DNA from: a virus
Taxonomy: Duplodnaviria; Heunggongvirae; Uroviricota; Caudoviricetes
DNA: 64,000 nucleotides
Reading direction: 5' to 3' (one strand)
Virus record (IMG/VR): IMGVR_UViG_3300028042_000001
Span: 28,944-92,943 of that record
Positions 1 through 64,000 of this stretch are shown one piece after another. Below the pieces are notes generated by a model. That model searched no databases. It was not told where the DNA came from and saw only the letters and a list, made by a program, of their open reading frames with translations. The translations under genes were made by a program, and so were the position numbers. Position 1 is the stretch's first letter. Every line of letters begins with the position of its first letter.

Positions 1-2
1 TA

Positions 3-1517
3 AAATATATAGAGCAATATTATTCTGCAAGGGGTTCTGAAAAATCATTTCAATTTCTTTTTAGATTATTTGAATATCAAGCAGATAAAGACCACGAATT
101 AGAATTTTATTATCCATCTTATGATATGCTTAGGGTATCTGATGGTAAATGGGTAAAAGAAAAAAGTTTAAAAATAATAGATCCTCCCGAAAATGTAATT
201 TCTTGGGAATCAGGTCAAATAACCGGGAACGATTCCAAAGCTATAGCTGTTATAGATGAAGTTAAGGTGTATGAATCTTCTTCAGGAATAAAAATAGCAG
301 AATTATTTTTAATAGAATTTGATATTATTCATAAACCTGAGAATTTTATTTGTGGAGAAACAGTTACTATTGTTACAAACGATATGATGACTTTTACTGC
401 TGTGACAGAAAATATATTTTTTAATATAAAAATAACTGATGGTGGTAAATATTATATTCCTAACCAAAGAGTTAGAATAACAAATAGTGGTGTAGGAGAA
501 GATGCTAGAGTTGTTATTAATTATACAGGTAAAGGGACAGTATCAAAATTCGGTATAGTTGATGGTGGAATAAATTATTTAGTAAATGATAAAATATTTA
601 CTCATGGTGATGATTTTGGATCAGGTGCTTATGGAAAGGTATCTGAAGTTGATGTAAATGGTTCTATAACTAAAATTAAGTTATTATTTGGCGGTCATGA
701 TTATAGATACTGCCAAAGTGTTATTATTGACAGCCAGAACGGAGAAAACGCAATTATTATGATGGATACTGATGATATTGGAAGGATCACCAGCACAGAA
801 ATAAGAGATTTTGGTATAAATTATATAGATGCAGAAACAACACTAACATTTAACACATCAATGAGAATATATAATGTAATAAAAGATGGATTTGTTGGAG
901 AAAGAATTGTAGGAAACACTTCTGGCGCTAATGGTGTAATTGAATATTGGAATAAAAAAACTGGTGTTTTGTCTGTTTATATCGAATCGGGACAATTTAT
1001 AGAGGGAGAAGTAATAACAGGACAACGATATGGAGGAGAAGCAACAATATATGAATTATCAACTGCTGTAGGTGTTATAGAAGAAGGTTGTTTATGCTCT
1101 TATAAAGGAAGATATATAAACAATGATGGACATATATCATCATTAAAATATATACAAGACTCTTATTTTTATCAAATGTTCTCTTATATGATAATGACTT
1201 CAAGAGATAAATCAGAATGGGCTGAATATGTAAAACATGTTCATCCTTCTGGAACTATAGGATTCTCATATAGAGATGTAGTTTCTCAATATATGAATGA
1301 ATCTTATGGAGGTTTTATAAGTCCTCATTTAGATACTACTGAATTTTATAAATTTAGGTGGAGTTCTGAACAATATCATGGTGGGCATATACGTAATAAG
1401 GGCAATACTCAAATAAAACAATATAAGAATATAATAATAGATGATATTGCGAACATAAATAATAATATAATAAACAAAACAGGATATTGTTTTGGATCGG
1501 AGATATCAATTTCATGA
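3..1517 (+). CDS. gp7: Baseplate wedge subunit, T4 gp7-like (5' truncated by window edge)
   Basis: Frame is open from nt 3 (KYIEQYYSARGSEKSFQFLFRLF), upstream of the ORF-track Met at 126. Contains the C-terminal motif DGHISSLKYIQDSYFYQMFSY. Directly precedes gp8. Confidence 0.8.
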   Translation, partial: KYIEQYYSARGSEKSFQFLFRLFEYQADKDHELEFYYPSYDMLRVSDGKWVKEKSLKIIDPPENVISWESGQITGNDSKAIAVIDEVKVYESSSGIKIAELFLIEFDIIHKPENFICGETVTIVTNDMMTFTAVTENIFFNIKITDGGKYYIPNQRVRITNSGVGEDARVVINYTGKGTVSKFGIVDGGINYLVNDKIFTHGDDFGSGAYGKVSEVDVNGSITKIKLLFGGHDYRYCQSVIIDSQNGENAIIMMDTDDIGRITSTEIRDFGINYIDAETTLTFNTSMRIYNVIKDGFVGERIVGNTSGANGVIEYWNKKTGVLSVYIESGQFIEGEVITGQRYGGEATIYELSTAVGVIEEGCLCSYKGRYINNDGHISSLKYIQDSYFYQMFSYMIMTSRDKSEWAEYVKHVHPSGTIGFSYRDVVSQYMNESYGGFISPHLDTTEFYKFRWSSEQYHGGHIRNKGNTQIKQYKNIIIDDIANINNNIINKTGYCFGSEISIS

Positions 1518-2836
1518 GCGCAACAATAACATTAAAATCTAGATTAGAAGAAGCTACAAAATATATAAAGGATAATTTTGATCCTACAGTAAAGGGTAAT
1601 TATTCTCATTTTTATACAGGAAGAACTCTTCCATGGGATGACGAATATTCTCCTAATATATCTACTTCATCAGAGAAAGAATTATATGATTCAAAATTCC
1701 AAAGAATATATCTCAAACAAATTAAAACAGAAGATACTATTCTTGCAATAAAAAGATTTGATTGGAAAAAGGATACAATATATTCAAGAGCTGATTTCAA
1801 TGTTGATTTTACTGATTATAGATCATGGGTTCATCCAGAAAGTCCATTTTATATTATTAATTCAGAAGGAAATGTATATAAATGTATCAGTAATAACTAT
1901 AACGGTGATTCTACAGTAGAGCCTATAGGTAAATCTGCTGGTTATATGTATCTAGGTGATGGATATGTGTGGAAATTCATGTTTGATTTATCACCAAATA
2001 TAAAAGATAAATTTCTTACAAAAACATGGATTCCTGTTCCTTACAAATCAGAAAACAAATCTACATCACATTTAGATACTGAAGCTAATGCTATTGATGG
2101 TGATATATCATATATTCATGTTGATAATGGAGGTGATAATTATGAAACAGCACCAATTATTGAAATAAGAGGAGATGGTACAGGGGCAGTTGCTACAGCT
2201 ATAATGACAGGAGAAAGTATTGATTATATACAACTATCTAATAATGGTACTGGATATACATATGCAAATATTCATATATTTGGAAATGGTAATAATGGTT
2301 CTGCAACAGCTATGATATCTCCTAAAAATGGTCATGGTTCTGATGCTAATTATGAATTAGGTTCGTTTTATGTGGAAATTACTACAGAATTGATAGGTGA
2401 TGAAGATGGTTTTGCTCCTATTAGTGGAACATATAGAAACATTGGTATAGTAAAAAATACAACAAATAAAACTGACATAATAAAAACTGAAGAAAAATAC
2501 AATACTTTATCTATACTAAATATAAGTGACTGTTCAGGAACGTATGCACCCAATGAAATGATAATAGGTGAATTATCCTATGCTCAAGGTATTGTATATT
2601 ATGATCCGTCAGGAGTAGATAAAAATATAAATGTATATATGATTGAAGGTAATTTTATAGATGGTGAAAATATACACGGTCAATCTACAGGTGAAGTTGG
2701 TATTTATAATGAAGTAGCAAGCACAATTACAGATGTTGATATTCTTAGTGGAGATATTATATATAAAGAGAATATCATTTTTATAACAAGAAGAGAAATA
2801 CAAATAGAAAAATTTGTATTTACAATCGAATTTTAA
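1514..2836 (+). CDS. gp8: Baseplate wedge subunit, T4 gp8-like
   Basis: Motifs YTGRTLPWDDE, IKRFDWKKDTIY, FYIINSEGNVYKCISN, DGYVWKFMF. ATGA overlap with the gp7 stop favours a start at 1514. Confidence 0.88.
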   Translation: MSATITLKSRLEEATKYIKDNFDPTVKGNYSHFYTGRTLPWDDEYSPNISTSSEKELYDSKFQRIYLKQIKTEDTILAIKRFDWKKDTIYSRADFNVDFTDYRSWVHPESPFYIINSEGNVYKCISNNYNGDSTVEPIGKSAGYMYLGDGYVWKFMFDLSPNIKDKFLTKTWIPVPYKSENKSTSHLDTEANAIDGDISYIHVDNGGDNYETAPIIEIRGDGTGAVATAIMTGESIDYIQLSNNGTGYTYANIHIFGNGNNGSATAMISPKNGHGSDANYELGSFYVEITTELIGDEDGFAPISGTYRNIGIVKNTTNKTDIIKTEEKYNTLSILNISDCSGTYAPNEMIIGELSYAQGIVYYDPSGVDKNINVYMIEGNFIDGENIHGQSTGEVGIYNEVASTITDVDILSGDIIYKENIIFITRREIQIEKFVFTIEF

Positions 2837-2846
2837 AGGAAATTAT

Positions 2847-5800
2847 ATGTTAAATTTTAATGTAGCCCCGTATTTTGATGATTTTGATAAAAATAATAAA
2901 TTCTACCGCATTTTGTACCGTCCTTCATATGCGGTACAAGGTAGAGAACTTACACAATCTCAATCGTTATTACAAGAACAGATTAAAAAATTTGGTGATC
3001 ATATATTTAAACATGGAGCGATGGTTTTGCCCGGACAAATAACATATGATCAACAAATATCATATCAAAAAATGGTATCAACATATGGAAATGTACCAAA
3101 TCAAATTGATATAGATCCTAATAACTTTCTTGGATATACTATTATTGGTGAATCGTCTGGTGTTGAAGGTGATGTTATTAATATATCTTCAAAAGATGAA
3201 ACTGATCCTTTAACATTTTATATAAAATTTAAAGATTCTGGAAATGATAATAAATCTATAGGTTTTTGGGATGGAGAAACTATTTTCAGAAAAGATGATC
3301 CTCAGATAAGAGCTATTATTGAAGGTGATCTTGATGAATTAGTTCCTACATATGAATCTACAGGAAAAGCATCAATGACATCCATAGATAAAGGTGTTTA
3401 TTATATCAATGGATTATTTATAGAAAATGATGCTCAATCTATTATTATTAGTAAATATAATCAAATACCTTCTTGTAAAGTTGGTTTGAGAGTGTATGAA
3501 TCAGTAATTACTCCTGAAGAGAATCTTTCTCTTAATGATAATGCTCAAGGTTCTCCTAATTATGCGGCTCCCGGTGCTCATAGATATAAAATCGAACTTA
3601 AATTAGAATATGTAAATGTAGAAGATAATACATCTGATGATTTTGTAATTCTTCAGATAATTGATAGAGGGGTTTTGACTAAAGAAATAAGAATAACTGC
3701 ATATAATGAATTAGAAAAAACATTTGCAAGACGTACATTTGATGAATCTGGGGATTATACTGTAAATCCTTTTGCAATAAGATTAAAAGAACATTTACGT
3801 AAAGAAGATTCTGATAAATATAAAGAAGGTGCTTTTTGGTTGGATGGAAAACCTACAAATGAAGTTGGTGTTTTTACTCTTCCTTATGGTGATGAATCTA
3901 AACTTGTCGCAGAAATGGGAGATGGTAAAGCTTATGTACAAGGTCATGAAATTAGAAAGATTTCAAAATCAAATGTTGAGATAGATAAAGGACGAGATTT
4001 TGAAGTTTCTAATAATTCTGTTACTAATTTTTCTCTTGGAAATTATATTAAAGTTGATAATATCCATAATATTCCTAGAATTGATGAGTTTGGAGAAATC
4101 CGATTATATAGAACAGTTTCTACTGCTGGAAATAATAATTCTGATCAGGTAGGAACAGCTAAAGTTAGAGCTATAAAACGATTTGGAAATATATCATACG
4201 TTTATATATTTGATATTAATATGATCGGTGTTTTTAATTTTGAAGATGATGTTAAATGGATTTATGATACTAATGGTAGTGGAACTAATAATTTCACATG
4301 TTCTCCTATTGTTGAAACTGGAAGTAAAATATATCTATATAAAACTGATAGAAATACTTTATTATTTCCTCTTCCTAACGGAACAATTAAAACACTATCT
4401 GTTAATGGTGAGGGTATTGATACAAATTATGCATCTTCAAGAGCATATTTTAATACTGGTATTGTAAGTAATACTGCTACTCTAGTTGCTAAAGATAATG
4501 AAGTGTTTCAACAAAACACAGAATCTTATTATATATCATATTCTTCAACCGGATTAACTGTTGCAAATCCTACATTTAATTTCACAGGATCTCCAATAGG
4601 AAAAGTTCTTGAAATTGGTAATTTAACATCTCCTGTTAATATAATTTCTCCGGTGACAAAAACTATTAGTACTCAAAAAACAAAATATATCCAAAGAGAT
4701 GTTTCTGTTGTTATATCAGTACCTAATAAAATACAAAATAAAAGAGATTATTTAGGAAAAGCGGATGTAACAACTATAAAAAATATTTTTATGTCTTCTG
4801 GACTTTCAGTATCTCCTACTATAAATGATGTTGATGTTAGAGATAGATACCAAATGGATACTGGTTGTAGAGATAATTATTATGATGTTGCATCTGTAAT
4901 CCTTAAAGGTGGAGAAAATGCGCCATCGGGACAATTAATGATAATTTTTGATCATTTCACCCATACAGAAGGAGATTATTTTTCTGTAGATTCGTATGTT
5001 GATTTAACATACGAAGAAATACCTGTTTATGATTCTAGCGAAACAGGAGACACCTATGCTCTTGCTGACTGCTTCGACTTCAGACCTAGAATGGCTGATG
5101 ATAGAAGTTCATTTACTGGCACTGGTGGATCTATATGCGAACTTCCTCAAGTTCTTAGTGATGTTCGATCTGATTATGAATATTATCTAAATCGTATAGA
5201 TTATCTGTATCTTGATTATACTGGACAGTTTATGGTTTCTAAAGGAATATCTGCTGTTAATCCTAAACCTCCTGAAAAACCAGAAATGGGAATGGTTCTT
5301 TATGAGATGTATATTCCTGCTTACACATTTAAACCATCTGATGTTAGTCCTGCTTATAAGGATAATAAACGTTATACTATGCGTGATATTGGTGATTTAG
5401 ATAAACGAATAGGTAATCTTGAATTTTATACAGCATTAAGTTTGTTAGAAAGAGAAACTGCATCTATGGAAATTCTTGATGAAAATGGATTAAATAGATT
5501 TAAGAATGGATTTGTTGTTGATCCTTTTGATTCTCACAAAATTGGTGATGCAACACATTCTGATTATAATTGTGCTATTGATCCAGAAAATAAAATAATG
5601 CGACCAAAATTCAACGATGAAAATATAGGATTGTTATTTGATGAAGAACATTCTTCTCATGTGCAACGCACTGGTGGTATTATTACATTACCATATAATG
5701 AAACTTCTATTAATAAACAATCACAAGCATCAAAATATGAGAATATAAATCCTTATGCTTTCCGTAATATATTTGGTAAATTAACATTTAACCCAGATTC

Positions 5801-8735
5801 TGATGTATGGCATGATAAAAAGAAACTCCCTACTTTGATAGTTAATAATTCTCCAAATTATGAGGCTCTTAAATTTATCGCTGATAACACACAAGATCTT
5901 AATGGTATAGAATGGGGAAGATGGAATGATGTTGGAGGAAGAAAAAATGTTAGATCTAGTTCTTCTAGTTCTTCTTCTTCAAGTGTAGTTTCTAGAAGAA
6001 GCACAGGTATATCTCATGATGATGGATGGTTGCAAAGAAGAACCACTACATCATGGAGTGCTACTACTTCTTGGAAACAAGACCAATCTCGTTCAGGAAT
6101 TGCTCAAACTCATAAAGATTCTAATGTTATGTCTAAAAGTTTAGGTGATCGTATAACTGAAGTTAATTATATCCCATATATGAGAAGTATTCCTGTTGTT
6201 ATAAAAACAGATCAAATGAAAAAGAATACTAAAGTATATCCGTTTTTTGATGAAGTATCTATGAGTAGTCATTGTGATCCACCATCAAAAAAGGAATACT
6301 GTACTCCTGCATCTAAAATAACATGCTCTTCTATTAGTGGTAATTTTAATACAAATGATTATTCAGAAGAACAAATTGAAGGACTATCAAGCGGTGCTAC
6401 AGCTATTGTAATGTATCAAACTGATAAATATATACTTGTTCTTAATATTGTAGGAACTTTTCAAAATGGTGAATCTGTAAAAGGAACTAAATCAGGAACT
6501 ATTTGTATTGTTTCTAATGTAGAACAAAATCAAAAAGGTGATCCTATTATTACAGGAGATTTTGGAGAAGTTGTTATAATATGGGATATTCCTAATGATG
6601 AAAATTTAAAATTTATGACAGGAGAAAGAGAATTTATTCTTACTGATCAGATTACAAATGCTGATCCTGTACATACTACTGCTAAAGGTATGTTTAAAGC
6701 ACATGGTATGTCTTCTAAACAAGAAGATACTGTTCTATCTACTAAGACTATCAAATTTACTAAAACACCAGTAAGACAGAATAGAACAGTAAATAGAAGT
6801 GTAACTCGTAGTGGAGGAGGTTCAAGTACTTCTGGATGGTTTGATCCACTTGCTCAATCATTTCTTATTAATGAATCAGGTGGATGTTTTCTTACTAAAG
6901 TTAGTATATGGTTCCAAAATAAAGATACAGAAGAATCTGTTGTTTGTGAAATTCGTAATATGGTTAATGGTTATCCTGATCAAATTGCACTTACTGAAAC
7001 TACAGTACATCCAAAAAATGTAAAAATTTCAGAGAGATTTCCAAATGAACCAACAGATTTTTATTTTCCAGAACCTATTTATCTTAAAGAAGGAGAAGAT
7101 TATTGTTTTGTTCTGAAACCAACTGTAGCTTCTGCATCATATAATGTATGGGTTGCTGAAAGTGGAAAGCTTGATTTAACTTCTGGTGATATTATCACAG
7201 GAAAACAATCTTTAGGATCATTATTCAAATCTCAAAATGCATCAACATGGACACCAAACCAAGACGAAGATATTATGTTTGAATTATCCAAGGCTGTGTT
7301 TGATATTAGTTCAACTGGATCATGTCAATTAGTGAATGATGTTATAAGAGAAGAATTATTAAACAAAAATCCTTTAGAAACACAACAAGGTTCTGAAAAT
7401 ATCCGTATATATCAACAAGACCATGGTATGACTGAAGGATCATTATATAGTATTTCAGGACTAATTGATGGAAATAACTATAATGGCTTTATGGGTTCTC
7501 AATTGAATGGTGTTCATACTGTAACAGATACAGAGATTGATTCATTTGTTATTGTTATTACAGGAACACAATCAACTGATACAGGACTTACAGGAGGATC
7601 TACAATTAAATCTATAAAGAATTATCAATTAGATGTAGCTCATCCTCTTGTGAATGAATTAATACTTGATGAAACTGGTGTTGATTGGAAATTACAAACA
7701 ACAACAGGGCGTTCTATTGATGGTAATCAAATTCATTATGTGTCTGAACCATTCATTGATATTATTAATAATGAAGATATTGATATGACAAAACCTATGC
7801 TTATTGCTTCTAAAGATAATGAAGATCATTATCTTGGTGGAGAAAAATCATTAAAACTTATAGGTAATATGTTTTCTCATAACACAAATATATCTCCTAT
7901 AATTGATGCTCAACAATATAATAAAGAAACTGAAAATGGTAGAGATATTTATTTTAATCAAAGTTCTTCTACATTAATTGCGGTTTCCAATAGAATAGAT
8001 TTTCCTTCTATTGGAACAATGAATATAGGAACAAATAGTATTTTCTCTATAGGAAATGGTGAAGATGAACTCAATATTAACCATACTAATCATGAAATGG
8101 GAACAGGATCTTTTATTTTTATAGAAGATTTTAACGATACTATTGTTGGATTAACTGAATTTAGTCCTAATGGTCTTCATGAAATAAGGGTTATTGATAA
8201 AGACCATTACCTTATTGATATGGGAGAGAGTGCTCCTAATGGATATTCTGGGTCAGGCGATGATATAAGTGGAAATAACGAAACAAAAATTGCTTTTTCT
8301 GAAACTCATTTTGTTTATGTTCCTGAAAATAGATCATTTGATTGTTCTGCATCATCAAGATATATGTTAAAACAGATAACATTAGCTGAACCTGCTGAGA
8401 ATTTTAAATTATTCTTTGGAGCGGTTAGACAACAAGACGCTGATATTGATGTTTATTATAAAATTAGAAGTCCTTATGAAGTAACAGAATGGAATGAAAT
8501 TAATTGGATCAGATTAGATTCTCCTGATGAAGATGTTGCTATATCAGAATCTAATAGTGATTTTAAAGATTATTCATTTACAGTTGAAATGGATAGTAAT
8601 GATCCTAATAAACCATGGAATAAATTAAATCCTCCAATTCCATTTAATGCTATTTCTGTAAAAATAGTAATGAAAAGCACAAATTCAACTCAAGTACCAA
8701 TCTTTCAGGATTTTAGATTGATTTGTACAACATAA
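2847..8735 (+). CDS. Large virion structural/baseplate protein (DUF4815/VrlC-like)
   Basis: N-terminus MLNFNVAPYFDDFD..FYRILYRPSYAVQGRELTQSQS, then NYAAPGAHRYKI, YTMRDIGDLDKRI..LEFYT and DPLAQSF, all typical of the ~2000-aa structural protein of T4-like phages. AAGGA RBS before 2847. Confidence 0.8.
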   Translation: MLNFNVAPYFDDFDKNNKFYRILYRPSYAVQGRELTQSQSLLQEQIKKFGDHIFKHGAMVLPGQITYDQQISYQKMVSTYGNVPNQIDIDPNNFLGYTIIGESSGVEGDVINISSKDETDPLTFYIKFKDSGNDNKSIGFWDGETIFRKDDPQIRAIIEGDLDELVPTYESTGKASMTSIDKGVYYINGLFIENDAQSIIISKYNQIPSCKVGLRVYESVITPEENLSLNDNAQGSPNYAAPGAHRYKIELKLEYVNVEDNTSDDFVILQIIDRGVLTKEIRITAYNELEKTFARRTFDESGDYTVNPFAIRLKEHLRKEDSDKYKEGAFWLDGKPTNEVGVFTLPYGDESKLVAEMGDGKAYVQGHEIRKISKSNVEIDKGRDFEVSNNSVTNFSLGNYIKVDNIHNIPRIDEFGEIRLYRTVSTAGNNNSDQVGTAKVRAIKRFGNISYVYIFDINMIGVFNFEDDVKWIYDTNGSGTNNFTCSPIVETGSKIYLYKTDRNTLLFPLPNGTIKTLSVNGEGIDTNYASSRAYFNTGIVSNTATLVAKDNEVFQQNTESYYISYSSTGLTVANPTFNFTGSPIGKVLEIGNLTSPVNIISPVTKTISTQKTKYIQRDVSVVISVPNKIQNKRDYLGKADVTTIKNIFMSSGLSVSPTINDVDVRDRYQMDTGCRDNYYDVASVILKGGENAPSGQLMIIFDHFTHTEGDYFSVDSYVDLTYEEIPVYDSSETGDTYALADCFDFRPRMADDRSSFTGTGGSICELPQVLSDVRSDYEYYLNRIDYLYLDYTGQFMVSKGISAVNPKPPEKPEMGMVLYEMYIPAYTFKPSDVSPAYKDNKRYTMRDIGDLDKRIGNLEFYTALSLLERETASMEILDENGLNRFKNGFVVDPFDSHKIGDATHSDYNCAIDPENKIMRPKFNDENIGLLFDEEHSSHVQRTGGIITLPYNETSINKQSQASKYENINPYAFRNIFGKLTFNPDSDVWHDKKKLPTLIVNNSPNYEALKFIADNTQDLNGIEWGRWNDVGGRKNVRSSSSSSSSSSVVSRRSTGISHDDGWLQRRTTTSWSATTSWKQDQSRSGIAQTHKDSNVMSKSLGDRITEVNYIPYMRSIPVVIKTDQMKKNTKVYPFFDEVSMSSHCDPPSKKEYCTPASKITCSSISGNFNTNDYSEEQIEGLSSGATAIVMYQTDKYILVLNIVGTFQNGESVKGTKSGTICIVSNVEQNQKGDPIITGDFGEVVIIWDIPNDENLKFMTGEREFILTDQITNADPVHTTAKGMFKAHGMSSKQEDTVLSTKTIKFTKTPVRQNRTVNRSVTRSGGGSSTSGWFDPLAQSFLINESGGCFLTKVSIWFQNKDTEESVVCEIRNMVNGYPDQIALTETTVHPKNVKISERFPNEPTDFYFPEPIYLKEGEDYCFVLKPTVASASYNVWVAESGKLDLTSGDIITGKQSLGSLFKSQNASTWTPNQDEDIMFELSKAVFDISSTGSCQLVNDVIREELLNKNPLETQQGSENIRIYQQDHGMTEGSLYSISGLIDGNNYNGFMGSQLNGVHTVTDTEIDSFVIVITGTQSTDTGLTGGSTIKSIKNYQLDVAHPLVNELILDETGVDWKLQTTTGRSIDGNQIHYVSEPFIDIINNEDIDMTKPMLIASKDNEDHYLGGEKSLKLIGNMFSHNTNISPIIDAQQYNKETENGRDIYFNQSSSTLIAVSNRIDFPSIGTMNIGTNSIFSIGNGEDELNINHTNHEMGTGSFIFIEDFNDTIVGLTEFSPNGLHEIRVIDKDHYLIDMGESAPNGYSGSGDDISGNNETKIAFSETHFVYVPENRSFDCSASSRYMLKQITLAEPAENFKLFFGAVRQQDADIDVYYKIRSPYEVTEWNEINWIRLDSPDEDVAISESNSDFKDYSFTVEMDSNDPNKPWNKLNPPIPFNAISVKIVMKSTNSTQVPIFQDFRLICTT

Positions 8736-8743
8736 ATAAAGAT

Positions 8744-8998
8744 ATGAATACTATAAAAGATTTTCAAAAAAAACCAAGTGGAGCTGTTGTAAATATAAAT
8801 TCAAACGATCATGCAAGAGCTAAGAAACGCAATTATGTCAAGAGAGTGCAGGATAATATGTTTGGTGCAGAGAATAAAGAAGGCGCTATTGATAAGGTAG
8901 TACGATATCAAGATCATGATCATAAATCAATCCGAGAATTAAAGGATGATATAAAAGAATTAAAAGCACTCGTAAATAAATTAGTAGGAGAAAAATAA
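8744..8998 (+). CDS. Small virion-associated hypothetical protein with coiled-coil C-terminus
   Basis: Follows the DUF4815 gene. SGAVVNINS motif and heptad C-terminus IRELKDDIKELKALVNKL. Confidence 0.6.
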   Translation: MNTIKDFQKKPSGAVVNINSNDHARAKKRNYVKRVQDNMFGAENKEGAIDKVVRYQDHDHKSIRELKDDIKELKALVNKLVGEK

Positions 8999-9882
8999 TG
9001 TCAGTAATTTTAGTATCATTATCCGATACATTTGATCAGTGGAGAAAAAAGACTAATGATATTTCTCTTATTATTGGTGATATCGATTATATGATATCAA
9101 ATGAATCAACAGTTATTAGAGCTGTTAATGAAAATTTTAATAATATAGGAGATCTTGATTCATTAAGAACTCAATTAAAAGACAATCTTGTTAATTCTAT
9201 TAATGAAATTGATTTACATACCGATACTAATTTTATTAGTATCGGTAATCTTTCAAGTTTAACAACATTAGATAAATCATCTTTAGTAAATGCAATTAAT
9301 GAATTAGATGGTGATATAGGTGATCTTGATAGTCTTAATACTAATAATACATCAAATATTGTATCAGCTATTAATGAAGTTGATCTTAATACAGACAATG
9401 TTGTGAATTCTATAGGTAATTTATCGAATCTAACTACAACAGAAAAAGGTACTATTGTAGGATCTATCAATGAAGTTGATTTACATACAGATCTGAATAA
9501 AATTGATATTGGTAATTTACCAAGTCTTATAACAACAACTAAAATAAATCTAGTTGCTTCATCAAACGAAATAAAAACACAAGCAAATACTAATACACAT
9601 GATATTGGTGATATGAATTTAAATACAGTTTCTACTGATTTAACAGAAGCTATTAATGAAGTTCATACAACAACACTTGGTATTGGTAATTTATCTAGTT
9701 TATCTACAGATTCAAAAACATATATTGTTTCTGCTATAAATGAGGTTGATTCTCATAGTGATATAAACACTTCTAATATTGGTGATATGACATCATTAGA
9801 TACAGATGATAAAACCTCAATTGTAAATGCAATTAATGAGTCAATAGAACTTTCTGTTGCTTTTGCAATAGCTCTTGGATAA
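8998..9882 (+). CDS. Fibre/whisker-like protein with IG(D/N)LxxLxT...IVxAINE repeats
   Basis: N-terminal SDTFDQWRKKTN, about 8-9 repeats of 25-32 aa, and a C-terminal AFAIALG motif seen in phage fibre proteins. Confidence 0.6.
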   Translation: MSVILVSLSDTFDQWRKKTNDISLIIGDIDYMISNESTVIRAVNENFNNIGDLDSLRTQLKDNLVNSINEIDLHTDTNFISIGNLSSLTTLDKSSLVNAINELDGDIGDLDSLNTNNTSNIVSAINEVDLNTDNVVNSIGNLSNLTTTEKGTIVGSINEVDLHTDLNKIDIGNLPSLITTTKINLVASSNEIKTQANTNTHDIGDMNLNTVSTDLTEAINEVHTTTLGIGNLSSLSTDSKTYIVSAINEVDSHSDINTSNIGDMTSLDTDDKTSIVNAINESIELSVAFAIALG

Positions 9883-9885
9883 TAA

Positions 9886-10641
9886 ATGGCTATTACTAAT
9901 ATAAATATATCAGATAATACAAATGCATCTGTAGATTATAAAAATAATAATAATACAACAAATCTATTATTATCAGATACTTCTACTATATATAATAAAT
10001 TTGTTGTTAATGAATCTGAAGATATCATATTTATAATTCATCCTACATTAAGGATATCGGATTATATTAAACGAATACCAGAAGAATTATTAGAAGTTAA
10101 TGATAGTTCAAGAATAAATGTTGATTTTAGAAATACTCAAAAAGAAAATATAGTAATTTCTGATTCTACTATTTCTCATTTACATACTATTCAGACAGTA
10201 AATGATTCTATTAATTTTAGATCTGAAGTTCGTGGTAATGTAATATATGGCCCAGATACATCAGCAAGCAATACAACCATAACAGATTCAGTTTTTGCAT
10301 TTATATCAAAACACTCTTCAAGAAACTTTAAAAATGCCATGTTTAATCTTCTTGGGACAACAGAAGAAATAATTTATACATGTGATGTAAAAAATACAAC
10401 AATTATTAATATTTCTTTATGTAATCGTACTTTAAATAACATTAATATTGATGTTTTATTATATAAAAGTGGAATTCCTATATATATAATGAAAGGTATA
10501 TTAGTAAAACCACATCAATCTTATGTTATAAATAATAATAGCGAAACAAATGTACAATTAGAAGGATCTGATGAAATAAGAATGATTACTGATACTGATA
10601 ATTCATCAGATATTTATATGGCTTTAATGGAACAATCATAG
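9886..10641 (+). CDS. Virion structural protein (tail-associated)
   Basis: C-terminal half (FKNA...IYTC...IINISLCNRT..L..SDEI) is paralogous to the next ORF. Confidence 0.55.
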   Translation: MAITNINISDNTNASVDYKNNNNTTNLLLSDTSTIYNKFVVNESEDIIFIIHPTLRISDYIKRIPEELLEVNDSSRINVDFRNTQKENIVISDSTISHLHTIQTVNDSINFRSEVRGNVIYGPDTSASNTTITDSVFAFISKHSSRNFKNAMFNLLGTTEEIIYTCDVKNTTIINISLCNRTLNNINIDVLLYKSGIPIYIMKGILVKPHQSYVINNNSETNVQLEGSDEIRMITDTDNSSDIYMALMEQS

Positions 10642-10651
10642 GAAAATAAAA

Positions 10652-10996
10652 ATGTCAATAGAATTTAAAAATAAAACAACACAAGGTATAGGAACTGGAT
10701 TTACTGAAGTTTATGCTTGTCCCGGAAGTGTTAATTCATCTGTAATTTTTGGTATGACTATTGCAAATGTAGAATCAACATCAATACCTATTACTGTAGA
10801 AGTTAGGATAGAAGATTTATCAGCAACTACATATACACATATTGTAGCACCAGATACACCGATAGAAGTAGGAGCATCACTTGTTCCTGCTGGTGGTGTT
10901 CAAAAAATAGTTTTAGAGCCGGGTGATAAAATTCAAGTTGCTTGTTCTGATGCAAGCGGAGCTGATGTTTTTATTTCAGCATTAGAACTTTCATAA
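10652..10996 (+). CDS. Small virion structural protein (FKN...VYxxP...IFGMTIAN family)
   Basis: Motif pattern common in tail-fibre-adjacent phage proteins. GGAAA RBS upstream. Confidence 0.6.
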   Translation: MSIEFKNKTTQGIGTGFTEVYACPGSVNSSVIFGMTIANVESTSIPITVEVRIEDLSATTYTHIVAPDTPIEVGASLVPAGGVQKIVLEPGDKIQVACSDASGADVFISALELS

Positions 10997-11008
10997 AAAG
11001 AGGAAAAA

Positions 11009-13126
11009 ATGACATATATAGGAAGAGAAGCACAATTACAAGGTGCGTATGATAAAGTTGATGATATATCAAGTCAATTTAATGGAACATTAGATACATT
11101 TGATATAAAAGTTAATACAGTAAATAAAATGATTGGAAAGACTACTAATCTTATTGTTGGTCTTAATAGAGCATTACAAGAACCTAATGATGATTATCAA
11201 ATATCAAATCATCAAATTATATTTACTGTAGCTCCTGCAAATGGAGTCAAATGTTCTATAACTATCCTCGGTGATGTATTTAAAGCACCAACAACAGGAA
11301 ATACAGATCTTAATAGCCTTACAGATGTTGTAGTAGGCTCTGAGAACGATAATGAAGTTCTTACCTATAGTGGAGGGTCTTGGATAAACTTACCACAAGG
11401 AACAACACATTTAAGCAATAATTCAGATGTTGATACATCATCAGCAGTTAATGGTGATAAATTAGTATTTGATGGAATTGAATGGAGTGGAGAACATGAT
11501 TTATTAAATAATATTAATAATGTTAATGCTCCTTCTCCTTCTGATAATCAAACTTTAACATGGAATGATACTGCTGGTGAATGGCAACCAATGGATGCTC
11601 AATCAACAGTTTCTAATATTGATGATTTGGATGATGTTGATACCGTTACATCTGCTCCATCATTAAATAATGTGCTTACTTGGGATGGGTCTAATTGGGT
11701 TCCTCAAACAACACAATCTGTAGTAAATTCTATGGATGATCTTAATGATGCAGATACTTCAACTGTACCTCCAATAGACGGTCAAGCGTTAGTATGGAAT
11801 GCTTCTGTTTCTAATTGGAATCCCGGTACAGTATCTGGTGGAGGTGGAGCTTCAGCAATAGATGATCTTAGTGATGTTGATACTGTTACATCTGCTCCAA
11901 GTTCAGGACAATCTCTTGTTTGGGATGGATCTAATTGGGTTCCCGGTACAGTATCTGGTGGAGGTGGAGCTTCTACAGGAGATATTCAAATATATATAGC
12001 AAATACGGGAGATGATACAACAGGTGATGGATCTAGTGGTTCTCCTTATAGAACAATAAATAGAGCAATAGATCATGCTAATAATATAATAACTACTAAT
12101 GGTATTATATATATTAAAATGGTAGATGATAATATTAACTATATGGGATCATCAACTGTTACTATAAATCATCCAAATAAAATTATATGTATGTCTGTAA
12201 CAGGAGATACTTATAATTTAGAATCATCAACTCTTGATGTATTATTTAATATTGTTAATAGTAATATCACTTTTGAACAATGTAAGTTTGAAATTGTTGA
12301 TGAATCTGTATTTAATTTGACATCTGGTAATAATTCAATAACTTTAAAGGAATGTAGTGGTAGTTTTAAATATTTTTGCACACAAGCATTAACACAATTT
12401 GGATATAATGATAATAATAGATTATCAATACATGAATCGTCTTTCATGCCTATGAATACAACTACATTTCTTAATTTTGGATACCTAGATTTTCAAAATG
12501 TTACTTTTGATGGTAATAATATGACTCTTAATATTCCATACATATATACTAAAAAATGTAATATACATAACTTTAATGTTATTATAAAAAATCCACCACA
12601 AAATTCAAAATCAGTATTCAAATTTTATTATTCAAATATATTTAACGTAAATATAGATTTAGATGATCCTTATACAGAACATTCCAGTTTCAATGATGGT
12701 TTATGTTATTTTGATGGTTGTAATATAAATGATATTACATTCACCCTACATTATAATACAGCATCAGTTATAAGTTTTAATTCGTGTAATGTTAATGATT
12801 TATATTATGTTAATAATAGTAATCTTACCGGAAATAATGGGGATGGTCAATTAATAGAAGCTAGAGGGGGGTCTAATATATCAATAAATACATTAGACCG
12901 AGATCCAAATAGTGATGATTTTACTGGTACTTATATATTAAAAGCATCAGCTAGATCATTTATATCCGTATCTAATATAAATAATTATGGCGAAGAAGGT
13001 GATTTCACAACCGCACCAACATATAGACATCCCGGAGACAACTTTGTATTTGATGGTTCTAATAGTGGTGGATGTATATATATCAACAATGTATATAATG
13101 AAGATGATGGTGGAGGTGAAGAATAG
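11009..13126 (+). CDS. Tail fibre/spike-like protein with LxDLxDV...LxWDGSNWVP repeats and C-terminal beta-helix
   Basis: N-terminus MTYIGR...DDISSQFNG, ~40-aa fibre repeats with duplicated DNA (CCCGGTACAGTATCTGGTGGAGGTGGAGCTTC twice, 120 bp apart), and beta-helix cap YIANTGDDTTGDGSSGSPYRTINRA. Confidence 0.7.
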   Translation: MTYIGREAQLQGAYDKVDDISSQFNGTLDTFDIKVNTVNKMIGKTTNLIVGLNRALQEPNDDYQISNHQIIFTVAPANGVKCSITILGDVFKAPTTGNTDLNSLTDVVVGSENDNEVLTYSGGSWINLPQGTTHLSNNSDVDTSSAVNGDKLVFDGIEWSGEHDLLNNINNVNAPSPSDNQTLTWNDTAGEWQPMDAQSTVSNIDDLDDVDTVTSAPSLNNVLTWDGSNWVPQTTQSVVNSMDDLNDADTSTVPPIDGQALVWNASVSNWNPGTVSGGGGASAIDDLSDVDTVTSAPSSGQSLVWDGSNWVPGTVSGGGGASTGDIQIYIANTGDDTTGDGSSGSPYRTINRAIDHANNIITTNGIIYIKMVDDNINYMGSSTVTINHPNKIICMSVTGDTYNLESSTLDVLFNIVNSNITFEQCKFEIVDESVFNLTSGNNSITLKECSGSFKYFCTQALTQFGYNDNNRLSIHESSFMPMNTTTFLNFGYLDFQNVTFDGNNMTLNIPYIYTKKCNIHNFNVIIKNPPQNSKSVFKFYYSNIFNVNIDLDDPYTEHSSFNDGLCYFDGCNINDITFTLHYNTASVISFNSCNVNDLYYVNNSNLTGNNGDGQLIEARGGSNISINTLDRDPNSDDFTGTYILKASARSFISVSNINNYGEEGDFTTAPTYRHPGDNFVFDGSNSGGCIYINNVYNEDDGGGEE

Positions 13127-13167
13127 TAATAAATATATTAATTTAATATCAATCATATAACACCATT

Positions 13168-13199
13168 AAAAGCATTCTCATTTTGAGAGTGCTTTTTTT
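13168..13199 (+). terminator. Rho-independent terminator-like hairpin
   Basis: AAAAGCATTCTC-ATTTT-GAGAGTGCTTTT followed by a T run. Confidence 0.7.
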
Positions 13200-13215
13200 A
13201 TGCCTAAATATAAAT

Positions 13216-16200
13216 ATGAATAAGTTTAAATACGATCCAAATAACACAGAAGGGGCATACCCTACAGCAATGGTTTTAGAAGGAGCAGAATTAAAGAAAG
13301 GTAACAAAATTCTTGCTACTGATATTGTAAATTTATATGATGTTAATATAAATAATCCTCAAAACCAACAAGCATTAACATATGTTGGTGATGAATGGAT
13401 TAATGGTGAAGTTACTAGTGGTTCTGGTGGATGTAATATATTTAAAGGGTATGATGGAGATATAGAAATTCCTTTTGATGCTGTTAATGTTTCTTGTGGT
13501 CATTATCACACATTAGCGATAAAACAAGATGGAACTCTTTGGGGTACTGGTAGTAATTCTTATGGACAGTTAGGTCTTGATGTTATAGTTACTAGAAATG
13601 TTTTTACTCAAGTTGGTTATGATAATGATTGGATTAATGTTTCTTGTGGTGGATATCACACATTAGCAATAAAAGAAGATGGAACTCTTTGGGCTACTGG
13701 TGATAATAATATTGGTCAATTAGGTTTAGGAGATAATATTAATAAAAATGTTTTTACTCAAGTTGGTACTGATACTGATTGGGATAAAATTTCTTGTGGA
13801 TTTGACCATACATTATTAATAAAACAAGATGGAACTCTTTGGGCTACAGGAAAAAATTATTGGGGCGAATTAGGACTTGGAAATAATGTTGATAGAAATG
13901 TTTTTAATCAAGTAGGTACTGACACTGATTGGATTAATGTTTCTTGTGGTGGATATCACACATTAGCAATAAAAGAAGATGGAACTCTTTGGGGTACAGG
14001 AGAAAACCATAAAGGTCAATTAGGACTTGGAGATAACATTGATAGAAATGTTTTTAATCAAGTTGGTTCTGATACTGATTGGATTACTGTTTCTTGTGGG
14101 GGTAATTATACTATATCATTAAAACAAGATGGAACTCTTTGGAGTACAGGAGAAAACCATAAAGGTCAATTAGGACTTGGAAATAATGTTGATAGAAATG
14201 TTTTTACTCAAATAGGTACTGACACTGATTGGGATAAAATTTCTTGTGGGGGTGTTCATACATCGTCAATAAAACAAGATGGAACTCTTTGGAGTACAGG
14301 AGAAAACCATAAAGGACAATTAGGTCTTGGTAATGATATTAATAGAAATGTTTTTACTCAAATTGGTACTGATACTGATTGGGATAAAATTTCTTGTGGT
14401 TTTATTCACACTATAACAATGAAACAATATGGAACTCTTTGGAGTACTGGATATAACTATTCTGGGCAATTAGGACTTCGAGATGTCAATAATAGAATTA
14501 TATACACACAAATAAAATATGATAATATAGTTAATAATTCTATATTTATAGATGAAAACACAACAACTCCCGGATTAGGTCAATATAATACCCCATTTCC
14601 AACATTAAATAGTTGTTTTGAATGGTTAAGAAATAGTTGTGTTGTAATACCAGAAGATAACACATTATATATACAGATTATATCAGATTTAATAATATAT
14701 GAAAAAGTATCATTAAATCATCCATATGGTTATAATATAAAAATATGTGGTAATAATCATAAAATAAGTACATCTTATGATTTATATATAGAAATTGAAA
14801 AATATACTGCACTTTCTTATAATTTTATTAAAGTTGTGCGTGGTGGTGAATTTACATATGGACTAAAAAATGACGGTACTCTTTGGGCAACAGGTTTTAA
14901 TAATGCAGGGCAGTTAGGTCACTCAAATATCATAATATCAGAAATAAATGTATTTATACAAGTAGGTTCTGACACCGATTGGAAAGATATAGTTTGTAAT
15001 GGAAGTTATGCTATAGCGACAAAAAAAGATAATACTATTTGGGGAACTGGATATAATTTTTCTGGTCAATTAGGACTTGGAGATATAAATAATTTTTATT
15101 CATTTACTCAAATAGGTACTGATACTGATTGGAAAATAATTTCATGTGGTTTGAGTTATGTGATGGCTTTAAAACAAAACGGTACTCTTTGGGTTACTGG
15201 TTCTAATCATTATGGGCAGTTAGGGCTTGGAGATAATGTTGATAGGAATGTTTTTACTCAAGTTGGTTCTGATACTGATTATAAATTCATAGATGCTAAT
15301 TCTAACAGATCATTAATAATAAAACAGAATGGTACTCTTTGGGCTACTGGTCAAAATAATTATGGTCAATTAGGACTAGGAGATGTTAATAATAGAAATG
15401 TTTTTGAACAAGTAGGTATTGATAATGATTATTCTTTTTCTACAGGAGAATATAATGCAACTACAGTAAAAAAAAATAATGGAACTATTTGGGCTACTGG
15501 AAGAAATGATCATGGTCAATTAGGACTTGGAGATAATGTTGATAGAAATGTTCTTACACAAGTTGGTACTAATACTGATTGGGATATTTTAGATGGTTCA
15601 TTTGCTATAAAAGAAGATGGAACTCTTTGGGCTACTGGATATAATTATTATGGTCAATTAGGTCTTGGAGATAATGATGATAGAAATGTATATACCCAAG
15701 TAGGAAATAATTCTAATTGGGTATTTGTTGATAATGCATTTCATACAATAATAGTTAATAATGAAGGGTATATATTTGGTACTGGATGGAATTATAGAGG
15801 ACAATTAGGGCTTGGTGATAACATAAATACCAATATATTTACTCAATCACTTCATAATATATATACATTAGATATATCTGGGACAGATCCTTATTTTTTT
15901 ATTGATAATAATAATAAAATAAATATTTCTGATATTATATTTAAAATGAATATATATTTTGATAATGATAATGCAGATGAAGGGTTGGTTCATGATTATT
16001 ATATTGATATTAATAATATATATGCCTCAAATAATTCTATTATAATAATGAATAATATTAAATTTACATCAAGTAATATATTATTAATAAAGGGTATATC
16101 ATCAATTAATGAATACGCAGTTATACATATTAAAGATTCACCTCTAAAAATTTCTTCAAGTTTAGGTATATTTACAGGTACAATACCTTCAAATATATCA

Positions 16201-16362
16201 ATCGATGATAATTCTACTTTAGAATTATCAGACTTAAATTATAATATAACTAATTGGAAAGTTAATAATAATTCTTTTATTATAATTAATACTGAAAATA
16301 ATCCCACAATAGATATAGAAAATGAAAATTCAACAGTAATATTAAACGATGCCAAAATTTAA
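13216..16362 (+). CDS. Fibre-like protein A with two RCC1/BLIP-II beta-propellers (7+7 repeats)
   Basis: Repeats of SCGxxHTxxIKxDGTLWxTGxNxxGQLGLG. Likely start MNKFKYDPNNTEG at 13216, matching the paralog N-termini. Confidence 0.85.
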   Translation: MNKFKYDPNNTEGAYPTAMVLEGAELKKGNKILATDIVNLYDVNINNPQNQQALTYVGDEWINGEVTSGSGGCNIFKGYDGDIEIPFDAVNVSCGHYHTLAIKQDGTLWGTGSNSYGQLGLDVIVTRNVFTQVGYDNDWINVSCGGYHTLAIKEDGTLWATGDNNIGQLGLGDNINKNVFTQVGTDTDWDKISCGFDHTLLIKQDGTLWATGKNYWGELGLGNNVDRNVFNQVGTDTDWINVSCGGYHTLAIKEDGTLWGTGENHKGQLGLGDNIDRNVFNQVGSDTDWITVSCGGNYTISLKQDGTLWSTGENHKGQLGLGNNVDRNVFTQIGTDTDWDKISCGGVHTSSIKQDGTLWSTGENHKGQLGLGNDINRNVFTQIGTDTDWDKISCGFIHTITMKQYGTLWSTGYNYSGQLGLRDVNNRIIYTQIKYDNIVNNSIFIDENTTTPGLGQYNTPFPTLNSCFEWLRNSCVVIPEDNTLYIQIISDLIIYEKVSLNHPYGYNIKICGNNHKISTSYDLYIEIEKYTALSYNFIKVVRGGEFTYGLKNDGTLWATGFNNAGQLGHSNIIISEINVFIQVGSDTDWKDIVCNGSYAIATKKDNTIWGTGYNFSGQLGLGDINNFYSFTQIGTDTDWKIISCGLSYVMALKQNGTLWVTGSNHYGQLGLGDNVDRNVFTQVGSDTDYKFIDANSNRSLIIKQNGTLWATGQNNYGQLGLGDVNNRNVFEQVGIDNDYSFSTGEYNATTVKKNNGTIWATGRNDHGQLGLGDNVDRNVLTQVGTNTDWDILDGSFAIKEDGTLWATGYNYYGQLGLGDNDDRNVYTQVGNNSNWVFVDNAFHTIIVNNEGYIFGTGWNYRGQLGLGDNINTNIFTQSLHNIYTLDISGTDPYFFIDNNNKINISDIIFKMNIYFDNDNADEGLVHDYYIDINNIYASNNSIIIMNNIKFTSSNILLIKGISSINEYAVIHIKDSPLKISSSLGIFTGTIPSNISIDDNSTLELSDLNYNITNWKVNNNSFIIINTENNPTIDIENENSTVILNDAKI
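13489..14510 (+). repeat. Seven tandem 150-bp RCC1-coding repeats (gene A, block 1)
   Basis: 150-bp period of AAACAAGATGGAACTCTTTGG...GGTCAATTAGG. Boundaries approximate. Confidence 0.9.
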
Positions 16363-19300
16363 TTATAATCCAAATAACACAGAAGGAATATATCCAACAT
16401 CAATAGATTTTATTGATACCGAAGTGAAAAAAGGAAATAAAATTATCGCTACAGATATAGTTGATTTATATGATACATATCCAGAATCACAAACACCAAA
16501 TCAAGGAGATGCATTAGTTTATGATTCTATCGATGGTATATGGAAACCCGGAGAAGGTGCAGGGGGAAGTTCATGTAATGTATTTGAAGGGTATGATAGT
16601 GTTGTTAATATTCCTTTTGATGCTGTTCATGTTTCTTGTGGTCATTATCACACATTAGCGATAAAACAAGATGGAACTCTATGGGCTACTGGTCAAAATT
16701 ATGGAGGTCAATTAGGACTTGGAGATAATGTTGATAGAAATGTTTTTAATCAAGTTGGTACTGATACTGATTGGATTAATGTTTCTTGTGGTCATTATCA
16801 CACATCGTCAATAAAACAAGATGGAACTCTTTGGAGTACTGGTCTAAATAATGAAGGTCAATTAGGTCTTGGAGATAACATTAATAGAAATGTTTTTACT
16901 CAAATAGGTACTGATACTGATTGGGATAAAATTTCTTGTGGTGGATATCACACATTATTAATAAAACAAGATGGAACTCTTTGGAGTACTGGTGATAATT
17001 CTTTTGGGCAATTAGGACTTGGAAATAATGTTGATAGAAATGTTTTTACTCAAATAGGTACTGATACTGATTGGGATAAAATTTCTTGTGGATCTCTTCA
17101 TACATCGTCAATAAAACAATATGGAACTCTTTGGAGTACTGGATATAACTATTCTGGGCAATTAGGTCTTGGAGATAACATTGATAGAAATGTTTTTACT
17201 CAAGTTGGTACTGATACTGATTGGGATAAAATTTCTTGTGGTTTTATTCATACATCATCAATAAAACAAGATGGAACTCTTTGGAGTACTGGTCTAAATA
17301 ATGAAGGTCAATTAGGACTTGGAGATAACATTGATAGAAATGTTTTTAATCAAGTTGGTTCTGATACTGATTGGGATAAAATTTCTTGTGGTATTTATCA
17401 TACATCAGTAATAAAAGAAGATGGAACTCTTTGGAGTACTGGTGATAATTCTTTTGGGCAATTAGGTCTTGGAGATAACATTGATAGAAATGTTTTTACT
17501 CAAATAGGTACTGATACTGATTGGGATAAAATTTCTTGTGGTATTTATCATACATCAGTAATAAAGCAAAACGGAACTCTTTGGGCTACTGGAAGAAATG
17601 ATCATGGTCAATTAGGTATTGGTGATAATGTTAATAAAAATTTTTTTCATCAAGTTGGTTCTGATACTGATTGGGATAAAATTTCTGGTGGTATTTATCA
17701 TACATTAACAACAAAACAAAACGGAAATCTTTGGGCTACTGGTGACAACCAATGGGGGCAATTAGGTCTTAGGGATAATATTAATGTAAATATTTTTACT
17801 CAAATAAAGTATAATATTAATTATACAAATTCTATATTTATAAACAAAAATACATCAACTCCCGGAAATGGAACTTATGATAATCCATTTTTAACTCTAA
17901 AAGAATGTTTTGAATATTTAAATACATGCAATACAATTCCCGATGAAATCACACTTACTATCCAATTATTATCTGATGTTATTAATACAGAACCAACATC
18001 TTTAAATCATCCTCAAGGATATAATATTGTTATTAATGGTAATAATCATAATATTATAAATATAAATAATGGAAATTTAGAATATCCTTATTCATATCCT
18101 GTATATATTAATGATTGGAACTATGTATCTGGTGGTTATTTACACACCACAGCTATAAAAAACGATAATACTCTTTGGGTTACTGGAAGAAATGATCATG
18201 GTCAATTGGGTTTAGGACATAATTACGAAATAATTTATTTTGAACAAGTTGGTATTAATAATGATTGGATTAATGTTTCTTGTGGAAAATATTGTACGGT
18301 AGCTATTAAATTAAATAGAACTCTTTGGAGTACAGGAGAAAACCATAAAGGTCAATTAGGTCTTGGAGATGATGTTGATAGAAATGTTTTTACTCAAATT
18401 GGTACTGATACTGATTGGGATAAAATTTCTTGTGGAGAAACTCACACATTAGCAATAAAACAAGATGGAACTCTTTGGAGTACTGGTTGGAATTATGGAG
18501 GTCAATTAGGTCTTGGAGATAACATTGATAGAAATGTTTTTACTCAAATAGGTACTGATACTGATTGGGATAAAATTTCTTGTGGATCTCTTCACACATT
18601 AGTAATAAAACAAGATGGAACTCTTTGGAGTACTGGAAGAAATATTCGTGGGCAATTAGGACTTGGAGATAACATTGATAGAAATGTTTTTAATCAAGTT
18701 GGTTCTGATACTGATTGGGATAAAATTTCTTGTGGAGAAACTCACACATTAGCAATAAAACAAGATGGAACTCTTTGGAGTACTGGTCTAAATAATGAAG
18801 GTCAATTAGGACTTGGAGATAATGTTGATAGAAATGTTTTTAATCAAGTTGGTACTGATACTGATTGGAATAATATTTATTGTGGTTCTCAACACACATC
18901 ATTAATAAAAAATAATGGAACTATATGGACTACTGGAAGAAATTTTGTAGGGCAATTAGGTCTTGGTGATAATATTAATAGGAATGTTTTTAATCAAGTT
19001 GGTAATGATACTGATTGGAAATTATTATATGGTGGGTATTTACATACATTAGCTATTAAATCAAATGGAATTCTTTATGCAACTGGATGGAATCGTTTCG
19101 GTCAATTAGGTCTTGGAGATAATGATGATAGGAATGTTTTTGAATATTTATTTACATATGAATATAAATTCAAATCAAAATTGGTATTAAATAATAATCA
19201 TTCAATAAAAAAAATTATTAATGTTAATTTTAATACTTATATTATTAATTATAATTATACAATACCAATATTAACACATATTAATATTGATGATTTATCA

Positions 19301-19567
19301 ATTACATCATTTGATAACATAAATGAAATTAATAACAATTATACATCATATTTAGATATTTCATCAAAATCAATAGTAAATATTAATAATTTTAATATAA
19401 AACATATATCATCAACTGACTCTATTTGTAATATTGACAATTGTAATTATTTATTAAATTATAATTTAATAAATAATTCTACATTAATTATTAAAAAACA
19501 GCCAATAGTATATCCAGTAATTCATAATTATGAATCAATATATATTATAAATGGGATATCACAATAA
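16349..19567 (+). CDS. Fibre-like protein B with two RCC1/BLIP-II beta-propellers (8+7 repeats)
   Basis: Same 50-aa repeats. N-terminus MPKFNYNPNNTEG is paralogous to A. Confidence 0.85.
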   Translation: MPKFNYNPNNTEGIYPTSIDFIDTEVKKGNKIIATDIVDLYDTYPESQTPNQGDALVYDSIDGIWKPGEGAGGSSCNVFEGYDSVVNIPFDAVHVSCGHYHTLAIKQDGTLWATGQNYGGQLGLGDNVDRNVFNQVGTDTDWINVSCGHYHTSSIKQDGTLWSTGLNNEGQLGLGDNINRNVFTQIGTDTDWDKISCGGYHTLLIKQDGTLWSTGDNSFGQLGLGNNVDRNVFTQIGTDTDWDKISCGSLHTSSIKQYGTLWSTGYNYSGQLGLGDNIDRNVFTQVGTDTDWDKISCGFIHTSSIKQDGTLWSTGLNNEGQLGLGDNIDRNVFNQVGSDTDWDKISCGIYHTSVIKEDGTLWSTGDNSFGQLGLGDNIDRNVFTQIGTDTDWDKISCGIYHTSVIKQNGTLWATGRNDHGQLGIGDNVNKNFFHQVGSDTDWDKISGGIYHTLTTKQNGNLWATGDNQWGQLGLRDNINVNIFTQIKYNINYTNSIFINKNTSTPGNGTYDNPFLTLKECFEYLNTCNTIPDEITLTIQLLSDVINTEPTSLNHPQGYNIVINGNNHNIININNGNLEYPYSYPVYINDWNYVSGGYLHTTAIKNDNTLWVTGRNDHGQLGLGHNYEIIYFEQVGINNDWINVSCGKYCTVAIKLNRTLWSTGENHKGQLGLGDDVDRNVFTQIGTDTDWDKISCGETHTLAIKQDGTLWSTGWNYGGQLGLGDNIDRNVFTQIGTDTDWDKISCGSLHTLVIKQDGTLWSTGRNIRGQLGLGDNIDRNVFNQVGSDTDWDKISCGETHTLAIKQDGTLWSTGLNNEGQLGLGDNVDRNVFNQVGTDTDWNNIYCGSQHTSLIKNNGTIWTTGRNFVGQLGLGDNINRNVFNQVGNDTDWKLLYGGYLHTLAIKSNGILYATGWNRFGQLGLGDNDDRNVFEYLFTYEYKFKSKLVLNNNHSIKKIINVNFNTYIINYNYTIPILTHINIDDLSITSFDNINEINNNYTSYLDISSKSIVNINNFNIKHISSTDSICNIDNCNYLLNYNLINNSTLIIKKQPIVYPVIHNYESIYIINGISQ
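16631..17810 (+). repeat. Eight tandem 150-bp RCC1-coding repeats (gene B, block 1)
   Basis: The TG(x) loop recurs at 16691, 16841, 16991, 17141, 17291, 17441 and onward. Boundaries approximate. Confidence 0.9.
18125..19145 (+). repeat. Seven RCC1-coding repeats (gene B, block 2)
   Basis: Central units are near-identical to block 1 units. Boundaries approximate. Confidence 0.85.
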
Positions 19568-21534
19568 TGACTAAGTTAATATTTAATAATAATAACACAG
19601 AAGGGCACTACACAACATCTTTTGATTTTATAGATACAGAAGTAAGGAAAGATGATAAAATAGTTGCTACAGATCTAATAGACCTATACGATGTTGAATT
19701 AACTAATGTTCAGAATGGTGAAATATTAGTATATAATTCAACAAAGCAAAAATGGGTAAATGGAGAAGCAGGAGCTGGTTGTAATACAACAACACATAAT
19801 AAAAAATATAGTATTGGTCAATTTGGTGATTTTATATCATTAAATGAATGTTTTAATTGGTTAAGAAATAATTGTAAAATAATAAAAGAATATAATACAA
19901 TAACTATATATTTAAAAGAGAATATTGATATAAAAGAACATACATCATTAAATCATCCATATGGGCATAGAATAATTATTGATGGTGATTATAATGAGAT
20001 ACGTACTCATTATGATGATATTATAGATAATAATATATCATTATCTCATTCTCATAATATTACTATTAAAAATACTTTTATAAAATCATCATATGTTGGT
20101 GATGATTTAGAAGAAAAATATGCATTTATAATGAATACGGATGGATATTTTACCCCATATATAAGAAATTGTTTTTTAACTAATCATGATAATATTATTT
20201 ATTGTTTTGGTGGGTTAGAATATGATGGATCTGGAAATTTAATAAATAATAATAAAAAAGTATATAAATGTGAGTCTGTATTATATTCTAGATGGGAAGA
20301 ATACGATACTAATATACCATATAATGTTATTGTTTCTGAATATTGTATAAAATACAATAATAAAATATTATTATTTAATAATAATAATAATGGTTTTGAT
20401 ACAATATGGGTATATAATTTTGATACAAATATATGGTCTGAAAGTGCAGTTTCGTCAGGAGATATTCCATCTACTGATGATATAACTGCTGGATACACTT
20501 TATCATTATATAATGATAAAGTGTATCTTATAGGTGGATATCCTCATAATAATTCAATATATATATATGATATAATATCAAATTCTTGGTCTAAATTAGC
20601 AGATATACTTGGTATTATGGGATATATTTATCATTCATCATATATATATGATGATAAGATTTATATATATGGAGGACAAGGAACTAATGATCAAGAAAAT
20701 TTTAATGGATTATTGTCTTTTGATTTATTATCTAATGATATAAACATAATAATACCAAACACTTCTTATCATGATAATTCTTCTACTCCTTATAAAAGAG
20801 GTTTATACCGTCATCATTCATATATTAATGATGACGGTATAATGTTTATATATTCTGGAATAGGAAAATCAATTTCAAATCCTTATATTCTTGATGCTCA
20901 AAAATTTATATATACGTATAATATAAGAGATAATATATGGAATATTCATGATGATGGTATTTATGGTTATGCCAATTATGGATTTACTGTATTAAATGAT
21001 ATATCATATATATTAGGTGGATATGTTGCTTATAATAATATTTCTGGGAAAAGATACCCAAGTAATAAATTTGTAAAAATACATAATAATGAAAAAGTAT
21101 TTGAAATTGATAATAAACCATCATCAGAATTTATTACAAGTAATAAACACACATATACAAGTTCATTAGTTATTACTAACAATTCATTAATAAATACTAG
21201 AGATGTTGTAAGTATAGCTAATGGCCCTTATTATAGAGATCCTGTTTTAGTAACAAGAGCAATAGAAATTTCGTATCATAATACATACATAATAGAAAAA
21301 CTAAATATTAACTTGTTTGAAATAAATAATAATTCATTGTTTCATAATGATGGTTATTATGAAACATCAGGACATATAAATTCAATGTTAATATATAATA
21401 ATAGTTCATTGTATATGGAACCTCCAAAAAATGTATGGTATACAATAAAAAATGGAAGCATGGTTTTGAGTAGTAATATACAAAATTTTACAAATTCTAC
21501 ATTTGTAAATTCAAAATTAATAGAGAAAAAATAA
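19567..21534 (+). CDS. Fibre-like protein C with Kelch beta-propeller
   Basis: Kelch motifs (YCFGG, YLIGG, YIYGG, YILGG, Y..W). N-terminus and internal SLNHPYG module are shared with A and B. Confidence 0.75.
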   Translation: MTKLIFNNNNTEGHYTTSFDFIDTEVRKDDKIVATDLIDLYDVELTNVQNGEILVYNSTKQKWVNGEAGAGCNTTTHNKKYSIGQFGDFISLNECFNWLRNNCKIIKEYNTITIYLKENIDIKEHTSLNHPYGHRIIIDGDYNEIRTHYDDIIDNNISLSHSHNITIKNTFIKSSYVGDDLEEKYAFIMNTDGYFTPYIRNCFLTNHDNIIYCFGGLEYDGSGNLINNNKKVYKCESVLYSRWEEYDTNIPYNVIVSEYCIKYNNKILLFNNNNNGFDTIWVYNFDTNIWSESAVSSGDIPSTDDITAGYTLSLYNDKVYLIGGYPHNNSIYIYDIISNSWSKLADILGIMGYIYHSSYIYDDKIYIYGGQGTNDQENFNGLLSFDLLSNDINIIIPNTSYHDNSSTPYKRGLYRHHSYINDDGIMFIYSGIGKSISNPYILDAQKFIYTYNIRDNIWNIHDDGIYGYANYGFTVLNDISYILGGYVAYNNISGKRYPSNKFVKIHNNEKVFEIDNKPSSEFITSNKHTYTSSLVITNNSLINTRDVVSIANGPYYRDPVLVTRAIEISYHNTYIIEKLNINLFEINNNSLFHNDGYYETSGHINSMLIYNNSSLYMEPPKNVWYTIKNGSMVLSSNIQNFTNSTFVNSKLIEKK

Positions 21535-21538
21535 AAAG

Positions 21539-21546
21539 TATAAATA
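21539..21546 (+). promoter_or_regulatory. T4-type late promoter TATAAATA
   Basis: Intergenic exact TATAAATA upstream of an AAGGAG RBS. A gp55 gene is present in the window. Confidence 0.7.
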
Positions 21547-21572
21547 GTATTATAATATTTAAGGAGATAAAA

Positions 21573-22067
21573 ATGGATAATTTTAAAATAGGTGGTGTTT
21601 TTTTAGTAACATGTTATGATAGTGATCATAATGTAAAATGGCAAGATAAATCTAAAAATCTTGTAGTTACTGTTGGATTAGAACATATTCTTGATGGTTT
21701 GTATTCCCTTGGAGGTGTTGTTGCTAATCCAAATTATTATATAGGGTTAGCATCAGCTTCTCCTACTATAGTAGCTGGTGATACATTAGCTTCTCATGGA
21801 GGATGGAATGAAATATCTGATTATGATGAAACGGAAAGGCAATCTTTTGTGGTTGCTCGTGCTGGATTAATGGCTACTAACTCTGCTAATAAGGCTGTAT
21901 TTTCTATAAACGCTACAGCAACGGTTGGTGGTGCGTTCTTATCATCAGTAGATACAGGAACTACAGGTTTGTTATTATCAGCAAGTGCATTTTCTAACGG
22001 AGATAAGCCTGTTACTGCTGGTGATACTGTAGAAGTTCAATATGATTTTACAGCTTCAAGTTCTTAA
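21573..22067 (+). CDS. Conserved phage virion protein (hypothetical)
   Basis: KW...KNLVVTVGLEHILD...YYIGL pattern with good RBS and late promoter. Confidence 0.6.
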   Translation: MDNFKIGGVFLVTCYDSDHNVKWQDKSKNLVVTVGLEHILDGLYSLGGVVANPNYYIGLASASPTIVAGDTLASHGGWNEISDYDETERQSFVVARAGLMATNSANKAVFSINATATVGGAFLSSVDTGTTGLLLSASAFSNGDKPVTAGDTVEVQYDFTASSS

Positions 22068-22089
22068 TTAATAATAAAAGGAGATTATT

Positions 22090-22377
22090 ATGTGTGATAT
22101 TAACAAAAATAATGAAGTATTTTCGTATCAAATAAATCCCGGTGCAAAAAATGAGAAAAGGGGTTTTAAAGAAAATGATAATTGGAAACATAAATCTGAT
22201 AATATGATTTGTAAAACATGCATGTATTATATGAAAAAACATATATGTTTAGAAACATCAATAGAGGTTGGTAGATGTAAAAGAAACGCTCCATCTAATA
22301 TTGGGTTTCCTGTTGTATTTCCTAGTGATTGGTGTGGAGAACATAAAATTGATCATGAGAAATTGTTATGCGGTTAA
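22090..22377 (+). CDS. Small Cys-rich protein (CxxC-x18-C-x18-C, HiPIP-like pattern)
   Basis: CKTC...GRC...DWCGE; AAGGAG RBS. Confidence 0.6.
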   Translation: MCDINKNNEVFSYQINPGAKNEKRGFKENDNWKHKSDNMICKTCMYYMKKHICLETSIEVGRCKRNAPSNIGFPVVFPSDWCGEHKIDHEKLLCG

Positions 22378-22436
22378 TATATATTATAGCATCATTAATG
22401 TATTATTATCAATACATACCAGCATTATTTTAATTA

Positions 22437-22468
22437 TTAAAGGGGAATATTTATTTATTCCCCTTTAA
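22437..22468. terminator. Bidirectional terminator between convergent genes
   Basis: Perfect 13-bp stem TTAAAGGGGAATA / TATTCCCCTTTAA with a 6-nt loop. Confidence 0.8.
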
Positions 22469-22473
22469 TAATA

Positions 22474-22731
22474 TTATGAACATCTATTATAAACAAGACC
22501 TTTAGCAAGATGTTTGAAAAAATCATTAACATCTCCATTAGAAAAATCAATTTTAACTATTGTATCTTTGATAGCCTTTTTTTCATTAATACTACAAGAT
22601 ATAATAGCATCAATCACACAATCAGAATCTATAAAATTAATTTCTCCATTTGTATCCATTATTTCCCATTCTAAATAAGGAAGGTTTTTTTCTTCAAGAA
22701 AAGTTTCAAACCATTCGTTAAAATCACTCAT
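22474..22731 (-). CDS. Conserved phage hypothetical protein (early-type)
   Basis: Likely start MSDFNEWFETFLEEK with GAGGA RBS. Motif IKDTIVKIDFSNGDVNDFFKHLA. Confidence 0.65.
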   Translation of the reverse strand: MSDFNEWFETFLEEKNLPYLEWEIMDTNGEINFIDSDCVIDAIISCSINEKKAIKDTIVKIDFSNGDVNDFFKHLAKGLVYNRCS

Positions 22732-22755
22732 TATATAATCCTCATTTAATATTGA

Positions 22756-22802
22756 TTGTCTCAAGTATGTTACCATTATACATTATTAAATTAATAAGTC
22801 AA
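22756..22802 (-). promoter_or_regulatory. Sigma70-type early promoter plus conserved downstream motif
   Basis: TTGACT-16-TATAAT, then 5 nt, then CATACTTGAGACAA. Confidence 0.75.
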
Positions 22803-22854
22803 GATTTATTTTAACATAAATAATAATATATAGAAAATTAAGGAGAATTTAATA

Positions 22855-23610
22855 ATGTTACCAAAAGATAAAGATGAGTTTGTAGATTATTGTTTAAGGA
22901 GTTTAGGGGCACCTGTTATTGATATAAATGTTGATCCTGATCAAGTAGATGATAGGGTTGATGAAGCTTTACAATTTTATCAAACATACCATTATGATGC
23001 TATAGAACATGTAGCAATAACATATGAACTTACTCAGGATGATATTGATAATAAATATATTATCATTCCTTCTGATATATTATCAGTTATAGATATGGTT
23101 TATGATGGAGAAGGTTCTATAAAAGGTGGATTTGGTAATAATTTATGGCATGGTATGAATGCTATTGCTTATGATATAGGATTTGGTTCAGGAGCATGTA
23201 GATATGGAACATCTTATTATCACTCTATGATGAATTATATGGCTGAATTAAAGTTTTCATTCAAAGTAAATCATGCAATAGAATTTCAATACAAAAATCA
23301 TCACGTTAGTATTAATATGGATTGGAGTAAGTTAAAAGTAGGAGGAATATTAGCTTTTGATGTATATAGAATAATAGATCCAGAAAAATTTGGTGATGTT
23401 TGGTCAGATAGAAGTCTTCAAGAATATGCTATATGTCTTATCGGAGAACAATGGGGAGTAAATCTTTCAAAATTTGATGGTGTGGAACTTCCGGGTGGAT
23501 TAACTCTTGATGGTGATAAAATTTTTGATAGATATCATGATAGAAGAGTATTATTAGAAGAAGAATATAGTTTAAAATGGGAAGAGCCTGTAGATTTTTT
23601 TATAGGATAA
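22855..23610 (+). CDS. gp13: Neck protein, T4 gp13-like
   Basis: DYCLRSLGAPVIDINV..QVDDRVDEALQFY and QWGVNLSKFDGVELPGGLTLDG. Confidence 0.92.
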   Translation: MLPKDKDEFVDYCLRSLGAPVIDINVDPDQVDDRVDEALQFYQTYHYDAIEHVAITYELTQDDIDNKYIIIPSDILSVIDMVYDGEGSIKGGFGNNLWHGMNAIAYDIGFGSGACRYGTSYYHSMMNYMAELKFSFKVNHAIEFQYKNHHVSINMDWSKLKVGGILAFDVYRIIDPEKFGDVWSDRSLQEYAICLIGEQWGVNLSKFDGVELPGGLTLDGDKIFDRYHDRRVLLEEEYSLKWEEPVDFFIG

Positions 23611-23612
23611 TT

Positions 23613-25181
23613 ATGAAATCATATAAAGAATTATTAATAGAAAAGAAAGATCATATAATAAAACGGTTAAAAAATTTGTCAAAAGAAGAGAAATCTTTAT
23701 TAATATCGTTTTTTAAAAAAAATCCCCATACAGAAAATAAAATTGATTGGAATAATAATAATCTTATTTTTAATGATTTTAAAGATATTCTTACTAGTGT
23801 ATCAAAACGCAAGAAAAAACGAGCATTAAAAGATAAAGGAATTAGAGGACTAAAAAAAGGCGAAGATTATATCAATATTAAATTAAAAAATAAAGAATAT
23901 CTTGCTTATATTCCTCTAAATTATGAAGCATCTAAATCTATAGCAACTGCTCATATAGGAAATTGTGAGGGAAAATGGTGTGTTGCTTATCAAAAATCTA
24001 GTATATATTGGCAACATTATAATTATCAAGGATCTAATGATGGAGGTTCTAGTAGCATTTTTGTTTATATTATAGGTAATGGTACTAAATGGGCTATGGA
24101 TATCAAAGGAAGCACTTATGATGTGTGGAATGCAGAAGATAAACAAACTATAGAAAATGGAAATCCAACATCATATGCATTACAGAATTTAAATAATAAA
24201 CCATATCCTGTTGATGGAGTTATGCATGATATAATGTCAAAAAAACGATTGTTTGATGATATTAAACAATCTAAAGTTGATAAAAAAATATCATTTATAG
24301 AAAAAGCTAAAACAAGAAATTCCACATATGGAACATTAGATGTTGGTATTGATATTCCCGGAACAAAATCAAAGCAAAGTGATAATGTTTGGTTCTCTGG
24401 TGATTGGATTAGTGGTACTTGGCATAGTGGTAGTTTTATAGGGTATGATAGCGTTTGGTATAATGGTATATGGTTAGGAGGAAGTTTTAATGCTCCTTAT
24501 TGGAGAAATGGTACATGGAAATATGGTGTATGGAATATAGATAAAAACCAATCAGAATGGAAAAATGGTACTTGGGAAAATGGATATTGGTATTATGGTA
24601 CTTGGAAATCTGGACTTTGGGAAAATGGATGGTGGGGTGATGGACTTTGGGAAGATGGAATTTGGGAAAATGGTACTTGGAAAAACGGCACTCATGTAAC
24701 GGGTCAATGGGAAACAGGTACTTGGGAAAATGGCACTTGGGAAAATGGTATATGGCTTGATGGTGCTTGGAAAAATGGTATCTGGGAAAATGGTGAGTGG
24801 AAAGATGGTATATGGCATCGGGGAAGATGGAAAACTGGTAGTTGGTTTGGTGGGATTTTTATAGATGGTCAATGGGAAGATGGACATTGGTATAATGGTA
24901 CATGGTTAAAAGGTATTTGGACTTCTGGTAGATGGCATGGTGGAGAACATAGAAATGGTATTTGGATATCAGGGGAATGGTTAGGTGGTAAATGGATAGA
25001 TGGTACATGGAAAGATGGTATATGGCTTGATGGTATATGGAAATCTGGAAAATGGGAAAAAGGTATCTGGGAAGGTGGATATGATGAAAAAGGATATTAT
25101 CATGAAAAAGGTGATTCTCCTGATAAATGGGATTATGAAAAAATATCAAGACGAAGAAAAAAACATATAAGAAGGAATTAA
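23613..25181 (+). CDS. Putative internal head protein, paralog P1 (shared N-domain plus W-x-x-G-x repeat tail)
   Basis: Leader MKSYKELLIE; GEDY..AYIPLNY...WC motif; long GTWENG-type repeat region. Confidence 0.7.
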   Translation: MKSYKELLIEKKDHIIKRLKNLSKEEKSLLISFFKKNPHTENKIDWNNNNLIFNDFKDILTSVSKRKKKRALKDKGIRGLKKGEDYINIKLKNKEYLAYIPLNYEASKSIATAHIGNCEGKWCVAYQKSSIYWQHYNYQGSNDGGSSSIFVYIIGNGTKWAMDIKGSTYDVWNAEDKQTIENGNPTSYALQNLNNKPYPVDGVMHDIMSKKRLFDDIKQSKVDKKISFIEKAKTRNSTYGTLDVGIDIPGTKSKQSDNVWFSGDWISGTWHSGSFIGYDSVWYNGIWLGGSFNAPYWRNGTWKYGVWNIDKNQSEWKNGTWENGYWYYGTWKSGLWENGWWGDGLWEDGIWENGTWKNGTHVTGQWETGTWENGTWENGIWLDGAWKNGIWENGEWKDGIWHRGRWKTGSWFGGIFIDGQWEDGHWYNGTWLKGIWTSGRWHGGEHRNGIWISGEWLGGKWIDGTWKDGIWLDGIWKSGKWEKGIWEGGYDEKGYYHEKGDSPDKWDYEKISRRRKKHIRRN

Positions 25182-25411
25182 TGAAAAAATATAATAATTT
25201 TATATCAGAAAATAAAGCAAGTATTCTATTTAAAGTAACATATGATGGAAGATATGCTAAAAGATTTTGGGCAGATAGTAAAGAAGAAGCTATAAAAAAA
25301 GCTGATAATACAAAAACAATGAAAAACAAGAAAAAAATAATGAAGTTTGATCCTAAAAAATATTCAGTAGAAATAATAGATAAATTAGAGAAATCAATAG
25401 GAATGGGATAA
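25181..25411 (+). CDS. Small putative internal head protein
   Basis: Leader MKKYNNFISE; AGGA RBS; translational coupling on both sides. Confidence 0.6.
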   Translation: MKKYNNFISENKASILFKVTYDGRYAKRFWADSKEEAIKKADNTKTMKNKKKIMKFDPKKYSVEIIDKLEKSIGMG

Positions 25412-25412
25412 A

Positions 25413-26057
25413 ATGGCAGTAAGCAAATACTTCAAACATGTAACCGCAAAAAATGAGCAATCTCTTATTGATGATTTAACAAGAGAAACTATTTTTCAAA
25501 GAGGTCTTGATTTATATTATATTCCTCGTACAAATTCTGTTGATGGATTTGATTATCTTTTTGGAGAAGATCCAGAAAATAAATTTGATAATGCAGTATT
25601 GATGGAATTTTATTGTGAAAATGTGAGCACAGGATTTGATGGTAGTGCCGCTATTGGAAGATTTGCACTTGAATTAGGAGATATAGCTACGTTTTTAGTG
25701 TCTGTGACTCGTTTCAGTGATGAGGTAACATCAAAGTATCATGAAATAATAAGACCAAGAGAAGGGGATCTGATCGTGTTTAAGACTGATCCTTCTGAAC
25801 CAATGGATATATTTGAAATTACATTCACAGAAAAAGAAACTCCTTTTTATCAAATTGGTAAAAGTAATGTTTTTAGAATGGAAACTGAACGATTTAATTA
25901 CAGCTACGAAACTATGGAAACTGGTGTTGAAGAATTGGATATTAGCGAACCAATAGAACAAGAAAATCAATATCAAGATAATGAGCCGATTCAAAGTGAG
26001 GGTGATAATTTTGTTAATTTTGATGAGTCTGATCCATTTTCTGATGGAGATTATTAA
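25413..26057 (+). CDS. gp14: Neck protein, T4 gp14-like
   Basis: EQSLIDDLTRETI..RGLDLYYIPR, RPREGDLI, FYQIGK..VF.M..E.FNYS.E. Confidence 0.92.
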   Translation: MAVSKYFKHVTAKNEQSLIDDLTRETIFQRGLDLYYIPRTNSVDGFDYLFGEDPENKFDNAVLMEFYCENVSTGFDGSAAIGRFALELGDIATFLVSVTRFSDEVTSKYHEIIRPREGDLIVFKTDPSEPMDIFEITFTEKETPFYQIGKSNVFRMETERFNYSYETMETGVEELDISEPIEQENQYQDNEPIQSEGDNFVNFDESDPFSDGDY

Positions 26058-26120
26058 TGATGATAATATTTAGTAAATATGAAAAATATACACAAAATAT
26101 ATATTAAGGTAAATAATTAA

Positions 26121-26630
26121 ATGAAATATTTTAATCAATTTTTAATTGAGAATTACAAATTCTCTTCAGTTCAAGTAAAAATGCCAGACGATATAAGCAA
26201 AATGATAGTAGAATTTGGTATGGAAATACCTAAAAAACATTTGGCGGCTGATGGTAGAGATGATAGACCTCATATAACCATAAAATATGGTATTCACTCA
26301 GAGTCAGTTGATGTTCTTGATGATATAACTCTTCCTGATAAAATAACCGCTGTTATGGGTAAAACAAGTCTTTTTGAAAATGATACAGATGTATTAAAAG
26401 TTGATATTATTTCCCAAGATTTATCTGACCTGAATATGGCTATTACGAAAGGAACAAAAACAACTCAAACACAGTGTGAATATCATTCTCATGTTACTAT
26501 TGCATATTTATTGAAAGGAAAAGGTCAAAAATATACTAATGATGATAGATTTGAAGGGAAAGAAATTGAATTTAACAATATTGAGTTCAGTTCAAAAAAC
26601 GACAACAAATATATAAAAATAAACTTATGA
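26121..26630 (+). CDS. 2H phosphoesterase (T4 57B/Acb1-like) with capsid-targeting-like leader
   Basis: Two HxT motifs (PHITIKYG and SHVTIAY); leader MKYFNQFLIE. Confidence 0.75.
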   Translation: MKYFNQFLIENYKFSSVQVKMPDDISKMIVEFGMEIPKKHLAADGRDDRPHITIKYGIHSESVDVLDDITLPDKITAVMGKTSLFENDTDVLKVDIISQDLSDLNMAITKGTKTTQTQCEYHSHVTIAYLLKGKGQKYTNDDRFEGKEIEFNNIEFSSKNDNKYIKINL

Positions 26631-27868
26631 AATCATATAAAAAATATTTAACAGAATCAGATTACCTGCGTTTCTTAAAAAAGAATAAACATTTATCTGA
26701 TGATCAAAAAAATAAAATTAATATTTTTTTTAAATCAGATAAAAAAGCTGTGCAACAATTTGAAAAGAAATGGGGATGGCAATCTAAATATCCTCAAAAA
26801 ATGATGTGGGATGATTTTGAAGACATAATGATGTTGTATAAATCTGGAAGACGAAAAAATTTAAAATCTATTAATATTCGGGGAAAAAAAGGTGAAGATT
26901 ATTGGCCTGTAAAATTAAAAACAAAAGGGTTTATAGCTAATATTCCTCTCAATTATAATACTGCGAATTTTATGAATTCTTGTCGATATGGAGAATTGAA
27001 TGTTAATTATTGTATCGGATGGGGAGATGGTAAATCATATTGGTTAGAGCATGTTATTACTGATAATAATGTTCCTGTTTATATCATTGATGGTGATAGA
27101 AAATGGGTAGTAATGATAGACGAAGATAATCATTCATATCAAGTTTGGGATAAATTAAATCAAAAAGATATAGCGATAGGGAATAAAGAACCTATTCCCG
27201 GATTCTCTATCAAAAAAGAACTTCTTAATTCCCGGATGAAAAAGGTTTATGACGAGATTAGAGAAGATTTTTATGCTAAAGATGGCCCTCCATATACAGA
27301 AGCTAATTTAGAAGAAGCTATGGATGAATATGGTGCTTTAAATGATGATATTAAGAATGATATTATTAATATATCAGAGTCCGAAAGAGAGTATAATGAT
27401 AATGGATATGATGTTAAAAATGCAACTATTGAATATTATACAGAAGAAATTGAAGATTTGGATGAAGGAGATCCATTAATTGATATTTATAAAATATTTA
27501 TAAATATTATAGATGATACTCCACCAGATAAAGAAGAATTATTAGCAACAGAAAAAGAATATCAAAAAGAATATCCTGATGCTAATTTAACATTACAAGG
27601 AGAATTATATGATTATTATTCTCAAACAAAAAAATTCGTAGATATAAAAGATGACTATCCTTTATTAATACGGGTTTTAAAATCACAGAATAACGGTAAT
27701 ATTATATATAAAAAAGTTAATATGAATATAATTAATTTTATCAATGAAAATGCGTTTGAAAATTCATATGATGCATTAAATTGGAGAACACTAGAAGATG
27801 ATATGAGTGATATGTTGGATAATAATAATATTTTTGATCCTGATTATAATGATGAATACTACGATTAA
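26627..27868 (+). CDS. Putative internal head protein, paralog P2 (acidic tail)
   Basis: Leader MKSYKKYLTE; shared N-domain; D/E/Y-rich C-terminus. Confidence 0.7.
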   Translation: MKSYKKYLTESDYLRFLKKNKHLSDDQKNKINIFFKSDKKAVQQFEKKWGWQSKYPQKMMWDDFEDIMMLYKSGRRKNLKSINIRGKKGEDYWPVKLKTKGFIANIPLNYNTANFMNSCRYGELNVNYCIGWGDGKSYWLEHVITDNNVPVYIIDGDRKWVVMIDEDNHSYQVWDKLNQKDIAIGNKEPIPGFSIKKELLNSRMKKVYDEIREDFYAKDGPPYTEANLEEAMDEYGALNDDIKNDIINISESEREYNDNGYDVKNATIEYYTEEIEDLDEGDPLIDIYKIFINIIDDTPPDKEELLATEKEYQKEYPDANLTLQGELYDYYSQTKKFVDIKDDYPLLIRVLKSQNNGNIIYKKVNMNIINFINENAFENSYDALNWRTLEDDMSDMLDNNNIFDPDYNDEYYD

Positions 27869-27880
27869 TAGAGGAATATA

Positions 27881-28735
27881 ATGGCAATAACAGATTTTTT
27901 TTATCACGGTAGTACCAGAAAGTTAATAGTTGCATTCGGGACATTATTTAATAATATAACAATATCAAGAAAAGATAATAAAATAATAACAGTTCCTCTT
28001 ACTTATGCATCAAAAGAAAAATTTTACTTAACTTTCAAACAAAATTATAATCTTAATAAAATGTCTAATATGACGTTACCAAGAATGGGATTTATTATAA
28101 GTGATATTGCTTATGATTTTGAAAGAAAAACATCAAGTATTGGTAAATTTCATGCCCATGGTATAGATAATAATTCTCATAAGAAAATGTATATGCCAGT
28201 TCCTTATGATCTAATAATAGAGCTTTCTATATATTCTCGCAACATGATTGATGGTTTGCAAATATTAGAACAAATAATTCCTTTCTTTAAACCATCGTTT
28301 AATATAACCATAAATGAACTTGATCCTATGGGTGTTATGAGAGATATTCCTATTATCTTAGATAGTATTTCTCCTGACGATACTTCTGAAACTGATATAT
28401 CTGATGGTTTTAGACTTATTAGATGGGATTTAAATTTCACCATGAAAGCTAATTATTATGGCCCTATACAAAATCAAAAGATTATTAAAAAGGTTTATGT
28501 AGATTATCATACTTCTACTGATGGGAAATATAATGAAGAAGTTGATGAACGATATTACCTTGAAGTAGATCCTTTAGAATCACGTCAAGAAGATATATGG
28601 GAATATAGTGAAGAACTTATTTCTTCGCATGATTCAAATAACATTTCTATAATTCCTTTAGAAGTTGATATTGCAGGACGTGATGTAGATGGTTTAATTT
28701 ATATTGCTGATTCATGTAAATGGAAGATTATTTAA
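27881..28735 (+). CDS. gp15: Tail terminator/sheath stabiliser, T4 gp15-like
   Basis: FYHGSTRKLIVAFGTLFNNI, VPLTYASKEKF, LPRMGF, QILEQIIPFFKP. Confidence 0.93.
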   Translation: MAITDFFYHGSTRKLIVAFGTLFNNITISRKDNKIITVPLTYASKEKFYLTFKQNYNLNKMSNMTLPRMGFIISDIAYDFERKTSSIGKFHAHGIDNNSHKKMYMPVPYDLIIELSIYSRNMIDGLQILEQIIPFFKPSFNITINELDPMGVMRDIPIILDSISPDDTSETDISDGFRLIRWDLNFTMKANYYGPIQNQKIIKKVYVDYHTSTDGKYNEEVDERYYLEVDPLESRQEDIWEYSEELISSHDSNNISIIPLEVDIAGRDVDGLIYIADSCKWKII

Positions 28736-29466
28736 TGGAGTTCAATATATTTCTTTTAACATGTGAGAAATAATTTCAGCAAATGTATATAGCGAAGCTG
28801 TGACCGAAGGGAACTTAAAAGATTACATGATATAATCTGATGTTTTAAATATGTTATTTGATATTAATTAAGATGTGGTTTAAATGATATACATTTAAAC
28901 ATAATTTTTCTAAACCCATTACATAAATGATTTATATAATAGAATGGAATTAATTTATATATTATTTAATGGAATATGAATATGTAGAATTGAATTACAT
29001 GATATATCATTAGATAAAATCATATGAAATCAAATAACATGTTATATCATGTTTATGCTTCGCAATTATCAGCTTCGTACCTCGCTGATAAGATATAATA
29101 TATTTTAATTATTTTTTTTTTTAATATTATTTTAATTAGTTTTTTTTTTTTTAAACGCACTTTAGCACCCTATGGTTTGTTATAACCAAAAAAAATATGT
29201 TTTAAATAACATTTTTATGTATTTCGTTTTATTATTTACTGAATTAACGTATGCCTCCCAATTAAGAAATCCCTTGTCTCAATCCTTTATGGTTAATTTT
29301 TTAATATTATTTTTTAATATTAATTATATAACTTCCAGTTTTGAACGGGCATACAATATCCGTTATTCCTACGATTTCCTTATATAAGGCGAAATATAGT
29401 AGGATGATCGGCTCTCCGGTGATAGAGCCAGCAATTTTCTTATAATCTTTTGTAATAAAATACCAA
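28736..29466. other. 730-bp non-coding region with inverted motif arrays, T tracts and hairpins (candidate origin or structured RNA)
   Basis: No credible ORF. Inverted copies of GCGAAGC, ACATGATATAA and ATGTTATTTGAT; hairpins at 29066-29091 and 29344-29429. Confidence 0.45.
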
Positions 29467-29832
29467 TTATGAAGTTTTATTTTTTCTTCTTATGATTACT
29501 ACTTTTTTTTCATTTTTTTTGGTATTATCTAATTGAGAATTTTTAGATTTTTTATTAATATTCCTCTTTTTTTTATTGAAAGGATGTTTTGATTGTTTTA
29601 TGTATATATTTTTAAAAATAGTAGTAAAACCATTTTTAACTCTCATGAATTTAATATAAACATAATCTCCTTTTTTAACGTTGTCTCCTTTTACGTTTGT
29701 TTTTGATTGAATTCTATTTCTTCTACCAGTATCAAAATTGTAAAAAGAACAAGATATTTTACCTATATCAATTATTTGAGCACGAACACTCATTCTTTTT
29801 ACACTGGTTTTTCTGTTTCTGTTATTCTTCAT
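29467..29832 (-). CDS. Basic hypothetical protein
   Basis: 121 aa, K/R-rich, co-oriented downstream of the 173-aa ORF. Confidence 0.5.
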   Translation of the reverse strand: MKNNRNRKTSVKRMSVRAQIIDIGKISCSFYNFDTGRRNRIQSKTNVKGDNVKKGDYVYIKFMRVKNGFTTIFKNIYIKQSKHPFNKKKRNINKKSKNSQLDNTKKNEKKVVIIRRKNKTS

Positions 29833-29852
29833 AATACTATTTATACATATTA

Positions 29853-30374
29853 TTATCCATGAAATAATCTATCTCTGTTATATGATACAACAGGATCATC
29901 TAAATTATAATCATATACTATATTATCAAAGAAATTATCTTCATCAATTCTATAATTAATAGATTCAGCAAATAAATAATTAGAATCATCTATATCTTCT
30001 TCTAACATACCATCTATACCCATACAAGATGCTTCATACACATCAGATATAAACATACCAGTATAAAGAATAGGTTCTAAATTATGTTTTTTAACAAAAA
30101 TATCAGCATTACACCATATACATATTATTTCTTTTTTCTTTTTTAAGAAAGGAACAATACTATCATTAATTAAATAACCGAACCATCCTCCAAATAAACC
30201 AGATCCGCTACCATGACCACACATAATAATACGATCATGTGATTGAATAGCTTTAATAATTTCTTCTCTTTTCATATCAGGATTATCGATAATAGTCCAA
30301 TTATTTTTATTTTTATATATTTCTTTAAGAAATATAGTTGTACTATCTTCAGGATGAATAACTAAAGTTTTCAT
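29853..30374 (-). CDS. Hypothetical protein with caspase/gingipain-like His-Gly and Cys motifs
   Basis: IIMCGHG and ICIWCNA; GAGGA RBS; TTGACA upstream at 30435-30440 (minus strand). Confidence 0.55.
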   Translation of the reverse strand: MKTLVIHPEDSTTIFLKEIYKNKNNWTIIDNPDMKREEIIKAIQSHDRIIMCGHGSGSGLFGGWFGYLINDSIVPFLKKKKEIICIWCNADIFVKKHNLEPILYTGMFISDVYEASCMGIDGMLEEDIDDSNYLFAESINYRIDEDNFFDNIVYDYNLDDPVVSYNRDRLFHG

Positions 30375-30456
30375 AATTTATTTCCTCTTCATTGATTTTA
30401 TATTGTAAAATACACTAATCCATTTTATACGTATTGTCAAGTGCTATTTTGTTTAT

Positions 30457-30464
30457 TATAAATA
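30457..30464 (+). promoter_or_regulatory. Late promoter TATAAATA for gp16
   Basis: Exact intergenic motif 35 nt before the gp16 start. Confidence 0.7.
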
Positions 30465-30498
30465 ATAGTAAGAATAATGAAACTAAACGGAGAATATT

Positions 30499-30888
30499 AT
30501 GACTAAAGATGATGATATAGTAGAAGCTGAATTTTCTGAAGATGAAGATAACTTACCATCTGTTGTGGATAAAAATACTCAAGTTGATATAGAATTTGAT
30601 TATGCACGATCTAATATTATTAATATATTGCAAATATCTAATACTGTTTTAGAAAATACAGCATATTTAGCGGCTGTAGCTGATGATCCAAGAATGATAG
30701 ATGTTTATTCTGGGTTTATTAAAAATTTAACTAGTATTAATATGTCTCTGCTTGAAATTAGAGAAAAAAAGATGAAAATTAAGGGGGAACTTATTGATGA
30801 AGATGATGCTCCTGTAGGAACCACTATAAATAATAACGCAATTTTTGTAGGATCTACAGAAGAATTGCTTCAAAAATTAAAGGGATAA
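30499..30888 (+). CDS. gp16: Terminase small subunit, T4 gp16-like
   Basis: DYARSNI....DDPRMIDVY and C-terminal INNNAIFVGSTEELLQKL. Confidence 0.85.
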   Translation: MTKDDDIVEAEFSEDEDNLPSVVDKNTQVDIEFDYARSNIINILQISNTVLENTAYLAAVADDPRMIDVYSGFIKNLTSINMSLLEIREKKMKIKGELIDEDDAPVGTTINNNAIFVGSTEELLQKLKG

Positions 30889-30889
30889 T

Positions 30890-32170
30890 ATGCAATCATT
30901 TACTACACATATAAATGAAGATAAAAAAAGATTTATTAGAAAAAATAAAAATATGAATAATTTTGAGAAAATTGAAATTATAAAATTCTTCCAAAAAAAC
31001 CGACAAGCAGAGAGTAAAGTAAATTGGAATAAATCTAAAGATATGACTTATGATGATTTTTTAGACATAATGATGCAATCTAAATTAGGTAGAAAAACTA
31101 ATCTCAAATGTAATAAAATTAAAGTTAAGAGTGCTGTAGAAGGTGAAGATTATGTTCATATTATAATGAAAACAAAAGAATATTGTGCTTATATACCTCT
31201 TAATTATGAGACTGCTAAAAAATTTAACACAAGGGAACTTGGTGTGTGTGGTGGCCCTTGGTGTATTGGTCATTCAGATACACCGTTTCATTGGAATTCT
31301 GAAATTATAGAATATAAACAAATACCTATATATATTGTAAATAAAAATTCTAAATGGATTGTGATGATTAAGGATAATAATAGAAATTATGATATATGGA
31401 GTGTAGAAAATAAACCCAATAAAACTCATGAAGGAATTCCTAATTTTTCTGTTAGGAAAGAACTTTTAAATTCAAACCAAAAAAATATGTATGATGAAAT
31501 ACGTGACGAATATTATAATGAAGATGAAATCGAAGAAATTGATATTGATGATGCTATTAATGATTATGAATCATTAGTAGAAGATATTGAAACTGCTAGA
31601 AATGATTTTAGCGAAGCATATGATGAATTTAATAATGAAGCATATCAGATTATATCTGATACAAAGATATGGTATCTTGCATCAATAGAAGAAAAAGAAG
31701 ATGAGAAAAAAGAAGATGAAGAAGAATTAGAACATTATAATAATGATATTAATAACGATGATCTAAATCAAGATGAAAAAGAATTAATAATTAATAGTAT
31801 TGAACAACTTGAAGAAGATATAGAATCTCTTAATTACGAAATAGAAGAACTTCAATCTGATTATGATACACTTGAAGATATAGCAGTATATGAAATGAAT
31901 GATTATGATATTAAATGGACAGAAGATCCACCGTATGAAGATGATATATTAAATAATTTACATTATCCTTCTGTATATGATTTTGATTATTCAGATTATT
32001 TAGAGTTAGCTGAAAATTATATGGATTTTTGGTCTGGTAGTGATAAAGGCACTGTTGATTCTGAAATTAATTTATATATACAATATGAATATGGTAGTAC
32101 TTCATTTGAATCAGCAATAGAATTATTAAGTGATTACGGATTATATCATCCAGAAATAGTAAATAACTAA
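30890..32170 (+). CDS. Putative internal head protein, paralog P3 (acidic tail)
   Basis: Leader MQSFTTHINE; shared N-domain (GEDY, AYIPLNY, WCIG, KW, Y.IW); strongly acidic C-half. Confidence 0.7.
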   Translation: MQSFTTHINEDKKRFIRKNKNMNNFEKIEIIKFFQKNRQAESKVNWNKSKDMTYDDFLDIMMQSKLGRKTNLKCNKIKVKSAVEGEDYVHIIMKTKEYCAYIPLNYETAKKFNTRELGVCGGPWCIGHSDTPFHWNSEIIEYKQIPIYIVNKNSKWIVMIKDNNRNYDIWSVENKPNKTHEGIPNFSVRKELLNSNQKNMYDEIRDEYYNEDEIEEIDIDDAINDYESLVEDIETARNDFSEAYDEFNNEAYQIISDTKIWYLASIEEKEDEKKEDEEELEHYNNDINNDDLNQDEKELIINSIEQLEEDIESLNYEIEELQSDYDTLEDIAVYEMNDYDIKWTEDPPYEDDILNNLHYPSVYDFDYSDYLELAENYMDFWSGSDKGTVDSEINLYIQYEYGSTSFESAIELLSDYGLYHPEIVNN

Positions 32171-32179
32171 GGAAAAAAA

Positions 32180-33553
32180 ATGAAATCATTTATAAAATAC
32201 ATAACAGAAGCAAATTATTCTAGATTTTTAAAGAAAAATAAAAATTTAAACACTGACCAAAGAAATGAAATTAATTATTTCTTTTCTAAAATTAATACTC
32301 AAGCAGGATCAAAAATAGATTGGCAAAATAAAAAAATCAGGAATATGACTTATGATGATTTTGAAAATATCATATTAAATTCTAAATCTGGAAGACGAAA
32401 AAATTTAAAATCTATTAATATTCCCGGAAAAAAAGGTGAAGATTATTGGCCTGTAAAATTAAAAACAAAAGGGTTTATAGCTAATATTCCTCTTAATCAT
32501 AAAACTGCAAATTATATGAATTCTTGTAAATATGGAACAATAGATGTTAATTATTGTATCGGATGGGGAGATGATGCTGAATATTGGGATAGTCACGTTA
32601 TTGATGATCAAGAATTACCTGTTTATATAATTGATGGTGATAGAAAATGGGTTGTTATTATTGATGATGGTAATCATTCATATCAAGTTTGGGATAAATT
32701 AAATCAAAGAGATATATCAAAAAGTAATAAAGAACCTATTCCCGGATTCTCTATCAAAAAAGAACTTCTTAATTCCCGGATGAAAAAGGTTTATGACGAG
32801 ATTAGAGAAGATTTTTATACAGAAGATGATAGAAATGATGAAAACGAACATGAATATGATAGATCTGATGCTATAAATGACTATAATGAATTTATTTCTA
32901 ATATTGAAAGTGCTAAAAAAGACTTAGAAGAAGGAAGAGATGAATATTATAAAATATTATCAGATACTTATAATGATACTCTTGAATACTATGAAAATCT
33001 TAGAGATGAATTTGAAGAGAAAATGACTTCTGCTGAAGAAAAAATGGATTCTGTTGAAGAAAAAAAAGATGAGTTAGATGGTATTATATCTGATGATTAT
33101 CCAGATAAAACTGAAGATGGTGTATATATGTATAAGTATAATGGATCGTATTGGACAATGGAACAATTAAATGTTTTATTTGATGATATATATGATTTAT
33201 TCCAAAAATATGAATCTCAAAAAGAAGATTTTGAAGAACAGTGGAATATATATGATGATGCTTATAATGAAATTGATGAAATTGATGATGGTGATGGATA
33301 TGAAATGTCTTCTAAATATGATGATTACGAATGGCAAGGTGATATACCAGAAGAATTTAGTTATGAACAAAATATTAATATTCCACATATTTCTTACTAT
33401 AATGAATATATAGATTTTCTTGAATATTTTGGTTTTACTATTGATGAGGATTATATTCAAGAAAAAATATGGTCATATATTTATGAAGATTCTTTATCAT
33501 CTGCTGAAGAAGCATTAAGTTCTGCTGGTTTATACACCCCGGAGGCAGATTAG
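32180..33553 (+). CDS. Putative internal head protein, paralog P4 (acidic tail)
   Basis: Leader MKSFIKYITE; shared N-domain; acidic C-half. Confidence 0.7.
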   Translation: MKSFIKYITEANYSRFLKKNKNLNTDQRNEINYFFSKINTQAGSKIDWQNKKIRNMTYDDFENIILNSKSGRRKNLKSINIPGKKGEDYWPVKLKTKGFIANIPLNHKTANYMNSCKYGTIDVNYCIGWGDDAEYWDSHVIDDQELPVYIIDGDRKWVVIIDDGNHSYQVWDKLNQRDISKSNKEPIPGFSIKKELLNSRMKKVYDEIREDFYTEDDRNDENEHEYDRSDAINDYNEFISNIESAKKDLEEGRDEYYKILSDTYNDTLEYYENLRDEFEEKMTSAEEKMDSVEEKKDELDGIISDDYPDKTEDGVYMYKYNGSYWTMEQLNVLFDDIYDLFQKYESQKEDFEEQWNIYDDAYNEIDEIDDGDGYEMSSKYDDYEWQGDIPEEFSYEQNINIPHISYYNEYIDFLEYFGFTIDEDYIQEKIWSYIYEDSLSSAEEALSSAGLYTPEAD

Positions 33554-34200
33554 ATGAAACATTTTAAAGATTATATATTAGAGGCAGATTATAGTAGATT
33601 CTTAAAAAAGAATAAACATTTATCTGATGATCAAAAAAATAAAATTAATATTTTTTTTAAATCAGATAAAAAAGCTGTGCAACAATTTGAAAAGAAATGG
33701 GGATGGCAATCTAAACATCCAAAAGAAATGAAGTGGCACGACTTCGAAAATATAATGATGAAATATAAATCTGGAAGACGAAAAAATTTAAAATCTATTA
33801 ATATTCCCGGAAAAAAAGGTGAAGATTATTGGCCTGTAAAATTAAAAACAAAAGGGTTTATAGCTAATATTCCTCTTAATCATAAAACTGCAAATTATAT
33901 GAATTCTTGTAAATATGGAACAATAGATGTTAATTATTGTATCGGATGGGGAGATGATGCTGAATATTGGGATAGTCACGTTATTGATGATCAAGAATTA
34001 CCTGTTTATATAATTGATGGTGATAGAAAATGGGTTGTTATTATTGATGATGGTAATCATTCATATCAAGTTTGGGATAAATTAAATCAAAGAGATATAT
34101 CAAAAAGTAATAAAGAACCTATTCCCGGATTCTCTATCAAAAAAGAACTTCTTAATTCCCGGATGAAAAAGGTTTATGACGAGATTAGAGAAGATTTTTA
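32383..34200 (+). repeat. 435-bp exact direct repeat (32383-32817 = 33766-34200) within P4 and P5
   Basis: Compared line by line by eye; identical at offset 1383. Confidence 0.85.
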
Positions 34201-34939
34201 CAATACATCAAATATTAGTACAGAAGAAGCAATAAATTCTTATAATGAAATAGTATCAGATATAAGAGTTTATGCTGTTAGTTTATATGAAGATGAACAA
34301 TATTATTATGAAAATATGGAAACAGTAAAAGATAATACATATGATAACTATATAAATCTAGCTGATGAAGCAGAAGGTATTGCAGAAGAACAATCAGGAT
34401 CTGCTCCTCCTATTTTTATAGAAAAAGTTGAATTAATTAAAAATATACTTAAAATTCATCCAAATGGAACAGATGTAGATTCTAATGGTGATCCTATTTG
34501 GATAATACGTAGGGTTAAATATAATAAAAAAGAACTTGAAGCTTTTATTGATGTTTATGAAAAAGAAATTAATAAACCATCTAAAGAACCAGATTATACA
34601 ACTCGTGATCATTTTATAAAACTTGCTAATATAATTAATGATATGAGTGTTTGGGATATGATCGAATATGATATGAATGGTGATGATGAAATAGAATGGG
34701 ATGAAGATGTTTATGAATATGAGGGTTGTTATGATTGTTATCAACCAGATCCTCATAACTCTGCATATGAACCTTATTTTGATTTTCTTGTTGGTAATAA
34801 TATTGATGTTGATATGGATTATGTGTTTTCTGATATGTATGAATTATCGGATGGTGGTAGTTGGGATGTTAATGATGAAGATATTAAAGATTGGATGAGT
34901 ATTAATGATATGCCACATCCAGATGATATAGGAGAATAA
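33554..34939 (+). CDS. Putative internal head protein, paralog P5 (mosaic of P2 and P4, acidic tail)
   Basis: Leader MKHFKDYILE; DNA-identical segments shared with P2 and P4. Confidence 0.7.
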   Translation: MKHFKDYILEADYSRFLKKNKHLSDDQKNKINIFFKSDKKAVQQFEKKWGWQSKHPKEMKWHDFENIMMKYKSGRRKNLKSINIPGKKGEDYWPVKLKTKGFIANIPLNHKTANYMNSCKYGTIDVNYCIGWGDDAEYWDSHVIDDQELPVYIIDGDRKWVVIIDDGNHSYQVWDKLNQRDISKSNKEPIPGFSIKKELLNSRMKKVYDEIREDFYNTSNISTEEAINSYNEIVSDIRVYAVSLYEDEQYYYENMETVKDNTYDNYINLADEAEGIAEEQSGSAPPIFIEKVELIKNILKIHPNGTDVDSNGDPIWIIRRVKYNKKELEAFIDVYEKEINKPSKEPDYTTRDHFIKLANIINDMSVWDMIEYDMNGDDEIEWDEDVYEYEGCYDCYQPDPHNSAYEPYFDFLVGNNIDVDMDYVFSDMYELSDGGSWDVNDEDIKDWMSINDMPHPDDIGE

Positions 34940-34941
34940 TA

Positions 34942-36528
34942 ATGAAATCATTTAGTGATGTTAATGAAATGGCAAGAAAAAATCCTGATCGTAATCCTCG
35001 TATTACATCATACCAGTATTTAATTGATAATGGATATAATACTAGTGATTATTTCTTCTCATTTACGAAGTTAAAGAAGGTTGGTATAAATCCATCTTCG
35101 AGGTATGACACTCCTAATGGTATATATTGTTTTCCTGCTGTAGAGATATTTAAAATAGTTAATGGTGATATGAATAATGTTCCTTATGTTAATGATGCTC
35201 CTTATATCCATGTATTAAAAAAGAAAGGCGGTGGTATTATAGATCCAATAGAAACCTATTCTAGGTCTGATTATCAAAAAGATATGGATAAATTACTCAA
35301 ATACATCACCAAACCAATTAAAGGGCATTTACCTATAAATAATGTTGGTAAAAGAGAAATTAAAGATATTATGGATGATGGTAAAAGATTATCAACAAAA
35401 CAAAATCCTTTCGGTTGGTTATGGAATACTACACGATTACTATCATTGGATAATGAAATTGCTAATCGTATGGGATGGAAAGGAGCAAAAAAAATAGATG
35501 GATATAAAGATTGGTATAGCGAAATAGATAAATGGCAATTCGACAAAAAAACTCATAAAAAGATAAGAAAACATAAAAATAAAAGAAAAGGAAAATTTAA
35601 AGAAAGATATGGGGTTAAGTATAGTTCTCAGGGATGGAATAATCTATTACGATTACTTGGTTATAATGGATTTGTTGATAGATCTGGTAGTGGTACTATA
35701 CATTCTAACGAACCAACTCAAGCGATGTTTCTTTCATCAAAATCATTTGATGTTGTTGATATGGTCGAGAATAAGAGTTATGAATTATTATATAGACAAC
35801 AAGGTATAGATGATACAATAAAAAAATTAGAAGATAAACATAATACTGTTATTATTTCAGGGGATTTGAATAAAAGTGCATTAGAAGGATTAAATAAATT
35901 ATCAAATGGAGATATAAGAGGTTGTAGAATAGAATATTATATGAATATATTTAATATTTTTGATGGTGAAATGAGTAATTTTGATATATTAGGTGATATA
36001 TTTCATTTAAATGGTGTAACCTTAGATAGCGGAAATTTTTATATTATGAGATATATAAAGGATTGTGTTATTACCGGAGGAAATTATGAAGATTGTGAAA
36101 TTAACTCATGTGAGGTTATATCAGGAAAATTTCATTCATGTGATTTTCCTGATACTAATGTTATAAACAATTCTACATTAATAAAATGTAAGCGATTAAA
36201 AAATCATATGATGTTTAATTGTAACTTTGATTCTTGTAGAACTTATGATTGTTCTTTTGGTAGTGGTTGTGCTGTTAATGATACATTAATATTTGGAGAT
36301 AAGAAAATATTACTTTTAGATAATAATGTTGCTTATATGGATTGTCAATTTAATAATGTTAGCATATCTAATGGTTTGTATAAAGAATTTAGAATAGAAC
36401 GATCTATTATTAAAAATGGTGAATTTAATACAGGAAGAATAAGTTCTTCTATTATTAAAGGTGGTGATTTTAAAGATACTGTATTTTACGAAACTGATTT
36501 TCAAGGCGGTAATATAATAGATGGCTAA
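34942..36528 (+). CDS. Putative internal head protein with ADP-ribosyltransferase-like N-domain and beta-helix-like C-terminal repeats
   Basis: Leader MKSFSDVNE; GINPSSRYDTPNGIYCFP; GYNGFVD...HSNEPTQAMF; I.GG.F-type repeats at the C-terminus. Confidence 0.5.
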   Translation: MKSFSDVNEMARKNPDRNPRITSYQYLIDNGYNTSDYFFSFTKLKKVGINPSSRYDTPNGIYCFPAVEIFKIVNGDMNNVPYVNDAPYIHVLKKKGGGIIDPIETYSRSDYQKDMDKLLKYITKPIKGHLPINNVGKREIKDIMDDGKRLSTKQNPFGWLWNTTRLLSLDNEIANRMGWKGAKKIDGYKDWYSEIDKWQFDKKTHKKIRKHKNKRKGKFKERYGVKYSSQGWNNLLRLLGYNGFVDRSGSGTIHSNEPTQAMFLSSKSFDVVDMVENKSYELLYRQQGIDDTIKKLEDKHNTVIISGDLNKSALEGLNKLSNGDIRGCRIEYYMNIFNIFDGEMSNFDILGDIFHLNGVTLDSGNFYIMRYIKDCVITGGNYEDCEINSCEVISGKFHSCDFPDTNVINNSTLIKCKRLKNHMMFNCNFDSCRTYDCSFGSGCAVNDTLIFGDKKILLLDNNVAYMDCQFNNVSISNGLYKEFRIERSIIKNGEFNTGRISSSIIKGGDFKDTVFYETDFQGGNIIDG

Positions 36529-38191
36529 AATATTAGAAAGAAAGGGAAAAAAGCTCGTTTATATGAATGATGCTCTTCTGAAAGCTTGTGGTGTCACTAT
36601 GGAATGGACACAAGAGGATTTAGATGAGTTTAATCGTTGTAGAGATGATGTTATATATTTTATAGAAACTTATATGAAAATTGTTCATATTGATCATGGT
36701 GTTGTTCCTTTTGATTTATATGATTATCAAAAGGAAGTTATTAAATTATATGATACTAATCGGTTTGTTACTTTAAAATTTCCAAGACAGAGTGGAAAAA
36801 CAATTACAACTGTTGGTTATTTATTACATTATATTCTTTTTAATGAACATAAAAATGTAGGTATTCTTGCTAACCGAGCAAAGACTGCTAGAGGTATTCT
36901 AAGCAAAGTTAAACAATCTTATAGACAACTACCTAAATTTCTTCAAAGTGGTGTTGTAGAGTGGAATAAAGGATCTATTGTGTTAGAAAATGGTTGTACT
37001 GTATTTGCTGATGCTACTTCAGAATCTGCTTCTCGATCTGAAGCAATTGCTCTTCTTATTCTTGATGAATTTGCTTTTGTTGAAAATAATAAAGCAGAAG
37101 AATTTATGAAATCTGTTTATCCTACTATTTCATCAGGTAAGACATCTAAGATTTTCGTATTTTCAACTCCTAATGGTATGAATCATTTCTATAAATTATG
37201 GACTGATGCTGTTGAAAAAAGAAACAGTTATGTTCCTTTTGAAATTCATTGGGCTGATGTTCCGGGAAGAGATGAAAAATTTAAAAAAGAAACTATTGCT
37301 AATATAGGAGAGGATGCATGGAGACAAGAATTTGAGATTGATTTCCTTGGATCTGCTGGTTCATTACTATCAGCTTCTACTATGGCTAGAATGGTTTATC
37401 AAACTCCATTGATGTCAAAAGAATATCTTACTATGTATTATGAACCTATTCCGGGTCATAATTATGTTACTACCGTTGATCCTTCTGAGGGATTAGGACT
37501 TGATTATTCTGTTGCAACTGTAACAGATGTTACTGAAATACCATATCAACAAGTAGCAGTTTATAGAAACAATTCTATTGATCCACATGTTTTTCCTGAT
37601 GTTATTTATAATTTAGCTAACTTATATAATGAGTCTTTTGTTTTAGTAGAAGCTAATAATATTGGTGCTGTTGTTTGTACTATATTGCATCATACATTGG
37701 AATATGAAAACCTTATACAAACAGCAACAAAAGGAAGAGCTGGACAAATAGTTTCTGGTGGGTTTGGAAATGATACTATAATTGGTGTAAAAACTACCCC
37801 TGCAACAAAACGTATTGGATGTGCTATTACTAAATCATTAATAGAATCGGATCAATATATAGTTAATGATTTTGAAACTATTAAAGAATTCACTACATTT
37901 GTCCGTCATTTAAATTCTTATCAAGCAGAAGAAGGATATACTGATGATATTTGTATGACTATTGTTTTGTTTTCATGGCTTATTAATAATGATTATTTTA
38001 AAGATATGTTAGAGAATAATGATATTCGTAAAAAAATAGCAGAAGGATCTAGATTAAATCATTTATTTGAAGCGTTAATTCCTTTTGGTCATATAGATGA
38101 TGGTTTGAATCAATCACATTTATTAGAAGATGGAACTCCTGATCATTTAAAGGATGGTGCTATTTGGGAATCTAAACCTATCGTTTGGTAA
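36521..38191 (+). CDS. gp17: Terminase large subunit, T4 gp17-like
   Basis: PRQSGKT Walker A, LILDEFAFV Walker B, STPNGMNHFY, VDPSEGLGLDYS, DDICMT. Confidence 0.97.
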   Translation: MAKILERKGKKLVYMNDALLKACGVTMEWTQEDLDEFNRCRDDVIYFIETYMKIVHIDHGVVPFDLYDYQKEVIKLYDTNRFVTLKFPRQSGKTITTVGYLLHYILFNEHKNVGILANRAKTARGILSKVKQSYRQLPKFLQSGVVEWNKGSIVLENGCTVFADATSESASRSEAIALLILDEFAFVENNKAEEFMKSVYPTISSGKTSKIFVFSTPNGMNHFYKLWTDAVEKRNSYVPFEIHWADVPGRDEKFKKETIANIGEDAWRQEFEIDFLGSAGSLLSASTMARMVYQTPLMSKEYLTMYYEPIPGHNYVTTVDPSEGLGLDYSVATVTDVTEIPYQQVAVYRNNSIDPHVFPDVIYNLANLYNESFVLVEANNIGAVVCTILHHTLEYENLIQTATKGRAGQIVSGGFGNDTIIGVKTTPATKRIGCAITKSLIESDQYIVNDFETIKEFTTFVRHLNSYQAEEGYTDDICMTIVLFSWLINNDYFKDMLENNDIRKKIAEGSRLNHLFEALIPFGHIDDGLNQSHLLEDGTPDHLKDGAIWESKPIVW

Positions 38192-38213
38192 AAGTGATCA
38201 AAAAACTCATTCG

Positions 38214-38221
38214 TATAAATA
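38214..38221 (+). promoter_or_regulatory. Late promoter TATAAATA for gp18
   Basis: Exact intergenic motif. Confidence 0.7.
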
Positions 38222-38294
38222 ATAATATAAGAAATCAAAGATTAGATTTTTTAAATCAAAAAACATATTTTCATTTAACAAAAGAGGTAAAATT

Positions 38295-40760
38295 ATGGGT
38301 ATGTCATTTATGTTAAGCCCCGGAGTCACTGTAAGAGAATGGGATTTGACTCAAATAATTCCACAAGTTGCTACTGCTGGTGCGGCTATAGTTGGTGCTT
38401 TTGAATGGGGGCCATTGGATAAATTTTCTTATGTCTCTGATGAAGAAGCTTTAGTAAGACAGTATGGAAGACCGACAGATGCAAATTTCGGTTATTGGTT
38501 CTGTGCTAAAAATTTCTTGGATTATTCAAGAAATCTTAAAGTAATTCGTGTTGTTGGTGAAGGAGCACAGAACTCTTATGATTCTACTGCTACTCCTGCT
38601 TCTCCTGTATTTATTAAAAATATTAATGATTGGCAGGATAATCATTCAATACCATCAGGAAATGATTGGGGTCAATTCGCTGGCCGATATCCTTCTATTG
38701 TTGCGGATGGTGTAGAAGTTCATATGGCAGATGAAGATACTTTTTCAACAGTTCAGGATGTAAAAATAATGAATGCTGGTTCTGGATATACAACTGCTGA
38801 TGATCATGGAAGAGATGTTGTTTTTACTGCTCCTTTTGATGGTGGTGTGAATGCTACAGGAACATTAAGAGTTGAAGCAGATGTTGTTACTGGTGTTGAT
38901 ATTACTTTAGCTGGATCTGGATATAGAAATCCTCCTGAAGTAACAATTCCTGCTCCAATGACATCTCAAGGAACTAATGCAGATATTAGTGTATCTTATG
39001 TTAATGAATCTGTTGATTCTTATACTATTGTTGATGGTGGAACAGGATATGATGGAACAGAAGGTATTTCTGTAGAAGCTCCTTCTAATGCTAATATAAA
39101 TGCTACTTTATCTGTTACTACTGATGGTGATGGTATTGATAGTATTACTATTACTGATGCTGGTTATGGTTATGATGGAACAGAAGTAATTACCATATCA
39201 GGTCTTGGTGCTGGTGCAACTGCTCAAATTGATACTGTTGCTGGTGGTGTTATTACTGCTGTAAGTATTAGTAATGCTGGAACTGGATACACAGGAACGC
39301 CTACAGCTATTGTTGCTAGTCCAACTAACACAGTAACACAAGCAACTGCATCTCTTGTTATTGTTTCAGGTTCTGTTACTTCTGTGACTATTGATAATGC
39401 TGGTTATGGTTATGATGGAACAGAAGTTATTACTGTTGATTCTCCTGTAATTACACAAGAGGAAACAGCTAAAGCAAATGCAAATCTTTGGGCATATTAT
39501 GACCAATTTTTAACAATTCCTAAAACAACAGAATATGTTCGTAAAAAGAATGGTTCTAATGATGGTATACATGTAGTTGTTGTTGATGGTACTGGTTCTA
39601 TTACTGGTGATAAAGGAAGAATTTTAGAGAGATACGCATTTTGTTCTAAAGCAAAAGATGCTACATTTGATGACGGAACAAGTTCTTTTTATCCTTATGT
39701 TCTTCGTGATCGTTCAAAATATGTATGGTTTGGTAATTATCCTGCTGGTATGGATTCCGGTGCAGGTTCATGGGGTAATCTTGCACATGATAGAACTTTT
39801 GAATCACTTACTTCTCCTGTTGCTGTAACTCTTGCTAGTGGTAGTTCTGGTAATATCCCTTCAAATAATGAATTGATTCCAGCATGGGATTTATTCAAAA
39901 ATGTAGAAGAAATTGATATTGGATTACTTATTACTGGCCCTGCTGATCGGGTTCTTCAGGATTATGTTATTCAGAATATTGCTGAATTTCGTAAAGATTG
40001 TGTTGCTTTTATTTCCCCTGAAGCTCTTAATTCTGGTGGAATTGGTACAGTAGTAAATGCAAAAGATAGAGAACTTGATAATCTTATGAGACAAAGAGGA
40101 GTTCTTCCTTCTTCATCTTATGGTGTATTCGATTGTAACTGGAAATATCAATTTGATACTTATAATGATACATTTAGATGGGTAGCTCTTAATGGTGATA
40201 TTGCTGGTCTTTGTGCTCGTACAGATGAAACTCGTGATCCTTGGTGGAGTCCTGCTGGTTATTCTCGTGGTCATATCAAGAATACTGTAAAGCTTGCATG
40301 GAATCCTAATCGTACTGCTCGTGATGAAATGTTTCCTAATAGCATTAATCCTGTTGTTTCTATGTTTGGAGAAGGAACTCTTCTTTATGGTGATAGAACA
40401 ATGCTTACACAACCTTCTGCATTTGATAGAATCAATGTTAGAAGATTGTTTATTGTTTTAGAAAAGGCAATTGCTAAAGCGGCTAAATATCTTTTATTTG
40501 AATTTAATGATACATTTACTCGTCTTAGATTTAAGCAAATGGTTGAACCATATCTTCGTGATGTTCAAGGAAGGCGTGGTATTTATGATTTTAATGTTGT
40601 ATGTGATGAAACAAATAATACACCATTTGTAATTGATAATAATGCATTTGTTGGGGATATTTATATTAAACCAGCAAGAAGTATTAACTTCATTACTTTG
40701 AATTTTGTTGCTACTGGTACAGGTGTTGTTTTTGATGAAATTATTGGTCAGTTCGGTTAA
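38295..40760 (+). CDS. gp18: Tail sheath protein, T4 gp18-like, with central insertion
   Basis: LSPGVTVREWDLT, GAFEWGP, DPWWSPAG..RG, FDRINVRRLF, IKPARSINFITLNFVA. Confidence 0.97.
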   Translation: MGMSFMLSPGVTVREWDLTQIIPQVATAGAAIVGAFEWGPLDKFSYVSDEEALVRQYGRPTDANFGYWFCAKNFLDYSRNLKVIRVVGEGAQNSYDSTATPASPVFIKNINDWQDNHSIPSGNDWGQFAGRYPSIVADGVEVHMADEDTFSTVQDVKIMNAGSGYTTADDHGRDVVFTAPFDGGVNATGTLRVEADVVTGVDITLAGSGYRNPPEVTIPAPMTSQGTNADISVSYVNESVDSYTIVDGGTGYDGTEGISVEAPSNANINATLSVTTDGDGIDSITITDAGYGYDGTEVITISGLGAGATAQIDTVAGGVITAVSISNAGTGYTGTPTAIVASPTNTVTQATASLVIVSGSVTSVTIDNAGYGYDGTEVITVDSPVITQEETAKANANLWAYYDQFLTIPKTTEYVRKKNGSNDGIHVVVVDGTGSITGDKGRILERYAFCSKAKDATFDDGTSSFYPYVLRDRSKYVWFGNYPAGMDSGAGSWGNLAHDRTFESLTSPVAVTLASGSSGNIPSNNELIPAWDLFKNVEEIDIGLLITGPADRVLQDYVIQNIAEFRKDCVAFISPEALNSGGIGTVVNAKDRELDNLMRQRGVLPSSSYGVFDCNWKYQFDTYNDTFRWVALNGDIAGLCARTDETRDPWWSPAGYSRGHIKNTVKLAWNPNRTARDEMFPNSINPVVSMFGEGTLLYGDRTMLTQPSAFDRINVRRLFIVLEKAIAKAAKYLLFEFNDTFTRLRFKQMVEPYLRDVQGRRGIYDFNVVCDETNNTPFVIDNNAFVGDIYIKPARSINFITLNFVATGTGVVFDEIIGQFG

Positions 40761-40768
40761 TAAATAAT

Positions 40769-40802
40769 AATGAGGGAATATATTGTGTATTCCCTCATTT
40801 TC
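40769..40802 (+). terminator. Hairpin with T run between gp18 and gp19
   Basis: AATGAGGGAATA / TATTCCCTCATT perfect 12-bp stem followed by T's. Confidence 0.65.
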
Positions 40803-40827
40803 AGTAAAATATTTTTAGGAGAAAAAA

Positions 40828-41337
40828 ATGAGCGAAAGTTTAAATATAAATGACTTTAAGGGGTTCTTTACTTCTGGTGCAAGACCTAATCTGTATAAAG
40901 TCAGAATAGAAAAATTAGGAGCAAAGGTGGAATTTTTGTGTAAAGCATCAAGTCTTCCCGGATCTACAGTAGAAGCAATTGATGTTCCTTATTTGGGTCG
41001 TCAAATTAAAGTTCCCGGTAATAGAATTTTTGAAGAATGGACTGTAACAGTATTTAATGATTCCGATTTTGAAATTCGTAAAATGGTAGAAAGTTGGATG
41101 AATGCTATTAATGGTCATCAAGATAATCTTGGATATGATAGTGTTAGAGAGGTATATTCAGATGCTCATGTAACACAACTTGGTCGTGATGGTTCTGAAT
41201 TATACACATATCATATTGTCGATATGTTTCCTACTATGCTTTCCCCAATAGATCTTGCGTTTGATGCTAATGATGAGATTGAAGAGTTTGAAGTAACATT
41301 CAATTATAATTATTGGACTTCATCAGAAACTACATAG
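40828..41337 (+). CDS. gp19: Tail tube protein, T4 gp19-like
   Basis: GARPNLY, FLCKASSLPG, VPYLGRQIKVPGNRIFEEWTVT, IEEFEVTFNYNYW. Confidence 0.96.
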   Translation: MSESLNINDFKGFFTSGARPNLYKVRIEKLGAKVEFLCKASSLPGSTVEAIDVPYLGRQIKVPGNRIFEEWTVTVFNDSDFEIRKMVESWMNAINGHQDNLGYDSVREVYSDAHVTQLGRDGSELYTYHIVDMFPTMLSPIDLAFDANDEIEEFEVTFNYNYWTSSETT

Positions 41338-41345
41338 GAGATAGT

Positions 41346-41636
41346 ATGACTAAGATAAAAGAAGATGAAAAAAAGGATGCTGTTGAAAAAGCGCCTAAAA
41401 AGAAAGTTGTTTCTAAAAAGGATGCTGTTGAAAAAGCGCCTAAAAAGAAAGTTGTTTCTAAAAAGGATGCTGTTGAAAAAGCGCCTAAAAAGAAAGTTGT
41501 TTCTAAAAAGGATGCTGTTTCTATTCCAGAACATATGATAGCAGATGGTACTGGAAATACTAAGTTAGAAAAACATGAGAATGGTTGGTATAGAATACAT
41601 AAAAATGGTACTAAAGAATTAATTCATTGTACTTAA
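41346..41636 (+). CDS. Basic histone H1-like protein with 15-aa tandem repeats
   Basis: TAGGAG RBS before ATG 41346; (KKDAVEKAPKKKVVS)x3. Confidence 0.7.
   Translation: MTKIKEDEKKDAVEKAPKKKVVSKKDAVEKAPKKKVVSKKDAVEKAPKKKVVSKKDAVSIPEHMIADGTGNTKLEKHENGWYRIHKNGTKELIHCT
41370..41519 (+). repeat. 45-bp exact tandem repeat, 3.3 copies
   Basis: AAAAAGGATGCTGTTGAAAAAGCGCCTAAAAAGAAAGTTGTTTCT at 41370, 41415, 41460, partial at 41505. Confidence 0.95.
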
Positions 41637-41645
41637 ATTATGATG

Positions 41646-41698
41646 TATAAATAGTAATATAAAAAAAAGGGGAAATCGAAAAGACTTTCCCCTTTTTT
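41646..41698 (+). promoter_or_regulatory. Late promoter TATAAATA followed by a strong hairpin upstream of the portal gene
   Basis: TATAAATA at 41646-41653; AAAAAAGGGGAAA / TTTCCCCTTTTTT at 41663-41698. Confidence 0.65.
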
Positions 41699-41768
41699 AT
41701 AGGTTGCTAAAAGGAGTTAAAGACAACCTATATTATTATTTATAAAAACTGATTCTGAGGAGATCTTT

Positions 41769-43445
41769 ATGAGTATGACTGTTTTTGGATTTGAAATCAA
41801 AAGAAAGAAAAATACCCCTAGTGATAAGAAAGGTGTAGTTCAGGTAGTTGTCCCTGAAAATCGTGAAGGTACTAGAGATATAGTATCTAACGGCCCTACT
41901 GGTGGTCATTTTGTTGAGTTATACGATTCTGGTGTTATAGATACTGATGAATATAATTTAATTAAAAAATATCGTAGTATGTCTGAATGTACTGAAATTG
42001 ATAAAGCAATTTCTGAAATTGTAAATGATGCTGTAACCTATGAAGATAATATTCCTTTTCCTGTAAAAATAAACCTTGATAATGTTGATCTTTCTGATTC
42101 AATTAAAACAAAAATGGCTGAGGAATTTGAATCTATTTTATATCTTTTAAAGTTTAATGATTATGGGTATGAATTATTTCGTAATTGGTATATTGATGGA
42201 AGATCGTATTTTCATATGATTATTGATAAAAATAAGATAATTGATGGAATCCAGAAAATTCTTCCTATTGATTCTCTTTATATTAAAAAAATTCGTAACA
42301 TAAAACGTGATGATAATGGTGTGGTATCAGAGGTTGAAGTTTATTATGTATATAAACCACCATTAATGACAGAATCAAATCAGATGGGATCTTATAATTA
42401 TGCTCAAACAGATAAGGCTATAAAATTTACTGAAGAATCTATAACATATGGAACTTCTGGATTAATGGATTCGGAACGAAAAATGATAATTTCTCATTTA
42501 CATAAAGCTATAAAACCATCTAATCAATTAGCTATGTTAGAAGATTCCGTTGTTGTTTATCGTGTTGCTCGTGCTCCTGAGAGGCGTATATTTTATATTG
42601 ATGTTGGTAATCTTCCTAAAACAAAAGCTGAAGAATATTTAAATTCTATCATGAATAGATATCGTAATAAGATAGCTTATAATACAGATACAGGACAAAT
42701 TGATGATAATAAAAGGCATATGTCTATGCTTGAAGATTTTTGGTTGCCAAGAAGGGAAGGTGGTAGAGGAACTGAAATTGATACTCTTCAGGGTGGAGAT
42801 AATCTTGGAGAAATGGATGATGTTGCTTATTTTAGACATAAATTATATGAGTCATTAAATGTACCTCTTGGTAGATTGGATAATGAAAATTCTATGTTTA
42901 ATCTTGCTCGTGATAATGAAATAAGTAGAGAAGAAATTAAATTCTCTAAATTTATTCATCGATTGCGAAATAAATTCGCTAGAGCTGTATTCTCAGATAT
43001 GATTCATAAGCAATTGATAATGAAAAATATTATTACATCTGATGATTGGGATAATATAGAATCTCATATTATGTATCAATGGGAAGAAGATTCTCATTTT
43101 GCAGAATTAAAAAAATTAGCAGTGCTTAAAGAGCGTATTGATGTAGTGGAAACTATGGATCAAATGATTGAACGTTATTATTCAATGGAATATATTCGTT
43201 CTAATATTCTTATGCAAACAGAAGAAGAAGCAAAAGAATTAGAAAAACAACGCAATGATGAATCTGGTGAAAGAGATACCACACAAGCTTTTGATAATGT
43301 TGGTCAGGATATTCAAGCACAACAGGGTAGTTATGGTGCATATGATGAACGTAATTTCGAACCTGCTGAAGACGCTCAAGACCGAAAAGATGAAAAAATA
43401 GCAAAAAAGGAAGAATCTAAAATAATTAAAAAGGAGAATAAATAA
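41769..43445 (+). CDS. gp20: Portal protein, T4 gp20-like
   Basis: FRNWYIDGR, LHKAIKPSNQLAMLEDSVVVYRVARAPERRIFYIDVGNLPK, EDFWLPRREGGRGTEI. Confidence 0.98.
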   Translation: MSMTVFGFEIKRKKNTPSDKKGVVQVVVPENREGTRDIVSNGPTGGHFVELYDSGVIDTDEYNLIKKYRSMSECTEIDKAISEIVNDAVTYEDNIPFPVKINLDNVDLSDSIKTKMAEEFESILYLLKFNDYGYELFRNWYIDGRSYFHMIIDKNKIIDGIQKILPIDSLYIKKIRNIKRDDNGVVSEVEVYYVYKPPLMTESNQMGSYNYAQTDKAIKFTEESITYGTSGLMDSERKMIISHLHKAIKPSNQLAMLEDSVVVYRVARAPERRIFYIDVGNLPKTKAEEYLNSIMNRYRNKIAYNTDTGQIDDNKRHMSMLEDFWLPRREGGRGTEIDTLQGGDNLGEMDDVAYFRHKLYESLNVPLGRLDNENSMFNLARDNEISREEIKFSKFIHRLRNKFARAVFSDMIHKQLIMKNIITSDDWDNIESHIMYQWEEDSHFAELKKLAVLKERIDVVETMDQMIERYYSMEYIRSNILMQTEEEAKELEKQRNDESGERDTTQAFDNVGQDIQAQQGSYGAYDERNFEPAEDAQDRKDEKIAKKEESKIIKKENK

Positions 43446-43621
43446 TGGCTGATACAAATAATGGTGACAAATTATCTAATATGCAAAATATTGTTAAATT
43501 TGCTATAGATAAAAAACCATCTCAAATGAAATCATATGTTAATAAAGAAATAGCAACAAGAGTAATGGACAGAATTGAAGCAAAAAGAAGTTCTGTTGGT
43601 TCATCTTTATTTGGAAACTAA
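43445..43621 (+). CDS. 58-aa prohead core protein, gp67-like position (not in ORF track)
   Basis: MADTNNGDKLSNMQNIVKFAIDKKPSQMKSYVNKEIATRVMDRIEAKRSSVGSSLFGN; AAGGAG RBS; TAATG coupling to the portal stop. Confidence 0.65.
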   Translation: MADTNNGDKLSNMQNIVKFAIDKKPSQMKSYVNKEIATRVMDRIEAKRSSVGSSLFGN

Positions 43622-43623
43622 AT

Positions 43624-43920
43624 ATGTTCTTTTCTGATTTTATATATATGATGGAATGTATTAATAATATTAATTATAATTCATCACGAATATATATAAT
43701 TATGGAAAGTGATGGTGATTATAAAGAAGATAATATTATTATATCTTCATCTAAAATATCATCTATCAGACGTTTTTACGAATCTACTAATGAATTTAAT
43801 CGTGCCAAAATAACAAATCTTATAAATAATAATATAGGAAATATTGATAAGGTACATAACATTGTTATGGAATATATAAAATTAAAAAATATAGAAAGGA
43901 ATTATAATGATGAAAGATAA
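43624..43920 (+). CDS. Small hypothetical protein (prohead core region)
   Basis: 98 aa, tightly packed in the operon. Confidence 0.5.
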   Translation: MFFSDFIYMMECINNINYNSSRIYIIMESDGDYKEDNIIISSSKISSIRRFYESTNEFNRAKITNLINNNIGNIDKVHNIVMEYIKLKNIERNYNDER

Positions 43921-44143
43921 AACAATAACATTTACTCAATTTAATAATAAATCCATTAATATAATTTCAGAAAAAATAAAAACTAAAAATACAGCTAAAA
44001 TTAATAAATTAATTTCTGATGTGGAATCTTCTCGAAATAAAGAAATAATGATTGACACATTAGTAGCAATGAAAATGGCTGTACTTAAACTCAAGGATAT
44101 TATTGATGATACTGATGATTCTATTGGTAATAATCGATATTAA
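43907..44143 (+). CDS. Small hypothetical protein (prohead core region)
   Basis: 78 aa; AAGGA RBS; shares the KINKLI motif with the next ORF. Confidence 0.5.
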   Translation: MMKDKTITFTQFNNKSINIISEKIKTKNTAKINKLISDVESSRNKEIMIDTLVAMKMAVLKLKDIIDDTDDSIGNNRY

Positions 44144-44149
44144 GGAAAA

Positions 44150-44413
44150 ATGAAACATATGAAATCAATAGAAAGCTTTAAATCTCATTTTAATAGACGT
44201 ATTGTTGAGAAAGCTAATAATAAAAATAAATCTAAAATTAATAAATTAATTAAAGAATTAGAAATATTAAATGCAAAAGGTAAAGAAGATGTTTCTGATC
44301 TTATAGCTACTTTAAAAAGAGAACGTGATCTTAAAGAAAACAAAACATTTGATGACATAGTTTTAGTTATTAAAGAAGACTATTCATATTTGTGTAAAAT
44401 TTTAGATATATAA
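44150..44413 (+). CDS. Small hypothetical protein (prohead core region)
   Basis: 87 aa; AAGGA RBS; KINKLI motif. Confidence 0.5.
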   Translation: MKHMKSIESFKSHFNRRIVEKANNKNKSKINKLIKELEILNAKGKEDVSDLIATLKRERDLKENKTFDDIVLVIKEDYSYLCKILDI

Positions 44414-44425
44414 CGAGGTATTAAT

Positions 44426-45091
44426 ATGGCATTTCTTATAACAGAAGATAATTTTAAAGATGTAAAAGCAAGTCATGTTCTGGATGAAGCTACTCAAACT
44501 AAAAAATATTTTATTGAGGGTGTATTTTTACAAGCAGAACAAAAAAATAGAAATGGCAGAATATACCCAACTTATATTCTTGAACGAGAAGTTGAGCGTT
44601 ATACAATAGATTATATTAATAAAAATAGATCATTAGGAGAACTTAATCATCCTGAATCACCATCAGTTAATCCTGAAAGAGCATGTCATTTTATTAAAGA
44701 ACTTAATAAAGTTGGTAATGATTGGATGGGTAAATCTCAAGTAACATCAGAAGGTCTTGGTAAAATTGTTCGTGGTCTTATTGAAGATGGTGTTCAGCTT
44801 GGAGTGTCATCTCGTGGTCTTGGTACTCTTAGAGAAGAAAATGGAACTAAATATGTTAATGAAGATTATTATATGAGTACTATCGATGTTGTGTCAGATC
44901 CTTCTGCTCATGATGCGTGGGTTAATGGAATTTATGAAGGAAATGAATTTTATATAGGAGATGATGAAGAATTTATTAATAAAGTAAAAAAACATATTGA
45001 TTCAGAAGTAAGAAAGACTGGATTTTCTATGAATGAAGAACAAATTACTCTTATAGCATTTCAAAAAATGGTTGATAATATTAACGGATAA
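44426..45091 (+). CDS. gp21: Prohead protease, T4 gp21-like
   Basis: FIEGVFLQAEQKNRNGRIYP, GELNHP, LGVSSRGLG, DVVSDPSA. Confidence 0.96.
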   Translation: MAFLITEDNFKDVKASHVLDEATQTKKYFIEGVFLQAEQKNRNGRIYPTYILEREVERYTIDYINKNRSLGELNHPESPSVNPERACHFIKELNKVGNDWMGKSQVTSEGLGKIVRGLIEDGVQLGVSSRGLGTLREENGTKYVNEDYYMSTIDVVSDPSAHDAWVNGIYEGNEFYIGDDEEFINKVKKHIDSEVRKTGFSMNEEQITLIAFQKMVDNING

Positions 45092-45465
45092 TGAAAACAT
45101 ATAACGATTTAATAATAGAATTTTCACCAACAGATTATGTTCCTGATGTACTATTACCTTCTTCTATGAAAAAATTCAAGAAGAATTATAAAAATATAGA
45201 AAGGATGTTTCCGGGTGTATCACAATTTTTAAGTGTTGCTAATAGATATGTTCTTAGAGGTAATAGATATAAAAATAAAGATTTAAAACGGTTACTTAAA
45301 AGAATAAAAAAGCGACCTGATATTTCTGATATGAATAAAAGAGATTTAAAGTATGTGTATGAATTTATAAATAAATACAAACTTTATAATGTAGAATCTA
45401 TTAGAAATATATTTAATGATTATTCTGATTTTTCTGAAAAACAGCAGAATAATAAGCCTGAATAA
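45091..45465 (+). CDS. Putative internal head protein
   Basis: Leader MKTYNDLIIE, very close to the T4 internal-protein CTS MKTYQEFIAE. Confidence 0.6.
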   Translation: MKTYNDLIIEFSPTDYVPDVLLPSSMKKFKKNYKNIERMFPGVSQFLSVANRYVLRGNRYKNKDLKRLLKRIKKRPDISDMNKRDLKYVYEFINKYKLYNVESIRNIFNDYSDFSEKQQNNKPE

Positions 45466-45518
45466 TTATAATAGATTAATAAATAAATTGGTATAAAAAA
45501 TAGCGTATTTGCTATTTT

Positions 45519-45526
45519 TATAAATA
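45519..45526 (+). promoter_or_regulatory. Late promoter TATAAATA for gp22/gp23
   Basis: Exact intergenic motif. Confidence 0.7.
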
Positions 45527-45574
45527 ATAATATAGAATAAGAATTTTTTTCAAAACTGATTAAGGAGAATAACA

Positions 45575-46345
45575 ATGGCAGACGAAAAGAACCCTATTGA
45601 AATTTTGTTTGGTGATGAATCTCTTTCTGATCTTTCTGAAGATTTTAAGACTAAAGCAACTGTTATCTTTGAGAATGCTGTTGCAAAACAAGTCGTAGAA
45701 GAAAAGAAAGAATTAGAAGAAGAATACAAAACAAAATTAGATGAACAACGTAAAGATATTGAAGAAGGTCTTGAAGACAAGATTGATTCATATCTTACTT
45801 ATGTTGCTGAAGAATGGATGAAGGAAAATGAACTTGCAGTTGAAAATGGTATTCAAAATGAAATTGCAGAGAATTTTCTTAAAGGTATGAAAGATCTATT
45901 TACTGAATCTTATATCGAGATCCCGAAGAATAAAGTTGATGTTGTTAAAGAAATGACTAATGAGCTTTCTAAGAAAAGTGTTTCTCTTGATGAAGCAATT
46001 GATATTAACATTGATCTAAAAAAAGAGATTGCTGACATGAAGAAATCAAAAATTGTTTCTGAATGTACTGAAGGTTTAGCCGATACTCAAGTTGATAAGG
46101 TTAATGATCTTGTAGAGATGATTGATTTTGATTCTGAAGAACAATTTGGTGATCGTGTAAAATCTATTGTTGAAACTTATTTCAAAAAAGGATCATTAAA
46201 TGACGATGATGATTCTGATGATAAAGGTGGAGATAATGATGATGACGATAAAGATAGTAAAAAGAAGAAAAAGAAAGAAAAAGAAAAGACTGATGAAAAT
46301 ATGCAAAACTATGTTGATGCTATAACACTTTCAGCTAGTCTGTAA
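45575..46345 (+). CDS. gp22: Prohead scaffold, T4 gp22-like
   Basis: LSEDFKTKATVIFENAV, KIDSYLTYVAEEWMKENELAVENG, position before gp23. Confidence 0.93.
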   Translation: MADEKNPIEILFGDESLSDLSEDFKTKATVIFENAVAKQVVEEKKELEEEYKTKLDEQRKDIEEGLEDKIDSYLTYVAEEWMKENELAVENGIQNEIAENFLKGMKDLFTESYIEIPKNKVDVVKEMTNELSKKSVSLDEAIDINIDLKKEIADMKKSKIVSECTEGLADTQVDKVNDLVEMIDFDSEEQFGDRVKSIVETYFKKGSLNDDDDSDDKGGDNDDDDKDSKKKKKKEKEKTDENMQNYVDAITLSASL

Positions 46346-46381
46346 TATTGATTTTATAAAATATATTTAGGAGAAAATAAA

Positions 46382-47761
46382 ATGAATGAATTTTTAACTG
46401 CTGAACAAATTCAGGAAAATTGGAAGCCTGTTTTGGAGCACAAAGATATCCCTGAAATTAAAGATAGCTATCGTAAGAAAGTAACAGCTATCCTTCTTCA
46501 GAATCAAAAAGAACATATTGCAGAGCAAGCTTTGCATGAAGCCCCTACTAATGTAACTGGTGGAGTTGATAAATTTGATCCCGTTCTTATCTCTATGGTA
46601 AGACGTTCTGTTCCTGCTATGCTTGCGTTTGATATATTTGGCGTACAGCCAATGAAAGGCCCAACAGGACTTATTTTTGCACTTAGAGCACAATATGGTG
46701 CCCAACCTGCAATTGGTGCTGATACCACAGCTCATGAAGCTCTAGTTAATGAAGCTGATTCAGGATACACAGGTGCTCCTCGTAATCCTGTAGATGGTAC
46801 TGATCCTACTACTGCTGGACAAGGTGGAGATTCTAGTGCTTATGGTGGTACTTTTGGTGATGAACCAACTCCGGGAACTACTTCTGCAAAACAATCTGAT
46901 CCTTTTGCCGCTGATTTTGGTTATGGTGTTGGGATGGATACCAATCTTGCGGAAACTCTTGGTGAAGAAGCTGAATGGGCTAAGATGTCATTCACTATCG
47001 AGAAATTGTCTGTTGAGGCAAAATCTCGTGGATTGAAATCTGAGTATTCTGTAGAACTTGCTCAAGATCTTAAAGCTGTACATGGGCTTTCTGCTGAACA
47101 AGAGCTTGCTACAATTATGAGTACAGAAGTAACAAATGAGATGAACCGGGAGATTCTTCGCAGAACTTACAATATGGCTGTTCTTGGTTGTCAAGAGGGT
47201 GATATTGCTGTTGCCGGAACTTATGATCTTGATGTTGATTCAAATGGTAGATGGTCTGTTGAACGATTCAAAGGACTTATGTTCCAAATTGAACGTGAAG
47301 CAAATGCAATCGCTATTAACACTCGTAGAGGTAAAGGTAATTGGATTATCTGTTCTGCTAATGTAGCTTCTGCTCTTGCAATGACAGGTCTTCTTGATAC
47401 TGCTGGTAATACTAAAGTAACTCCGGGTAATGTTGATCCTGTTGGTAATCTTTTTGTTGGTGTAATGAATGGTATGATCAAAGTATATGTTGATCCTTAT
47501 GTAACAATTGATATGGCTGTTGTTGGTTATAAAGGTTCTAATGCTTATGATGCTGGTGCTTATTTCTGCCCATATATCCCACTTACATTGTATAAGAATA
47601 CAAATAGTGATTCATTCCAGCCTCGTCTTGGATTCAAGACTCGTTATGGAATTGGTGCTAATCCTTTTGTTCGTGAATATACTGGTGGTTCTTTTTCTAC
47701 AGGATTAGAAGCTCGTAAGAATAGTTATTTCCGTATCTTTAAGATTGAGAATTTGATGTAA
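46382..47761 (+). CDS. gp23: Major capsid protein, T4 gp23-like
   Basis: WKPVLEH, DPVLISMVRR, GVQPMKGPTGLIFALR, KSRGLKSEYSVELAQDLKAVHGL, FQPRLGFKTRYG. Confidence 0.98.
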   Translation: MNEFLTAEQIQENWKPVLEHKDIPEIKDSYRKKVTAILLQNQKEHIAEQALHEAPTNVTGGVDKFDPVLISMVRRSVPAMLAFDIFGVQPMKGPTGLIFALRAQYGAQPAIGADTTAHEALVNEADSGYTGAPRNPVDGTDPTTAGQGGDSSAYGGTFGDEPTPGTTSAKQSDPFAADFGYGVGMDTNLAETLGEEAEWAKMSFTIEKLSVEAKSRGLKSEYSVELAQDLKAVHGLSAEQELATIMSTEVTNEMNREILRRTYNMAVLGCQEGDIAVAGTYDLDVDSNGRWSVERFKGLMFQIEREANAIAINTRRGKGNWIICSANVASALAMTGLLDTAGNTKVTPGNVDPVGNLFVGVMNGMIKVYVDPYVTIDMAVVGYKGSNAYDAGAYFCPYIPLTLYKNTNSDSFQPRLGFKTRYGIGANPFVREYTGGSFSTGLEARKNSYFRIFKIENLM

Positions 47762-47792
47762 TATGAATTAGATATTTAATAACATGATAAAC

Positions 47793-47829
47793 AAAGGGTA
47801 TCTTTCTTAATTGAAAGATACCCTTTTTT
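47793..47829 (+). terminator. Rho-independent terminator after gp23
   Basis: AAAGGGTATCTTTC / GAAAGATACCCTTT perfect 14-bp stem with T tail. Confidence 0.9.
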
Positions 47830-47867
47830 ATTGACATTTTATATATTTATTGTTATTGATATAAGAT

Positions 47868-48187
47868 ATGAAAAGAATAACAATATTAGACATAGATAGA
47901 GATGATCTTGAATATTTAATTAATATTAAGAAACTTGCTATTACTGATGTTTCTAAATTTATGGAATGTTCAGTAGATTTTATTAAAACATGTATAAAAT
48001 ATTATGATATAAATCTTCCTTCTATTAGAGAACGCATAAAGTCACAATATACCAATGGAATAAATGTAAATTAAAAAATAAATTACAAACATTTGATGAT
48101 AATTTGACCGAATATGAAAATATGGTGAATAATGGATATGATCGTATATGGGATTCTGGTAATAAAGTATATATATTATCATTATAA
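47868..48187 (+). pseudogene. Degenerate homing-endonuclease-like gene (HTH-like N-fragment plus frameshifted C-terminal motif)
   Basis: The 68-aa ORF is overlapped in another frame by KLKNKLQTFDDNLTEYENMVNNGYDRIWDSGNKVY, a C-terminal motif of putative T4-like homing endonucleases. Confidence 0.6.
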
Positions 48188-48195
48188 ATAATTAT

Positions 48196-48432
48196 ATGGG
48201 AACATTAAAGAATACAAATAATAATTTATTTACGATTTCTCCACATATTATGTTGTCTATAGTTAATAATGTTGGAGAAATGTATATATATGATGATAAA
48301 TATCAATATATACTTAATAGTATGACTGCAAGTGATCTTATTGATTATTTTCATTATACAAATAATAATCATTTATCTGAAGAGATTATAGATACAATGA
48401 TGAATATGAAATTTAATACAGGAACTAATTAA
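48196..48432 (+). CDS. Hypothetical protein
   Basis: 78 aa after TATAAATA at 48183-48190, coupled to gp3. Confidence 0.45.
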   Translation: MGTLKNTNNNLFTISPHIMLSIVNNVGEMYIYDDKYQYILNSMTASDLIDYFHYTNNNHLSEEIIDTMMNMKFNTGTN

Positions 48433-48433
48433 T

Positions 48434-48952
48434 ATGGCAGATTTAACATTAGGTGAAAATTTAAATATAATTGGTGATAATAATTTTCATTTTGAAATTA
48501 AAGAATTACCAACAGTATCATTATTCGCTCAGAATTTCAGTATTCCGGGTACATCTCTTGGACGTTCTCCTGTACCAACATCTGCTGTAGATTATAATGT
48601 TCCTTCAGATAAAGTAGAGTTTGAGGATTTGGTTATTACTTTTATGATTGATGAATATTTACGAAATTATATGGAAGTATTTAATTGGATGATGGCTCTT
48701 GGTTTTCCTGAAGATACTCAACAATTTAAAGATTTGAAACAAGGAAAAACTCCATATCAAGAAACATCTGATATTATCCTTACAACAACAACAAATAAAT
48801 TCAATGCTACTAATGAACTTCATTTTATAGATTGTTTTCCTACTGATTTATCTCCTGTAGATTTTACAAATATAGATACAACAATTTCTCCAATACAATC
48901 AACCGTAACGTTTGATTATTCATATTTTTATTTTAAACCTATTGACAGATAA
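48434..48952 (+). CDS. gp3: Tail tube terminator/completion protein, T4 gp3-like
   Basis: FEIKELPTVSLFAQNFSIPG, FEDLVITFMIDEYLRNYMEVFNWM, FIDCFPTDL, TVTFDYSYF. Confidence 0.88.
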   Translation: MADLTLGENLNIIGDNNFHFEIKELPTVSLFAQNFSIPGTSLGRSPVPTSAVDYNVPSDKVEFEDLVITFMIDEYLRNYMEVFNWMMALGFPEDTQQFKDLKQGKTPYQETSDIILTTTTNKFNATNELHFIDCFPTDLSPVDFTNIDTTISPIQSTVTFDYSYFYFKPIDR

Positions 48953-48969
48953 TTTAAAAGTATTATAAT
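48942..48969 (+). promoter_or_regulatory. Sigma70-type promoter for uvsY
   Basis: TTGACA-16-TATAAT. Confidence 0.65.
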
Positions 48970-48976
48970 ATGGTGT

Positions 48977-49423
48977 ATGAATGAAATAAAATCTAAACCT
49001 ATAAATCAAATAGAAAATGAATCTGAAATTGATCTTATTCTTCGTCTAGATAGAACAGAAGAAGATTCAGCCAATACACCAAAATTATTTAATAAATACC
49101 ATAAAGAATATCGTATTGTTTCTACTGAGTTATTACAAGCTCAGATGAAAATGAAGCCATTATGGAAAAGAACATGGTTGTATTATTCTGGCAAAGCCCA
49201 TCCCAATAAATATAAAAGAAAACCACTAGATCATAAAATAATGAAATCAGATCTCAAGATGCATATAGAGGCTGATGATGATATTATTAAACTCACTTAT
49301 CAGATAGAAATGCTTGAATTAAAACAGAAATTTATTCAAGCAAAGATGAAAGAAATAAATAATAGGTCTTATCATATTGGTAATATGATTAAAACTACTT
49401 TATTTAAACATGGAATTAATTAA
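48977..49423 (+). CDS. uvsY: Recombination mediator UvsY
   Basis: TPKLFNKY, WLYYSGK, ADDDI..L, INNRSYHIGNMI; precedes uvsW. Confidence 0.85.
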   Translation: MNEIKSKPINQIENESEIDLILRLDRTEEDSANTPKLFNKYHKEYRIVSTELLQAQMKMKPLWKRTWLYYSGKAHPNKYKRKPLDHKIMKSDLKMHIEADDDIIKLTYQIEMLELKQKFIQAKMKEINNRSYHIGNMIKTTLFKHGIN

Positions 49424-49454
49424 TATTTTTTGTAATTTTATAAAAAGGATATAA

Positions 49455-50996
49455 ATGTACCAAGATACGTTAATAGTAGAATCAATAGATAATTCGTTTC
49501 TTTTTATTGAAACTGATCCATCTATTGCTAGAGAATTATCAGATTTTTTCTCTTTTATGACACCAAATTATAGGTTTATGCCAAAGTATAAACAAGGTTT
49601 GTGGGATGGAAAAACTAGATTGTATAAAATATTAGGTTCATCTCTTCCTTCTGGATTGTATGATATTCTGCTTAAATTTGCCGCTGATAATGATTATAAG
49701 ATAGATGATAGGAGAACTCGTTCTTATATAAAAAAACCATTAGAGAGTGATGTGGATGCGTTCTTATCTAATTTAAACCCATATTCTGATGGGAATAAAA
49801 TTAATCATTATGATTATCAGATAGAATCTGTAAAAAAGGTGATAATGGATGAAAGAGTAACTATTGTTTCTACTACTTCATCAGGTAAATCATTGATTAT
49901 ATATTCTCTTATTAGATGGTATCAGCCGTTAATAAAAAGAAAAATTCTTATTATTGTTCCTACTGTTGGATTAGTAACACAGATGTATTCTGATTTCGAT
50001 GATTATGCTTCTGAAATACCATGGTTTTCTGCTGATAATATACATAAAATCCACCAAGGCAAAAAAAAGAATTCTGATAAAAATGTTTATGTTTCTACAT
50101 GGCAATCATTACAGAAAATGCCAAAAGAATATTTTGAACAGTTTGATGTTATTCTTTGTGATGAAGTACATGGTGCAGAAGCTAAATCTATTGTTGGTAT
50201 CATGGAAAAGGCTTCAAATGCGTCTATACGGGCAGGATTTACTGGTACATTAAAGAATATGAAGCTTCATCAATTATCAATTGTAGGTCTATTTGGTGAT
50301 ATTAAGAAGGTAACAACAGCTCGTGAGTTGATGGATAGAGGATTAATCACTAAACTTGACGTGAAATTTTTAATATTAAAATATAATAAAGATGTATGCA
50401 AAGAAATAAATCGTAAAGCTGTTGAAACAATCACAACAAGTGGAAAAAAGATTTATAGAAAGAATTATATATATGAAATTGATTTTTTAACACAATGCAA
50501 TGAAAGAAATAATTATATTTGTAATCTTGCATCTGTATTAAAAGGAAATACCCTTATATTATTTAATAAAATACAAAAACATGGAAAACCTCTTTATAAA
50601 TTAATAAAAGAACGTTTAGGTCATAAAAAAAATGTCTATTATATTAGTGGAGAAACTAAAGCTGATGAAAGAGAAAGAATACGAAAAATAATAGAAACTA
50701 AAAAAGATTGCATTCTTGTTGCTTCTTATGGTACATTATCAACAGGAGTTAATATTAAAAGTTTGCAATATGTTATATTTGCTTCTCCTTATAAAAGTGA
50801 GATTAAAGTACTTCAGTCTATTGGTCGAATTTTGCGATTAAAGGAAGGTAAATTTAATGCTGTTCTTTTTGATATTGTTGATGATTTTAGATATAAAAAG
50901 AGTGTAAATTATTCTTATAAACATTTTATGAACCGTTGGGATATTTATAAAGATGAGAAGTTTCCTATAACTATATCGGAGTATAAAATAATATAA
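49455..50996 (+). CDS. uvsW: UvsW helicase
   Basis: WDGKTRLY, TTSSGKSLI, STWQSL, DEVH, GFTGT, YGTLSTGVNI, QSIGRILR. Confidence 0.96.
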   Translation: MYQDTLIVESIDNSFLFIETDPSIARELSDFFSFMTPNYRFMPKYKQGLWDGKTRLYKILGSSLPSGLYDILLKFAADNDYKIDDRRTRSYIKKPLESDVDAFLSNLNPYSDGNKINHYDYQIESVKKVIMDERVTIVSTTSSGKSLIIYSLIRWYQPLIKRKILIIVPTVGLVTQMYSDFDDYASEIPWFSADNIHKIHQGKKKNSDKNVYVSTWQSLQKMPKEYFEQFDVILCDEVHGAEAKSIVGIMEKASNASIRAGFTGTLKNMKLHQLSIVGLFGDIKKVTTARELMDRGLITKLDVKFLILKYNKDVCKEINRKAVETITTSGKKIYRKNYIYEIDFLTQCNERNNYICNLASVLKGNTLILFNKIQKHGKPLYKLIKERLGHKKNVYYISGETKADERERIRKIIETKKDCILVASYGTLSTGVNIKSLQYVIFASPYKSEIKVLQSIGRILRLKEGKFNAVLFDIVDDFRYKKSVNYSYKHFMNRWDIYKDEKFPITISEYKII

Positions 50997-51563
50997 ATGG
51001 CTGGATATGTTGATAACAAAAAATTTACGAAAGAATTGGGAAAATGGGCAAAAAAAGTAAGAAATCAGATTAAAAAAGGCGAAAAACCTGATAAAATGGA
51101 TGATTATATTGGAGAATGTGTTTATCTGATATGTAATAATACAAGATATAGTAGATTTTTTATCGGATATACTAATAATGATACAATGATTCATGAAATG
51201 ATTGGTGATGCCATTGAAAATTGTTTAAGATATGCTAAAAATTTTGATGGAGATAAGTTTAATAATGCATTTGGTTATATAAATCGTATAGCTTATTTTG
51301 CATTTATACGTTATATTAAAAAAGAGAAAAAAAGATATGTTAATCATTTGTTGTATATCCGAAAATCTTTTTCTGAAAATGATATACGGAATGCTTTAGA
51401 TGCTGATAATCCAAATGATATAAAATCTTATAATACTTACACGGATCATATGCTATCTATACTTGATGATATGGGTATAGAATTACCAAAAGAACCTAAA
51501 AAGAAAAAGAAGAAAAGGAAAAAAACTCCTATAGAAGAAATGCTAACAGGAGAAGAATATTAA
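50997..51563 (+). CDS. gp55: Late sigma factor, T4 gp55-like
   Basis: YVDNKKF, YIGECVYLI, FIGYT...EMIGDAIENCLRY..NFD, NAFGYINRIAYFAFIRYIKKEK. Confidence 0.93.
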   Translation: MAGYVDNKKFTKELGKWAKKVRNQIKKGEKPDKMDDYIGECVYLICNNTRYSRFFIGYTNNDTMIHEMIGDAIENCLRYAKNFDGDKFNNAFGYINRIAYFAFIRYIKKEKKRYVNHLLYIRKSFSENDIRNALDADNPNDIKSYNTYTDHMLSILDDMGIELPKEPKKKKKKRKKTPIEEMLTGEEY

Positions 51564-51596
51564 TGGATTATTTGTATAATGAATAAAGGAGAAAAA

Positions 51597-52637
51597 ATGA
51601 AAATAGCAATTATTGCAGATTCACATTTTGGCTGTAGAAAAAATAGCCAATATTTTATGAAGCAACAAAAGAAATATTATGAAGAATGTTTCTTTCCTTA
51701 TTTAAAAAGTAAAGGAATAAAAATAATATTTCATCTTGGAGATTTTTTTGATAACAGAAAAACTGTGAATTTTGAGACATTAAGACATGCTAAAGATTGT
51801 TTTATTAATCCAATAATTAAAAATGGTATGATTCTTCATATGCTTATTGGAAATCATGATTCTTTTTATAAATCTAATGGAGATATTACATCTACTAAAT
51901 TATTATTTGATGATATTGATAATATCTATATATATGATTATATTGAAGAATTGAATATACATGGAGTTAATTTTCTTATGGTTCCATGGATATTTCCTAT
52001 TCAACAAGAGAAAATAAATAATATTCTTAGGACTACTACATCTGATGTAGTTTGTGGTCATTTTGAAATGAATGGTGTTGTGTTTCAGGGTAATACTATT
52101 TCTCGTAAAGGTATGGACACTGATACATTTTCTCATATACCTCATGTTTTTAGTGGTCATTATCATAAAAAATCTCAATATTATGTTGGATCTCCTTATG
52201 AAATGTGTTGGTCTGATTTTAATGATGAAAAGCGTATTGTTATTTTTGATACAGAAACTCAAGATACAGAAGATGTTTATATTGCAGATCCTATACATCA
52301 TAAAATAATTTATCCTGATGTATCAGATCAATCATGGATGCCTGATATAAAAGATAAAATTATACGGGTTATTGTTGAAAAGAAAGAAAATCCTGCTGAT
52401 TTTGATAAATATATTGAAAAACTTGAATCTTTTGAACCTCATAGTATTGATATAAAAGAGGAGTATTTGTATGTTGATGTTATTAATGATGATGATTTGG
52501 ATGATGAAACTGATACGCTTGGTGTATTATTAGCTTCTATTGATAATATGGATGAATTAAGTGATGGTGATCAGACTGTAATAAAAGAAATAATGAAACA
52601 ATTATATGAAAAGGCAGGTAACAATGATAAAATTTAA
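51597..52637 (+). CDS. gp47: Recombination endonuclease (Mre11/SbcD-like), gp47
   Basis: DSHFG, HLGDFFD, IGNHD, GHFE, SGHYH; likely start MKIAII. Confidence 0.95.
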   Translation: MKIAIIADSHFGCRKNSQYFMKQQKKYYEECFFPYLKSKGIKIIFHLGDFFDNRKTVNFETLRHAKDCFINPIIKNGMILHMLIGNHDSFYKSNGDITSTKLLFDDIDNIYIYDYIEELNIHGVNFLMVPWIFPIQQEKINNILRTTTSDVVCGHFEMNGVVFQGNTISRKGMDTDTFSHIPHVFSGHYHKKSQYYVGSPYEMCWSDFNDEKRIVIFDTETQDTEDVYIADPIHHKIIYPDVSDQSWMPDIKDKIIRVIVEKKENPADFDKYIEKLESFEPHSIDIKEEYLYVDVINDDDLDDETDTLGVLLASIDNMDELSDGDQTVIKEIMKQLYEKAGNNDKI

Positions 52638-54801
52638 ACGTATATTATATAAAAATTTTCTTTCTGTTGGTGATCAAGGTAATATTATTGACCTTGATAA
52701 AACATTAACTACTGTTATAACAGGAGAAAATGGAGCAGGTAAATCAACATTTATCGATGCATTAGTTTATGCTTTGTTTGGGAAACCTTTTAGGAAAGTT
52801 CGTCTTGGACAACTTGTAAATAACGTAAATGAAAAGGGATTAATTGTTGATATAGAATTTTCAATAGGATCTAAACAATATATTGTTAAAAGAGGAATGA
52901 AACCTTCTATATTTGAAATATGGGTTGATGGTGAAATGATTCCTCAACCAGCAGAAACAAAAGATTATCAATCTATTCTTGAGGGAGATATCCTTAAACT
53001 AAATTATAAATCATTTACACAGATAATTGTTCTTGGTTCTGCATCGTTTAAACCTTTCATGCAACAAAAATTAGCAGTTCGTAGAGAAATTATCGAAGAT
53101 TTGCTTGATATTTCTGTATTTTCTCAGATGAATACCCTTCTTAAATCAAAAATAAAAGAAGCAAAATCAGAAATAATTGATGTTGATCATAAATTATCTA
53201 TAAAAAAGGAACAATACTCTTCTAAAAGAACTTATTTATTAGAAGCTAATGATGATCATAAAAAACGAATTAGTGTTGTTAATGATAATATATTAGAAAA
53301 AAAAGAGAAGATAAAACTCACAAATTTAGATAAAGATTCTGTTGAACATATTATTATTGAATTAGAAGAATCTATTTTTAAATTGATTGATGTTGAAGAT
53401 AAAATTAAATTATTAAATAAACAATATACTGATATTGAGAAACAATTATATAGAGATAAAGATATGTTGGCACAATATCATAAAGATAATAATATTATTA
53501 ATGATGCTAATAAAAAGATTTCTGATTGTGAAAAACGTATAATAGAACTTATTAAAAAAAGAAAAATCCTTGATAAAATAGAAAAAGATACTCGTATTAT
53601 TATTAATTCTTATGATGATGATATTAGTGATCAAGTTACTGATATTAACACAAAAATGATTTTATTATCTAATGATATTATTGCTAATGAAATTAAGTTA
53701 AAATTTTATAAAGATAATGAAAGTTGTCCAGAATGTAAGCAGGACATTGAACAGTTATTTAGAGAGGATTTTATTAGTGATCTTACTTCTATAATTGATA
53801 AGGGTAATGAAGATTACAATAATTATAAGGATAAAATTGATAAAATAAAGATTGATTTGGCTGATAGTATTAATTTTATAAAGAAATTAAATAAAACATC
53901 AGCCGATATTCAGATTATTGATTTTGATATTGATAAATTGAAAAATTCTATTGATATAATAAATGAATCTATTAGTTTGTTAGATTATAAAAATGAAAAA
54001 TCTATAAGTGATAAAGAACATGATATATCATTATTGTTAAAAGAAATAGATGATAGTAATGACAAAATAAATCAATATACAGAGAATTATAATAAATTGT
54101 TATCATTGCGAAAGAAATTGAATAAAATGCAACAATCATTAGCTCTTATTATTCAATCAATAGACAATTATACTATTAATCATGATGCTCTTGTTATTGA
54201 ACTGAAGGAATTAAAAAGTATCCCTGCATGTTCTATTACACAAGAAGATATAGATTCTCTTGCTATTGATATCAAATCATTTGACAAATCTTTAGACAAA
54301 AAGAAACATATGCTCCATTATTTTGGAATTGTACAAAGATTATTAAAAGATGATGGATTAAAAACAAAAATAATAAAAAAATTCTTGCCTGTTATAAATG
54401 CAACTGTTAATATGTATCTTGATAAGTTTGATTTTCCTATTAACTTTGAATTTGATGAAAATTTTAATGAAACTATTCAATCAAAATTTAGGAGTGATTT
54501 TTCTTATTATTCATTTTCAGAAGGAGAAAAATCAAGAATAGATTTAGCATTATTATTTACATGGAGAGAAACATCATTAAAAAAATCAAGAAATGCTACG
54601 AATATCATTATTTTTGATGAAATATTTGATGGTTCTCTTGATGGAGGAGGTATTGAGAATTTTATGGATATTCTTGGTTTAGATAAAGAGGGATATAGTT
54701 CGTTTATTATATCTCATAAAGATGAAACAATTAATAGTAGATTTGACAGGACTCTTGATTTTAACAAGGACGGTCATTTCTCAAAAATGATGGAGAAATA
54801 A
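52624..54801 (+). CDS. gp46: Recombination ATPase (Rad50/SbcC-like), gp46
   Basis: GENGAGKS, CPEC zinc hook, FSEGEKSRIDLALLF, IFDEIFDGSLD. Confidence 0.96.
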   Translation: MIKFKRILYKNFLSVGDQGNIIDLDKTLTTVITGENGAGKSTFIDALVYALFGKPFRKVRLGQLVNNVNEKGLIVDIEFSIGSKQYIVKRGMKPSIFEIWVDGEMIPQPAETKDYQSILEGDILKLNYKSFTQIIVLGSASFKPFMQQKLAVRREIIEDLLDISVFSQMNTLLKSKIKEAKSEIIDVDHKLSIKKEQYSSKRTYLLEANDDHKKRISVVNDNILEKKEKIKLTNLDKDSVEHIIIELEESIFKLIDVEDKIKLLNKQYTDIEKQLYRDKDMLAQYHKDNNIINDANKKISDCEKRIIELIKKRKILDKIEKDTRIIINSYDDDISDQVTDINTKMILLSNDIIANEIKLKFYKDNESCPECKQDIEQLFREDFISDLTSIIDKGNEDYNNYKDKIDKIKIDLADSINFIKKLNKTSADIQIIDFDIDKLKNSIDIINESISLLDYKNEKSISDKEHDISLLLKEIDDSNDKINQYTENYNKLLSLRKKLNKMQQSLALIIQSIDNYTINHDALVIELKELKSIPACSITQEDIDSLAIDIKSFDKSLDKKKHMLHYFGIVQRLLKDDGLKTKIIKKFLPVINATVNMYLDKFDFPINFEFDENFNETIQSKFRSDFSYYSFSEGEKSRIDLALLFTWRETSLKKSRNATNIIIFDEIFDGSLDGGGIENFMDILGLDKEGYSSFIISHKDETINSRFDRTLDFNKDGHFSKMMEK

Positions 54802-55487
54802 TGAAAGTATCAGAAAACACGTTGAAATTATTGAAAAATTTTGCAGGTATCAATCCTTCTATTCTTATAAGAAAAGGATCTTTACTTGTTACACAATCAA
54901 TTCCCGGAGACATTCTTGCAGAAGCCCAAATTCAAGAAGATTTTCCCGTTGAATTTGGGCTGTATGATCTTACAGAGTTTTTAAATACTCTTAAATTATT
55001 TAGTTCGCCTATTCTTGATTTTAGTAATGCAGATAATAATTATGTTAATATATGTGAAGAAGATGATCTTTCTTTTAAGGTTAAATATACATTTGCTAAT
55101 AAGAAACATATCACATATCCAAAAAATCGACCTGTAGAGGAACCTCGTGATATTGAATTTGATCTTGATATCCCTACATTAGATTCAATAATGAAAGCCG
55201 CTAATGTTATGCAACTGCCAAATATGATAGTATTGCCTAGTACAGATGGTAATGTTAGAATAGAAGTATCTGATATGAAAGATAAATCTTCAAATTGTTT
55301 TTCTATTGATATAAAAGGAACAATAGAATCTCTAACTGATTTTTCTGCCATATTTAAAATGGATTCATTTAAAATGTTGCCTAATAATTATAGTGTTTCT
55401 ATTGCATCATCTCAAAAATCATCTTGGGAATCAGAAAATGTTGATTATTATATTGGAATGCATTCTAAATCATGGTTTAAACAATAG
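54801..55487 (+). CDS. gp45: Sliding clamp, gp45
   Basis: MKVSENTLKLLKNFAGINPSILI, FGLYDLTEFLNTL. Confidence 0.94.
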   Translation: MKVSENTLKLLKNFAGINPSILIRKGSLLVTQSIPGDILAEAQIQEDFPVEFGLYDLTEFLNTLKLFSSPILDFSNADNNYVNICEEDDLSFKVKYTFANKKHITYPKNRPVEEPRDIEFDLDIPTLDSIMKAANVMQLPNMIVLPSTDGNVRIEVSDMKDKSSNCFSIDIKGTIESLTDFSAIFKMDSFKMLPNNYSVSIASSQKSSWESENVDYYIGMHSKSWFKQ

Positions 55488-55495
55488 GAGACTTA

Positions 55496-56428
55496 ATGAT
55501 ATCAGATGAAAAGGAATTTATTTGGGAGAACAAATATCGCCCTCAAACTGTATCTGAGTGTGTTTTACCACATTCAATAAAAGCGAAAGCAGATAAAATT
55601 ATTGAATGTGGTGAAATGCAAAATATGTTATTTTATTCTGGCCCCGGAACAGGAAAAACAACGTTAGCAATGGCTTTATGTGAGCAATTAGAACTTGATT
55701 ATATTTTAATAAATGGTTCTAGAGAAGGAAGATTAATAGAAACAGTTAGAAACACTGTAACTCATTTTGCTAATACTATGTCTATTCTTGGTTCTGGTGG
55801 TACGAAAGTAGTAATATATGATGAATTTGATAATGCTGGTGAAGTACAGATGGCTATTCGTGGTTTGATGGATGAAGTTTCATCTTCTTGTCGGTTTATT
55901 TTTACTGGTAATTATGTTACCAAGATTATAGAACCTATTCAATCAAGAACAACTATGATAGATTTTTCTATTCCTGTTAAAGAACAGCCGGAAATAATGG
56001 GTAAGATTATGGGAAGATGTTCGTCTATTTTAAAGAATGAGGGGGTTGAATATGATAGTGCAGTCCTTGCTCAATTTATTAAAAAAACTTTCCCTGATTT
56101 TAGGAAAATATTAAATGAATTGCAATCATATTCATCATTAGGTAAAATAGATGCAGGTATTCTTGAACTTTCTACTACACGATATGATTATCTTGTTGAT
56201 GCTATTATTAATAAAGATTTTAAGAGTTGTGAGAAATGGACAAATGGTAATACATATGATGCATCTATATATTCGCTCATAACAAAATCTATGAGAAGTA
56301 AGGTAGATGGACTTAAATGGATGGAAATCGTTCTAGAGGCAGATGAACGACAATATAGACATTCATTCGCTGTTGATCCTGATATAACTCTTTGGGCATT
56401 TTGTGTAGTTGTTATGGGTATAATTTAA
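55496..56428 (+). CDS. gp44: Clamp loader large subunit, gp44
   Basis: WENKYRPQTVSEC, GPGTGKTT, DEFD, CRFIFTGN, IIEPIQSR. Confidence 0.96.
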   Translation: MISDEKEFIWENKYRPQTVSECVLPHSIKAKADKIIECGEMQNMLFYSGPGTGKTTLAMALCEQLELDYILINGSREGRLIETVRNTVTHFANTMSILGSGGTKVVIYDEFDNAGEVQMAIRGLMDEVSSSCRFIFTGNYVTKIIEPIQSRTTMIDFSIPVKEQPEIMGKIMGRCSSILKNEGVEYDSAVLAQFIKKTFPDFRKILNELQSYSSLGKIDAGILELSTTRYDYLVDAIINKDFKSCEKWTNGNTYDASIYSLITKSMRSKVDGLKWMEIVLEADERQYRHSFAVDPDITLWAFCVVVMGII

Positions 56429-56817
56429 TGACAACTACAACATCAAGTTATTTTTTTAATGCGGTTTCATATACGAAAGATAGAGAACAATTTACAGAAG
56501 GAGAAATAAATAAAGATTACAAACCATATGTGATTAATAGAATGGTTGCTGGTTATAGTGATTTAGTTTTATTAGCAGATGCTATGAATAATAGTCATAA
56601 TATACCAAAAGATCATCAACTTGATTTTTATATGAGTGTTATTCCTAAAAAGAAAAGAAGAGTTGTTTGGGCGGCAAAAAAGAAGAATGATGATCTTGAG
56701 ACTGTTATGGATTATTATAACATAACACAAGAAAAGGCTGATCCTTATTTAGCTATTTTATCTCATAAACAAATTATTGTTTTGAGAGACATTCTAAATA
56801 AGGGAGGAAGAACATAG
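56428..56817 (+). CDS. gp62: Clamp loader small subunit, gp62
   Basis: YKPYVINR, Q.DFY...IPKKKR, position after gp44. Confidence 0.9.
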   Translation: MTTTTSSYFFNAVSYTKDREQFTEGEINKDYKPYVINRMVAGYSDLVLLADAMNNSHNIPKDHQLDFYMSVIPKKKRRVVWAAKKKNDDLETVMDYYNITQEKADPYLAILSHKQIIVLRDILNKGGRT

Positions 56818-56865
56818 TATTGAAAATGGATTTGATACTATATTAAAATATGAAGGAGAATTATA

Positions 56866-57303
56866 ATGGATGAAGAAGATAAAAGAATGATATCATTAGA
56901 TGAATGGTATTCTGATGTTGCTTTAGAAATTGATCTTATAGATGATCAATCATTTTTAAAGATTAAAGAGACATTAACTAGAATTGGAGTTTCTTCTAAT
57001 AAAGATAATAAAATATTTCAATCTTGCCATATTTTTTCAAAACGAGATAAATATTATATTGTTCATTTTAAAGAGCTGTTTGCTCTTGATGGAAGATATG
57101 TAAATTTATCTAAAGATGATATTGGAAGGAGAAATACTATTGCATGTCTTATTGAAGAATGGGGAATGATTAAAATAAAAGATCATGAATTTGTTAATAG
57201 TGTTCGTTTGCCTGTAACATCATTTAAGATAATTAAATATGCAGAAAAAAATGAATATGAATTAATAGCTAAATATCAAATTGGAAATAAACAAAGGGGT
57301 TAA
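56866..57303 (+). CDS. regA: Translational repressor RegA
   Basis: FLKIKETLTRIGV, QSCHI, YYIVHFKELFALDG, RRNTIA.L.EEWG. Confidence 0.94.
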   Translation: MDEEDKRMISLDEWYSDVALEIDLIDDQSFLKIKETLTRIGVSSNKDNKIFQSCHIFSKRDKYYIVHFKELFALDGRYVNLSKDDIGRRNTIACLIEEWGMIKIKDHEFVNSVRLPVTSFKIIKYAEKNEYELIAKYQIGNKQRG

Positions 57304-57304
57304 T

Positions 57305-57844
57305 ATGTCAATAACTATTGCTGGTGTGTATAAATTGGTAGAAAGAGCAAAAATTCCTAATTTTGCTACAGAATTAAGTGCTTGTGCTGATTTACATGCA
57401 TGTTTTTATAATAAAGAGATTAAATATCATGGAGCATTAGAACCACAATTTGTCCAGAAGTTCGGAACAGATGATGCTTTCATACGTATGTATCCGGGTG
57501 ATATGGTATTAGTGCCTACAGGACTAAAACTATGTATTCCTAAAGGATATTGTCTTGATATTAGATCTCGATCAGGTAATGCATGGAAACGGTTTATTAC
57601 CGTTGTTAATCAACCGGGAACTATTGATTCTGATTACACAGACGAAACATTTGTTCTTTTGTATAATAATTCAAAACATATGCAAGTAATAAAAGATGGT
57701 GATGCTATAGCTCAGTGTAAATTGAATGAATTAGTGCAAACTGATTTTGTAGAAATTAATACTGATCAATTTTGTGTATTTTTTGATTCTATTAAAAAAA
57801 ATTCTTCTCGTGATGGAGGATTTGGATCTACTGATAATAAATAA
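57305..57844 (+). CDS. dut: Trimeric dUTPase
   Basis: ACADL, RSRSG, PGTIDSDY, DAIAQ, RDGGFGST. Confidence 0.93.
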   Translation: MSITIAGVYKLVERAKIPNFATELSACADLHACFYNKEIKYHGALEPQFVQKFGTDDAFIRMYPGDMVLVPTGLKLCIPKGYCLDIRSRSGNAWKRFITVVNQPGTIDSDYTDETFVLLYNNSKHMQVIKDGDAIAQCKLNELVQTDFVEINTDQFCVFFDSIKKNSSRDGGFGSTDNK

Positions 57845-57864
57845 ATAATTTCTTTTTATTATTT

Positions 57865-57902
57865 AAAAACCCATTATTCTTTATTGAGTAATGGGTTTTT
57901 TG
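57865..57902 (+). terminator. Rho-independent terminator
   Basis: AAAACCCATTATTC / GAGTAATGGGTTTT with T tail. Confidence 0.85.
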
Positions 57903-57905
57903 TTA

Positions 57906-57952
57906 TTGACTTTAAATTTATATAGTGTATAGTGTATTCATACTTGAGACAA
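57906..57952 (+). promoter_or_regulatory. Early promoter plus conserved motif
   Basis: TTGACT-16-TATAGT, then 5 nt, then CATACTTGAGACAA. Confidence 0.75.
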
Positions 57953-57976
57953 ATACTACTTATTATGGAGAACACA

Positions 57977-58345
57977 ATGACAAAACGTATAATTACTAAA
58001 AAGGATAGATTGTATGTATGTTGTGATCTTTATGAAGCTGGTATGACTGAAGATGGAGAGAATTTTATTGCTGAGTCATATTATATAGTTATTGAACGAT
58101 GTGATGGACACCGATTGGCACATAATAAAGTTTATCTTGGATGTGAATTATGTGTGATAGATGATGGTGATAATGGTCAGTATAACGGACTTCCTTATTT
58201 TGCTGATGTTCGTAAAGAAGTAAAGAAAACTATTGACTTACTTCTTTCTCGTATTGTTTCTAAAGGTGCGATTGACACGGATTATTGGTCAGAAATGCGT
58301 CCTTCTTATGGATCGGAATATTATTGTGTTTGTCATAATTTATAG
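57977..58345 (+). CDS. Early hypothetical protein
   Basis: GGAG RBS before MTKRIITKK. Confidence 0.6.
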   Translation: MTKRIITKKDRLYVCCDLYEAGMTEDGENFIAESYYIVIERCDGHRLAHNKVYLGCELCVIDDGDNGQYNGLPYFADVRKEVKKTIDLLLSRIVSKGAIDTDYWSEMRPSYGSEYYCVCHNL

Positions 58346-58354
58346 GATATAATA

Positions 58355-58552
58355 ATGAAATTACAAGAAAAAAAAGATAAATTTCGGAAAGAACTTGATG
58401 AGTTTTTAAAAAAACAAAGTAATGAAACTTATGGTGGTGATTCTTTAACTGCTGATGATTGGATGCATTTATTTTTTATTTTAAAAATGGCATTAGATAG
58501 TGGTTGTGTTTGGGAAGATATAAAGAATATTGTTGTTGAGGAGGCTTTATGA
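58355..58552 (+). CDS. Hypothetical protein
   Basis: 65 aa, RBS, operon packing. Confidence 0.5.
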   Translation: MKLQEKKDKFRKELDEFLKKQSNETYGGDSLTADDWMHLFFILKMALDSGCVWEDIKNIVVEEAL

Positions 58553-58764
58553 ATTTTAACAGTAGAAATGTTGAATGTTTTGCTGAAAGATGTAATTGTG
58601 GTGGGAAAGTTTGTGTTTGTGTTTCTTGTGATGGTGTATGGGATGCACATTGTATGGATTGTGATCATTCTATACATGATTATTTTTTGTCTAAAAGACA
58701 ACAACCAACTACAAAATATAAAGCAGTTTTTATATGGAATGTAGTAAATGAAAATGTGATATAA
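58549..58764 (+). CDS. Cys-rich hypothetical protein (possible zinc ribbon)
   Basis: CNC, CVSC, CMDC motifs; GAGGAGG RBS. Confidence 0.5.
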   Translation: MNFNSRNVECFAERCNCGGKVCVCVSCDGVWDAHCMDCDHSIHDYFLSKRQQPTTKYKAVFIWNVVNENVI

Positions 58765-59000
58765 TGAAAACTCTTAGAGAAAAAGTAGATGAATTATATG
58801 AAGAACTTATATATTGTGATTTCAGAACAAGTATAGGTGTAGATAAGGCGAAGAAAAAAATTAGATTGGCATTAAAGCATCAAGATAGAGATACACGACA
58901 TGCATGTGCTGATATTATTGCAAATGCAAATATTAATTTTGATTCTGCTGTTAATGATATAATGAATACCAATAATGGTATAAAATTAAAAGGGTTATAA
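58764..59000 (+). CDS. Hypothetical protein
   Basis: 78 aa; QDRDTRHACA motif. Confidence 0.5.
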   Translation: MKTLREKVDELYEELIYCDFRTSIGVDKAKKKIRLALKHQDRDTRHACADIIANANINFDSAVNDIMNTNNGIKLKGL

Positions 59001-59002
59001 AA

Positions 59003-60046
59003 ATGAGTTCAACATTTGATAAATTATGTACAAACCAATTAATAAATGATTATCCTTCACATATGAAAAATAATATACATTATGAAGTTATTATGGGTTC
59101 TACTGCTTATGGTGTATCTGATGATTCTTCTGATATAGATATATATGGGTTTTGTATGCCTCCTAAACATATATTATTCCCATATCAGAAGAATCATATT
59201 GTTGGTTTTGGTAAAAAACCTGAGAATTTTGAACAGTTTCAAAAACATCATATCATTGATAAAGGCTGTGGGAAGGAATATGATGTTTCGATCTATAATA
59301 TCGTAAAGTTTTTCAATCTTTGTATGGAAAATAATCCTAATATGGTTGATGCTCTTTTTGTTCCTAACAGGTGTGTATTACATTCTACTCAAATAGGAGA
59401 GTATGTAAGAGAAAATCGTAAGATGTTTTTATCAAAAAGAGTATGGCATAAATTTAAAGGTTATGCATTTTCTCAATTACATAAGATGAATAATAAATAT
59501 TTACGAGAATTTGTTCGTTTATGTGATGATTATTATATTCCATATGATTTACCATTAACAGATACTATAGATTTGATGACAAAAAAAAATATTACTAATG
59601 ATAAAATTCATCGTATGAGTATTCTTATTAAAAAAATAGAATCTAATGGTAATAGATCAAAAAGAATTGATGTTATTATTAAATATGGTTATGATACTAA
59701 ATTTGCTTATCATGTTGTAAGATTAATAGATGAATGTCATCAAATTCTTGAAGAAGGTGATCTTGACCTTACAAGAAGCAGGAATCATTTAAAGGCTATT
59801 CGTAGAGGAGAATGGGATGTATCAAAAGTAGAAGAATATTTTGAGGCGAAATTGAAAATTATTGAAGGAATATACGATAGATCAACATTACGTTATTCTC
59901 CTGATGAAGATTCTATTCGTAATCTTTTGCTTGAATGTATTGAAATGCATTATGGAACAGTTGAAAATTATGGAAATGAGGATCGTGTTTGTTTATTATT
60001 AAGTAATGTACAAGATTCTTTATCTAAAATTGAGAAATTGTTATAA
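59003..60046 (+). CDS. Nucleotidyltransferase (Pol-beta superfamily, Nuc-transf/RlaP-like)
   Basis: MGSTAYG.S...SDIDIYG, NPNMVDALF, KFAYHVVRLI. Confidence 0.85.
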   Translation: MSSTFDKLCTNQLINDYPSHMKNNIHYEVIMGSTAYGVSDDSSDIDIYGFCMPPKHILFPYQKNHIVGFGKKPENFEQFQKHHIIDKGCGKEYDVSIYNIVKFFNLCMENNPNMVDALFVPNRCVLHSTQIGEYVRENRKMFLSKRVWHKFKGYAFSQLHKMNNKYLREFVRLCDDYYIPYDLPLTDTIDLMTKKNITNDKIHRMSILIKKIESNGNRSKRIDVIIKYGYDTKFAYHVVRLIDECHQILEEGDLDLTRSRNHLKAIRRGEWDVSKVEEYFEAKLKIIEGIYDRSTLRYSPDEDSIRNLLLECIEMHYGTVENYGNEDRVCLLLSNVQDSLSKIEKLL

Positions 60047-60161
60047 TAAAAACAAAAGAAAAAAAATGTATAAATAATAATATGAATATATCCTTTCGAT
60101 TATTATTATTTATACATAACTAAAATATATAATGTTAAAATTATACCAAAGGTGATATATA

Positions 60162-60866
60162 GTGATTGCGATTGATATTGATGGAGTTATAGCAGATTCA
60201 GATCCATGGCTAGTCAAAGAAATAGAATATCGATCTGGTATTAAACTTAAATTTAATAAACCAAGAGTATATGATTTCTTTATTAATACTAATATAAATG
60301 TATTTGATGGTATTAGATATATAAATGATGCTATTATTAAATATAAAGATGATATTAAAGTTTATGATTATATTAATACTTGTAAAGCTTTACAATTAAT
60401 AGAAAGTAAAGAAGGTTGTGTTAATTTTGTTACTGCAAGAGCTACTGGCAGAGTTGCAGAAGCTACTCATTGGTGGATTTATAAACATTTTGGTGAATTA
60501 GTATATAATATCCACTCTCTTGATTATAATGCTGATAAATTGAAATGGATGTATAATAATAATGCATATGCTATAATAGAAGATAGGTTAAAAACAGTTA
60601 ATATTGTTTCATCATTATATGATTCATATCTTATTAATAGAGAATGGAATATAAATAGATATAATAATCCTCGTGTAAAGAGATTTACTAATTTGTTACA
60701 AGCAGTAGAATTTTATTTTAATAAAAACACTGAAGGATGTATGATTAATAAAAAAGAAAAACAACAGAATATACCAAAACAATGTAAACAATGTAAAAAG
60801 GATTATTGTCCTCTACATTGTATTAATTATAAGGAATATAAATTATGGGAAAATCGGTCTATTTAG
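60162..60866 (+). CDS. HAD-family 5'(3')-deoxyribonucleotidase-like protein
   Basis: IAIDIDGVIAD, FVTAR, IIEDR, REWN; GTG start. Confidence 0.75.
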   Translation: MIAIDIDGVIADSDPWLVKEIEYRSGIKLKFNKPRVYDFFINTNINVFDGIRYINDAIIKYKDDIKVYDYINTCKALQLIESKEGCVNFVTARATGRVAEATHWWIYKHFGELVYNIHSLDYNADKLKWMYNNNAYAIIEDRLKTVNIVSSLYDSYLINREWNINRYNNPRVKRFTNLLQAVEFYFNKNTEGCMINKKEKQQNIPKQCKQCKKDYCPLHCINYKEYKLWENRSI

Positions 60867-61492
60867 TTCCTTTTTCTGGTGGATTAGATTCTACATATCT
60901 ATTATATAGATCATTAAAAGAAGGTAAAATAGTATATCCTTTTCATATATCTATTAAACATAAAGGAGAAGATAGATGGAAAAATGAGTTAAAATCAGTT
61001 AATATGATATCTGATTGGTTACAAACTTATTATAATTCTTTTTATATTAAATATGGTAGTATTGATTTTTCTTCTTTTAATGTTGGATATGATACAGATC
61101 AAATATTATTATTTTCTCAAAAATATTGTTATTCGTTATGCAAAAGGAAAGATATTAATAATATACAGTTAATTGCTGGTGCTGTTAGGGATGATGATAG
61201 TATATTTCATCAGAAAAGATCGTCTTATGGTGGTGTCGGTCTTAATTTTTTGTTATGGAATTCTTTGATAGATTCTATGATGTTTAAAGCTGATAATGAA
61301 AATCTTAAAAAAATTAATAGATGTATTGTTAATCCATTATTTGATGAAGGATTGTATAAGAAAGATATTATTAGATTAATACCAAACGAATTATTGGATA
61401 TGATTTATGTATGTAGAAAAGGTAATAACTGTGGAAAATGTAATTCTTGTAAAAAACATAAAATTGCTCTAGAGGAATCATTAAATGAATAA
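60845..61492 (+). CDS. QueC-like PP-loop ATPase
   Basis: PFSGGLDST, NPL...KKDII, C-terminal C..(CGKCNSC) zinc motif. Confidence 0.7.
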   Translation: MGKSVYLVPFSGGLDSTYLLYRSLKEGKIVYPFHISIKHKGEDRWKNELKSVNMISDWLQTYYNSFYIKYGSIDFSSFNVGYDTDQILLFSQKYCYSLCKRKDINNIQLIAGAVRDDDSIFHQKRSSYGGVGLNFLLWNSLIDSMMFKADNENLKKINRCIVNPLFDEGLYKKDIIRLIPNELLDMIYVCRKGNNCGKCNSCKKHKIALEESLNE

Positions 61493-61874
61493 TGTTCGGT
61501 TGAAACAGTATGATACTTGTTATACATATGCTCTTAAACGTGTTGGATTGTTTGATATATATAATAATGTTGATATTGATGATTTTATTAAATTACCTGA
61601 AATAAAAATATTAAAATCAGCGTATCCTATATATGGAAATATTATTTTTTGGGATGATGGAACTGATTCATACCATCCTAATGAAATTGATCCTAATGGA
61701 ATGATAATAAGTCATAAATGGAAAACTGGCCTCCATTTTGCTGTTATGGAAAATAATGGATATATAAGTGATTGTACTAAGGAAGATACAGAAAATGTAT
61801 ATCCTATATTAAGAATGCGGAAATTAAATGATATACACAATAAACCAAATATTATAGTTATTTTAGGTAAATAA
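61485..61874 (+). CDS. Hypothetical protein, possible papain-like (Cys...His) fold
   Basis: TCYTYAL ... GNIIFW ... GLHFAV. Confidence 0.4.
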   Translation: MNNVRLKQYDTCYTYALKRVGLFDIYNNVDIDDFIKLPEIKILKSAYPIYGNIIFWDDGTDSYHPNEIDPNGMIISHKWKTGLHFAVMENNGYISDCTKEDTENVYPILRMRKLNDIHNKPNIIVILGK

Positions 61875-61876
61875 AT

Positions 61877-62227
61877 ATGTATGAATATAAAGGAAATGTT
61901 TATAAAGTAGTAGATGGTGATACGGTTTATATTTTAGCTGATTTAGGGTTCGGTACTTATCGTAAGATAAAAATAAGAATAAAAGGAATTGATACAGCAG
62001 AGATATATAGCCCATCATGTGAAGCTGAATTACAACATGGAAGAGAAGCGAAACAATTTGTTAAAGATGAAATTAATAATAAAAATATAACTTTTATATC
62101 ATATAAAGATAAAACTGGTAAATATGGTAGATATCTTGGTGATATATCATATATAAAAAATGGAGAATCATTTTTACTCACTGAAGAATTATTAAAAAGA
62201 GGATTTCAAAAGAAAGAAATATATTGA
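61877..62227 (+). CDS. Staphylococcal-nuclease (thermonuclease) family protein
   Basis: KVVDGDT..ILADLGF, RIKGIDTAE, GKYGRYLG. Confidence 0.88.
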   Translation: MYEYKGNVYKVVDGDTVYILADLGFGTYRKIKIRIKGIDTAEIYSPSCEAELQHGREAKQFVKDEINNKNITFISYKDKTGKYGRYLGDISYIKNGESFLLTEELLKRGFQKKEIY

Positions 62228-62270
62228 CATTTAGATTTTATTATGTATAATGGCAACATAATTGATACAA
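62224..62270 (+). promoter_or_regulatory. Early promoter plus conserved motif
   Basis: TTGACA-16-TATAAT, then 5 nt, then CATAATTGATACAA. Confidence 0.75.
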
Positions 62271-62283
62271 ACCATTATACATA

Positions 62284-62856
62284 ATGAGGGATTTAATGAT
62301 ATCCACTGAAGAAAAGAAAAATATTGTTATAAATAGAGTTAATGAATTAATAGAACAATTTAAACAAAAAAAGGGATCTTCAGCTAAACATACTATATCT
62401 TTTCCTGATGTATTATTTACTATTGTTGGTCGAGTTGCTGGAAATTGTTCTTTTGATAATTCTACGGGAACTGGTGTTTTAAATTTTAATACTGTATTAA
62501 TGGAAGAAAATTGGGAAACATTTATTGAGCATACAGTTTCTCATGAAGTTGCTCATTTTTGTACTAATATTTATTTTGGATTTATTTATACAAGTTCTGG
62601 AAGAAGACAATCTCATGGAAAGGATTGGAAGAATATGATGAGATTTTTCGGTGTTAAAGAAATTTCCCGATGTCATAAATATAGATTAGATAATGTAAAA
62701 CAAACAAGAAAAACAAAACGATTTCTTTATGAATGTAACTGTGGATATCAACATCAAATTGCTACTCCTACACATAATAAAATTCGATATCATGGACAAA
62801 AAAGAATTTGTAAAACATGTTGTGATGAAATTAGATTTGTTAAAAGAATAAAATAA
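62284..62856 (+). CDS. SprT-like zinc metalloprotease
   Basis: GRVAG, TVSHEVAH (HExxH), HGKDWKNMM, C-terminal YECNCG...CKTC. Confidence 0.88.
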   Translation: MRDLMISTEEKKNIVINRVNELIEQFKQKKGSSAKHTISFPDVLFTIVGRVAGNCSFDNSTGTGVLNFNTVLMEENWETFIEHTVSHEVAHFCTNIYFGFIYTSSGRRQSHGKDWKNMMRFFGVKEISRCHKYRLDNVKQTRKTKRFLYECNCGYQHQIATPTHNKIRYHGQKRICKTCCDEIRFVKRIK

Positions 62857-63208
62857 AAAGATTGACTTTATGTATAAATAGTATTATAGTTACTTTATTG
62901 AATTTGATATTAAATATATATTATGGAGTTAGATATGAGTGATAAAAAACGTATAGTATCTGCTACAGTTCATCCCGAAACAAATGAGGTAGAAATTGTG
63001 GTTGAAGTTGAAGTTGAAGCTGATGATCTTTTTCATGAAAAAGATCGGTTATTTACTTGGTGGGTTGATGTTTCAGAAGTAATATTACACGGTAAAGAAT
63101 GGAATGAAGTTAATAAAAATTAATAAAAAGATTGACTTTATGTATAAATAGTATTATAGTTACTTTATTGAATTTGATATTAAATATATATTATGGAGTT
63201 AGATATGA
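62852..63208 (+). repeat. 87-bp exact direct repeat (62852-62938 and 63122-63208) carrying promoter and RBS
   Basis: AATAAAAAGATTGACTTTATGTATAAATAGTATTATAGTT...ATGGAGTTAGATATGA occurs twice, 270 bp apart. Confidence 0.95.
62935..63123 (+). CDS. Small acidic hypothetical protein
   Basis: Start MSDKKRI after the GGAG RBS in the repeat; lies between the two repeat copies. Confidence 0.55.
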   Translation: MSDKKRIVSATVHPETNEVEIVVEVEVEADDLFHEKDRLFTWWVDVSEVILHGKEWNEVNKN

Positions 63209-63501
63209 AAGTTATTTCTCGTAAAGATGCTAAAGCTAAAGGAATGAAACGATATTTTACTGGTAAATCATGTATTAGAAAACATGTTTCTGAAAGATTT
63301 ACTTGTAATAAAACTTGTGTTTCTTGTGATGCACTTCGAAGAGAATCACGCAAAACAAAGATTGTTAAGGTTGTTAAAAATATCGAAGTTCCTAAAAAAC
63401 TTGTTCGTTTTGTAAAATTTAAGGTTGTTAATCGGGATCGTAGGTATATGGGTCGTGATAAATTTACATGTGATATTTTGAAGATCGTATGGTATCTGTA
63501 G
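63205..63501 (+). CDS. Stand-alone N-terminal domain typical of phage HNH endonucleases (no HNH domain)
   Basis: ISRKDAKAKGMKRYFTGKSCIRKHVSERFTCNKTCVSC. Confidence 0.55.
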   Translation: MKVISRKDAKAKGMKRYFTGKSCIRKHVSERFTCNKTCVSCDALRRESRKTKIVKVVKNIEVPKKLVRFVKFKVVNRDRRYMGRDKFTCDILKIVWYL

Positions 63502-63512
63502 GATAGAAACAT

Positions 63513-63585
63513 TGGCAGGTAGCAATAATGGTATTGCGTCTGACTGTTAATCAGAAGAGAATAGGTTCGATCCCTATCCTGTCAG
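63513..63585 (+). tRNA. trnN: tRNA-Asn(GTT)
   Basis: Acceptor TGGCAGG/CCTGTCA; anticodon arm TCTGA-CTGTTAA-TCAGA; T arm ATAGG-TTCGATC-CCTAT; no encoded CCA. Confidence 0.88.
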
Positions 63586-63592
63586 AAAATGT

Positions 63593-63667
63593 TCCGTATA
63601 ATGATCGGGGTGGTCAAGGTGACTGTTAATCACTTGCTGGTAGGTTCGACTCCTGCATACGGAGCCA
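63593..63667 (+). tRNA. trnN: tRNA-Asn(GTT), atypical second copy
   Basis: Acceptor TCCGTAT/ATACGGA, G discriminator, CCA; GGTGA-CTGTTAA-TCACT; A at position 8 and a short D-loop. Confidence 0.78.
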
Positions 63668-63859
63668 AATTTTATATTATGGTGTTATTATGAATGATCT
63701 TGGAAATGTAGATTTTGGGTTTGAAGATATGAGTGGATGATATGTTTGAAGGAACACCAGATAATTTCGCTGATTGTTTTTTTAGTAATGTTGATGAATA
63801 TAATGTCAGAGAATTTGCTAAAGAACAGAATGTTAGATGTAGAATATTTTATTAATAAT

Positions 63860-63933
63860 AGTCGTTTAGCACAATGGGAGTGCGATTTGCTTATAACAAA
63901 TTGACAGAGGATCGAAACCTCTAACGACTACCA
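63860..63933 (+). tRNA. trnI: tRNA-Ile(TAT)
   Basis: AGTCGTT/AACGACT+A+CCA; GCAC/GTGC D stem; ATTTG-CTTATAA-CAAAT; T arm AGAGG-ATCGAAA-CCTCT. Confidence 0.88.
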
Positions 63934-63956
63934 TTTTTTGAAATTGGATAATATAT

Positions 63957-64000
63957 GGGCATCTAGCTTAACTGGCTGAAGCCTTCGGCTCATAACCGAA
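63957..64000 (+). tRNA. tRNA with CAT anticodon (Met or lysidine-Ile2), truncated by window end
   Basis: GGGCATC, D stem GCTT/AAGC, TTCGG-CTCATAA-CCGAA. Confidence 0.75.

What the first reader, a model, noticed from the sequence alone, without database searches (positions are those of the whole stretch)
13216..21534. Three tandem fibre genes built on one scaffold with plug-in beta-propellers (RCC1, RCC1, Kelch)
Seen: A, B and C all start F.(Y/F)N.NNTEG.Y.T...E..K..KI.ATD...LYD, followed by an L.Y...W..GE..G..C segment. All contain an internal F..L..CF.WL...C..I....TI.......SLNHP.G..I.I.G module and end in N/I-rich beta-helix-like sequence. A and B insert one RCC1 propeller before and one after the module; C has none before it and a Kelch propeller after it. 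Established: RCC1/BLIP-II and Kelch propellers are protein-binding scaffolds, mostly eukaryotic or in giant viruses and rare as T4-like fibre domains. The internal module resembles the cap that begins phage beta-helix spikes, as in ORF 11009. Inference: a modular receptor-binding or adhesin set in which unrelated propellers occupy the same slot.
Basis: partly seen in the sequence, partly recalled or inferred. Interest (0 to 1): 0.8.

Follow-up and report, generated by a model that had tools for sequence, protein, structure and literature searches.

The report
Phage spike scaffold with plug-in propellers
An uncultured T4-like phage has three neighbouring tail-spike-like genes built on one small beta-helix scaffold, into which RCC1 or Kelch propeller domains are spliced at up to three fixed points; related phages fill these points differently or leave them empty, so this looks like a natural mix-and-match system for host recognition.

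Summary
A (13216-16362), B (16349-19567) and C (19567-21534) share a 75-88-residue N-terminal domain and an internal cap module at significant E-values. A and B each carry two RCC1 propellers; C carries one Kelch propeller.

Relatives add three points:
- Eight complete, propeller-less relatives (316-374 aa) exist; three were looked up on their contigs and sit in the same gene order. The scaffold is therefore self-contained. Its body folds as a right-handed parallel beta-helix (AlphaFold2 pLDDT 84.7; Z 10-13 to tailspikes, adhesins and pectin esterases).
- There are three insertion points, not one. Across relatives each holds RCC1, Kelch or nothing. C's Kelch probably sits in slot 3, while A and B use slots 1 and 2.
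- Between phages the N-terminal domains are conserved (72-80%) and the propellers diverge (27-56%). Within this genome the propellers are closest to each other. One pair of alleles breaks from about 94% to 33% identity exactly at a slot boundary.

Best reading: modular receptor-binding spikes of the baseplate or neck region. Virion location and binding are inferred, not shown. No homologue of the scaffold was found in 50,697 deposited phage genomes. Another first-stage reader noted the RCC1 blade pattern on this same stretch. Verdict: new variant of a known kind, moderate interest.

The parts
13216..16362 (+). Gene A (1048 aa), A-type spike: anchor, RCC1, cap module, RCC1, beta-helix
   Evidence: 49% identical to the propeller-less P0089 over the scaffold columns
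13216..13470 (+). A, N-terminal anchor domain (aa 1-85): type-specific head, one fibre repeat, Gly-rich linker, conserved Cys
   Evidence: scaffold HMM positions 1-88, E 2e-36; alignment A1
13471..14520 (+). A, slot 1 insert: RCC1 propeller, 7 repeats of exactly 50 aa
14521..14811 (+). A, beta-helix cap module (aa 436-532; PF..L..CF.WL...C ... SLNHPYG)
   Evidence: scaffold HMM positions 82-176, E 6e-32; cap helix in the model of the homologue
14812..15843 (+). A, slot 2 insert: second RCC1 propeller (7 repeats)
15844..16359 (+). A, remaining beta-helix rungs with the A-type C-terminal end (NENST.I.NDA.I)
   Evidence: scaffold HMM positions 174-335; beta-helix in the P0089 model
16349..19567 (+). 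Gene B (1072 aa), B-type spike. Anchor 16349-16612; RCC1 in slot 1, 16613-17809 (8 repeats); cap module 17810-18088; RCC1 in slot 2, 18089-19153 (7 repeats); beta-helix end 19154-19564. Its start overlaps the end of A by 14 nt.
19567..21534 (+). Gene C (655 aa), C-type spike. Anchor 19567-19791; cap module plus NxITIK rung 19792-20094; Kelch propeller 20095-21156 (probably slot 3); beta-helix end 21157-21531. Its ATG shares one base with the stop codon of B.
11009..13126 (+). ORF 11009 (D, 705 aa): fibre with a tail-fibre N-terminus, about six fibre repeats and a capped beta-helix. It is the likely evolutionary source of the A/B/C scaffold.
   Evidence: PHROG tail-fibre families; hhalign against the scaffold, probability 96.9%; scaffold HMM hit on the L005 homologue of D, positions 40-273, E 2.4e-12
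13168..13204 (+). Terminator-like hairpin (13-bp stem followed by a U run) between D and A
   Evidence: -15.6 kcal/mol, z -5.7, 0 of 200 shuffles fold as well
21573..22377 (+). Two small genes (164 aa, phrog_8123; and 95 aa ending WCGEHK..EKLLCG) that follow the C-type gene in the related loci that extend past it

Best explanation
A, B and C are three paralogous tailspike-like virion proteins of an uncultured marine-type T4-like myovirus. Their likely role is host-surface recognition.

Each protein has three parts:
1. A 75-88-residue N-terminal anchor: a type-specific head of about 33 residues, one copy of a common tail-fibre repeat, then a Gly-rich linker with an invariant Cys.
2. A compact right-handed parallel beta-helix of about 280 residues. 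It is opened by a helical cap module and acts as a rigid chassis.
3. Beta-propellers spliced in at up to three permissive points: slot 1 before the cap, slot 2 after the cap module, and slot 3 after the 'NHSIK' rung. This is inferred to be possible because a propeller's two chain ends lie side by side.

How it is inferred to work:
- The A-, B- and C-type anchors are conserved between phages, so each paralogue probably docks at its own site on the baseplate or neck periphery.
- The propellers are the variable, ligand-binding parts.

Diversity arises in three ways:
- Cassettes are exchanged at slot boundaries.
- Propellers within one genome are copied or converted into one another.
- Change within each 50-residue RCC1 blade is confined to about 9 positions.

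Shown here: the domain architecture, the fold of the scaffold, the slot map, the conserved gene order and the mosaic pattern. Inferred: virion location, oligomeric state (probably a trimer) and binding function.
For: Context. The genes lie in a T4-type structural block, after a gp8-like gene, a giant DUF4815 protein and fibre-like genes, and before gp13, gp14, gp15, terminase, sheath and portal. This is where T4 has genes 9-12 and wac (gene order from established knowledge).

Co-expression. A, B and C overlap (14 nt and 1 nt). Homologous loci show overlaps too.

Anchor. Profile positions 34-72 of the anchor match a tandem repeat in 4,336 proteins. Some of these carry Pfam Phage_tail_C or the endosialidase chaperone domain.

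Scaffold is self-contained. Eight complete propeller-less homologues exist; three were looked up on their contigs and lie in the same gene order.

Fold. The P0089 model has pLDDT 84.7. Residues 75-363 form a right-handed beta-helix with Z 10-13 to cyanophage Pam1 tailspike, CBA120 TSP3, phi29 gp12, the adhesins SRRP and PfbA, and pectin methylesterases. Slots 2 and 3 fall where model confidence dips.

Slot map.

Receptor-binding-protein signature. Between homologues in different phages the anchor is 72-80% identical and the propellers 27-56%. P0113 and P0140 are about 94% identical through anchor and slot 1, about 80% in the module segment, and fall to 33% right after SLNHPYGYMITI.

Exchange within the genome. 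A slot 1 vs B slot 1 is 74%; B slot 1 vs B slot 2 is 72%. Both exceed any cross-phage match in the same slot.

Blade variability. It is confined to positions 4, 5, 8, 9, 21, 23, 24, 48 and 49 of the 50.
Against: - There is no proteomic, imaging or binding evidence. No cultured relative carries the scaffold: tblastn of C residues 1-160 against 50,697 phage records found nothing.
- The host is unknown.
- The model of C itself is poor beyond residue 180 (mean pLDDT 50.9). C's slot assignment and the shape of its Kelch therefore rest on sequence.
- The anchor is modelled with only moderate confidence (pLDDT 52-78).
- The oligomeric state could not be tested.
- The claim that the variable blade positions lie on one face rests on generic propeller topology, not on a model.
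- Fold matches of Z 10-13 among beta-helices show a shared fold only, not a function.
Confidence: 0.65

Rival explanations
1. The proteins are enzymatically active tailspikes. The beta-helix would be a polysaccharide esterase, lyase or hydrolase that degrades a capsule or surface glycan, and the propellers would be auxiliary carbohydrate-binding modules.
For: The best structural matches include pectin methylesterases, pectate lyases, alginate lyases and capsule depolymerase tailspikes (Z 11-13). The motif SLNHP.G in the first rungs is conserved across all three types.
Against: No Pfam or PDB sequence match to any enzyme family was found, even at E <= 1. The helix is short (about 280 aa). Adhesins with the same fold score equally well (5nxk Z 12.2, 3zpp Z 11.1). 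Conservation is highest in the cap, which is a structural element. No catalytic residues could be identified.
Confidence: 0.12
2. The proteins are neck or collar appendages, or general 'sticky' decorations comparable to T4 whiskers or Hoc, rather than baseplate receptor-binding proteins. They would sense the environment or hold the virion to particles or non-host surfaces.
For: C lies just upstream of gp13 and gp14, the position of wac in T4 (T4 gene order from established knowledge). Propeller-less forms show that the propellers are dispensable add-ons.
Against: The three anchor types are conserved and the distal parts turn over fast with cassette exchange. This is the usual pattern for host-range determinants. 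The scaffold derives from a tail-fibre-like gene, D.
Confidence: 0.15
3. The proteins are not part of the virion. They would be intracellular or secreted late proteins that use RCC1 and Kelch as protein-protein interaction modules against host targets.
For: In eukaryotes RCC1 and Kelch act as intracellular interaction scaffolds (established knowledge). E. coli jumbo phages carry arrays of stand-alone RCC1 and Kelch genes of unknown role.
Against: The genes lie inside the structural block. The anchor contains a tail-fibre repeat. The body has a tailspike fold and is homologous to the fibre gene D. No signal peptide or head-targeting leader is apparent at the N-terminus, which is conserved as MxxFxYNxNNTEG (reading).
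Confidence: 0.05

Closest known systems
Phage tailspike and tail-fibre receptor-binding proteins with a right-handed parallel beta-helix (cyanophage Pam1 tailspike 7eea, CBA120 TSP1-4, phi29 gp12)
   Same: A conserved N-terminal anchor is followed by a capped right-handed beta-helix. Several paralogues lie side by side in the tail module. Distal parts are exchanged by recombination. Fold match Z 10-12.4.
   Different: No sequence similarity to them. The helix is short (about 280 aa) and serves as a carrier. Whole 340-400-residue RCC1 or Kelch propellers are inserted between its rungs at three fixed points, and the propellers, not the helix, are the variable element. Trimer state is untested.
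RCC1-like proteins annotated in cultured phages (Synechococcus phage S-SRM01; Clostridioides phages phiCD211 and LIBA2945; PHROGs 7220, 4219, 16766)
   Same: RCC1 propellers are encoded in or next to tail-fibre genes of large phages. Identity to A is 32-39%.
   Different: The S-SRM01 proteins are stand-alone propellers of 345-405 aa, and phiCD211 has a 1,759-aa multi-RCC1 protein. None has this anchor and beta-helix scaffold. None is functionally characterised as far as I could find in the paper library.
Arrays of stand-alone RCC1 and Kelch genes in E. coli jumbo phages (for example phages Turkey3 and A4)
   Same: RCC1 and Kelch propellers occur together as expanded, adjacent paralogue sets in one phage.
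   Different: There each gene encodes a single free propeller of about 300-450 aa. Here the propellers are domain insertions in a structural scaffold. Identity to A is about 23%.
Beta-propeller receptor-binding domains of phages (phage K1F endosialidase; Staphylococcus phage P68 receptor-binding protein)
   Same: A propeller serves as the distal, ligand-contacting element of a tail protein (my own knowledge; these papers surfaced but were not read).
   Different: Different propeller families (sialidase-type or 5-bladed), placed terminally or as the catalytic core. They are not interchangeable cassettes in helix loops.
BLIP-II (an RCC1-like seven-bladed propeller that binds beta-lactamase)
   Same: A prokaryotic RCC1-type propeller used purely as a tight protein binder through loops on one face (my own knowledge; not tested here).
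   Different: A free secreted protein from Streptomyces, with no link to a virion scaffold.

Membership tests
RCC1-like beta-propeller (Pfam PF00415 / PF13540 / PF25390) | Tandem repeats of about 50 residues with the G-x-L-G motif, scoring above the Pfam gathering threshold and numerous enough to close a seven-bladed propeller | tested here: met
   A: PF25390 432.8 bits (cut-off 150), 7+7 repeats. B: 513.9 bits, 8+7 repeats. Closure of the propeller was not modelled.
Kelch beta-propeller (Pfam PF24681 / PF01344 / PF13964) | Kelch repeats above the gathering threshold spanning a propeller-sized region | tested here: met
   C: PF24681 75.7 bits (cut-off 50); Kelch_6 48 bits; Kelch_1 35.4 bits; Beta-prop_ATRN-LZTR1 match over residues 273-541. 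PDB sequence hits are to Kelch proteins. The AlphaFold2 model of this part is too poor to count blades.
Right-handed parallel beta-helix (pectin-lyase-like fold, as in tailspikes) | A single-chain coil of three-stranded rungs with an N-terminal helical cap | tested here: met
   Model of P0089, a propeller-less homologue 49% identical to A: pLDDT above 90 over most of residues 80-363, cap helix at 110-119. All top VIA-align matches are right-handed beta-helices, Z 10-13.2. Foldseek found none at E <= 1e-3. For A, B and C themselves this is inferred by homology.
Polysaccharide-degrading tailspike / carbohydrate esterase or lyase families | Recognisable catalytic residues or a sequence match to an enzyme family | tested here: inconclusive
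   No Pfam hit on the scaffold segments at E <= 1. No PDB sequence hit. Fold similarity alone cannot decide.
DUF1565 (PF07602) beta-helix cap family | Pfam match to the G..PF.TI..A cap motif | tested here: not met
   No Pfam hit at E <= 1 for the module segments of A and C or for the C-terminal half of D. The only support is an ESM Atlas feature lead of 0.87. The resemblance is one of pattern and position.
Common phage tail-fibre repeat (partly covered by Pfam PF24243 Phage_tail_C) | A unit of about 36 residues, D..D...(5-8)...L.[WY]....W.P, found in tandem in tail-fibre proteins | tested here: met
   Positions 34-72 of the anchor profile hit 4,336 proteins, most with 4-33 tandem copies. Sampled hits carry PF24243 or Peptidase_S74. 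The same unit is repeated in D. A, B and C each have a single copy.
T4 gp10 / gp11 / gp12 / wac (occupants of the same genome position in T4) | Sequence or profile match to these T4 families | tested here: inconclusive
   Pfam and PHROG searches of A, B and C returned no gp9-12 or fibritin family. No structural comparison of the anchor alone was possible.

The most novel reading that the evidence does not exclude
The beta-helix is a natural three-slot display chassis, and A, B and C co-assemble through their homologous anchors into one heterotrimeric spike. The translational coupling and fixed A-B-C order would be conserved to keep a 1:1:1 ratio. One appendage would then present five (here) to seven or more propellers in a combinatorial array. 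This would be a multivalent host-recognition device without a described counterpart in phages.
Probability: 0.08. Interest if true: 0.8.

Novelty: new variant of a known kind. Interest (0 to 1): 0.55.

Why it matters
Phage host range is set by modular receptor-binding proteins, usually by swapping the C-terminal tip.

Here the variable parts are whole RCC1 or Kelch propellers. They are inserted into loops of a small, stable beta-helix at three defined points, and nature has sampled empty, single, double and triple fillings with either propeller type.

- It documents a clean natural case of domain insertion as the means of receptor-binding-protein diversification in abundant uncultured T4-like phages.
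- It gives a function-level hypothesis for the many 'regulator of chromosome condensation' and 'Kelch' annotations in phage genomes. PHROGs files the RCC1 families under DNA, RNA and nucleotide metabolism.
- It offers protein engineers a ready-made scaffold with known permissive sites, and RCC1 blades whose variability is limited to about 9 of 50 positions.
- The propellers could also serve as baits to identify the unknown host.

Tried and rejected
- Megablast of 9000-24000 against deposited phages: no match.
- tblastn of C residues 1-160 against the same set: no match.
- Word-index homologue search with the propeller-less alignment: swamped by low-complexity candidates, nothing new.
- Homologue search with C's Kelch region: one distant hit only (27% identity). 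This could not deepen the alignment, which is why the AlphaFold2 model of C failed beyond residue 180.
- The global MAFFT alignment of all family members forced all second propellers into one place. I rejected it for slot mapping and replaced it with local HMM mapping.
- Foldseek against the PDB gave no hit at E <= 1e-3. VIA-align was needed to name the fold.
- Profiles of the anchor and of D against PDB sequences: only chance-level hits.
- The T4 late-promoter motif TATAAATA is not clearly enriched (40 found against 31 expected). The copy at 13209 abuts A's ATG, so no promoter claim is made.
- The sigma-70 scan was below chance expectation.
- Literature searches for RCC1 or Kelch in phage tail or receptor-binding proteins found nothing relevant. 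The single hit was a locus-tag coincidence.
- tblastn of the conserved 164-aa downstream protein found only unnamed hypothetical proteins.
Full report
**What is in the window**

The window is AT-rich (about 27% G+C) and almost all long ORFs lie on the + strand. PHROG and Pfam searches show a T4-type structural block. It runs: baseplate wedge genes including a weak gp8 match, a 1,973-aa DUF4815 protein, three small fibre-like genes, the fibre ORF 11009 (D), then A, B and C. Two small genes follow, then gp13-, gp14- and gp15-like genes, large terminase, sheath and portal.

The record is an IMG/VR viral contig of 156,943 bp, estimated 87% complete. Its portal is 44-48% identical to those of Synechococcus T4-like phages. 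The host is unknown.

**Checking the observation**

- blastp: A vs B 54% over the full length. N-terminal domains: A vs C E 1e-13, B vs C E 1e-16. Internal module: A vs C E 1e-14, B vs C E 3e-9.
- Pfam: RCC1-like domains in A (E 1.6e-129) and B (E 3.6e-154), and Kelch in C (PF24681, 75.7 bits against a cut-off of 50).
- GQLG motifs give 7+7 repeats in A and 8+7 in B.
- B's start overlaps the end of A by 14 nt. C's ATG shares one base with the stop codon of B.
- A strong terminator-like hairpin separates D from A.

**Relatives**

The scaffold part of C (residues 1-160) has no match in 50,697 deposited phage genomes. It does have homologues in metagenomes. A profile of the 80-residue N-terminal domain was searched against 1.84 billion representative proteins, with two kinds of result:

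- About 30 proteins match the whole domain. These are the true family.
- More than 4,000 match only profile positions 34-72, usually in 4-33 tandem copies. This is a common tail-fibre repeat, also present about six times in D. Some of these proteins carry Pfam Phage_tail_C or the endosialidase chaperone domain.

The anchor is therefore a type-specific head of about 33 residues plus one fibre repeat.

Related loci (L001, L002, L003, L005, L006, L015-L017) show the same gene order where the contig is long enough. It runs: D-like fibre, A-, B- and C-type genes with overlapping ends, a 160-165-aa gene, an 89-104-aa gene (72 aa in L003) ending WCGEHK..EKLLCG, then gp13. The three anchor types are orthologous between phages.

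**The scaffold stands alone**

Eight family members of 316-374 aa have the anchor, the module, an 'NHSIK' rung, the N/I-rich remainder and the type-specific C-terminal end, but no propeller. They include all three types. The three that were looked up on their contigs occupy the same genomic position.

AlphaFold2 on one of them (P0089, 49% identical to A over the scaffold, with a 29-sequence alignment) gave mean pLDDT 84.7. Residues 75-363 are mostly above 90.

VIA-align against 48,161 PDB representatives returned only right-handed beta-helices at the top, Z 10-13.2. They include the cyanophage Pam1 tailspike, CBA120 tailspikes, phi29 gp12, the adhesins SRRP and PfbA, and pectin methylesterases. 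Foldseek found nothing at E <= 1e-3. This is the fold, not membership of a specific family.

hhalign of the scaffold against D homologues gives probability 96.9%, E 1.6e-10. The match spans the last fibre repeat, the Gly linker and the cap module. A, B and C therefore look like shortened derivatives of a D-like fibre.

**Three slots**

An HMM built from the eight propeller-less proteins was mapped locally onto all larger members. Pfam was used to name the inserts.

| Slot | Position | RCC1 in | Kelch in |
|---|---|---|---|
| 1 | after C-N-x-F-x-G-Y, before the cap | A, B, P0043, P0113, P0140, P0057, L005 | P0010, P0011, P0060 |
| 2 | after the cap module | A, B, P0005, P0006, P0008, P0010, P0043, P0140, L001 B-type | P0135, L003 B-type |
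| 3 | after the NHSIK rung | P0140, P0113, L001 B-type | P0043, P0007, P0135, probably C |

- Proteins carry zero to three propellers. P0043 has RCC1-RCC1-Kelch; P0140 has three RCC1.
- P0011 has an unnamed non-propeller insert downstream of the module.
- In C the rung ISLSHSHNITIKNTF (157-171) precedes the Kelch. The moderately confident part of the model of C places a strand there, and the closest Kelch-bearing homologue, P0007, aligns clearly that way. HMM scores for the two placements of C are nearly equal, so slot 3 is likely but not certain.
- Slots 2 and 3 coincide with dips in model confidence in P0089.

**Pattern of variation**

- Between homologues in different phages the anchor is 72-80% identical, while propellers and the C-terminal helix are 27-56%.
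- P0113 and P0140 are about 94% identical through anchor and slot-1 propeller and about 80% in the module segment. Identity drops to about 33% immediately after SLNHPYGYMITI, and the two proteins differ in the number of propellers downstream. This marks a recombination breakpoint at a slot boundary.
- Within this genome the propellers are each other's best matches regardless of gene or slot: A slot 1 vs B slot 1 74%, B slot 1 vs B slot 2 72%. The A and B anchors are only 52% identical. This indicates copying or conversion within the genome.
- The 29 RCC1 blades have an exact 50-residue period and up to 93% DNA identity to one another.
- Variation is confined to positions 4, 5, 8, 9, 21, 23, 24, 48 and 49, and the same loop variants recur in different blades.
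- By generic propeller topology the two main variable clusters would lie in loops on one face. That is inference only.

**Interpretation**

The best-supported reading is a set of three modular receptor-binding or adhesion spikes. Each is docked through its own conserved anchor at the baseplate or neck periphery. A beta-helix chassis displays exchangeable propellers.

Rivals are an enzymatically active tailspike, a whisker-like or general adhesion decoration, and a non-virion role. None is excluded. Virion location, oligomeric state and ligand are unproven.

**Comparison with what is known**

RCC1 proteins are already annotated in tail regions of cultured phages: S-SRM01, phiCD211, LIBA2945 and others, in 83 of 50,697 records. 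E. coli jumbo phages carry arrays of free RCC1 and Kelch genes. Propellers in phages are therefore not new.

New here is the specific scaffold, with no Pfam or PHROG family and no cultured member. Also new are the insertion of whole propellers between beta-helix rungs at three fixed sites and their combinatorial filling. I found no paper on this in the library.

I rate it a new variant of a known kind (modular phage receptor-binding protein), with interest 0.55.

Noticed in passing
window 20492-20527 and 20803-20842 (inside the Kelch-coding part of C): There is a perfect 36-nt palindrome and a 40-nt palindrome (95% complementary), about 313 nt apart. Each encodes the same hairpin-like element of a Kelch blade (..YTLSLYNDKVYL.. 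and ..LYRHHSYINDDGIM..). By my rough estimate this is far longer than chance allows in 64 kb. Function unknown; DNA- or RNA-level structure or a recombination signal are possibilities.
   Followed up: partly
window 20996-21007, 28999-29010, 54020-54031 and near-matches: The 12-nt palindrome ATGATATATCAT, allowing one mismatch, occurs 9 times against 2.7 expected; 0 of 100 shuffles reach 9. One copy lies in C.
   Followed up: partly
P0037 (374 aa, metagenome protein): It appears identical by eye to B at both ends but joins blade 1 of the first propeller to blade 6 of the second, at the repeat GDNVDRNVFNQVGTDTDW. It therefore lacks the cap module. This is either an assembly collapse or a real deletion allele. 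Either way, blade identity is high enough for repeat-mediated rearrangement.
   Followed up: partly
L003:15353-15649 and L003:15652-18276: In one relative the C-type gene is split exactly at slot 1. A 98-aa ORF encodes only the anchor and ends in a Gly/Ser linker. Three bases later an 874-aa ORF begins with its own ATG and carries the cap module and two Kelch propellers. This suggests the anchor can fold and dock on its own, or it is a sequencing error.
   Followed up: partly
window 21573-22067 and 22090-22377: Two small genes follow the C-type gene in the related loci that extend past it: 164 aa (phrog_8123, unknown function) and 95 aa ending WCGEHK..EKLLCG. They could be assembly factors or small structural partners of the spikes.
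   Followed up: partly
P0011 = L003:10001-12433, about residues 500-750: This A-type relative has Kelch in slot 1 and, downstream of the module, a non-propeller insert of about 250 residues rich in YD..GN-like dipeptide repeats. It has no Pfam match. The slots can therefore hold more than propellers.
   Followed up: no
window 16613-17809 (B, slot 1): This propeller has eight 50-residue RCC1 repeats rather than the seven seen in the other three. It may be an eight-bladed ring or an extra strand-swapped closure repeat.
   Followed up: no
window 63512-63933: There are two tRNA-Asn(GUU) genes and a tRNA-Ile(UAU). A, B and C are visibly rich in Asn and Ile, so these tRNAs may support late expression of the spike genes.
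   Followed up: no
PHROGs 7220, 4219, 16766: These RCC1 phage families are filed under 'DNA, RNA and nucleotide metabolism' as 'regulator of chromosome condensation'. Given the tail-module context here and in S-SRM01 and phiCD211, that category is probably a name-transfer artefact.
   Followed up: partly

Follow-up and report, generated by a model that had tools for sequence, protein, structure and literature searches.

In a metagenome-derived virus, two neighbouring paralogous genes encode RCC1-type repeat units, or blades, that have evolved in concert: stretches of DNA roughly 25-85 bp long have been copied from blade to blade, from one propeller to the other within a gene and from one gene to the other, leaving the core blades as mosaics whose segments also occur in other blades. 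The pattern as a whole is probably the product of concerted evolution by general homologous recombination together with diversifying selection on a putative ligand-binding face. The virus record is a contig of 157 kb that is 87% complete (about 13% of the genome is missing), and the window is a stretch of 64,000 nucleotides within it (positions 28,944 to 92,943 of IMG/VR record IMGVR_UViG_3300028042_000001). The features on which the argument depends are given here in window coordinates.

11009 to 13126, plus strand: fibre-like gene upstream of gene A, matching PHROG tail fiber families phrog_18673 and phrog_9729; context for the tail-fibre module
13216 to 16362, plus strand: gene A, fibre-type, in which two RCC1 propellers, separated by a linker domain, lie between an N-terminal domain of about 88 aa and a C-terminal domain (from the ORF and Pfam); alternative TTG start at 13183
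13483 to 14532, plus strand: blades A1-A7 of gene A, 7 x 150 bp, with A2-A6 in the homogenised core set
14012 to 14082, plus strand: 71-bp exact tract between genes, A4 nt 80-150 equal to B5 nt 80-150 (17304-17374), global p=0.04
14422 to 14474, plus strand: 53-bp tract of A7, equal to 17114-17166 in B4, spanning the KQYG variant and the GYNYSGQ loop
14827 to 15867, plus strand: blades A8-A14, second propeller of gene A, more diverged, with indels in A8, A13 and A14
16349 to 19567, plus strand: gene B, paralogue of gene A with identical layout
16625 to 17824, plus strand: units B1-B8, first array of gene B, of which B1-B7 form a predicted closed seven-bladed propeller
18119 to 19168, plus strand: blades B9-B15, second propeller of gene B, with B10-B13 in the core set
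18405 to 18487, plus strand: 83-bp exact repeat, equal to 18705-18787, one of the three longest
17309 to 17391 (equal to 18653-18735) and 17459 to 17541 (equal to 18503-18585): the other two longest exact repeats, of the same 83-bp class
19567 to 21534, plus strand: gene C, third paralogue, with an N-terminal and linker scaffold of the A/B type and Kelch blades replacing RCC1

The two genes, whose coding regions overlap by 14 nt at the end of A and the start of B, contain 29 RCC1 units (7+7 in A and 8+7 in B), matching the estimate of about 29 made in an earlier sequence-only reading of this DNA, and most units are exactly 150 bp and in register. The size of the first array differs within the one genome, with seven units in A and eight in B. 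Both products score well above the Pfam cut-offs for RCC1 (272 and 358 bits for A and B, cut-off 21.7) and WD40_RLD (431 and 514 bits, cut-off 150), RCC1_2 is likewise far over its cut-off in gene A, identifying the repeats as RCC1-like, and 26 of the 28 RCC1-like repeat matches found genome-wide exceed the cut-off. The non-repeat domains of A and B share 52-59% amino-acid identity and 67-70% nucleotide identity, and their C-termini are unalignable. Gene A orthologues with the same two-gene, two-propeller layout are present in the relatives L009 and L012. Gene C serves as context and stands outside the RCC1 exchange.

The record carries virion-module genes for baseplate wedge, fibre-like, sheath, portal and major head proteins, with the baseplate wedge genes further upstream of the fibre-like gene that precedes A, and genes A and B are placed between these baseplate and fibre genes and the neck and sheath genes. 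The MCP shares 50% identity with those of T4-like cyanophages, the N-terminus of gene A weakly matches a tail-fibre PHROG (E=8.5e-4), and a separate, unrelated RCC1 array (P0076) terminates in a Peptidase_S74 tail-fibre chaperone domain. Synteny and fold thus point to A and B as putative tail-fibre-module proteins of a T4-like marine myovirus, paralogous to one another, each with two RCC1-like beta-propellers and each predicted to be located in the virion.

The sequence-only reading had described the 150-bp units as almost invariant outside two short loops, and this was partly right. Mean pairwise DNA identity between blades is 74% overall, and outside seven variable codons it rises to 79% among the 26 in-register blades and to 87% among the about 16-17 core blades, so that near-invariance was an overstatement; about 12 blades (A7-A14, B8, B9, B14 and B15) are much more diverged. 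Identity inside the seven codons is 45-49%, and the variability does peak where it had been placed, at columns 7 and 8 (SCG-xx-HT) and columns 24, 26 and 27 (TG-x-N-xx-GQ), with 2.7-3.3 bits each; columns 11, 12, 1 and 2 are moderately variable. In each of the four phages compared, variability is highest at columns 7, 8, 24, 26 and 27. Part of the constancy of the blade DNA is due to the codon bias of a genome with 28% GC, which alone yields about 65% codon identity: at identical residues, codon identity is 0.80-0.88 among blades and 0.63-0.67 when unrelated background sequences are compared.

One of the four propellers, B1-B7, was modelled with AlphaFold2, and surface exposure is judged from topology and homology. 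The model has pLDDT >90 over residues 7-358, and its 28 strands form seven four-stranded blades that close into a propeller; the eighth unit of B has a pLDDT of 40 in single-sequence AlphaFold2. The best solved match is Arabidopsis UVR8 (target-normalised TM up to 0.91, rmsd 1.6 A; phmmer E=8e-47), which shares the seven-bladed fold with the RCC1-like domains of RPGR, HERC and RCC1, although sequence identity is 31-32% in the Foldseek alignment, UVR8 blades are not homogenised and there is no functional link. Columns 7-8 fall between strands A and B (the A-B loop) and columns 24-27 right after strand C (the C-D loop). When aligned to UVR8, the variable columns fall on W/R of GWRHT and on W198/W250/W302, all of which are at the UVR8 dimer interface (PMC7455749). 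The variable residues had been expected on the predicted propeller face, and both loop sets do map to one face of this confidently predicted seven-bladed fold, at UVR8 interface positions; the variable codons are therefore predicted to occupy the usual partner-binding face of RCC1-like propellers.

Within the variable codons pN/pS is 1.5-1.8, with pairwise pN near saturation, versus 0.37 in the core scaffold. Scored as states, the variable codons hold 38 amino-acid versus 4 synonymous changes and the remainder 28 versus 22 (Fisher p=0.0004). A dN/dS comparison had been put forward as a check; set against a neutral 3:1 expectation, the non-synonymous excess is moderate (p=0.01, or 0.06 if 20% of changes are synonymous). 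Codon models that assume one tree are not valid for blades that recombine. In each blade, five to seven codons appear to be kept different by diversifying selection, or at least to be under fully relaxed constraint.

Evidence that segments have moved among the blades comes largely from the scaffold. The PHI test on 16 core blades gives p=0.0005 and 0.003, with compatible sites clustering along the sequence and incompatibility in 75% of informative site pairs; the test is not significant on all 26 in-register blades, probably because of saturation. Ten blade pairs, A-B pairs among them, carry conversion-like tracts at a global permutation p<0.05. The proposed search of aligned blades for mosaic breakpoints gave a positive answer. 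Not one private nucleotide is found in nine of the core blades, each of which can be assembled from 3-7 exact segments present in other blades (for example, A4 = A2|A5|B5/B12 and B13 = B11|B5|B1). Exact repeats, 50-83 bp long, link blades of the same gene as well as blades of different genes, the inter-gene ones measuring 52-71 bp. On a scaffold tree that is poorly resolved (41 columns, no starred branch), A and B blades are intermixed (9 label changes versus 9.1 when shuffled), and over four phages the blades group by genome (21 label changes versus 38.6 when shuffled; 0/1000 shuffles). Consensus residues at scaffold columns 15, 21, 4 and 10 are phage-specific among the four phages, and similarity between A and B is far greater in the blades than in the flanking domains. 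The edge blades A7/B8 and B15 retain positional affinity.

The loops themselves recur across blades and genes as had been noticed, and every allele listed at that time was found again: GENHKGQ in A4, A5, A6 and B10; GLNNEGQ in B2, B5 and B13; GDNSFGQ in B3 and B6; GRNDHGQ in A12, B7 and B9; and the KQYG variant with GYNYSGQ in A7 and B4. These are copies rather than products of convergence, because the DNA is identical including flanking synonymous codons. One 24-nt loop allele is common to A12, B7 and B9, blades that are only 69-74% identical, and the 53-bp exact match of A7 with B4, verified at its reported position, has zero extension on either side in blades that are otherwise 76% identical (tract nt 42-90, permutation test global p=0.026). 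The claim that recombination or gene conversion reshuffles the loops is upheld as far as tract exchange within and between genes is concerned. When combinations of loop-1 and loop-2 alleles were searched for cycles of the four-gamete type, no cycle was found and the graph is a forest, so that loop pairings alone could come from stepwise duplication and replacement; they were dropped as proof of shuffling by themselves, and the recombination signal rests on the scaffold sites.

The likely sequence of events is that the general recombination system of the phage copies tracts by ordinary homologous recombination or gene conversion, for which the scaffold DNA would provide the homology, while selection (or relaxed constraint) would hold five to seven codons in each blade divergent. 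A conversion tract that spans a loop would carry that loop to another blade or gene, and the recurrence of loop alleles would follow from such movement. The variable face may bind a ligand on the host surface, as synteny and fold suggest. General recombination would suffice, because the record encodes a UvsX/RecA-like recombinase (in addition to an SbcC/gp46-like gene) and an unrelated paralog family in the same genome has undergone exact exchanges of 117 bp and 435 bp. This is no new diversifying machine or mechanism, and the pattern is already known from fungal WD40 recognition genes.

It is unlikely that the arrays arose by past tandem duplication, including that of segments of two or three blades, followed by loop-focused point mutation and no exchange, with clustered differences creating the look of a mosaic. 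Such duplications are suggested by TRF periods of 300 and 450 bp besides 150 bp, by the resemblance of B2-B3-B4 to B5-B6-B7 and of A2 to A4, and by the forest of loop alleles, which fits stepwise duplication and replacement; moreover, variable codons would naturally terminate exact matches. The clustered site compatibility with 75% of pairs incompatible (PHI p=0.0005) argues otherwise, as do the nine blades without a private nucleotide, unexpected under mutation without exchange, the 24-nt allele common to three blades of 69-74% identity, and the closeness of the A and B blades relative to their flanking domains. More doubtful still is an assembly artefact in which a short-read assembler made in-register chimeras between blades or co-occurring strains, and this is very improbable. 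The record is indeed a metagenome-derived contig, and 150-bp in-frame repeats would mask in-register chimeras since the frames remain open. Short-read assemblers, however, usually have largest k-mers and reads that exceed 83 bp, the length of the longest exact repeat, so the array should be resolvable, and mosaic tracts are common to three or more blades, and relatives assembled independently from other samples show the two-gene, two-propeller layout.

The sequence-only reading had proposed combinatorial diversification free of reverse transcriptase. The second half of that proposal stands: a search of the 157-kb record (87% complete) for RVT_1 at E<=1 was negative and, as had been observed, substitutions are not restricted to adenine, since the differences in variable codons use all four bases (T, A, G and C); nothing indicates a dedicated or high-frequency library mechanism. 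Quite improbable is an active generator in which the recombinase of the phage itself copies loop tracts among 29 blades often enough for many variants to coexist in every burst or population, and for which the array is kept. Its appeal lies in 29 homologous donors, exact homologies of 50-83 bp, a phage-encoded recombinase, variation focused on loops of the predicted binding face and mosaic blades free of private mutations, and, if it were real, it would allow rapid host-range adaptation, as in gene-conversion repertoires of antigens and receptors. No dedicated enzyme or site was found in the 157-kb record, however, and the substantial synonymous divergence among core blades (pS 0.23) and the short exact tracts indicate that the exchanges are not very recent. 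Propeller closure limits changes in blade number, bacterial RCC1 arrays commonly show the pattern too, and no strain-level variants were retrieved: megablast against phages returned no close relatives, the 29-mer scaffold pattern was absent from the viral contigs and metagenome contigs searched, an exact protein look-up lacked A and B (the Kelch gene was present as a singleton cluster), the best identity in a protein search for relatives was 51%, and a related-locus search with B gave only a 28% relative. Invertase or shufflon switching was rejected, as a search of the 157-kb record at E<=0.1 found neither Resolvase nor Phage_integrase.

Concerted evolution through general recombination, the favoured reading, has its closest precedents in the Podospora WD40 repeats and T-even gp38. 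In the het-d/het-e/HNWD genes of Podospora anserina, WD40 repeats are exchanged and surface codons are diversifying (Paoletti, Saupe and Clave 2007; PMC1805685; PMC2873952). In both systems beta-propeller units conserved at the DNA level are traded within and between paralogous loci, a few codons, which in the phage may be under diversifying selection as they are in Podospora, lie on the actual or predicted interaction surface and no dedicated mutator is needed; as in HNWD-type genes, the phage blades group by genome, are exchanged between loci and have their variable codons on what topology and homology indicate to be the interaction surface. The phage units are RCC1 repeats of 50 aa rather than WD40 repeats of 42 aa, are about 87% identical rather than up to 100%, and belong to a phage fibre-module protein rather than a fungal NLR-type allorecognition protein; the Podospora system also features strain-level repeat-number variation and RIP. 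In the T-even gp38 adhesins, conserved glycine-rich motifs alternate with hypervariable segments (Trojet et al. 2011, PMC3157838), and here too, within the T4-like superfamily, conserved structural DNA motifs separate easily interchanged specificity segments of a host-recognition protein, a role that is putative for A and B, with recombination as the proposed route. Gp38 differs in being a small non-propeller protein with four segments exchanged between phages, whereas the present genes hold 29 intragenomic donors in two genes and have an unrelated fold.

A diversity-generating retroelement (DGR) of the Bordetella phage BPP-1 Mtd type, which likewise varies a few surface codons of a receptor-binding protein, was rejected because, besides the lack of reverse transcriptase in the 87%-complete record and of any limitation to adenine, there is no template/variable repeat pair (29 mutually variable units, no invariant template), and an invariant Asn codon at column 25 lies amid variable codons. 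Phage RCC1-like proteins have been reported in the jumbo coliphage phAPEC6, which has eleven, with DNA organisation suggested as their role (PMC7247149), and gene B matches the PHROG 'regulator of chromosome condensation' families phrog_7220, phrog_16766 and phrog_4219; for proteins of this kind no analysis of blade exchange was found in the searchable literature. The 'RCC1' of a prasinovirus paper (PMC12906663) was a false lead, RCC there being a culture-collection strain number.

A similar pattern is common in multi-blade RCC1 proteins, bacterial arrays included, which suggests that the conserved-scaffold, variable-surface design is widespread in prokaryotic RCC1 proteins. The design of conserved scaffold, hypervariable surface and concerted evolution would extend beyond the WD40 proteins of the fungal immune type to RCC1 arrays of phages. 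If the propellers are receptor-binding modules, a lytic marine phage may need no retroelement to renew a multivalent binding face, drawing only on general recombination and the homology of its repeats, and the five positions in each blade, as likely specificity determinants, would be useful for reading host range in uncultured phage genomes.

The repeat-bearing genes A and B lie in a phage that is an uncultured, distant member of the T4 superfamily, since its major head protein shares only ~50% identity with the T4-like cyanophage counterparts. Its IMG/VR record, from which the window takes bases 28944-92943, is 156.9 kb long and ~87% complete, with a GC content of 25-35%, and the window encodes T4-type structural genes (baseplate wedge, fibre-like proteins, sheath, portal and major head protein), a DUF4815 protein of 1973 aa and an SbcC/gp46-like nuclease. 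Genes A, B and C all carry an N-terminal domain of ~75-90 aa and a 'linker' domain; the repeats are RCC1 in A and B and Kelch in C.

13216-16362 (start 13183 if an upstream TTG is used): gene A, overlapping B
16349-19567: gene B, adjacent to A
19567-21534: gene C, next after B
14533-14826: linker domain of A, with conserved motif
17825-18118: linker domain of B, with the same motif
19801-20100: linker domain of C, with the same motif

The motif common to the three linkers reads N-T-P-F-x-[TS]-L-x-x-C-F-x-W-L-R-N, with S-L-N-H-P-x-G further on, and it resembles the motif that opens the C-terminal half of the orthologue of the upstream fibre-like gene in a distant relative (contig L009, 10001-12274). 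The linker domain had no match in Pfam or PHROGs, and possibly caps a beta-helix that holds the second propeller as an insertion. The Pfam match to DUF1924 at 18530-18649 (residues 728-767 of protein P0002) reaches 51.7 bits over the whole protein with no single stretch passing, and looks spurious and repeat-driven.

Anchored on the GQLG motif, A contains 14 units (seven, the linker and seven more) and B contains 15 (eight, the linker and seven), spaced exactly 150 bp apart in nearly all cases. Column entropy within the 50-aa unit is highest at columns 7, 8, 24, 26 and 27 (2.7-3.3 bits) and moderate at 11, 12, 1 and 2. The sequence-only reading had described the units as almost invariant outside their loops, which is too strong, as pairwise DNA identity outside the seven variable codons is 87% among the ~16 mutually similar core blades and 79% among all 26 in-register blades, with A7-A14, B8, B9, B14 and B15 clearly diverged from the remainder; within the variable codons identity is 45-49%. 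Part of the constancy is codon bias, because identical residues share a codon at 63-67% even in unrelated comparisons (parts of A vs B, or this phage vs a relative), against 80-88% among the blades of the window. Every loop allele named in that reading was found where it had been placed, and the 53-bp match between A and B (14422-14474 and 17114-17166) is exact, with a mismatch bounding either end. Shared alleles are copies by descent and not products of convergence, since they are identical in DNA including the adjoining synonymous codons (all four ENHK alleles, for example, read ACA GGA ... AAC).

Several independent lines agree that the core blades have, by their sequences, exchanged DNA. 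Phylogenetic incompatibility affects 75% of their informative site pairs, neighbouring sites are more often compatible, and the PHI test gives p=0.0005 (30-nt window) and p=0.003 (50 nt); PHI on all 26 blades was not significant, presumably through saturation of the diverged blades. A GENECONV-style permutation test, corrected over all pairs, finds ten blade pairs with significant identical tracts, including the following (nucleotides of the unit).

42-90: A7 with B4
80-150: A4 with B5/B12
84-120: A12 with B1/B13
1-26: A7 with B5
121-150: A9 with B2

Maximal exact repeats of at least 30 bp number 109, the longest being 83 bp, and many connect A with B. A greedy parse leaves nine core blades without a single private nucleotide, each a tiling of 3-7 segments that match other blades exactly, as in A4 from A2 (1-61), A5 (62-99) and B5/B12 (100-150), or B13 from B11 (1-69), B5 (70-104) and B1 (105-150). 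The homogenisation is specific to the blades, since these are 80-89% identical in DNA between A and B whereas the non-repeat parts are 67-70% identical (52-59% in protein); the C-terminal domains of the two genes do not align. Recombination among blades, as first proposed, is thus largely borne out as evolutionary history by PHI, tracts and parse, but the loop pairings alone are acyclic: the bipartite graph of loop-1 alleles (columns 7-8) against loop-2 alleles (columns 24-27) contains no cycle, and such pairings could be explained by stepwise duplication with one loop replaced at a time. It is scaffold sites and loops taken together that carry the recombination signal, which is a caution on the word 'combinatorial'.

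The collections searched held distant relatives only, in which the fibre gene neighbouring the locus is 47-49% identical. L009 carries an orthologue of A and the beginning of B, and a second contig, L012, is syntenic, with A' (RCC1+Kelch, 1356 aa), B' (RCC1) and C' (RCC1 where the window has Kelch); because the first gene combines RCC1 with Kelch and the third is RCC1, whole propeller modules are swapped between related phages. Positions 10001-19294 of L012 and 13216-21534 of the window are both runs of tandem paralogues with the same N-terminal and linker domains and differing propellers. In the 5.7-kb contig L013 the A-like gene (within 2655-5668) is split mid-blade into ORFs 2655-4712 and 4673-5668, a break within the repeat array that reflects either a frameshift or a misassembly. 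On a tree of 80 blades over 41 scaffold columns, blades group by genome (21 label changes vs 38.6 shuffled; 0/1000 shuffles as low), and grouping by gene is absent within this phage (9 vs 9.1); this weakly resolved tree is supporting evidence and not decisive. The majority scaffold residue is phage-specific at columns such as 15 (Q, S, T, E), 21, 4 and 10. Edge repeats are expected to escape homogenisation, and edge blades retain positional affinity on the tree, A7 with B8 and B15 with the last L013 blade. Taken together, genome clustering, phage-specific residues and edge affinity are what concerted evolution classically leaves. In each of the four phages it is these five columns (7, 8, 24, 26 and 27) that vary most.

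B1-B7 close into a seven-bladed propeller of 28 strands in the AlphaFold2 model (pLDDT >90), which was built from a 12-sequence alignment of phage propellers and matches UVR8 with a target-normalised TM up to 0.91 and an rmsd of 1.6 A; by sequence, too, UVR8 comes out first among solved structures (E=8e-47). The strands occupy columns 0-5, 9-14, 19-23 and 38-44, column 0 being the last residue of the previous unit, and columns 7-8 are therefore placed in the A-B loop and columns 24-27 at the start of the long C-D loop. An antiparallel meander puts both loops on the same face. Columns 11-12 belong to strand B, and their variation is confined to small or hydrophobic residues. Aligned to UVR8 by HMMER, columns 7-8 coincide with the W-R of the GWRHT motifs, and column 24 with W198/W250/W302; in UVR8 (PMC7455749, Fig. 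1 legend) both tryptophan groups are at the dimer interface and the W39/W92/... ring is buried. Topology and homology thus predict that the variable columns are exposed on one propeller face. The eighth unit of B was left unmodelled; the first array counts eight units in B against seven in A, the C-terminal half of B8 (17675-17824) is similar to that of A7 (14383-14532), and either B has perhaps acquired one more unit or its first array may close as an 8-bladed ring.

The seven variable codons have a pairwise pN/pS of 1.5-1.8, against 0.37 for the core-blade scaffold. Across 16 core blades the variable codons show 38 extra amino-acid states and 4 extra synonymous codons, compared with 28 and 22 in the other 43 codons (Fisher p=0.0004); against a neutral synonymous share of 20-30%, p = 0.06-0.0015. 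The pattern is compatible with diversifying selection, and what these counts firmly indicate is complete relaxation of constraint only.

The 156.9-kb, ~87%-complete record yielded no match to a reverse transcriptase, to a resolvase or to a tyrosine recombinase, which accords with the description 'RT-free', and all four bases are used in the variable codons, so that substitutions are indeed not adenine-restricted; models based on a DGR or an invertase therefore fail. Besides the SbcC/gp46-like nuclease the phage encodes a RecA/UvsX-like protein, and members of another paralog family in the window have exchanged tracts that are exactly identical.

33599-33715 and 26672-26788: 117-bp exact identity
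33766-34200 and 32383-32817: 435-bp exact identity

Gene conversion between paralogs is, as these identities show, a genome-wide habit of this phage, and the simplest account of the blades is general homologous recombination acting on any repeated DNA of the genome. The homology would come from the conserved RCC1 scaffold, and the outcome would be shaped by selection acting both on how the propeller folds and on a binding face. As synonymous divergence among core blades is substantial (pS 0.23) and the exact tracts are short, the exchanges are probably spread over evolutionary time and not all recent.

Among 123 multi-blade RCC1 proteins, a set biased towards consensus-like sequences, B ranks 8th in internal scaffold identity (0.76; median 0.60, maximum 0.82), and identity at those variable columns is low in the other proteins too. 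Within this set a metagenomic protein of 1527 aa, P0076, combines 26 RCC1 blades of high mutual similarity (scaffold identity 0.80) with a terminal Peptidase_S74 (endosialidase chaperone) domain, a tail-fibre chaperone, at its C-terminus; it is an independent RCC1 array in a tail-fibre-type protein. RCC1-like proteins are already known in phages, their role unexplained (PMC7247149), and are included in PHROG families; no description of blade exchange in phage RCC1 proteins was found in the open-access texts searched. A close precedent for the design of the A and B blades is provided by the WD40 repeats of Podospora het-d/het-e/HNWD, where concerted evolution acts within and between loci and four codons of each repeat, lying on the interaction surface, are under selection (PMC1805685); T-even gp38 has a similar design of conserved motifs and hypervariable segments (PMC3157838). 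The sequence pattern is real, its evolutionary mode is already known, and an 'RT-free combinatorial library' in this phage would be an extrapolation of that mode.

Follow-up and report, generated by a model that had tools for sequence, protein, structure and literature searches.

The five paralogous proteins P1-P5, encoded in a 64,000-nucleotide window of the genome of an uncultured T4-like phage, begin with a ten-residue leader that resembles the capsid targeting sequence of T4, and it is moderately probable that they are internal (ejection) proteins packaged in the phage head. Residues 1-10 follow the pattern MKS[YF]xxx[LI]xE and match the capsid targeting sequence (MKTYQEFIAE, MKTFKEF...) of the T4 internal proteins IPI, IPII and IPIII (Mullaney & Black 1996; Repoila et al. 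1994; PMC3012670; PMC12373910). In the T4 record, IPII and IPIII open with MKTYQEFIAE, and IPI opens with MKTFKEF, with ITE|A further on. The consensus across the family is M-K-[ST]-F-K-[EQ]-Y-[LI]-x-E-[AK], with Glu10 kept in 93% of an alignment of 143 diverse rows, and residues 8-10 of the five paralogs (LIE in P1, LTE in P2, INE in P3, ITE in P4 and ILE in P5) all fit (L/I)xE, the cleavage motif of the gp21 prohead protease.

All five open reading frames were confirmed, on the + strand, and encode proteins of 413-522 aa. P1 (23613..25181, 522 aa) has its leader, MKSYKELLIE, at 23613-23642 and a conserved N-domain extending to 24275, followed by a Trp-Gly pentad repeat (24390-25130) and a short basic C-terminus; the start is taken as 23613, with the ORF lister extending the gene to an upstream ATG at 23577. 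P2 (26627..27868, 413 aa; leader MKSYKKYLTE) has its N-domain to 27274 and an acidic tail of 197 aa, and P3 (30890..32170, 426 aa; leader MQSFTTHINE) has its N-domain to 31516 and an acidic tail of 217 aa with a net charge of -62. P4 (32180..33553, 457 aa; leader MKSFIKYITE), the paralog chosen for modelling, has its N-domain to 32818 and an acidic tail of 244 aa, and P5 (33554..34939, 461 aa; leader MKHFKDYILE) has an N-domain to 34201 that is a mosaic of those of P2 and P4, with an acidic tail of 245 aa. These are the only family copies in the 156.9-kb genome record. They are scattered through the gp13 to gp17 region, which encodes neck and terminase proteins, abutting or overlapping the genes for gp13, gp14, gp15, TerS and TerL on a common strand, and the arrangement is kept in a related contig. 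Other phages carry 6-7 family copies close to head genes, with six in a complete 139.9-kb relative, and this recurrent association with head, neck and terminase genes supports packaging. No family member was found in GenBank phages (0/50,697 records), and more than 450 cluster representatives are known from metagenomes. Large, unannotated and with a confidently predicted but unsolved fold, the family would, if the packaging model is true, be among the commoner injected cargoes.

The leader is also found outside the family. A strict form of the pattern occurs in T4 at ipII and ipIII only, among 1158 candidate starts, and in the 156.9-kb genome it occurs in 8 ORFs as against about 0.2 expected, all of them within the structural module, which argues for packaging. 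Beyond P1-P5, strict leaders head two ORFs on the + strand. The first, of 76 aa (25181..25411; T4-like leader MKKYNNFISE), has no relationship to the family, and its first base is the last one of the P1 stop codon; the second, of 124 aa (45091..45465; leader MKTYNDLIIE), lies between the protease and scaffold genes and is a candidate prohead core protein. Near matches to the leader head a 2H-phosphoesterase-like protein (26121..26630, +; MKYFNQFLIE, found with a looser pattern), which overlaps the start of P2 by 4 nt and whose homologue in L002 likely uses a GTG start to yield MIQGFSKFIQE, and a 528-aa protein with a pentapeptide-repeat C-terminus (34942..36528, +), whose leader, MKSFSDVNE, is one residue shorter and is missed by both patterns. 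The family N-domain is absent from all four of these unrelated proteins. The first-pass annotation had suggested the constant domain as a delivery or anchoring domain; delivery into the host is plausible, but because the leader also heads unrelated neighbouring proteins, the likely signal is the ten-residue leader rather than the 200-aa domain. If the leader truly marks head-packaged cargo, the injected proteins of uncultured T4-like phages would be predictable from sequence alone.

Cleavage behind the leader would be expected from a gp21-type prohead protease (44426..45091, +; Pfam Peptidase_S77), which the phage encodes along with a scaffold protein; the matches behind these two assignments are phrog_207 (E 6.6e-62), phrog_237 (E 2.2e-76) and PF03420 (E 1.8e-36). 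In the major capsid protein (46382..47761, +), I46-A47-E48 aligns with a stretch of T4 gp23 ending in L-T-E, presumably the maturation site LTE65|A, and the model draws support from this alignment together with the protease gene. Residues 1-10 would thus bring each protein into the prohead scaffolding core, where the phage's own protease would cleave behind the (L/I)xE ending at residue 10. What remains, a basic 200-aa domain plus a tail, would be retained in the DNA-filled head and enter the host with the DNA. There, the conserved domain may supply a common activity or docking function, and the tail, an acidic coiled-coil hairpin or a Trp-Gly repeat, may bind a host target, most likely one involved in defence or takeover. 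The predicted models have low confidence at residues 1-10 (pLDDT 56-57) and high confidence at residues 11-20 (pLDDT 94-96), and therefore the ordered domain is predicted to begin at the proposed cut.

The T4 proteins Ip1-3 have only the leader in common, are injected, and each block a different GmrSD nuclease (PMC12373910; PMC3012670). P1-P5 resemble the T4 internal proteins in having a leader of about ten residues, M-K-[TS]-[YF]-x-[EQ]-[FY]-[IL]-x-E, that ends in a gp21 (L/I)xE site and is common to otherwise unrelated proteins, in being encoded with a gp21/S77 protease, and in the presence of several diverging genes per genome. However, the T4 proteins are small (95-193 aa), alike in the leader only and encoded at separate ip loci, whereas P1-P5 are 413-522 aa long, have an additional 200-aa domain in common and, in four of the five, a homologous acidic tail, and lie inside the neck and terminase block; the difference in size and in common domain weakens the packaging model. 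The model is also weakened because the S77 protease was not detected in the complete 139.9-kb relative with six family copies, and because highly acidic cargo adjoining packed DNA would be unusual. A further parallel is found in the jumbo phages phiKZ and SPN3US, whose paralogous ejection or inner-body families carry protease-cleaved propeptides (PMC5694885, PMC7411985). These too are multi-copy head-internal families cut after Glu by a prohead protease, as is proposed for P1-P5, but they belong to another phage lineage and other protein families, and are backed by proteomic evidence where the case for P1-P5 is built on sequence.

The N-domain is about 200 aa long and basic (pI 9.1-9.5), with pairwise identities of 26-84% (BLASTP E 1e-18 to 1e-135) and 39 invariant alignment columns, including GEDY, IPLN, a Cys, KW and Y..W, so that the five-paralog family with a common N-domain described at first pass is borne out. 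Cys126 is invariant, and Asp88, Tyr89 and Lys156 are nearly so. The fold is predicted confidently and is without a solved relative (best Z 4.8). An early guess that the domain is PcfJ-like failed both sequence tests. PF14284, the PcfJ-like family of unknown function that occurs widely in conjugative elements and in phages of the Herelleviridae, did not match P1-P5 at E up to 0.1 or the six-frame translated genome at E up to 10, and in a set of 67 relatives it was not among the families listed (E up to 5). The 143-row N-domain profile, compared by hhalign with nine Herelleviridae PcfJ domains (a small alignment, Neff 3.7), gave a probability of 0.5% and an E of 0.12, and the 20 columns aligned lie outside the core. 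At the level of predicted fold, a weak but recurrent resemblance is seen: Foldseek matches to phage proteins included at least 11 BFVD rows named PcfJ-like (E 6e-3 to 0.2, TM about 0.27, a weak score), and an Atlas structure row for a PcfJ cluster gave a TM of 0.44; a PcfJ structure was not found among solved chains. As read by eye from the sequences and the model, both domains appear to share a beta-alpha-Cys-alpha-beta-beta-beta core in which a conserved Cys immediately precedes the second helix, and both are often fused to variable repeat regions. Canonical PcfJ, in contrast, has an H-x-C motif and forms the C-terminus of 470-770-aa proteins encoded among replication genes, whereas the family domain is N-terminal and has [WY]-C.

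These recurrent fold matches favour an alternative that is nevertheless unlikely: P1-P5 may be unpackaged cytoplasmic accessory proteins, produced during infection, whose conserved domain would be a PcfJ-like enzyme or adaptor and whose tails would select its substrates. The decapeptide would then be the start of the domain, and its likeness to the T4 tag would stem from common descent or chance. Consistent with such a role, the canonical PcfJ-like genes of Herelleviridae lie among replication and nucleotide-metabolism genes, and the Ank, LRR, DUF285 and pentapeptide tails of relatives are typical substrate-binding modules. Moreover, [LIV]xE is retained ahead of the domain even where the domain sits inside longer fused proteins; the motif may hence belong to the domain rather than mark a cleavage site, a point that also counts against packaging. 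A cytoplasmic role, however, fits poorly with the leader's presence on four unrelated proteins encoded in that late structural module, with the 8 strict-pattern occurrences against 0.2 expected, with the predicted disorder of the leader and order from residue 11, with the interleaving of the genes with neck and terminase genes, and with the negative sequence and profile comparisons with PcfJ.

Similarity between the paralogs ends at YDEIR[ED]xxY (residues 209-216), just where the first-pass annotation had placed its limit, and nucleotide identity across this junction falls from 91-100% to about 50%; the proposed architecture, in which a constant N-terminal part carries variable tails, is supported. 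The tails of P2-P5 (197-245 aa) are as strongly acidic as first noted, with 25-32% D+E, 8-11.5% Y, a pI of 4.05 and a net charge of -34 to -62. They had been called mutually divergent, and divergent they are, but they are related: the P3 and P4 tails align over 245 columns at 30% identity (E 3e-8), those of P4 and P5 over 205 columns at 28% identity (E 3e-6), and a profile built iteratively from the P4 tail retrieves the tails of P2, P3 and P5. By these alignments, the four acidic tails within the phage are homologues of one fast-evolving domain. The acidic tails are predicted to be coiled-coil hairpin domains; in the P4 model the tail forms an elongated hairpin of helices, about 77 residues in length, and includes a folded C-terminal subdomain (pLDDT >90). 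The tails hold 3-6 further [LI]xE motifs without depletion, which again weakens the packaging model.

That the acidic tails imitate DNA in the manner of Ocr, ArdA and Arn, serving as decoys for host nucleases or other DNA-binding defences with each paralog tuned to a different enemy, is a suggestion drawn solely from charge and predicted rod shape; it could be combined with packaging, and on present evidence it is improbable. The tails share with Ocr, ArdA and Arn a very acidic composition and, in their case as predicted, an elongated, helical form. True pentapeptide-repeat tails occur on some family members and on the neighbouring 34942 protein, and MfpA and Qnr use the pentapeptide-repeat fold to mimic DNA. 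In T4, furthermore, the injected Ip proteins inhibit nucleases (PMC12373910). However, the P4 tail had no PDB sequence match below E 0.1 among solved structures, which include known mimics, and the family tails, unlike those mimics, are attached to a large basic domain. The VIA fold matches to the tail are dominated by generic coiled coils, and Ocr, ArdA and Arn were not seen in that list, though absence from a list so composed does not exclude a mimic. LRR, Ank and DUF285 tails elsewhere in the family are protein binders and not mimics, and the phage's own scaffold protein is equally acidic and helical in composition.

Tails have been swapped repeatedly across the family. P4 and P5 are identical over 360 nt, ending at the domain/tail junction, and on the N-domain tree the well-supported branches require the Trp-Gly label to have changed at least 8 times; recombination is evident because the identity stops at the junction and the tail labels are scrambled on the tree. 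A comparison of relatives found several tail classes (acidic, Trp-Gly, pentapeptide, LRR and DUF285, with Ank also present). The tails are thus interchangeable family-wide, as had been proposed, but inside this phage four of them are homologous. Recombination inside the conserved domain would keep the paralog fronts alike and reshuffle fronts and tails; a front kept uniform by gene conversion, with tails diverging or swapped at a fixed junction, would be a clear case of phage arsenal diversification. In a bolder extension of the packaging model, which is rather unlikely, the conserved domain would be a new Cys-dependent enzyme or docking module of unsolved fold, loaded by the T4 tag and injected, and the exchangeable tails (acidic rod, Trp-Gly, pentapeptide, LRR, Ank, DUF285) would direct it to various targets in host defence or housekeeping, the acidic ones as mimics of DNA. 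The phages would then have a modular system of injected effectors, with a logic comparable to that of the effector repertoires of bacterial secretion systems.

Least probable, and quite unlikely, is that P1-P5 are prohead core or scaffold-like components, drawn into the scaffolding core by the leader, with gp22-like acidic coiled-coil tails, and largely degraded by the protease at maturation and without a role in the host: the phage scaffold protein does resemble the tails in composition (pI 4.35, 27.7% D+E, 9 [LI]xE sites), and the predicted long helices, the undepleted sites and the location in the late structural module are compatible with such a role, but the tail profile does not match the scaffold protein, the C-terminal tail subdomain is predicted to be folded, and five to seven diverging paralogs, with tails exchanged for LRR, DUF285, pentapeptide or Trp-Gly repeats, are more easily explained as arms-race cargo than as parts with a conserved role in assembly.

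The W-x-x-G-x repeat noted early in P1 holds up, with a unit of W-[EK]-[ND]-G-[TI] and a 15-nt period in the DNA. The tail has 42 Trp, with a Trp-to-Trp spacing of exactly 5 in 32/41 cases, and about 50 Trp-Gly pentads. No sequence relative of the repeat was found among solved structures. Its classification as a pentapeptide repeat protein was rejected: Pfam pentapeptide models did not match P1, the A(D/N)LXX consensus is not followed, and only the five-residue period is common to the two. Acidic rods and Trp-Gly repeats together may form a natural set of binders, the targets of which could reveal defences of poorly studied bacteria.

The five-paralog family proposed in the first-pass annotation stands: all five ORFs, P1 to P5, are real, and they are the sole copies in the 156.9-kb source record (an IMG/VR virus record, ~87% complete, ~28% G+C). 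The source phage is a distant T4-like myophage, whose large terminase shares 47-50% identity with its cyanophage and Methylophilales phage counterparts. In an alignment of the five proteins, the conserved N-domain spans residues 1 to 209-221, has 39 invariant columns and is basic (pI 9.1-9.5), with pairwise identities of 26-84%. The tails of P2-P5 are acidic, with a pI of 4.05, 25-32% D+E, 8-11.5% Tyr and a net charge of -34 to -62. The tail of P1 (residues 260-506, window positions 24390-25130) consists of ~50 consecutive W-[EK]-[ND]-G-[TI] pentads, and holds 42 Trp residues with a spacing of exactly five in 32 of 41 cases. The spacing and the Asn-Gly turn of its WENG[TK]W unit are presumably those of the designed 'tryptophan zipper' hairpin (SWTWENGKWTWK); the repeat has no relative in Pfam or in a PDB sequence search. 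Stand-alone viral proteins of 100-212 aa built of this type of Trp-Gly repeat are present in the ESM Atlas.

In sequence, the first ten residues of the paralogs (MKSYKELLIE in P1, MKSYKKYLTE in P2, MQSFTTHINE in P3, MKSFIKYITE in P4, and MKHFKDYILE in P5) match the T4 capsid targeting sequence, the decapeptide by which T4 internal proteins enter the prohead core and which the gp21 protease then cuts off behind (L/I)xE (PMC3012670; PMC12373910). As read from the T4 record, MKTYQEFIAE starts both IPII and IPIII, IPI starts with MKTFKEF...ITE|A, and another small T4 ORF starts with MKTFKEFIKE. The consensus among 67 family members whose domain starts at residue 1 is M-K-[ST]-F-K-[EQ]-Y-[LI]-x-E-[AK], and Glu10 is found in 93% of 143 rows that extend down to ~20% identity. 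A strict leader pattern, which in a control matches only ipII and ipIII among 1158 T4 candidate starts, matches 8 ORFs in the source genome, against ~0.2 expected from the motif background rate of 2e-4 per position. In both AlphaFold models, pLDDT is 56-57 for residues 1-10 and 94-96 for residues 11-20, and the ordered domain therefore begins at the predicted cut.

The leader is not confined to the family. Four other proteins bear it, none of which has the N-domain, and it is the sole part common to them, a likeness to the T4 internal proteins. A 76-aa ORF (MKKYNNFISE) and a 124-aa ORF at 45091-45465 (MKTYNDLIIE) match the strict pattern, a 2H phosphoesterase at 26121-26630 (MKYFNQFLIE) matches a looser one, and the leader of a 528-aa protein at 34942-36528 (MKSFSDVNE) is one residue shorter and was therefore missed by both. 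The genome also encodes a gp21-type protease (44426-45091) that matches Pfam Peptidase_S77 (E 1.8e-36), and I46-A47-E48 of the major capsid protein aligns with a stretch of T4 gp23 ending in L-T-E, which we take to be the gp23 maturation site LTE65|A.

The paralogs are inserted in the conserved gp13-TerL block of the late module, and their starts abut or overlap adjacent genes. The order is gp13 neck protein (22855-23610), P1, the 76-aa ORF, gp14 (25413-26057), the 2H phosphoesterase, P2 and gp15 (27881-28735), and further on the small terminase gene TerS (30499-30888), P3, P4, P5, the 528-aa protein and the large terminase gene TerL (36521-38191), after which follow sheath, tube, portal, gp21-type protease, scaffold and major capsid protein. 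The late promoter motif TATAAATA is not enriched (40 matches versus 31 expected); copies lie upstream of TerS and within ~65 nt of P3. Between gp15 and TerS, the plus-strand late block is broken by minus-strand ORFs of 121 and 173 aa (29467-30374) with weak Pfam hints (Peptidase_C50, E 0.0017), and the 173-aa protein is kept at the same place in the related contig L002.

Comparable arrangements are found in relatives. One related contig encodes a Trp-Gly protein, the 2H enzyme, a paralog and gp15, and further on TerS and two paralogs, and a 35.9-kb fragment carries seven copies and encodes a protease with 81% identity to that of the source phage. In a complete 139.9-kb genome (G006), six copies with the leader MIKIFKNLNLLE|KKDHII lie in tandem, and a highly diverged T4-type capsid gene stands ~3 kb upstream of them; a contig from the same phage type (L004, JGI 3300033153) has six tandem paralogs at 5031-12454, one of them truncated, with near-identical 18-residue N-termini (MIKIFKNLNLLEKKDHII).

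The best-supported reading is that P1-P5 are large-format counterparts of the T4 internal proteins, which would be packaged into the head, trimmed by the protease and injected with the DNA. What the sequence shows is the likeness of the leaders, the protease, the analogous cleavage site in the capsid protein, the leader on unrelated neighbours and the place in the late module; packaging, cleavage, injection and a role in the host are inferred from these. Several observations count against this reading. An S77 protease was not detected in the complete G006 genome, though the divergence of that genome is too great for a firm negative. A test for depletion of [LI]xE is ambiguous, because the N-domain rows, in which the motif is depleted, are related to one another, and the tails hold undepleted sites, contrary to what packaging would predict. 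Also against packaging, [LIV]xE is kept before internal domain copies in fused proteins. Five family representatives (P0058, P0082, P0105, P0113, and P0118) carry two or three N-domain and tail copies in one frame, each internal copy being preceded by [LIV]xE (by an internal M-I-R-I-E-E in P0058); these could be protease-cut polyproteins, or adjacent genes merged by the gene caller.

The closest precedent for P1-P5 is provided by T4 Ip1-3, which inhibit GmrSD nucleases, a different one each (PMC12373910), and because of this activity counter-defence would, by analogy, be the most likely role of injected P1-P5 in the host. The suggestion that the acidic tails are DNA mimics fits the tail charge and predicted rod shape, and also the finding that some relatives carry true pentapeptide tails. 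However, the scaffold protein of this phage is equally acidic and helical in composition, and composition alone therefore proves little.

Modelled in full, P4 is predicted with confidence along its whole length (pLDDT 92.9). Its tail runs from a 77-residue helix (228-304) through a small hairpin (316-326) into a return helix (327-366), and closes with a small C-terminal subdomain of helices. The helical tail dominates VIA-align comparison of the full model, which returns generic coiled-coil hairpins such as IpaB, CT398, and HP0958 at Z 9-10; such values are within the noise range for helical models. Foldseek of the full-length model against the PDB likewise gave coiled-coil noise only. The P4 tail has no relative in a PDB sequence search, and Pfam assigns scattered coiled-coil families and nothing else to 56 acidic-tail members. 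The tails had been described as mutually divergent, and divergent they are, but not unrelated: P3 and P4 share 30% identity over 245 columns and P4 and P5 28% over 205, and the acidic tails are homologous to one another. An iterated search from the P4 tail reaches 69 of 189 family proteins, with P2, P3, and P5 among them, a count that acidic composition may inflate.

The comparison of tails across relatives bears out the proposed interchangeability for the family as a whole, with acidic, Trp-Gly, DUF285, pentapeptide, LRR, and ankyrin classes on one N-domain. Among the 150 best family representatives, 61 tails are acidic, 21 Trp-Gly, 57 other and 11 short; the 'other' tails include DUF285, pentapeptide, LRR, BspA-LRR, and LysM/hydrolase modules, and ankyrin repeats are found on ESM Atlas relatives. 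When the 21 Trp-Gly rows are placed on a maximum-likelihood tree of 142 N-domains, their tail label requires 17-19 changes, a fit no better than that of shuffled labels, and at least 8 changes on well-supported branches alone. Whether tails were swapped or fronts underwent gene conversion, the two parts have therefore recombined many times. P5 itself is a mosaic, 92-100% identical to P2 over nt 61-180 and 100% identical to P4 over nt 241-600, with identity to both at ~50% beyond nt 660, the domain/tail junction.

The N-domain has no match in Pfam or PHROGs, and a PDB sequence search with its profile found no relative (best E 0.04). Searched with the profile, 1.84 billion cluster representatives yielded 666 relatives at E <= 1e-3, of which 456 also pass E <= 1e-10; in almost every case the domain is N-terminal in a protein of 350-500 aa. 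Every named relative is a 'hypothetical protein', several on MAG contigs labelled Epsilonproteobacteria, and tblastn found no family member in cultured phages (0 in 50,697 GenBank phage records). The AlphaFold model is confident (pLDDT 92.8, pTM 0.85) and divides into two subdomains, one helical (residues 14-77) and one alpha/beta (89-171). A fold search against 48,161 representative PDB chains found no solved relative, with a best Z of 4.8 and none at 5 or above. Conservation of C126 (100%), Y89 (99%), K156 (99%), D88 (98%), D60 (83%), and S115 (80%) suggests an active or binding site, and no known catalytic arrangement could be matched to these residues.

A likeness to PcfJ (PF14284), noticed by eye in the first-pass annotation, finds weak backing in fold and none in sequence or profile-profile comparison. 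PF14284 is absent from the five proteins by sequence, from the matches listed for 67 relatives (E <= 5), and from a six-frame genome search (E <= 10). Profile-profile alignment (hhalign) with nine Herelleviridae PcfJ domains gave a probability of 0.5%, the family HMM does not match LP65 orf137, and a search meant to sample PcfJ diversity brought in only four homologues, nearly identical to one another. Queried with the domain model, BFVD gave seven uncharacterised phage proteins (E <= 1e-3) together with at least 11 rows that bear a PcfJ-like annotation (E 6e-3 to 0.2), PcfJ clusters are the nearest named ones in the ESM Atlas (score 0.90; TM 0.44), and by eye both share a beta-alpha-Cys-alpha-beta-beta-beta core. 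A remote relationship, rather than membership, is possible; PcfJ is, to our knowledge, uncharacterised, and kinship would thus give no function. Other candidates were rejected: a PD-(D/E)xK nuclease (D-x-K 154-156 is unconserved in P1 and across the family), a zinc site (P2, P4, and P5 lack the second Cys of G.C.G.WC), and weak GNAT, p32, and KorB-HTH fold matches (best Z 4.8).

Among the leader-bearing neighbours, the 2H-like protein (phrog_755) has weak Pfam matches to 2_5_RNA_ligase2 and Acb1, and may be a packaged phosphodiesterase acting on cyclic nucleotides or RNA ends; its L002 homologue has a probable GTG start giving MIQGFSKFIQE. The 528-aa protein (phrog_12514), located between P5 and TerL and overlapping the TerL start, ends in a Cys-rich pentapeptide-type repeat (PF13599, E 4e-6, below cut-off), and no family could be assigned to its N-terminal 400 aa. 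The 124-aa ORF, immediately flanked by the genes for the prohead protease and the scaffold, encodes a basic product with no match in PHROG that, by analogy with T4 gp67/gp68, may be a prohead core protein.
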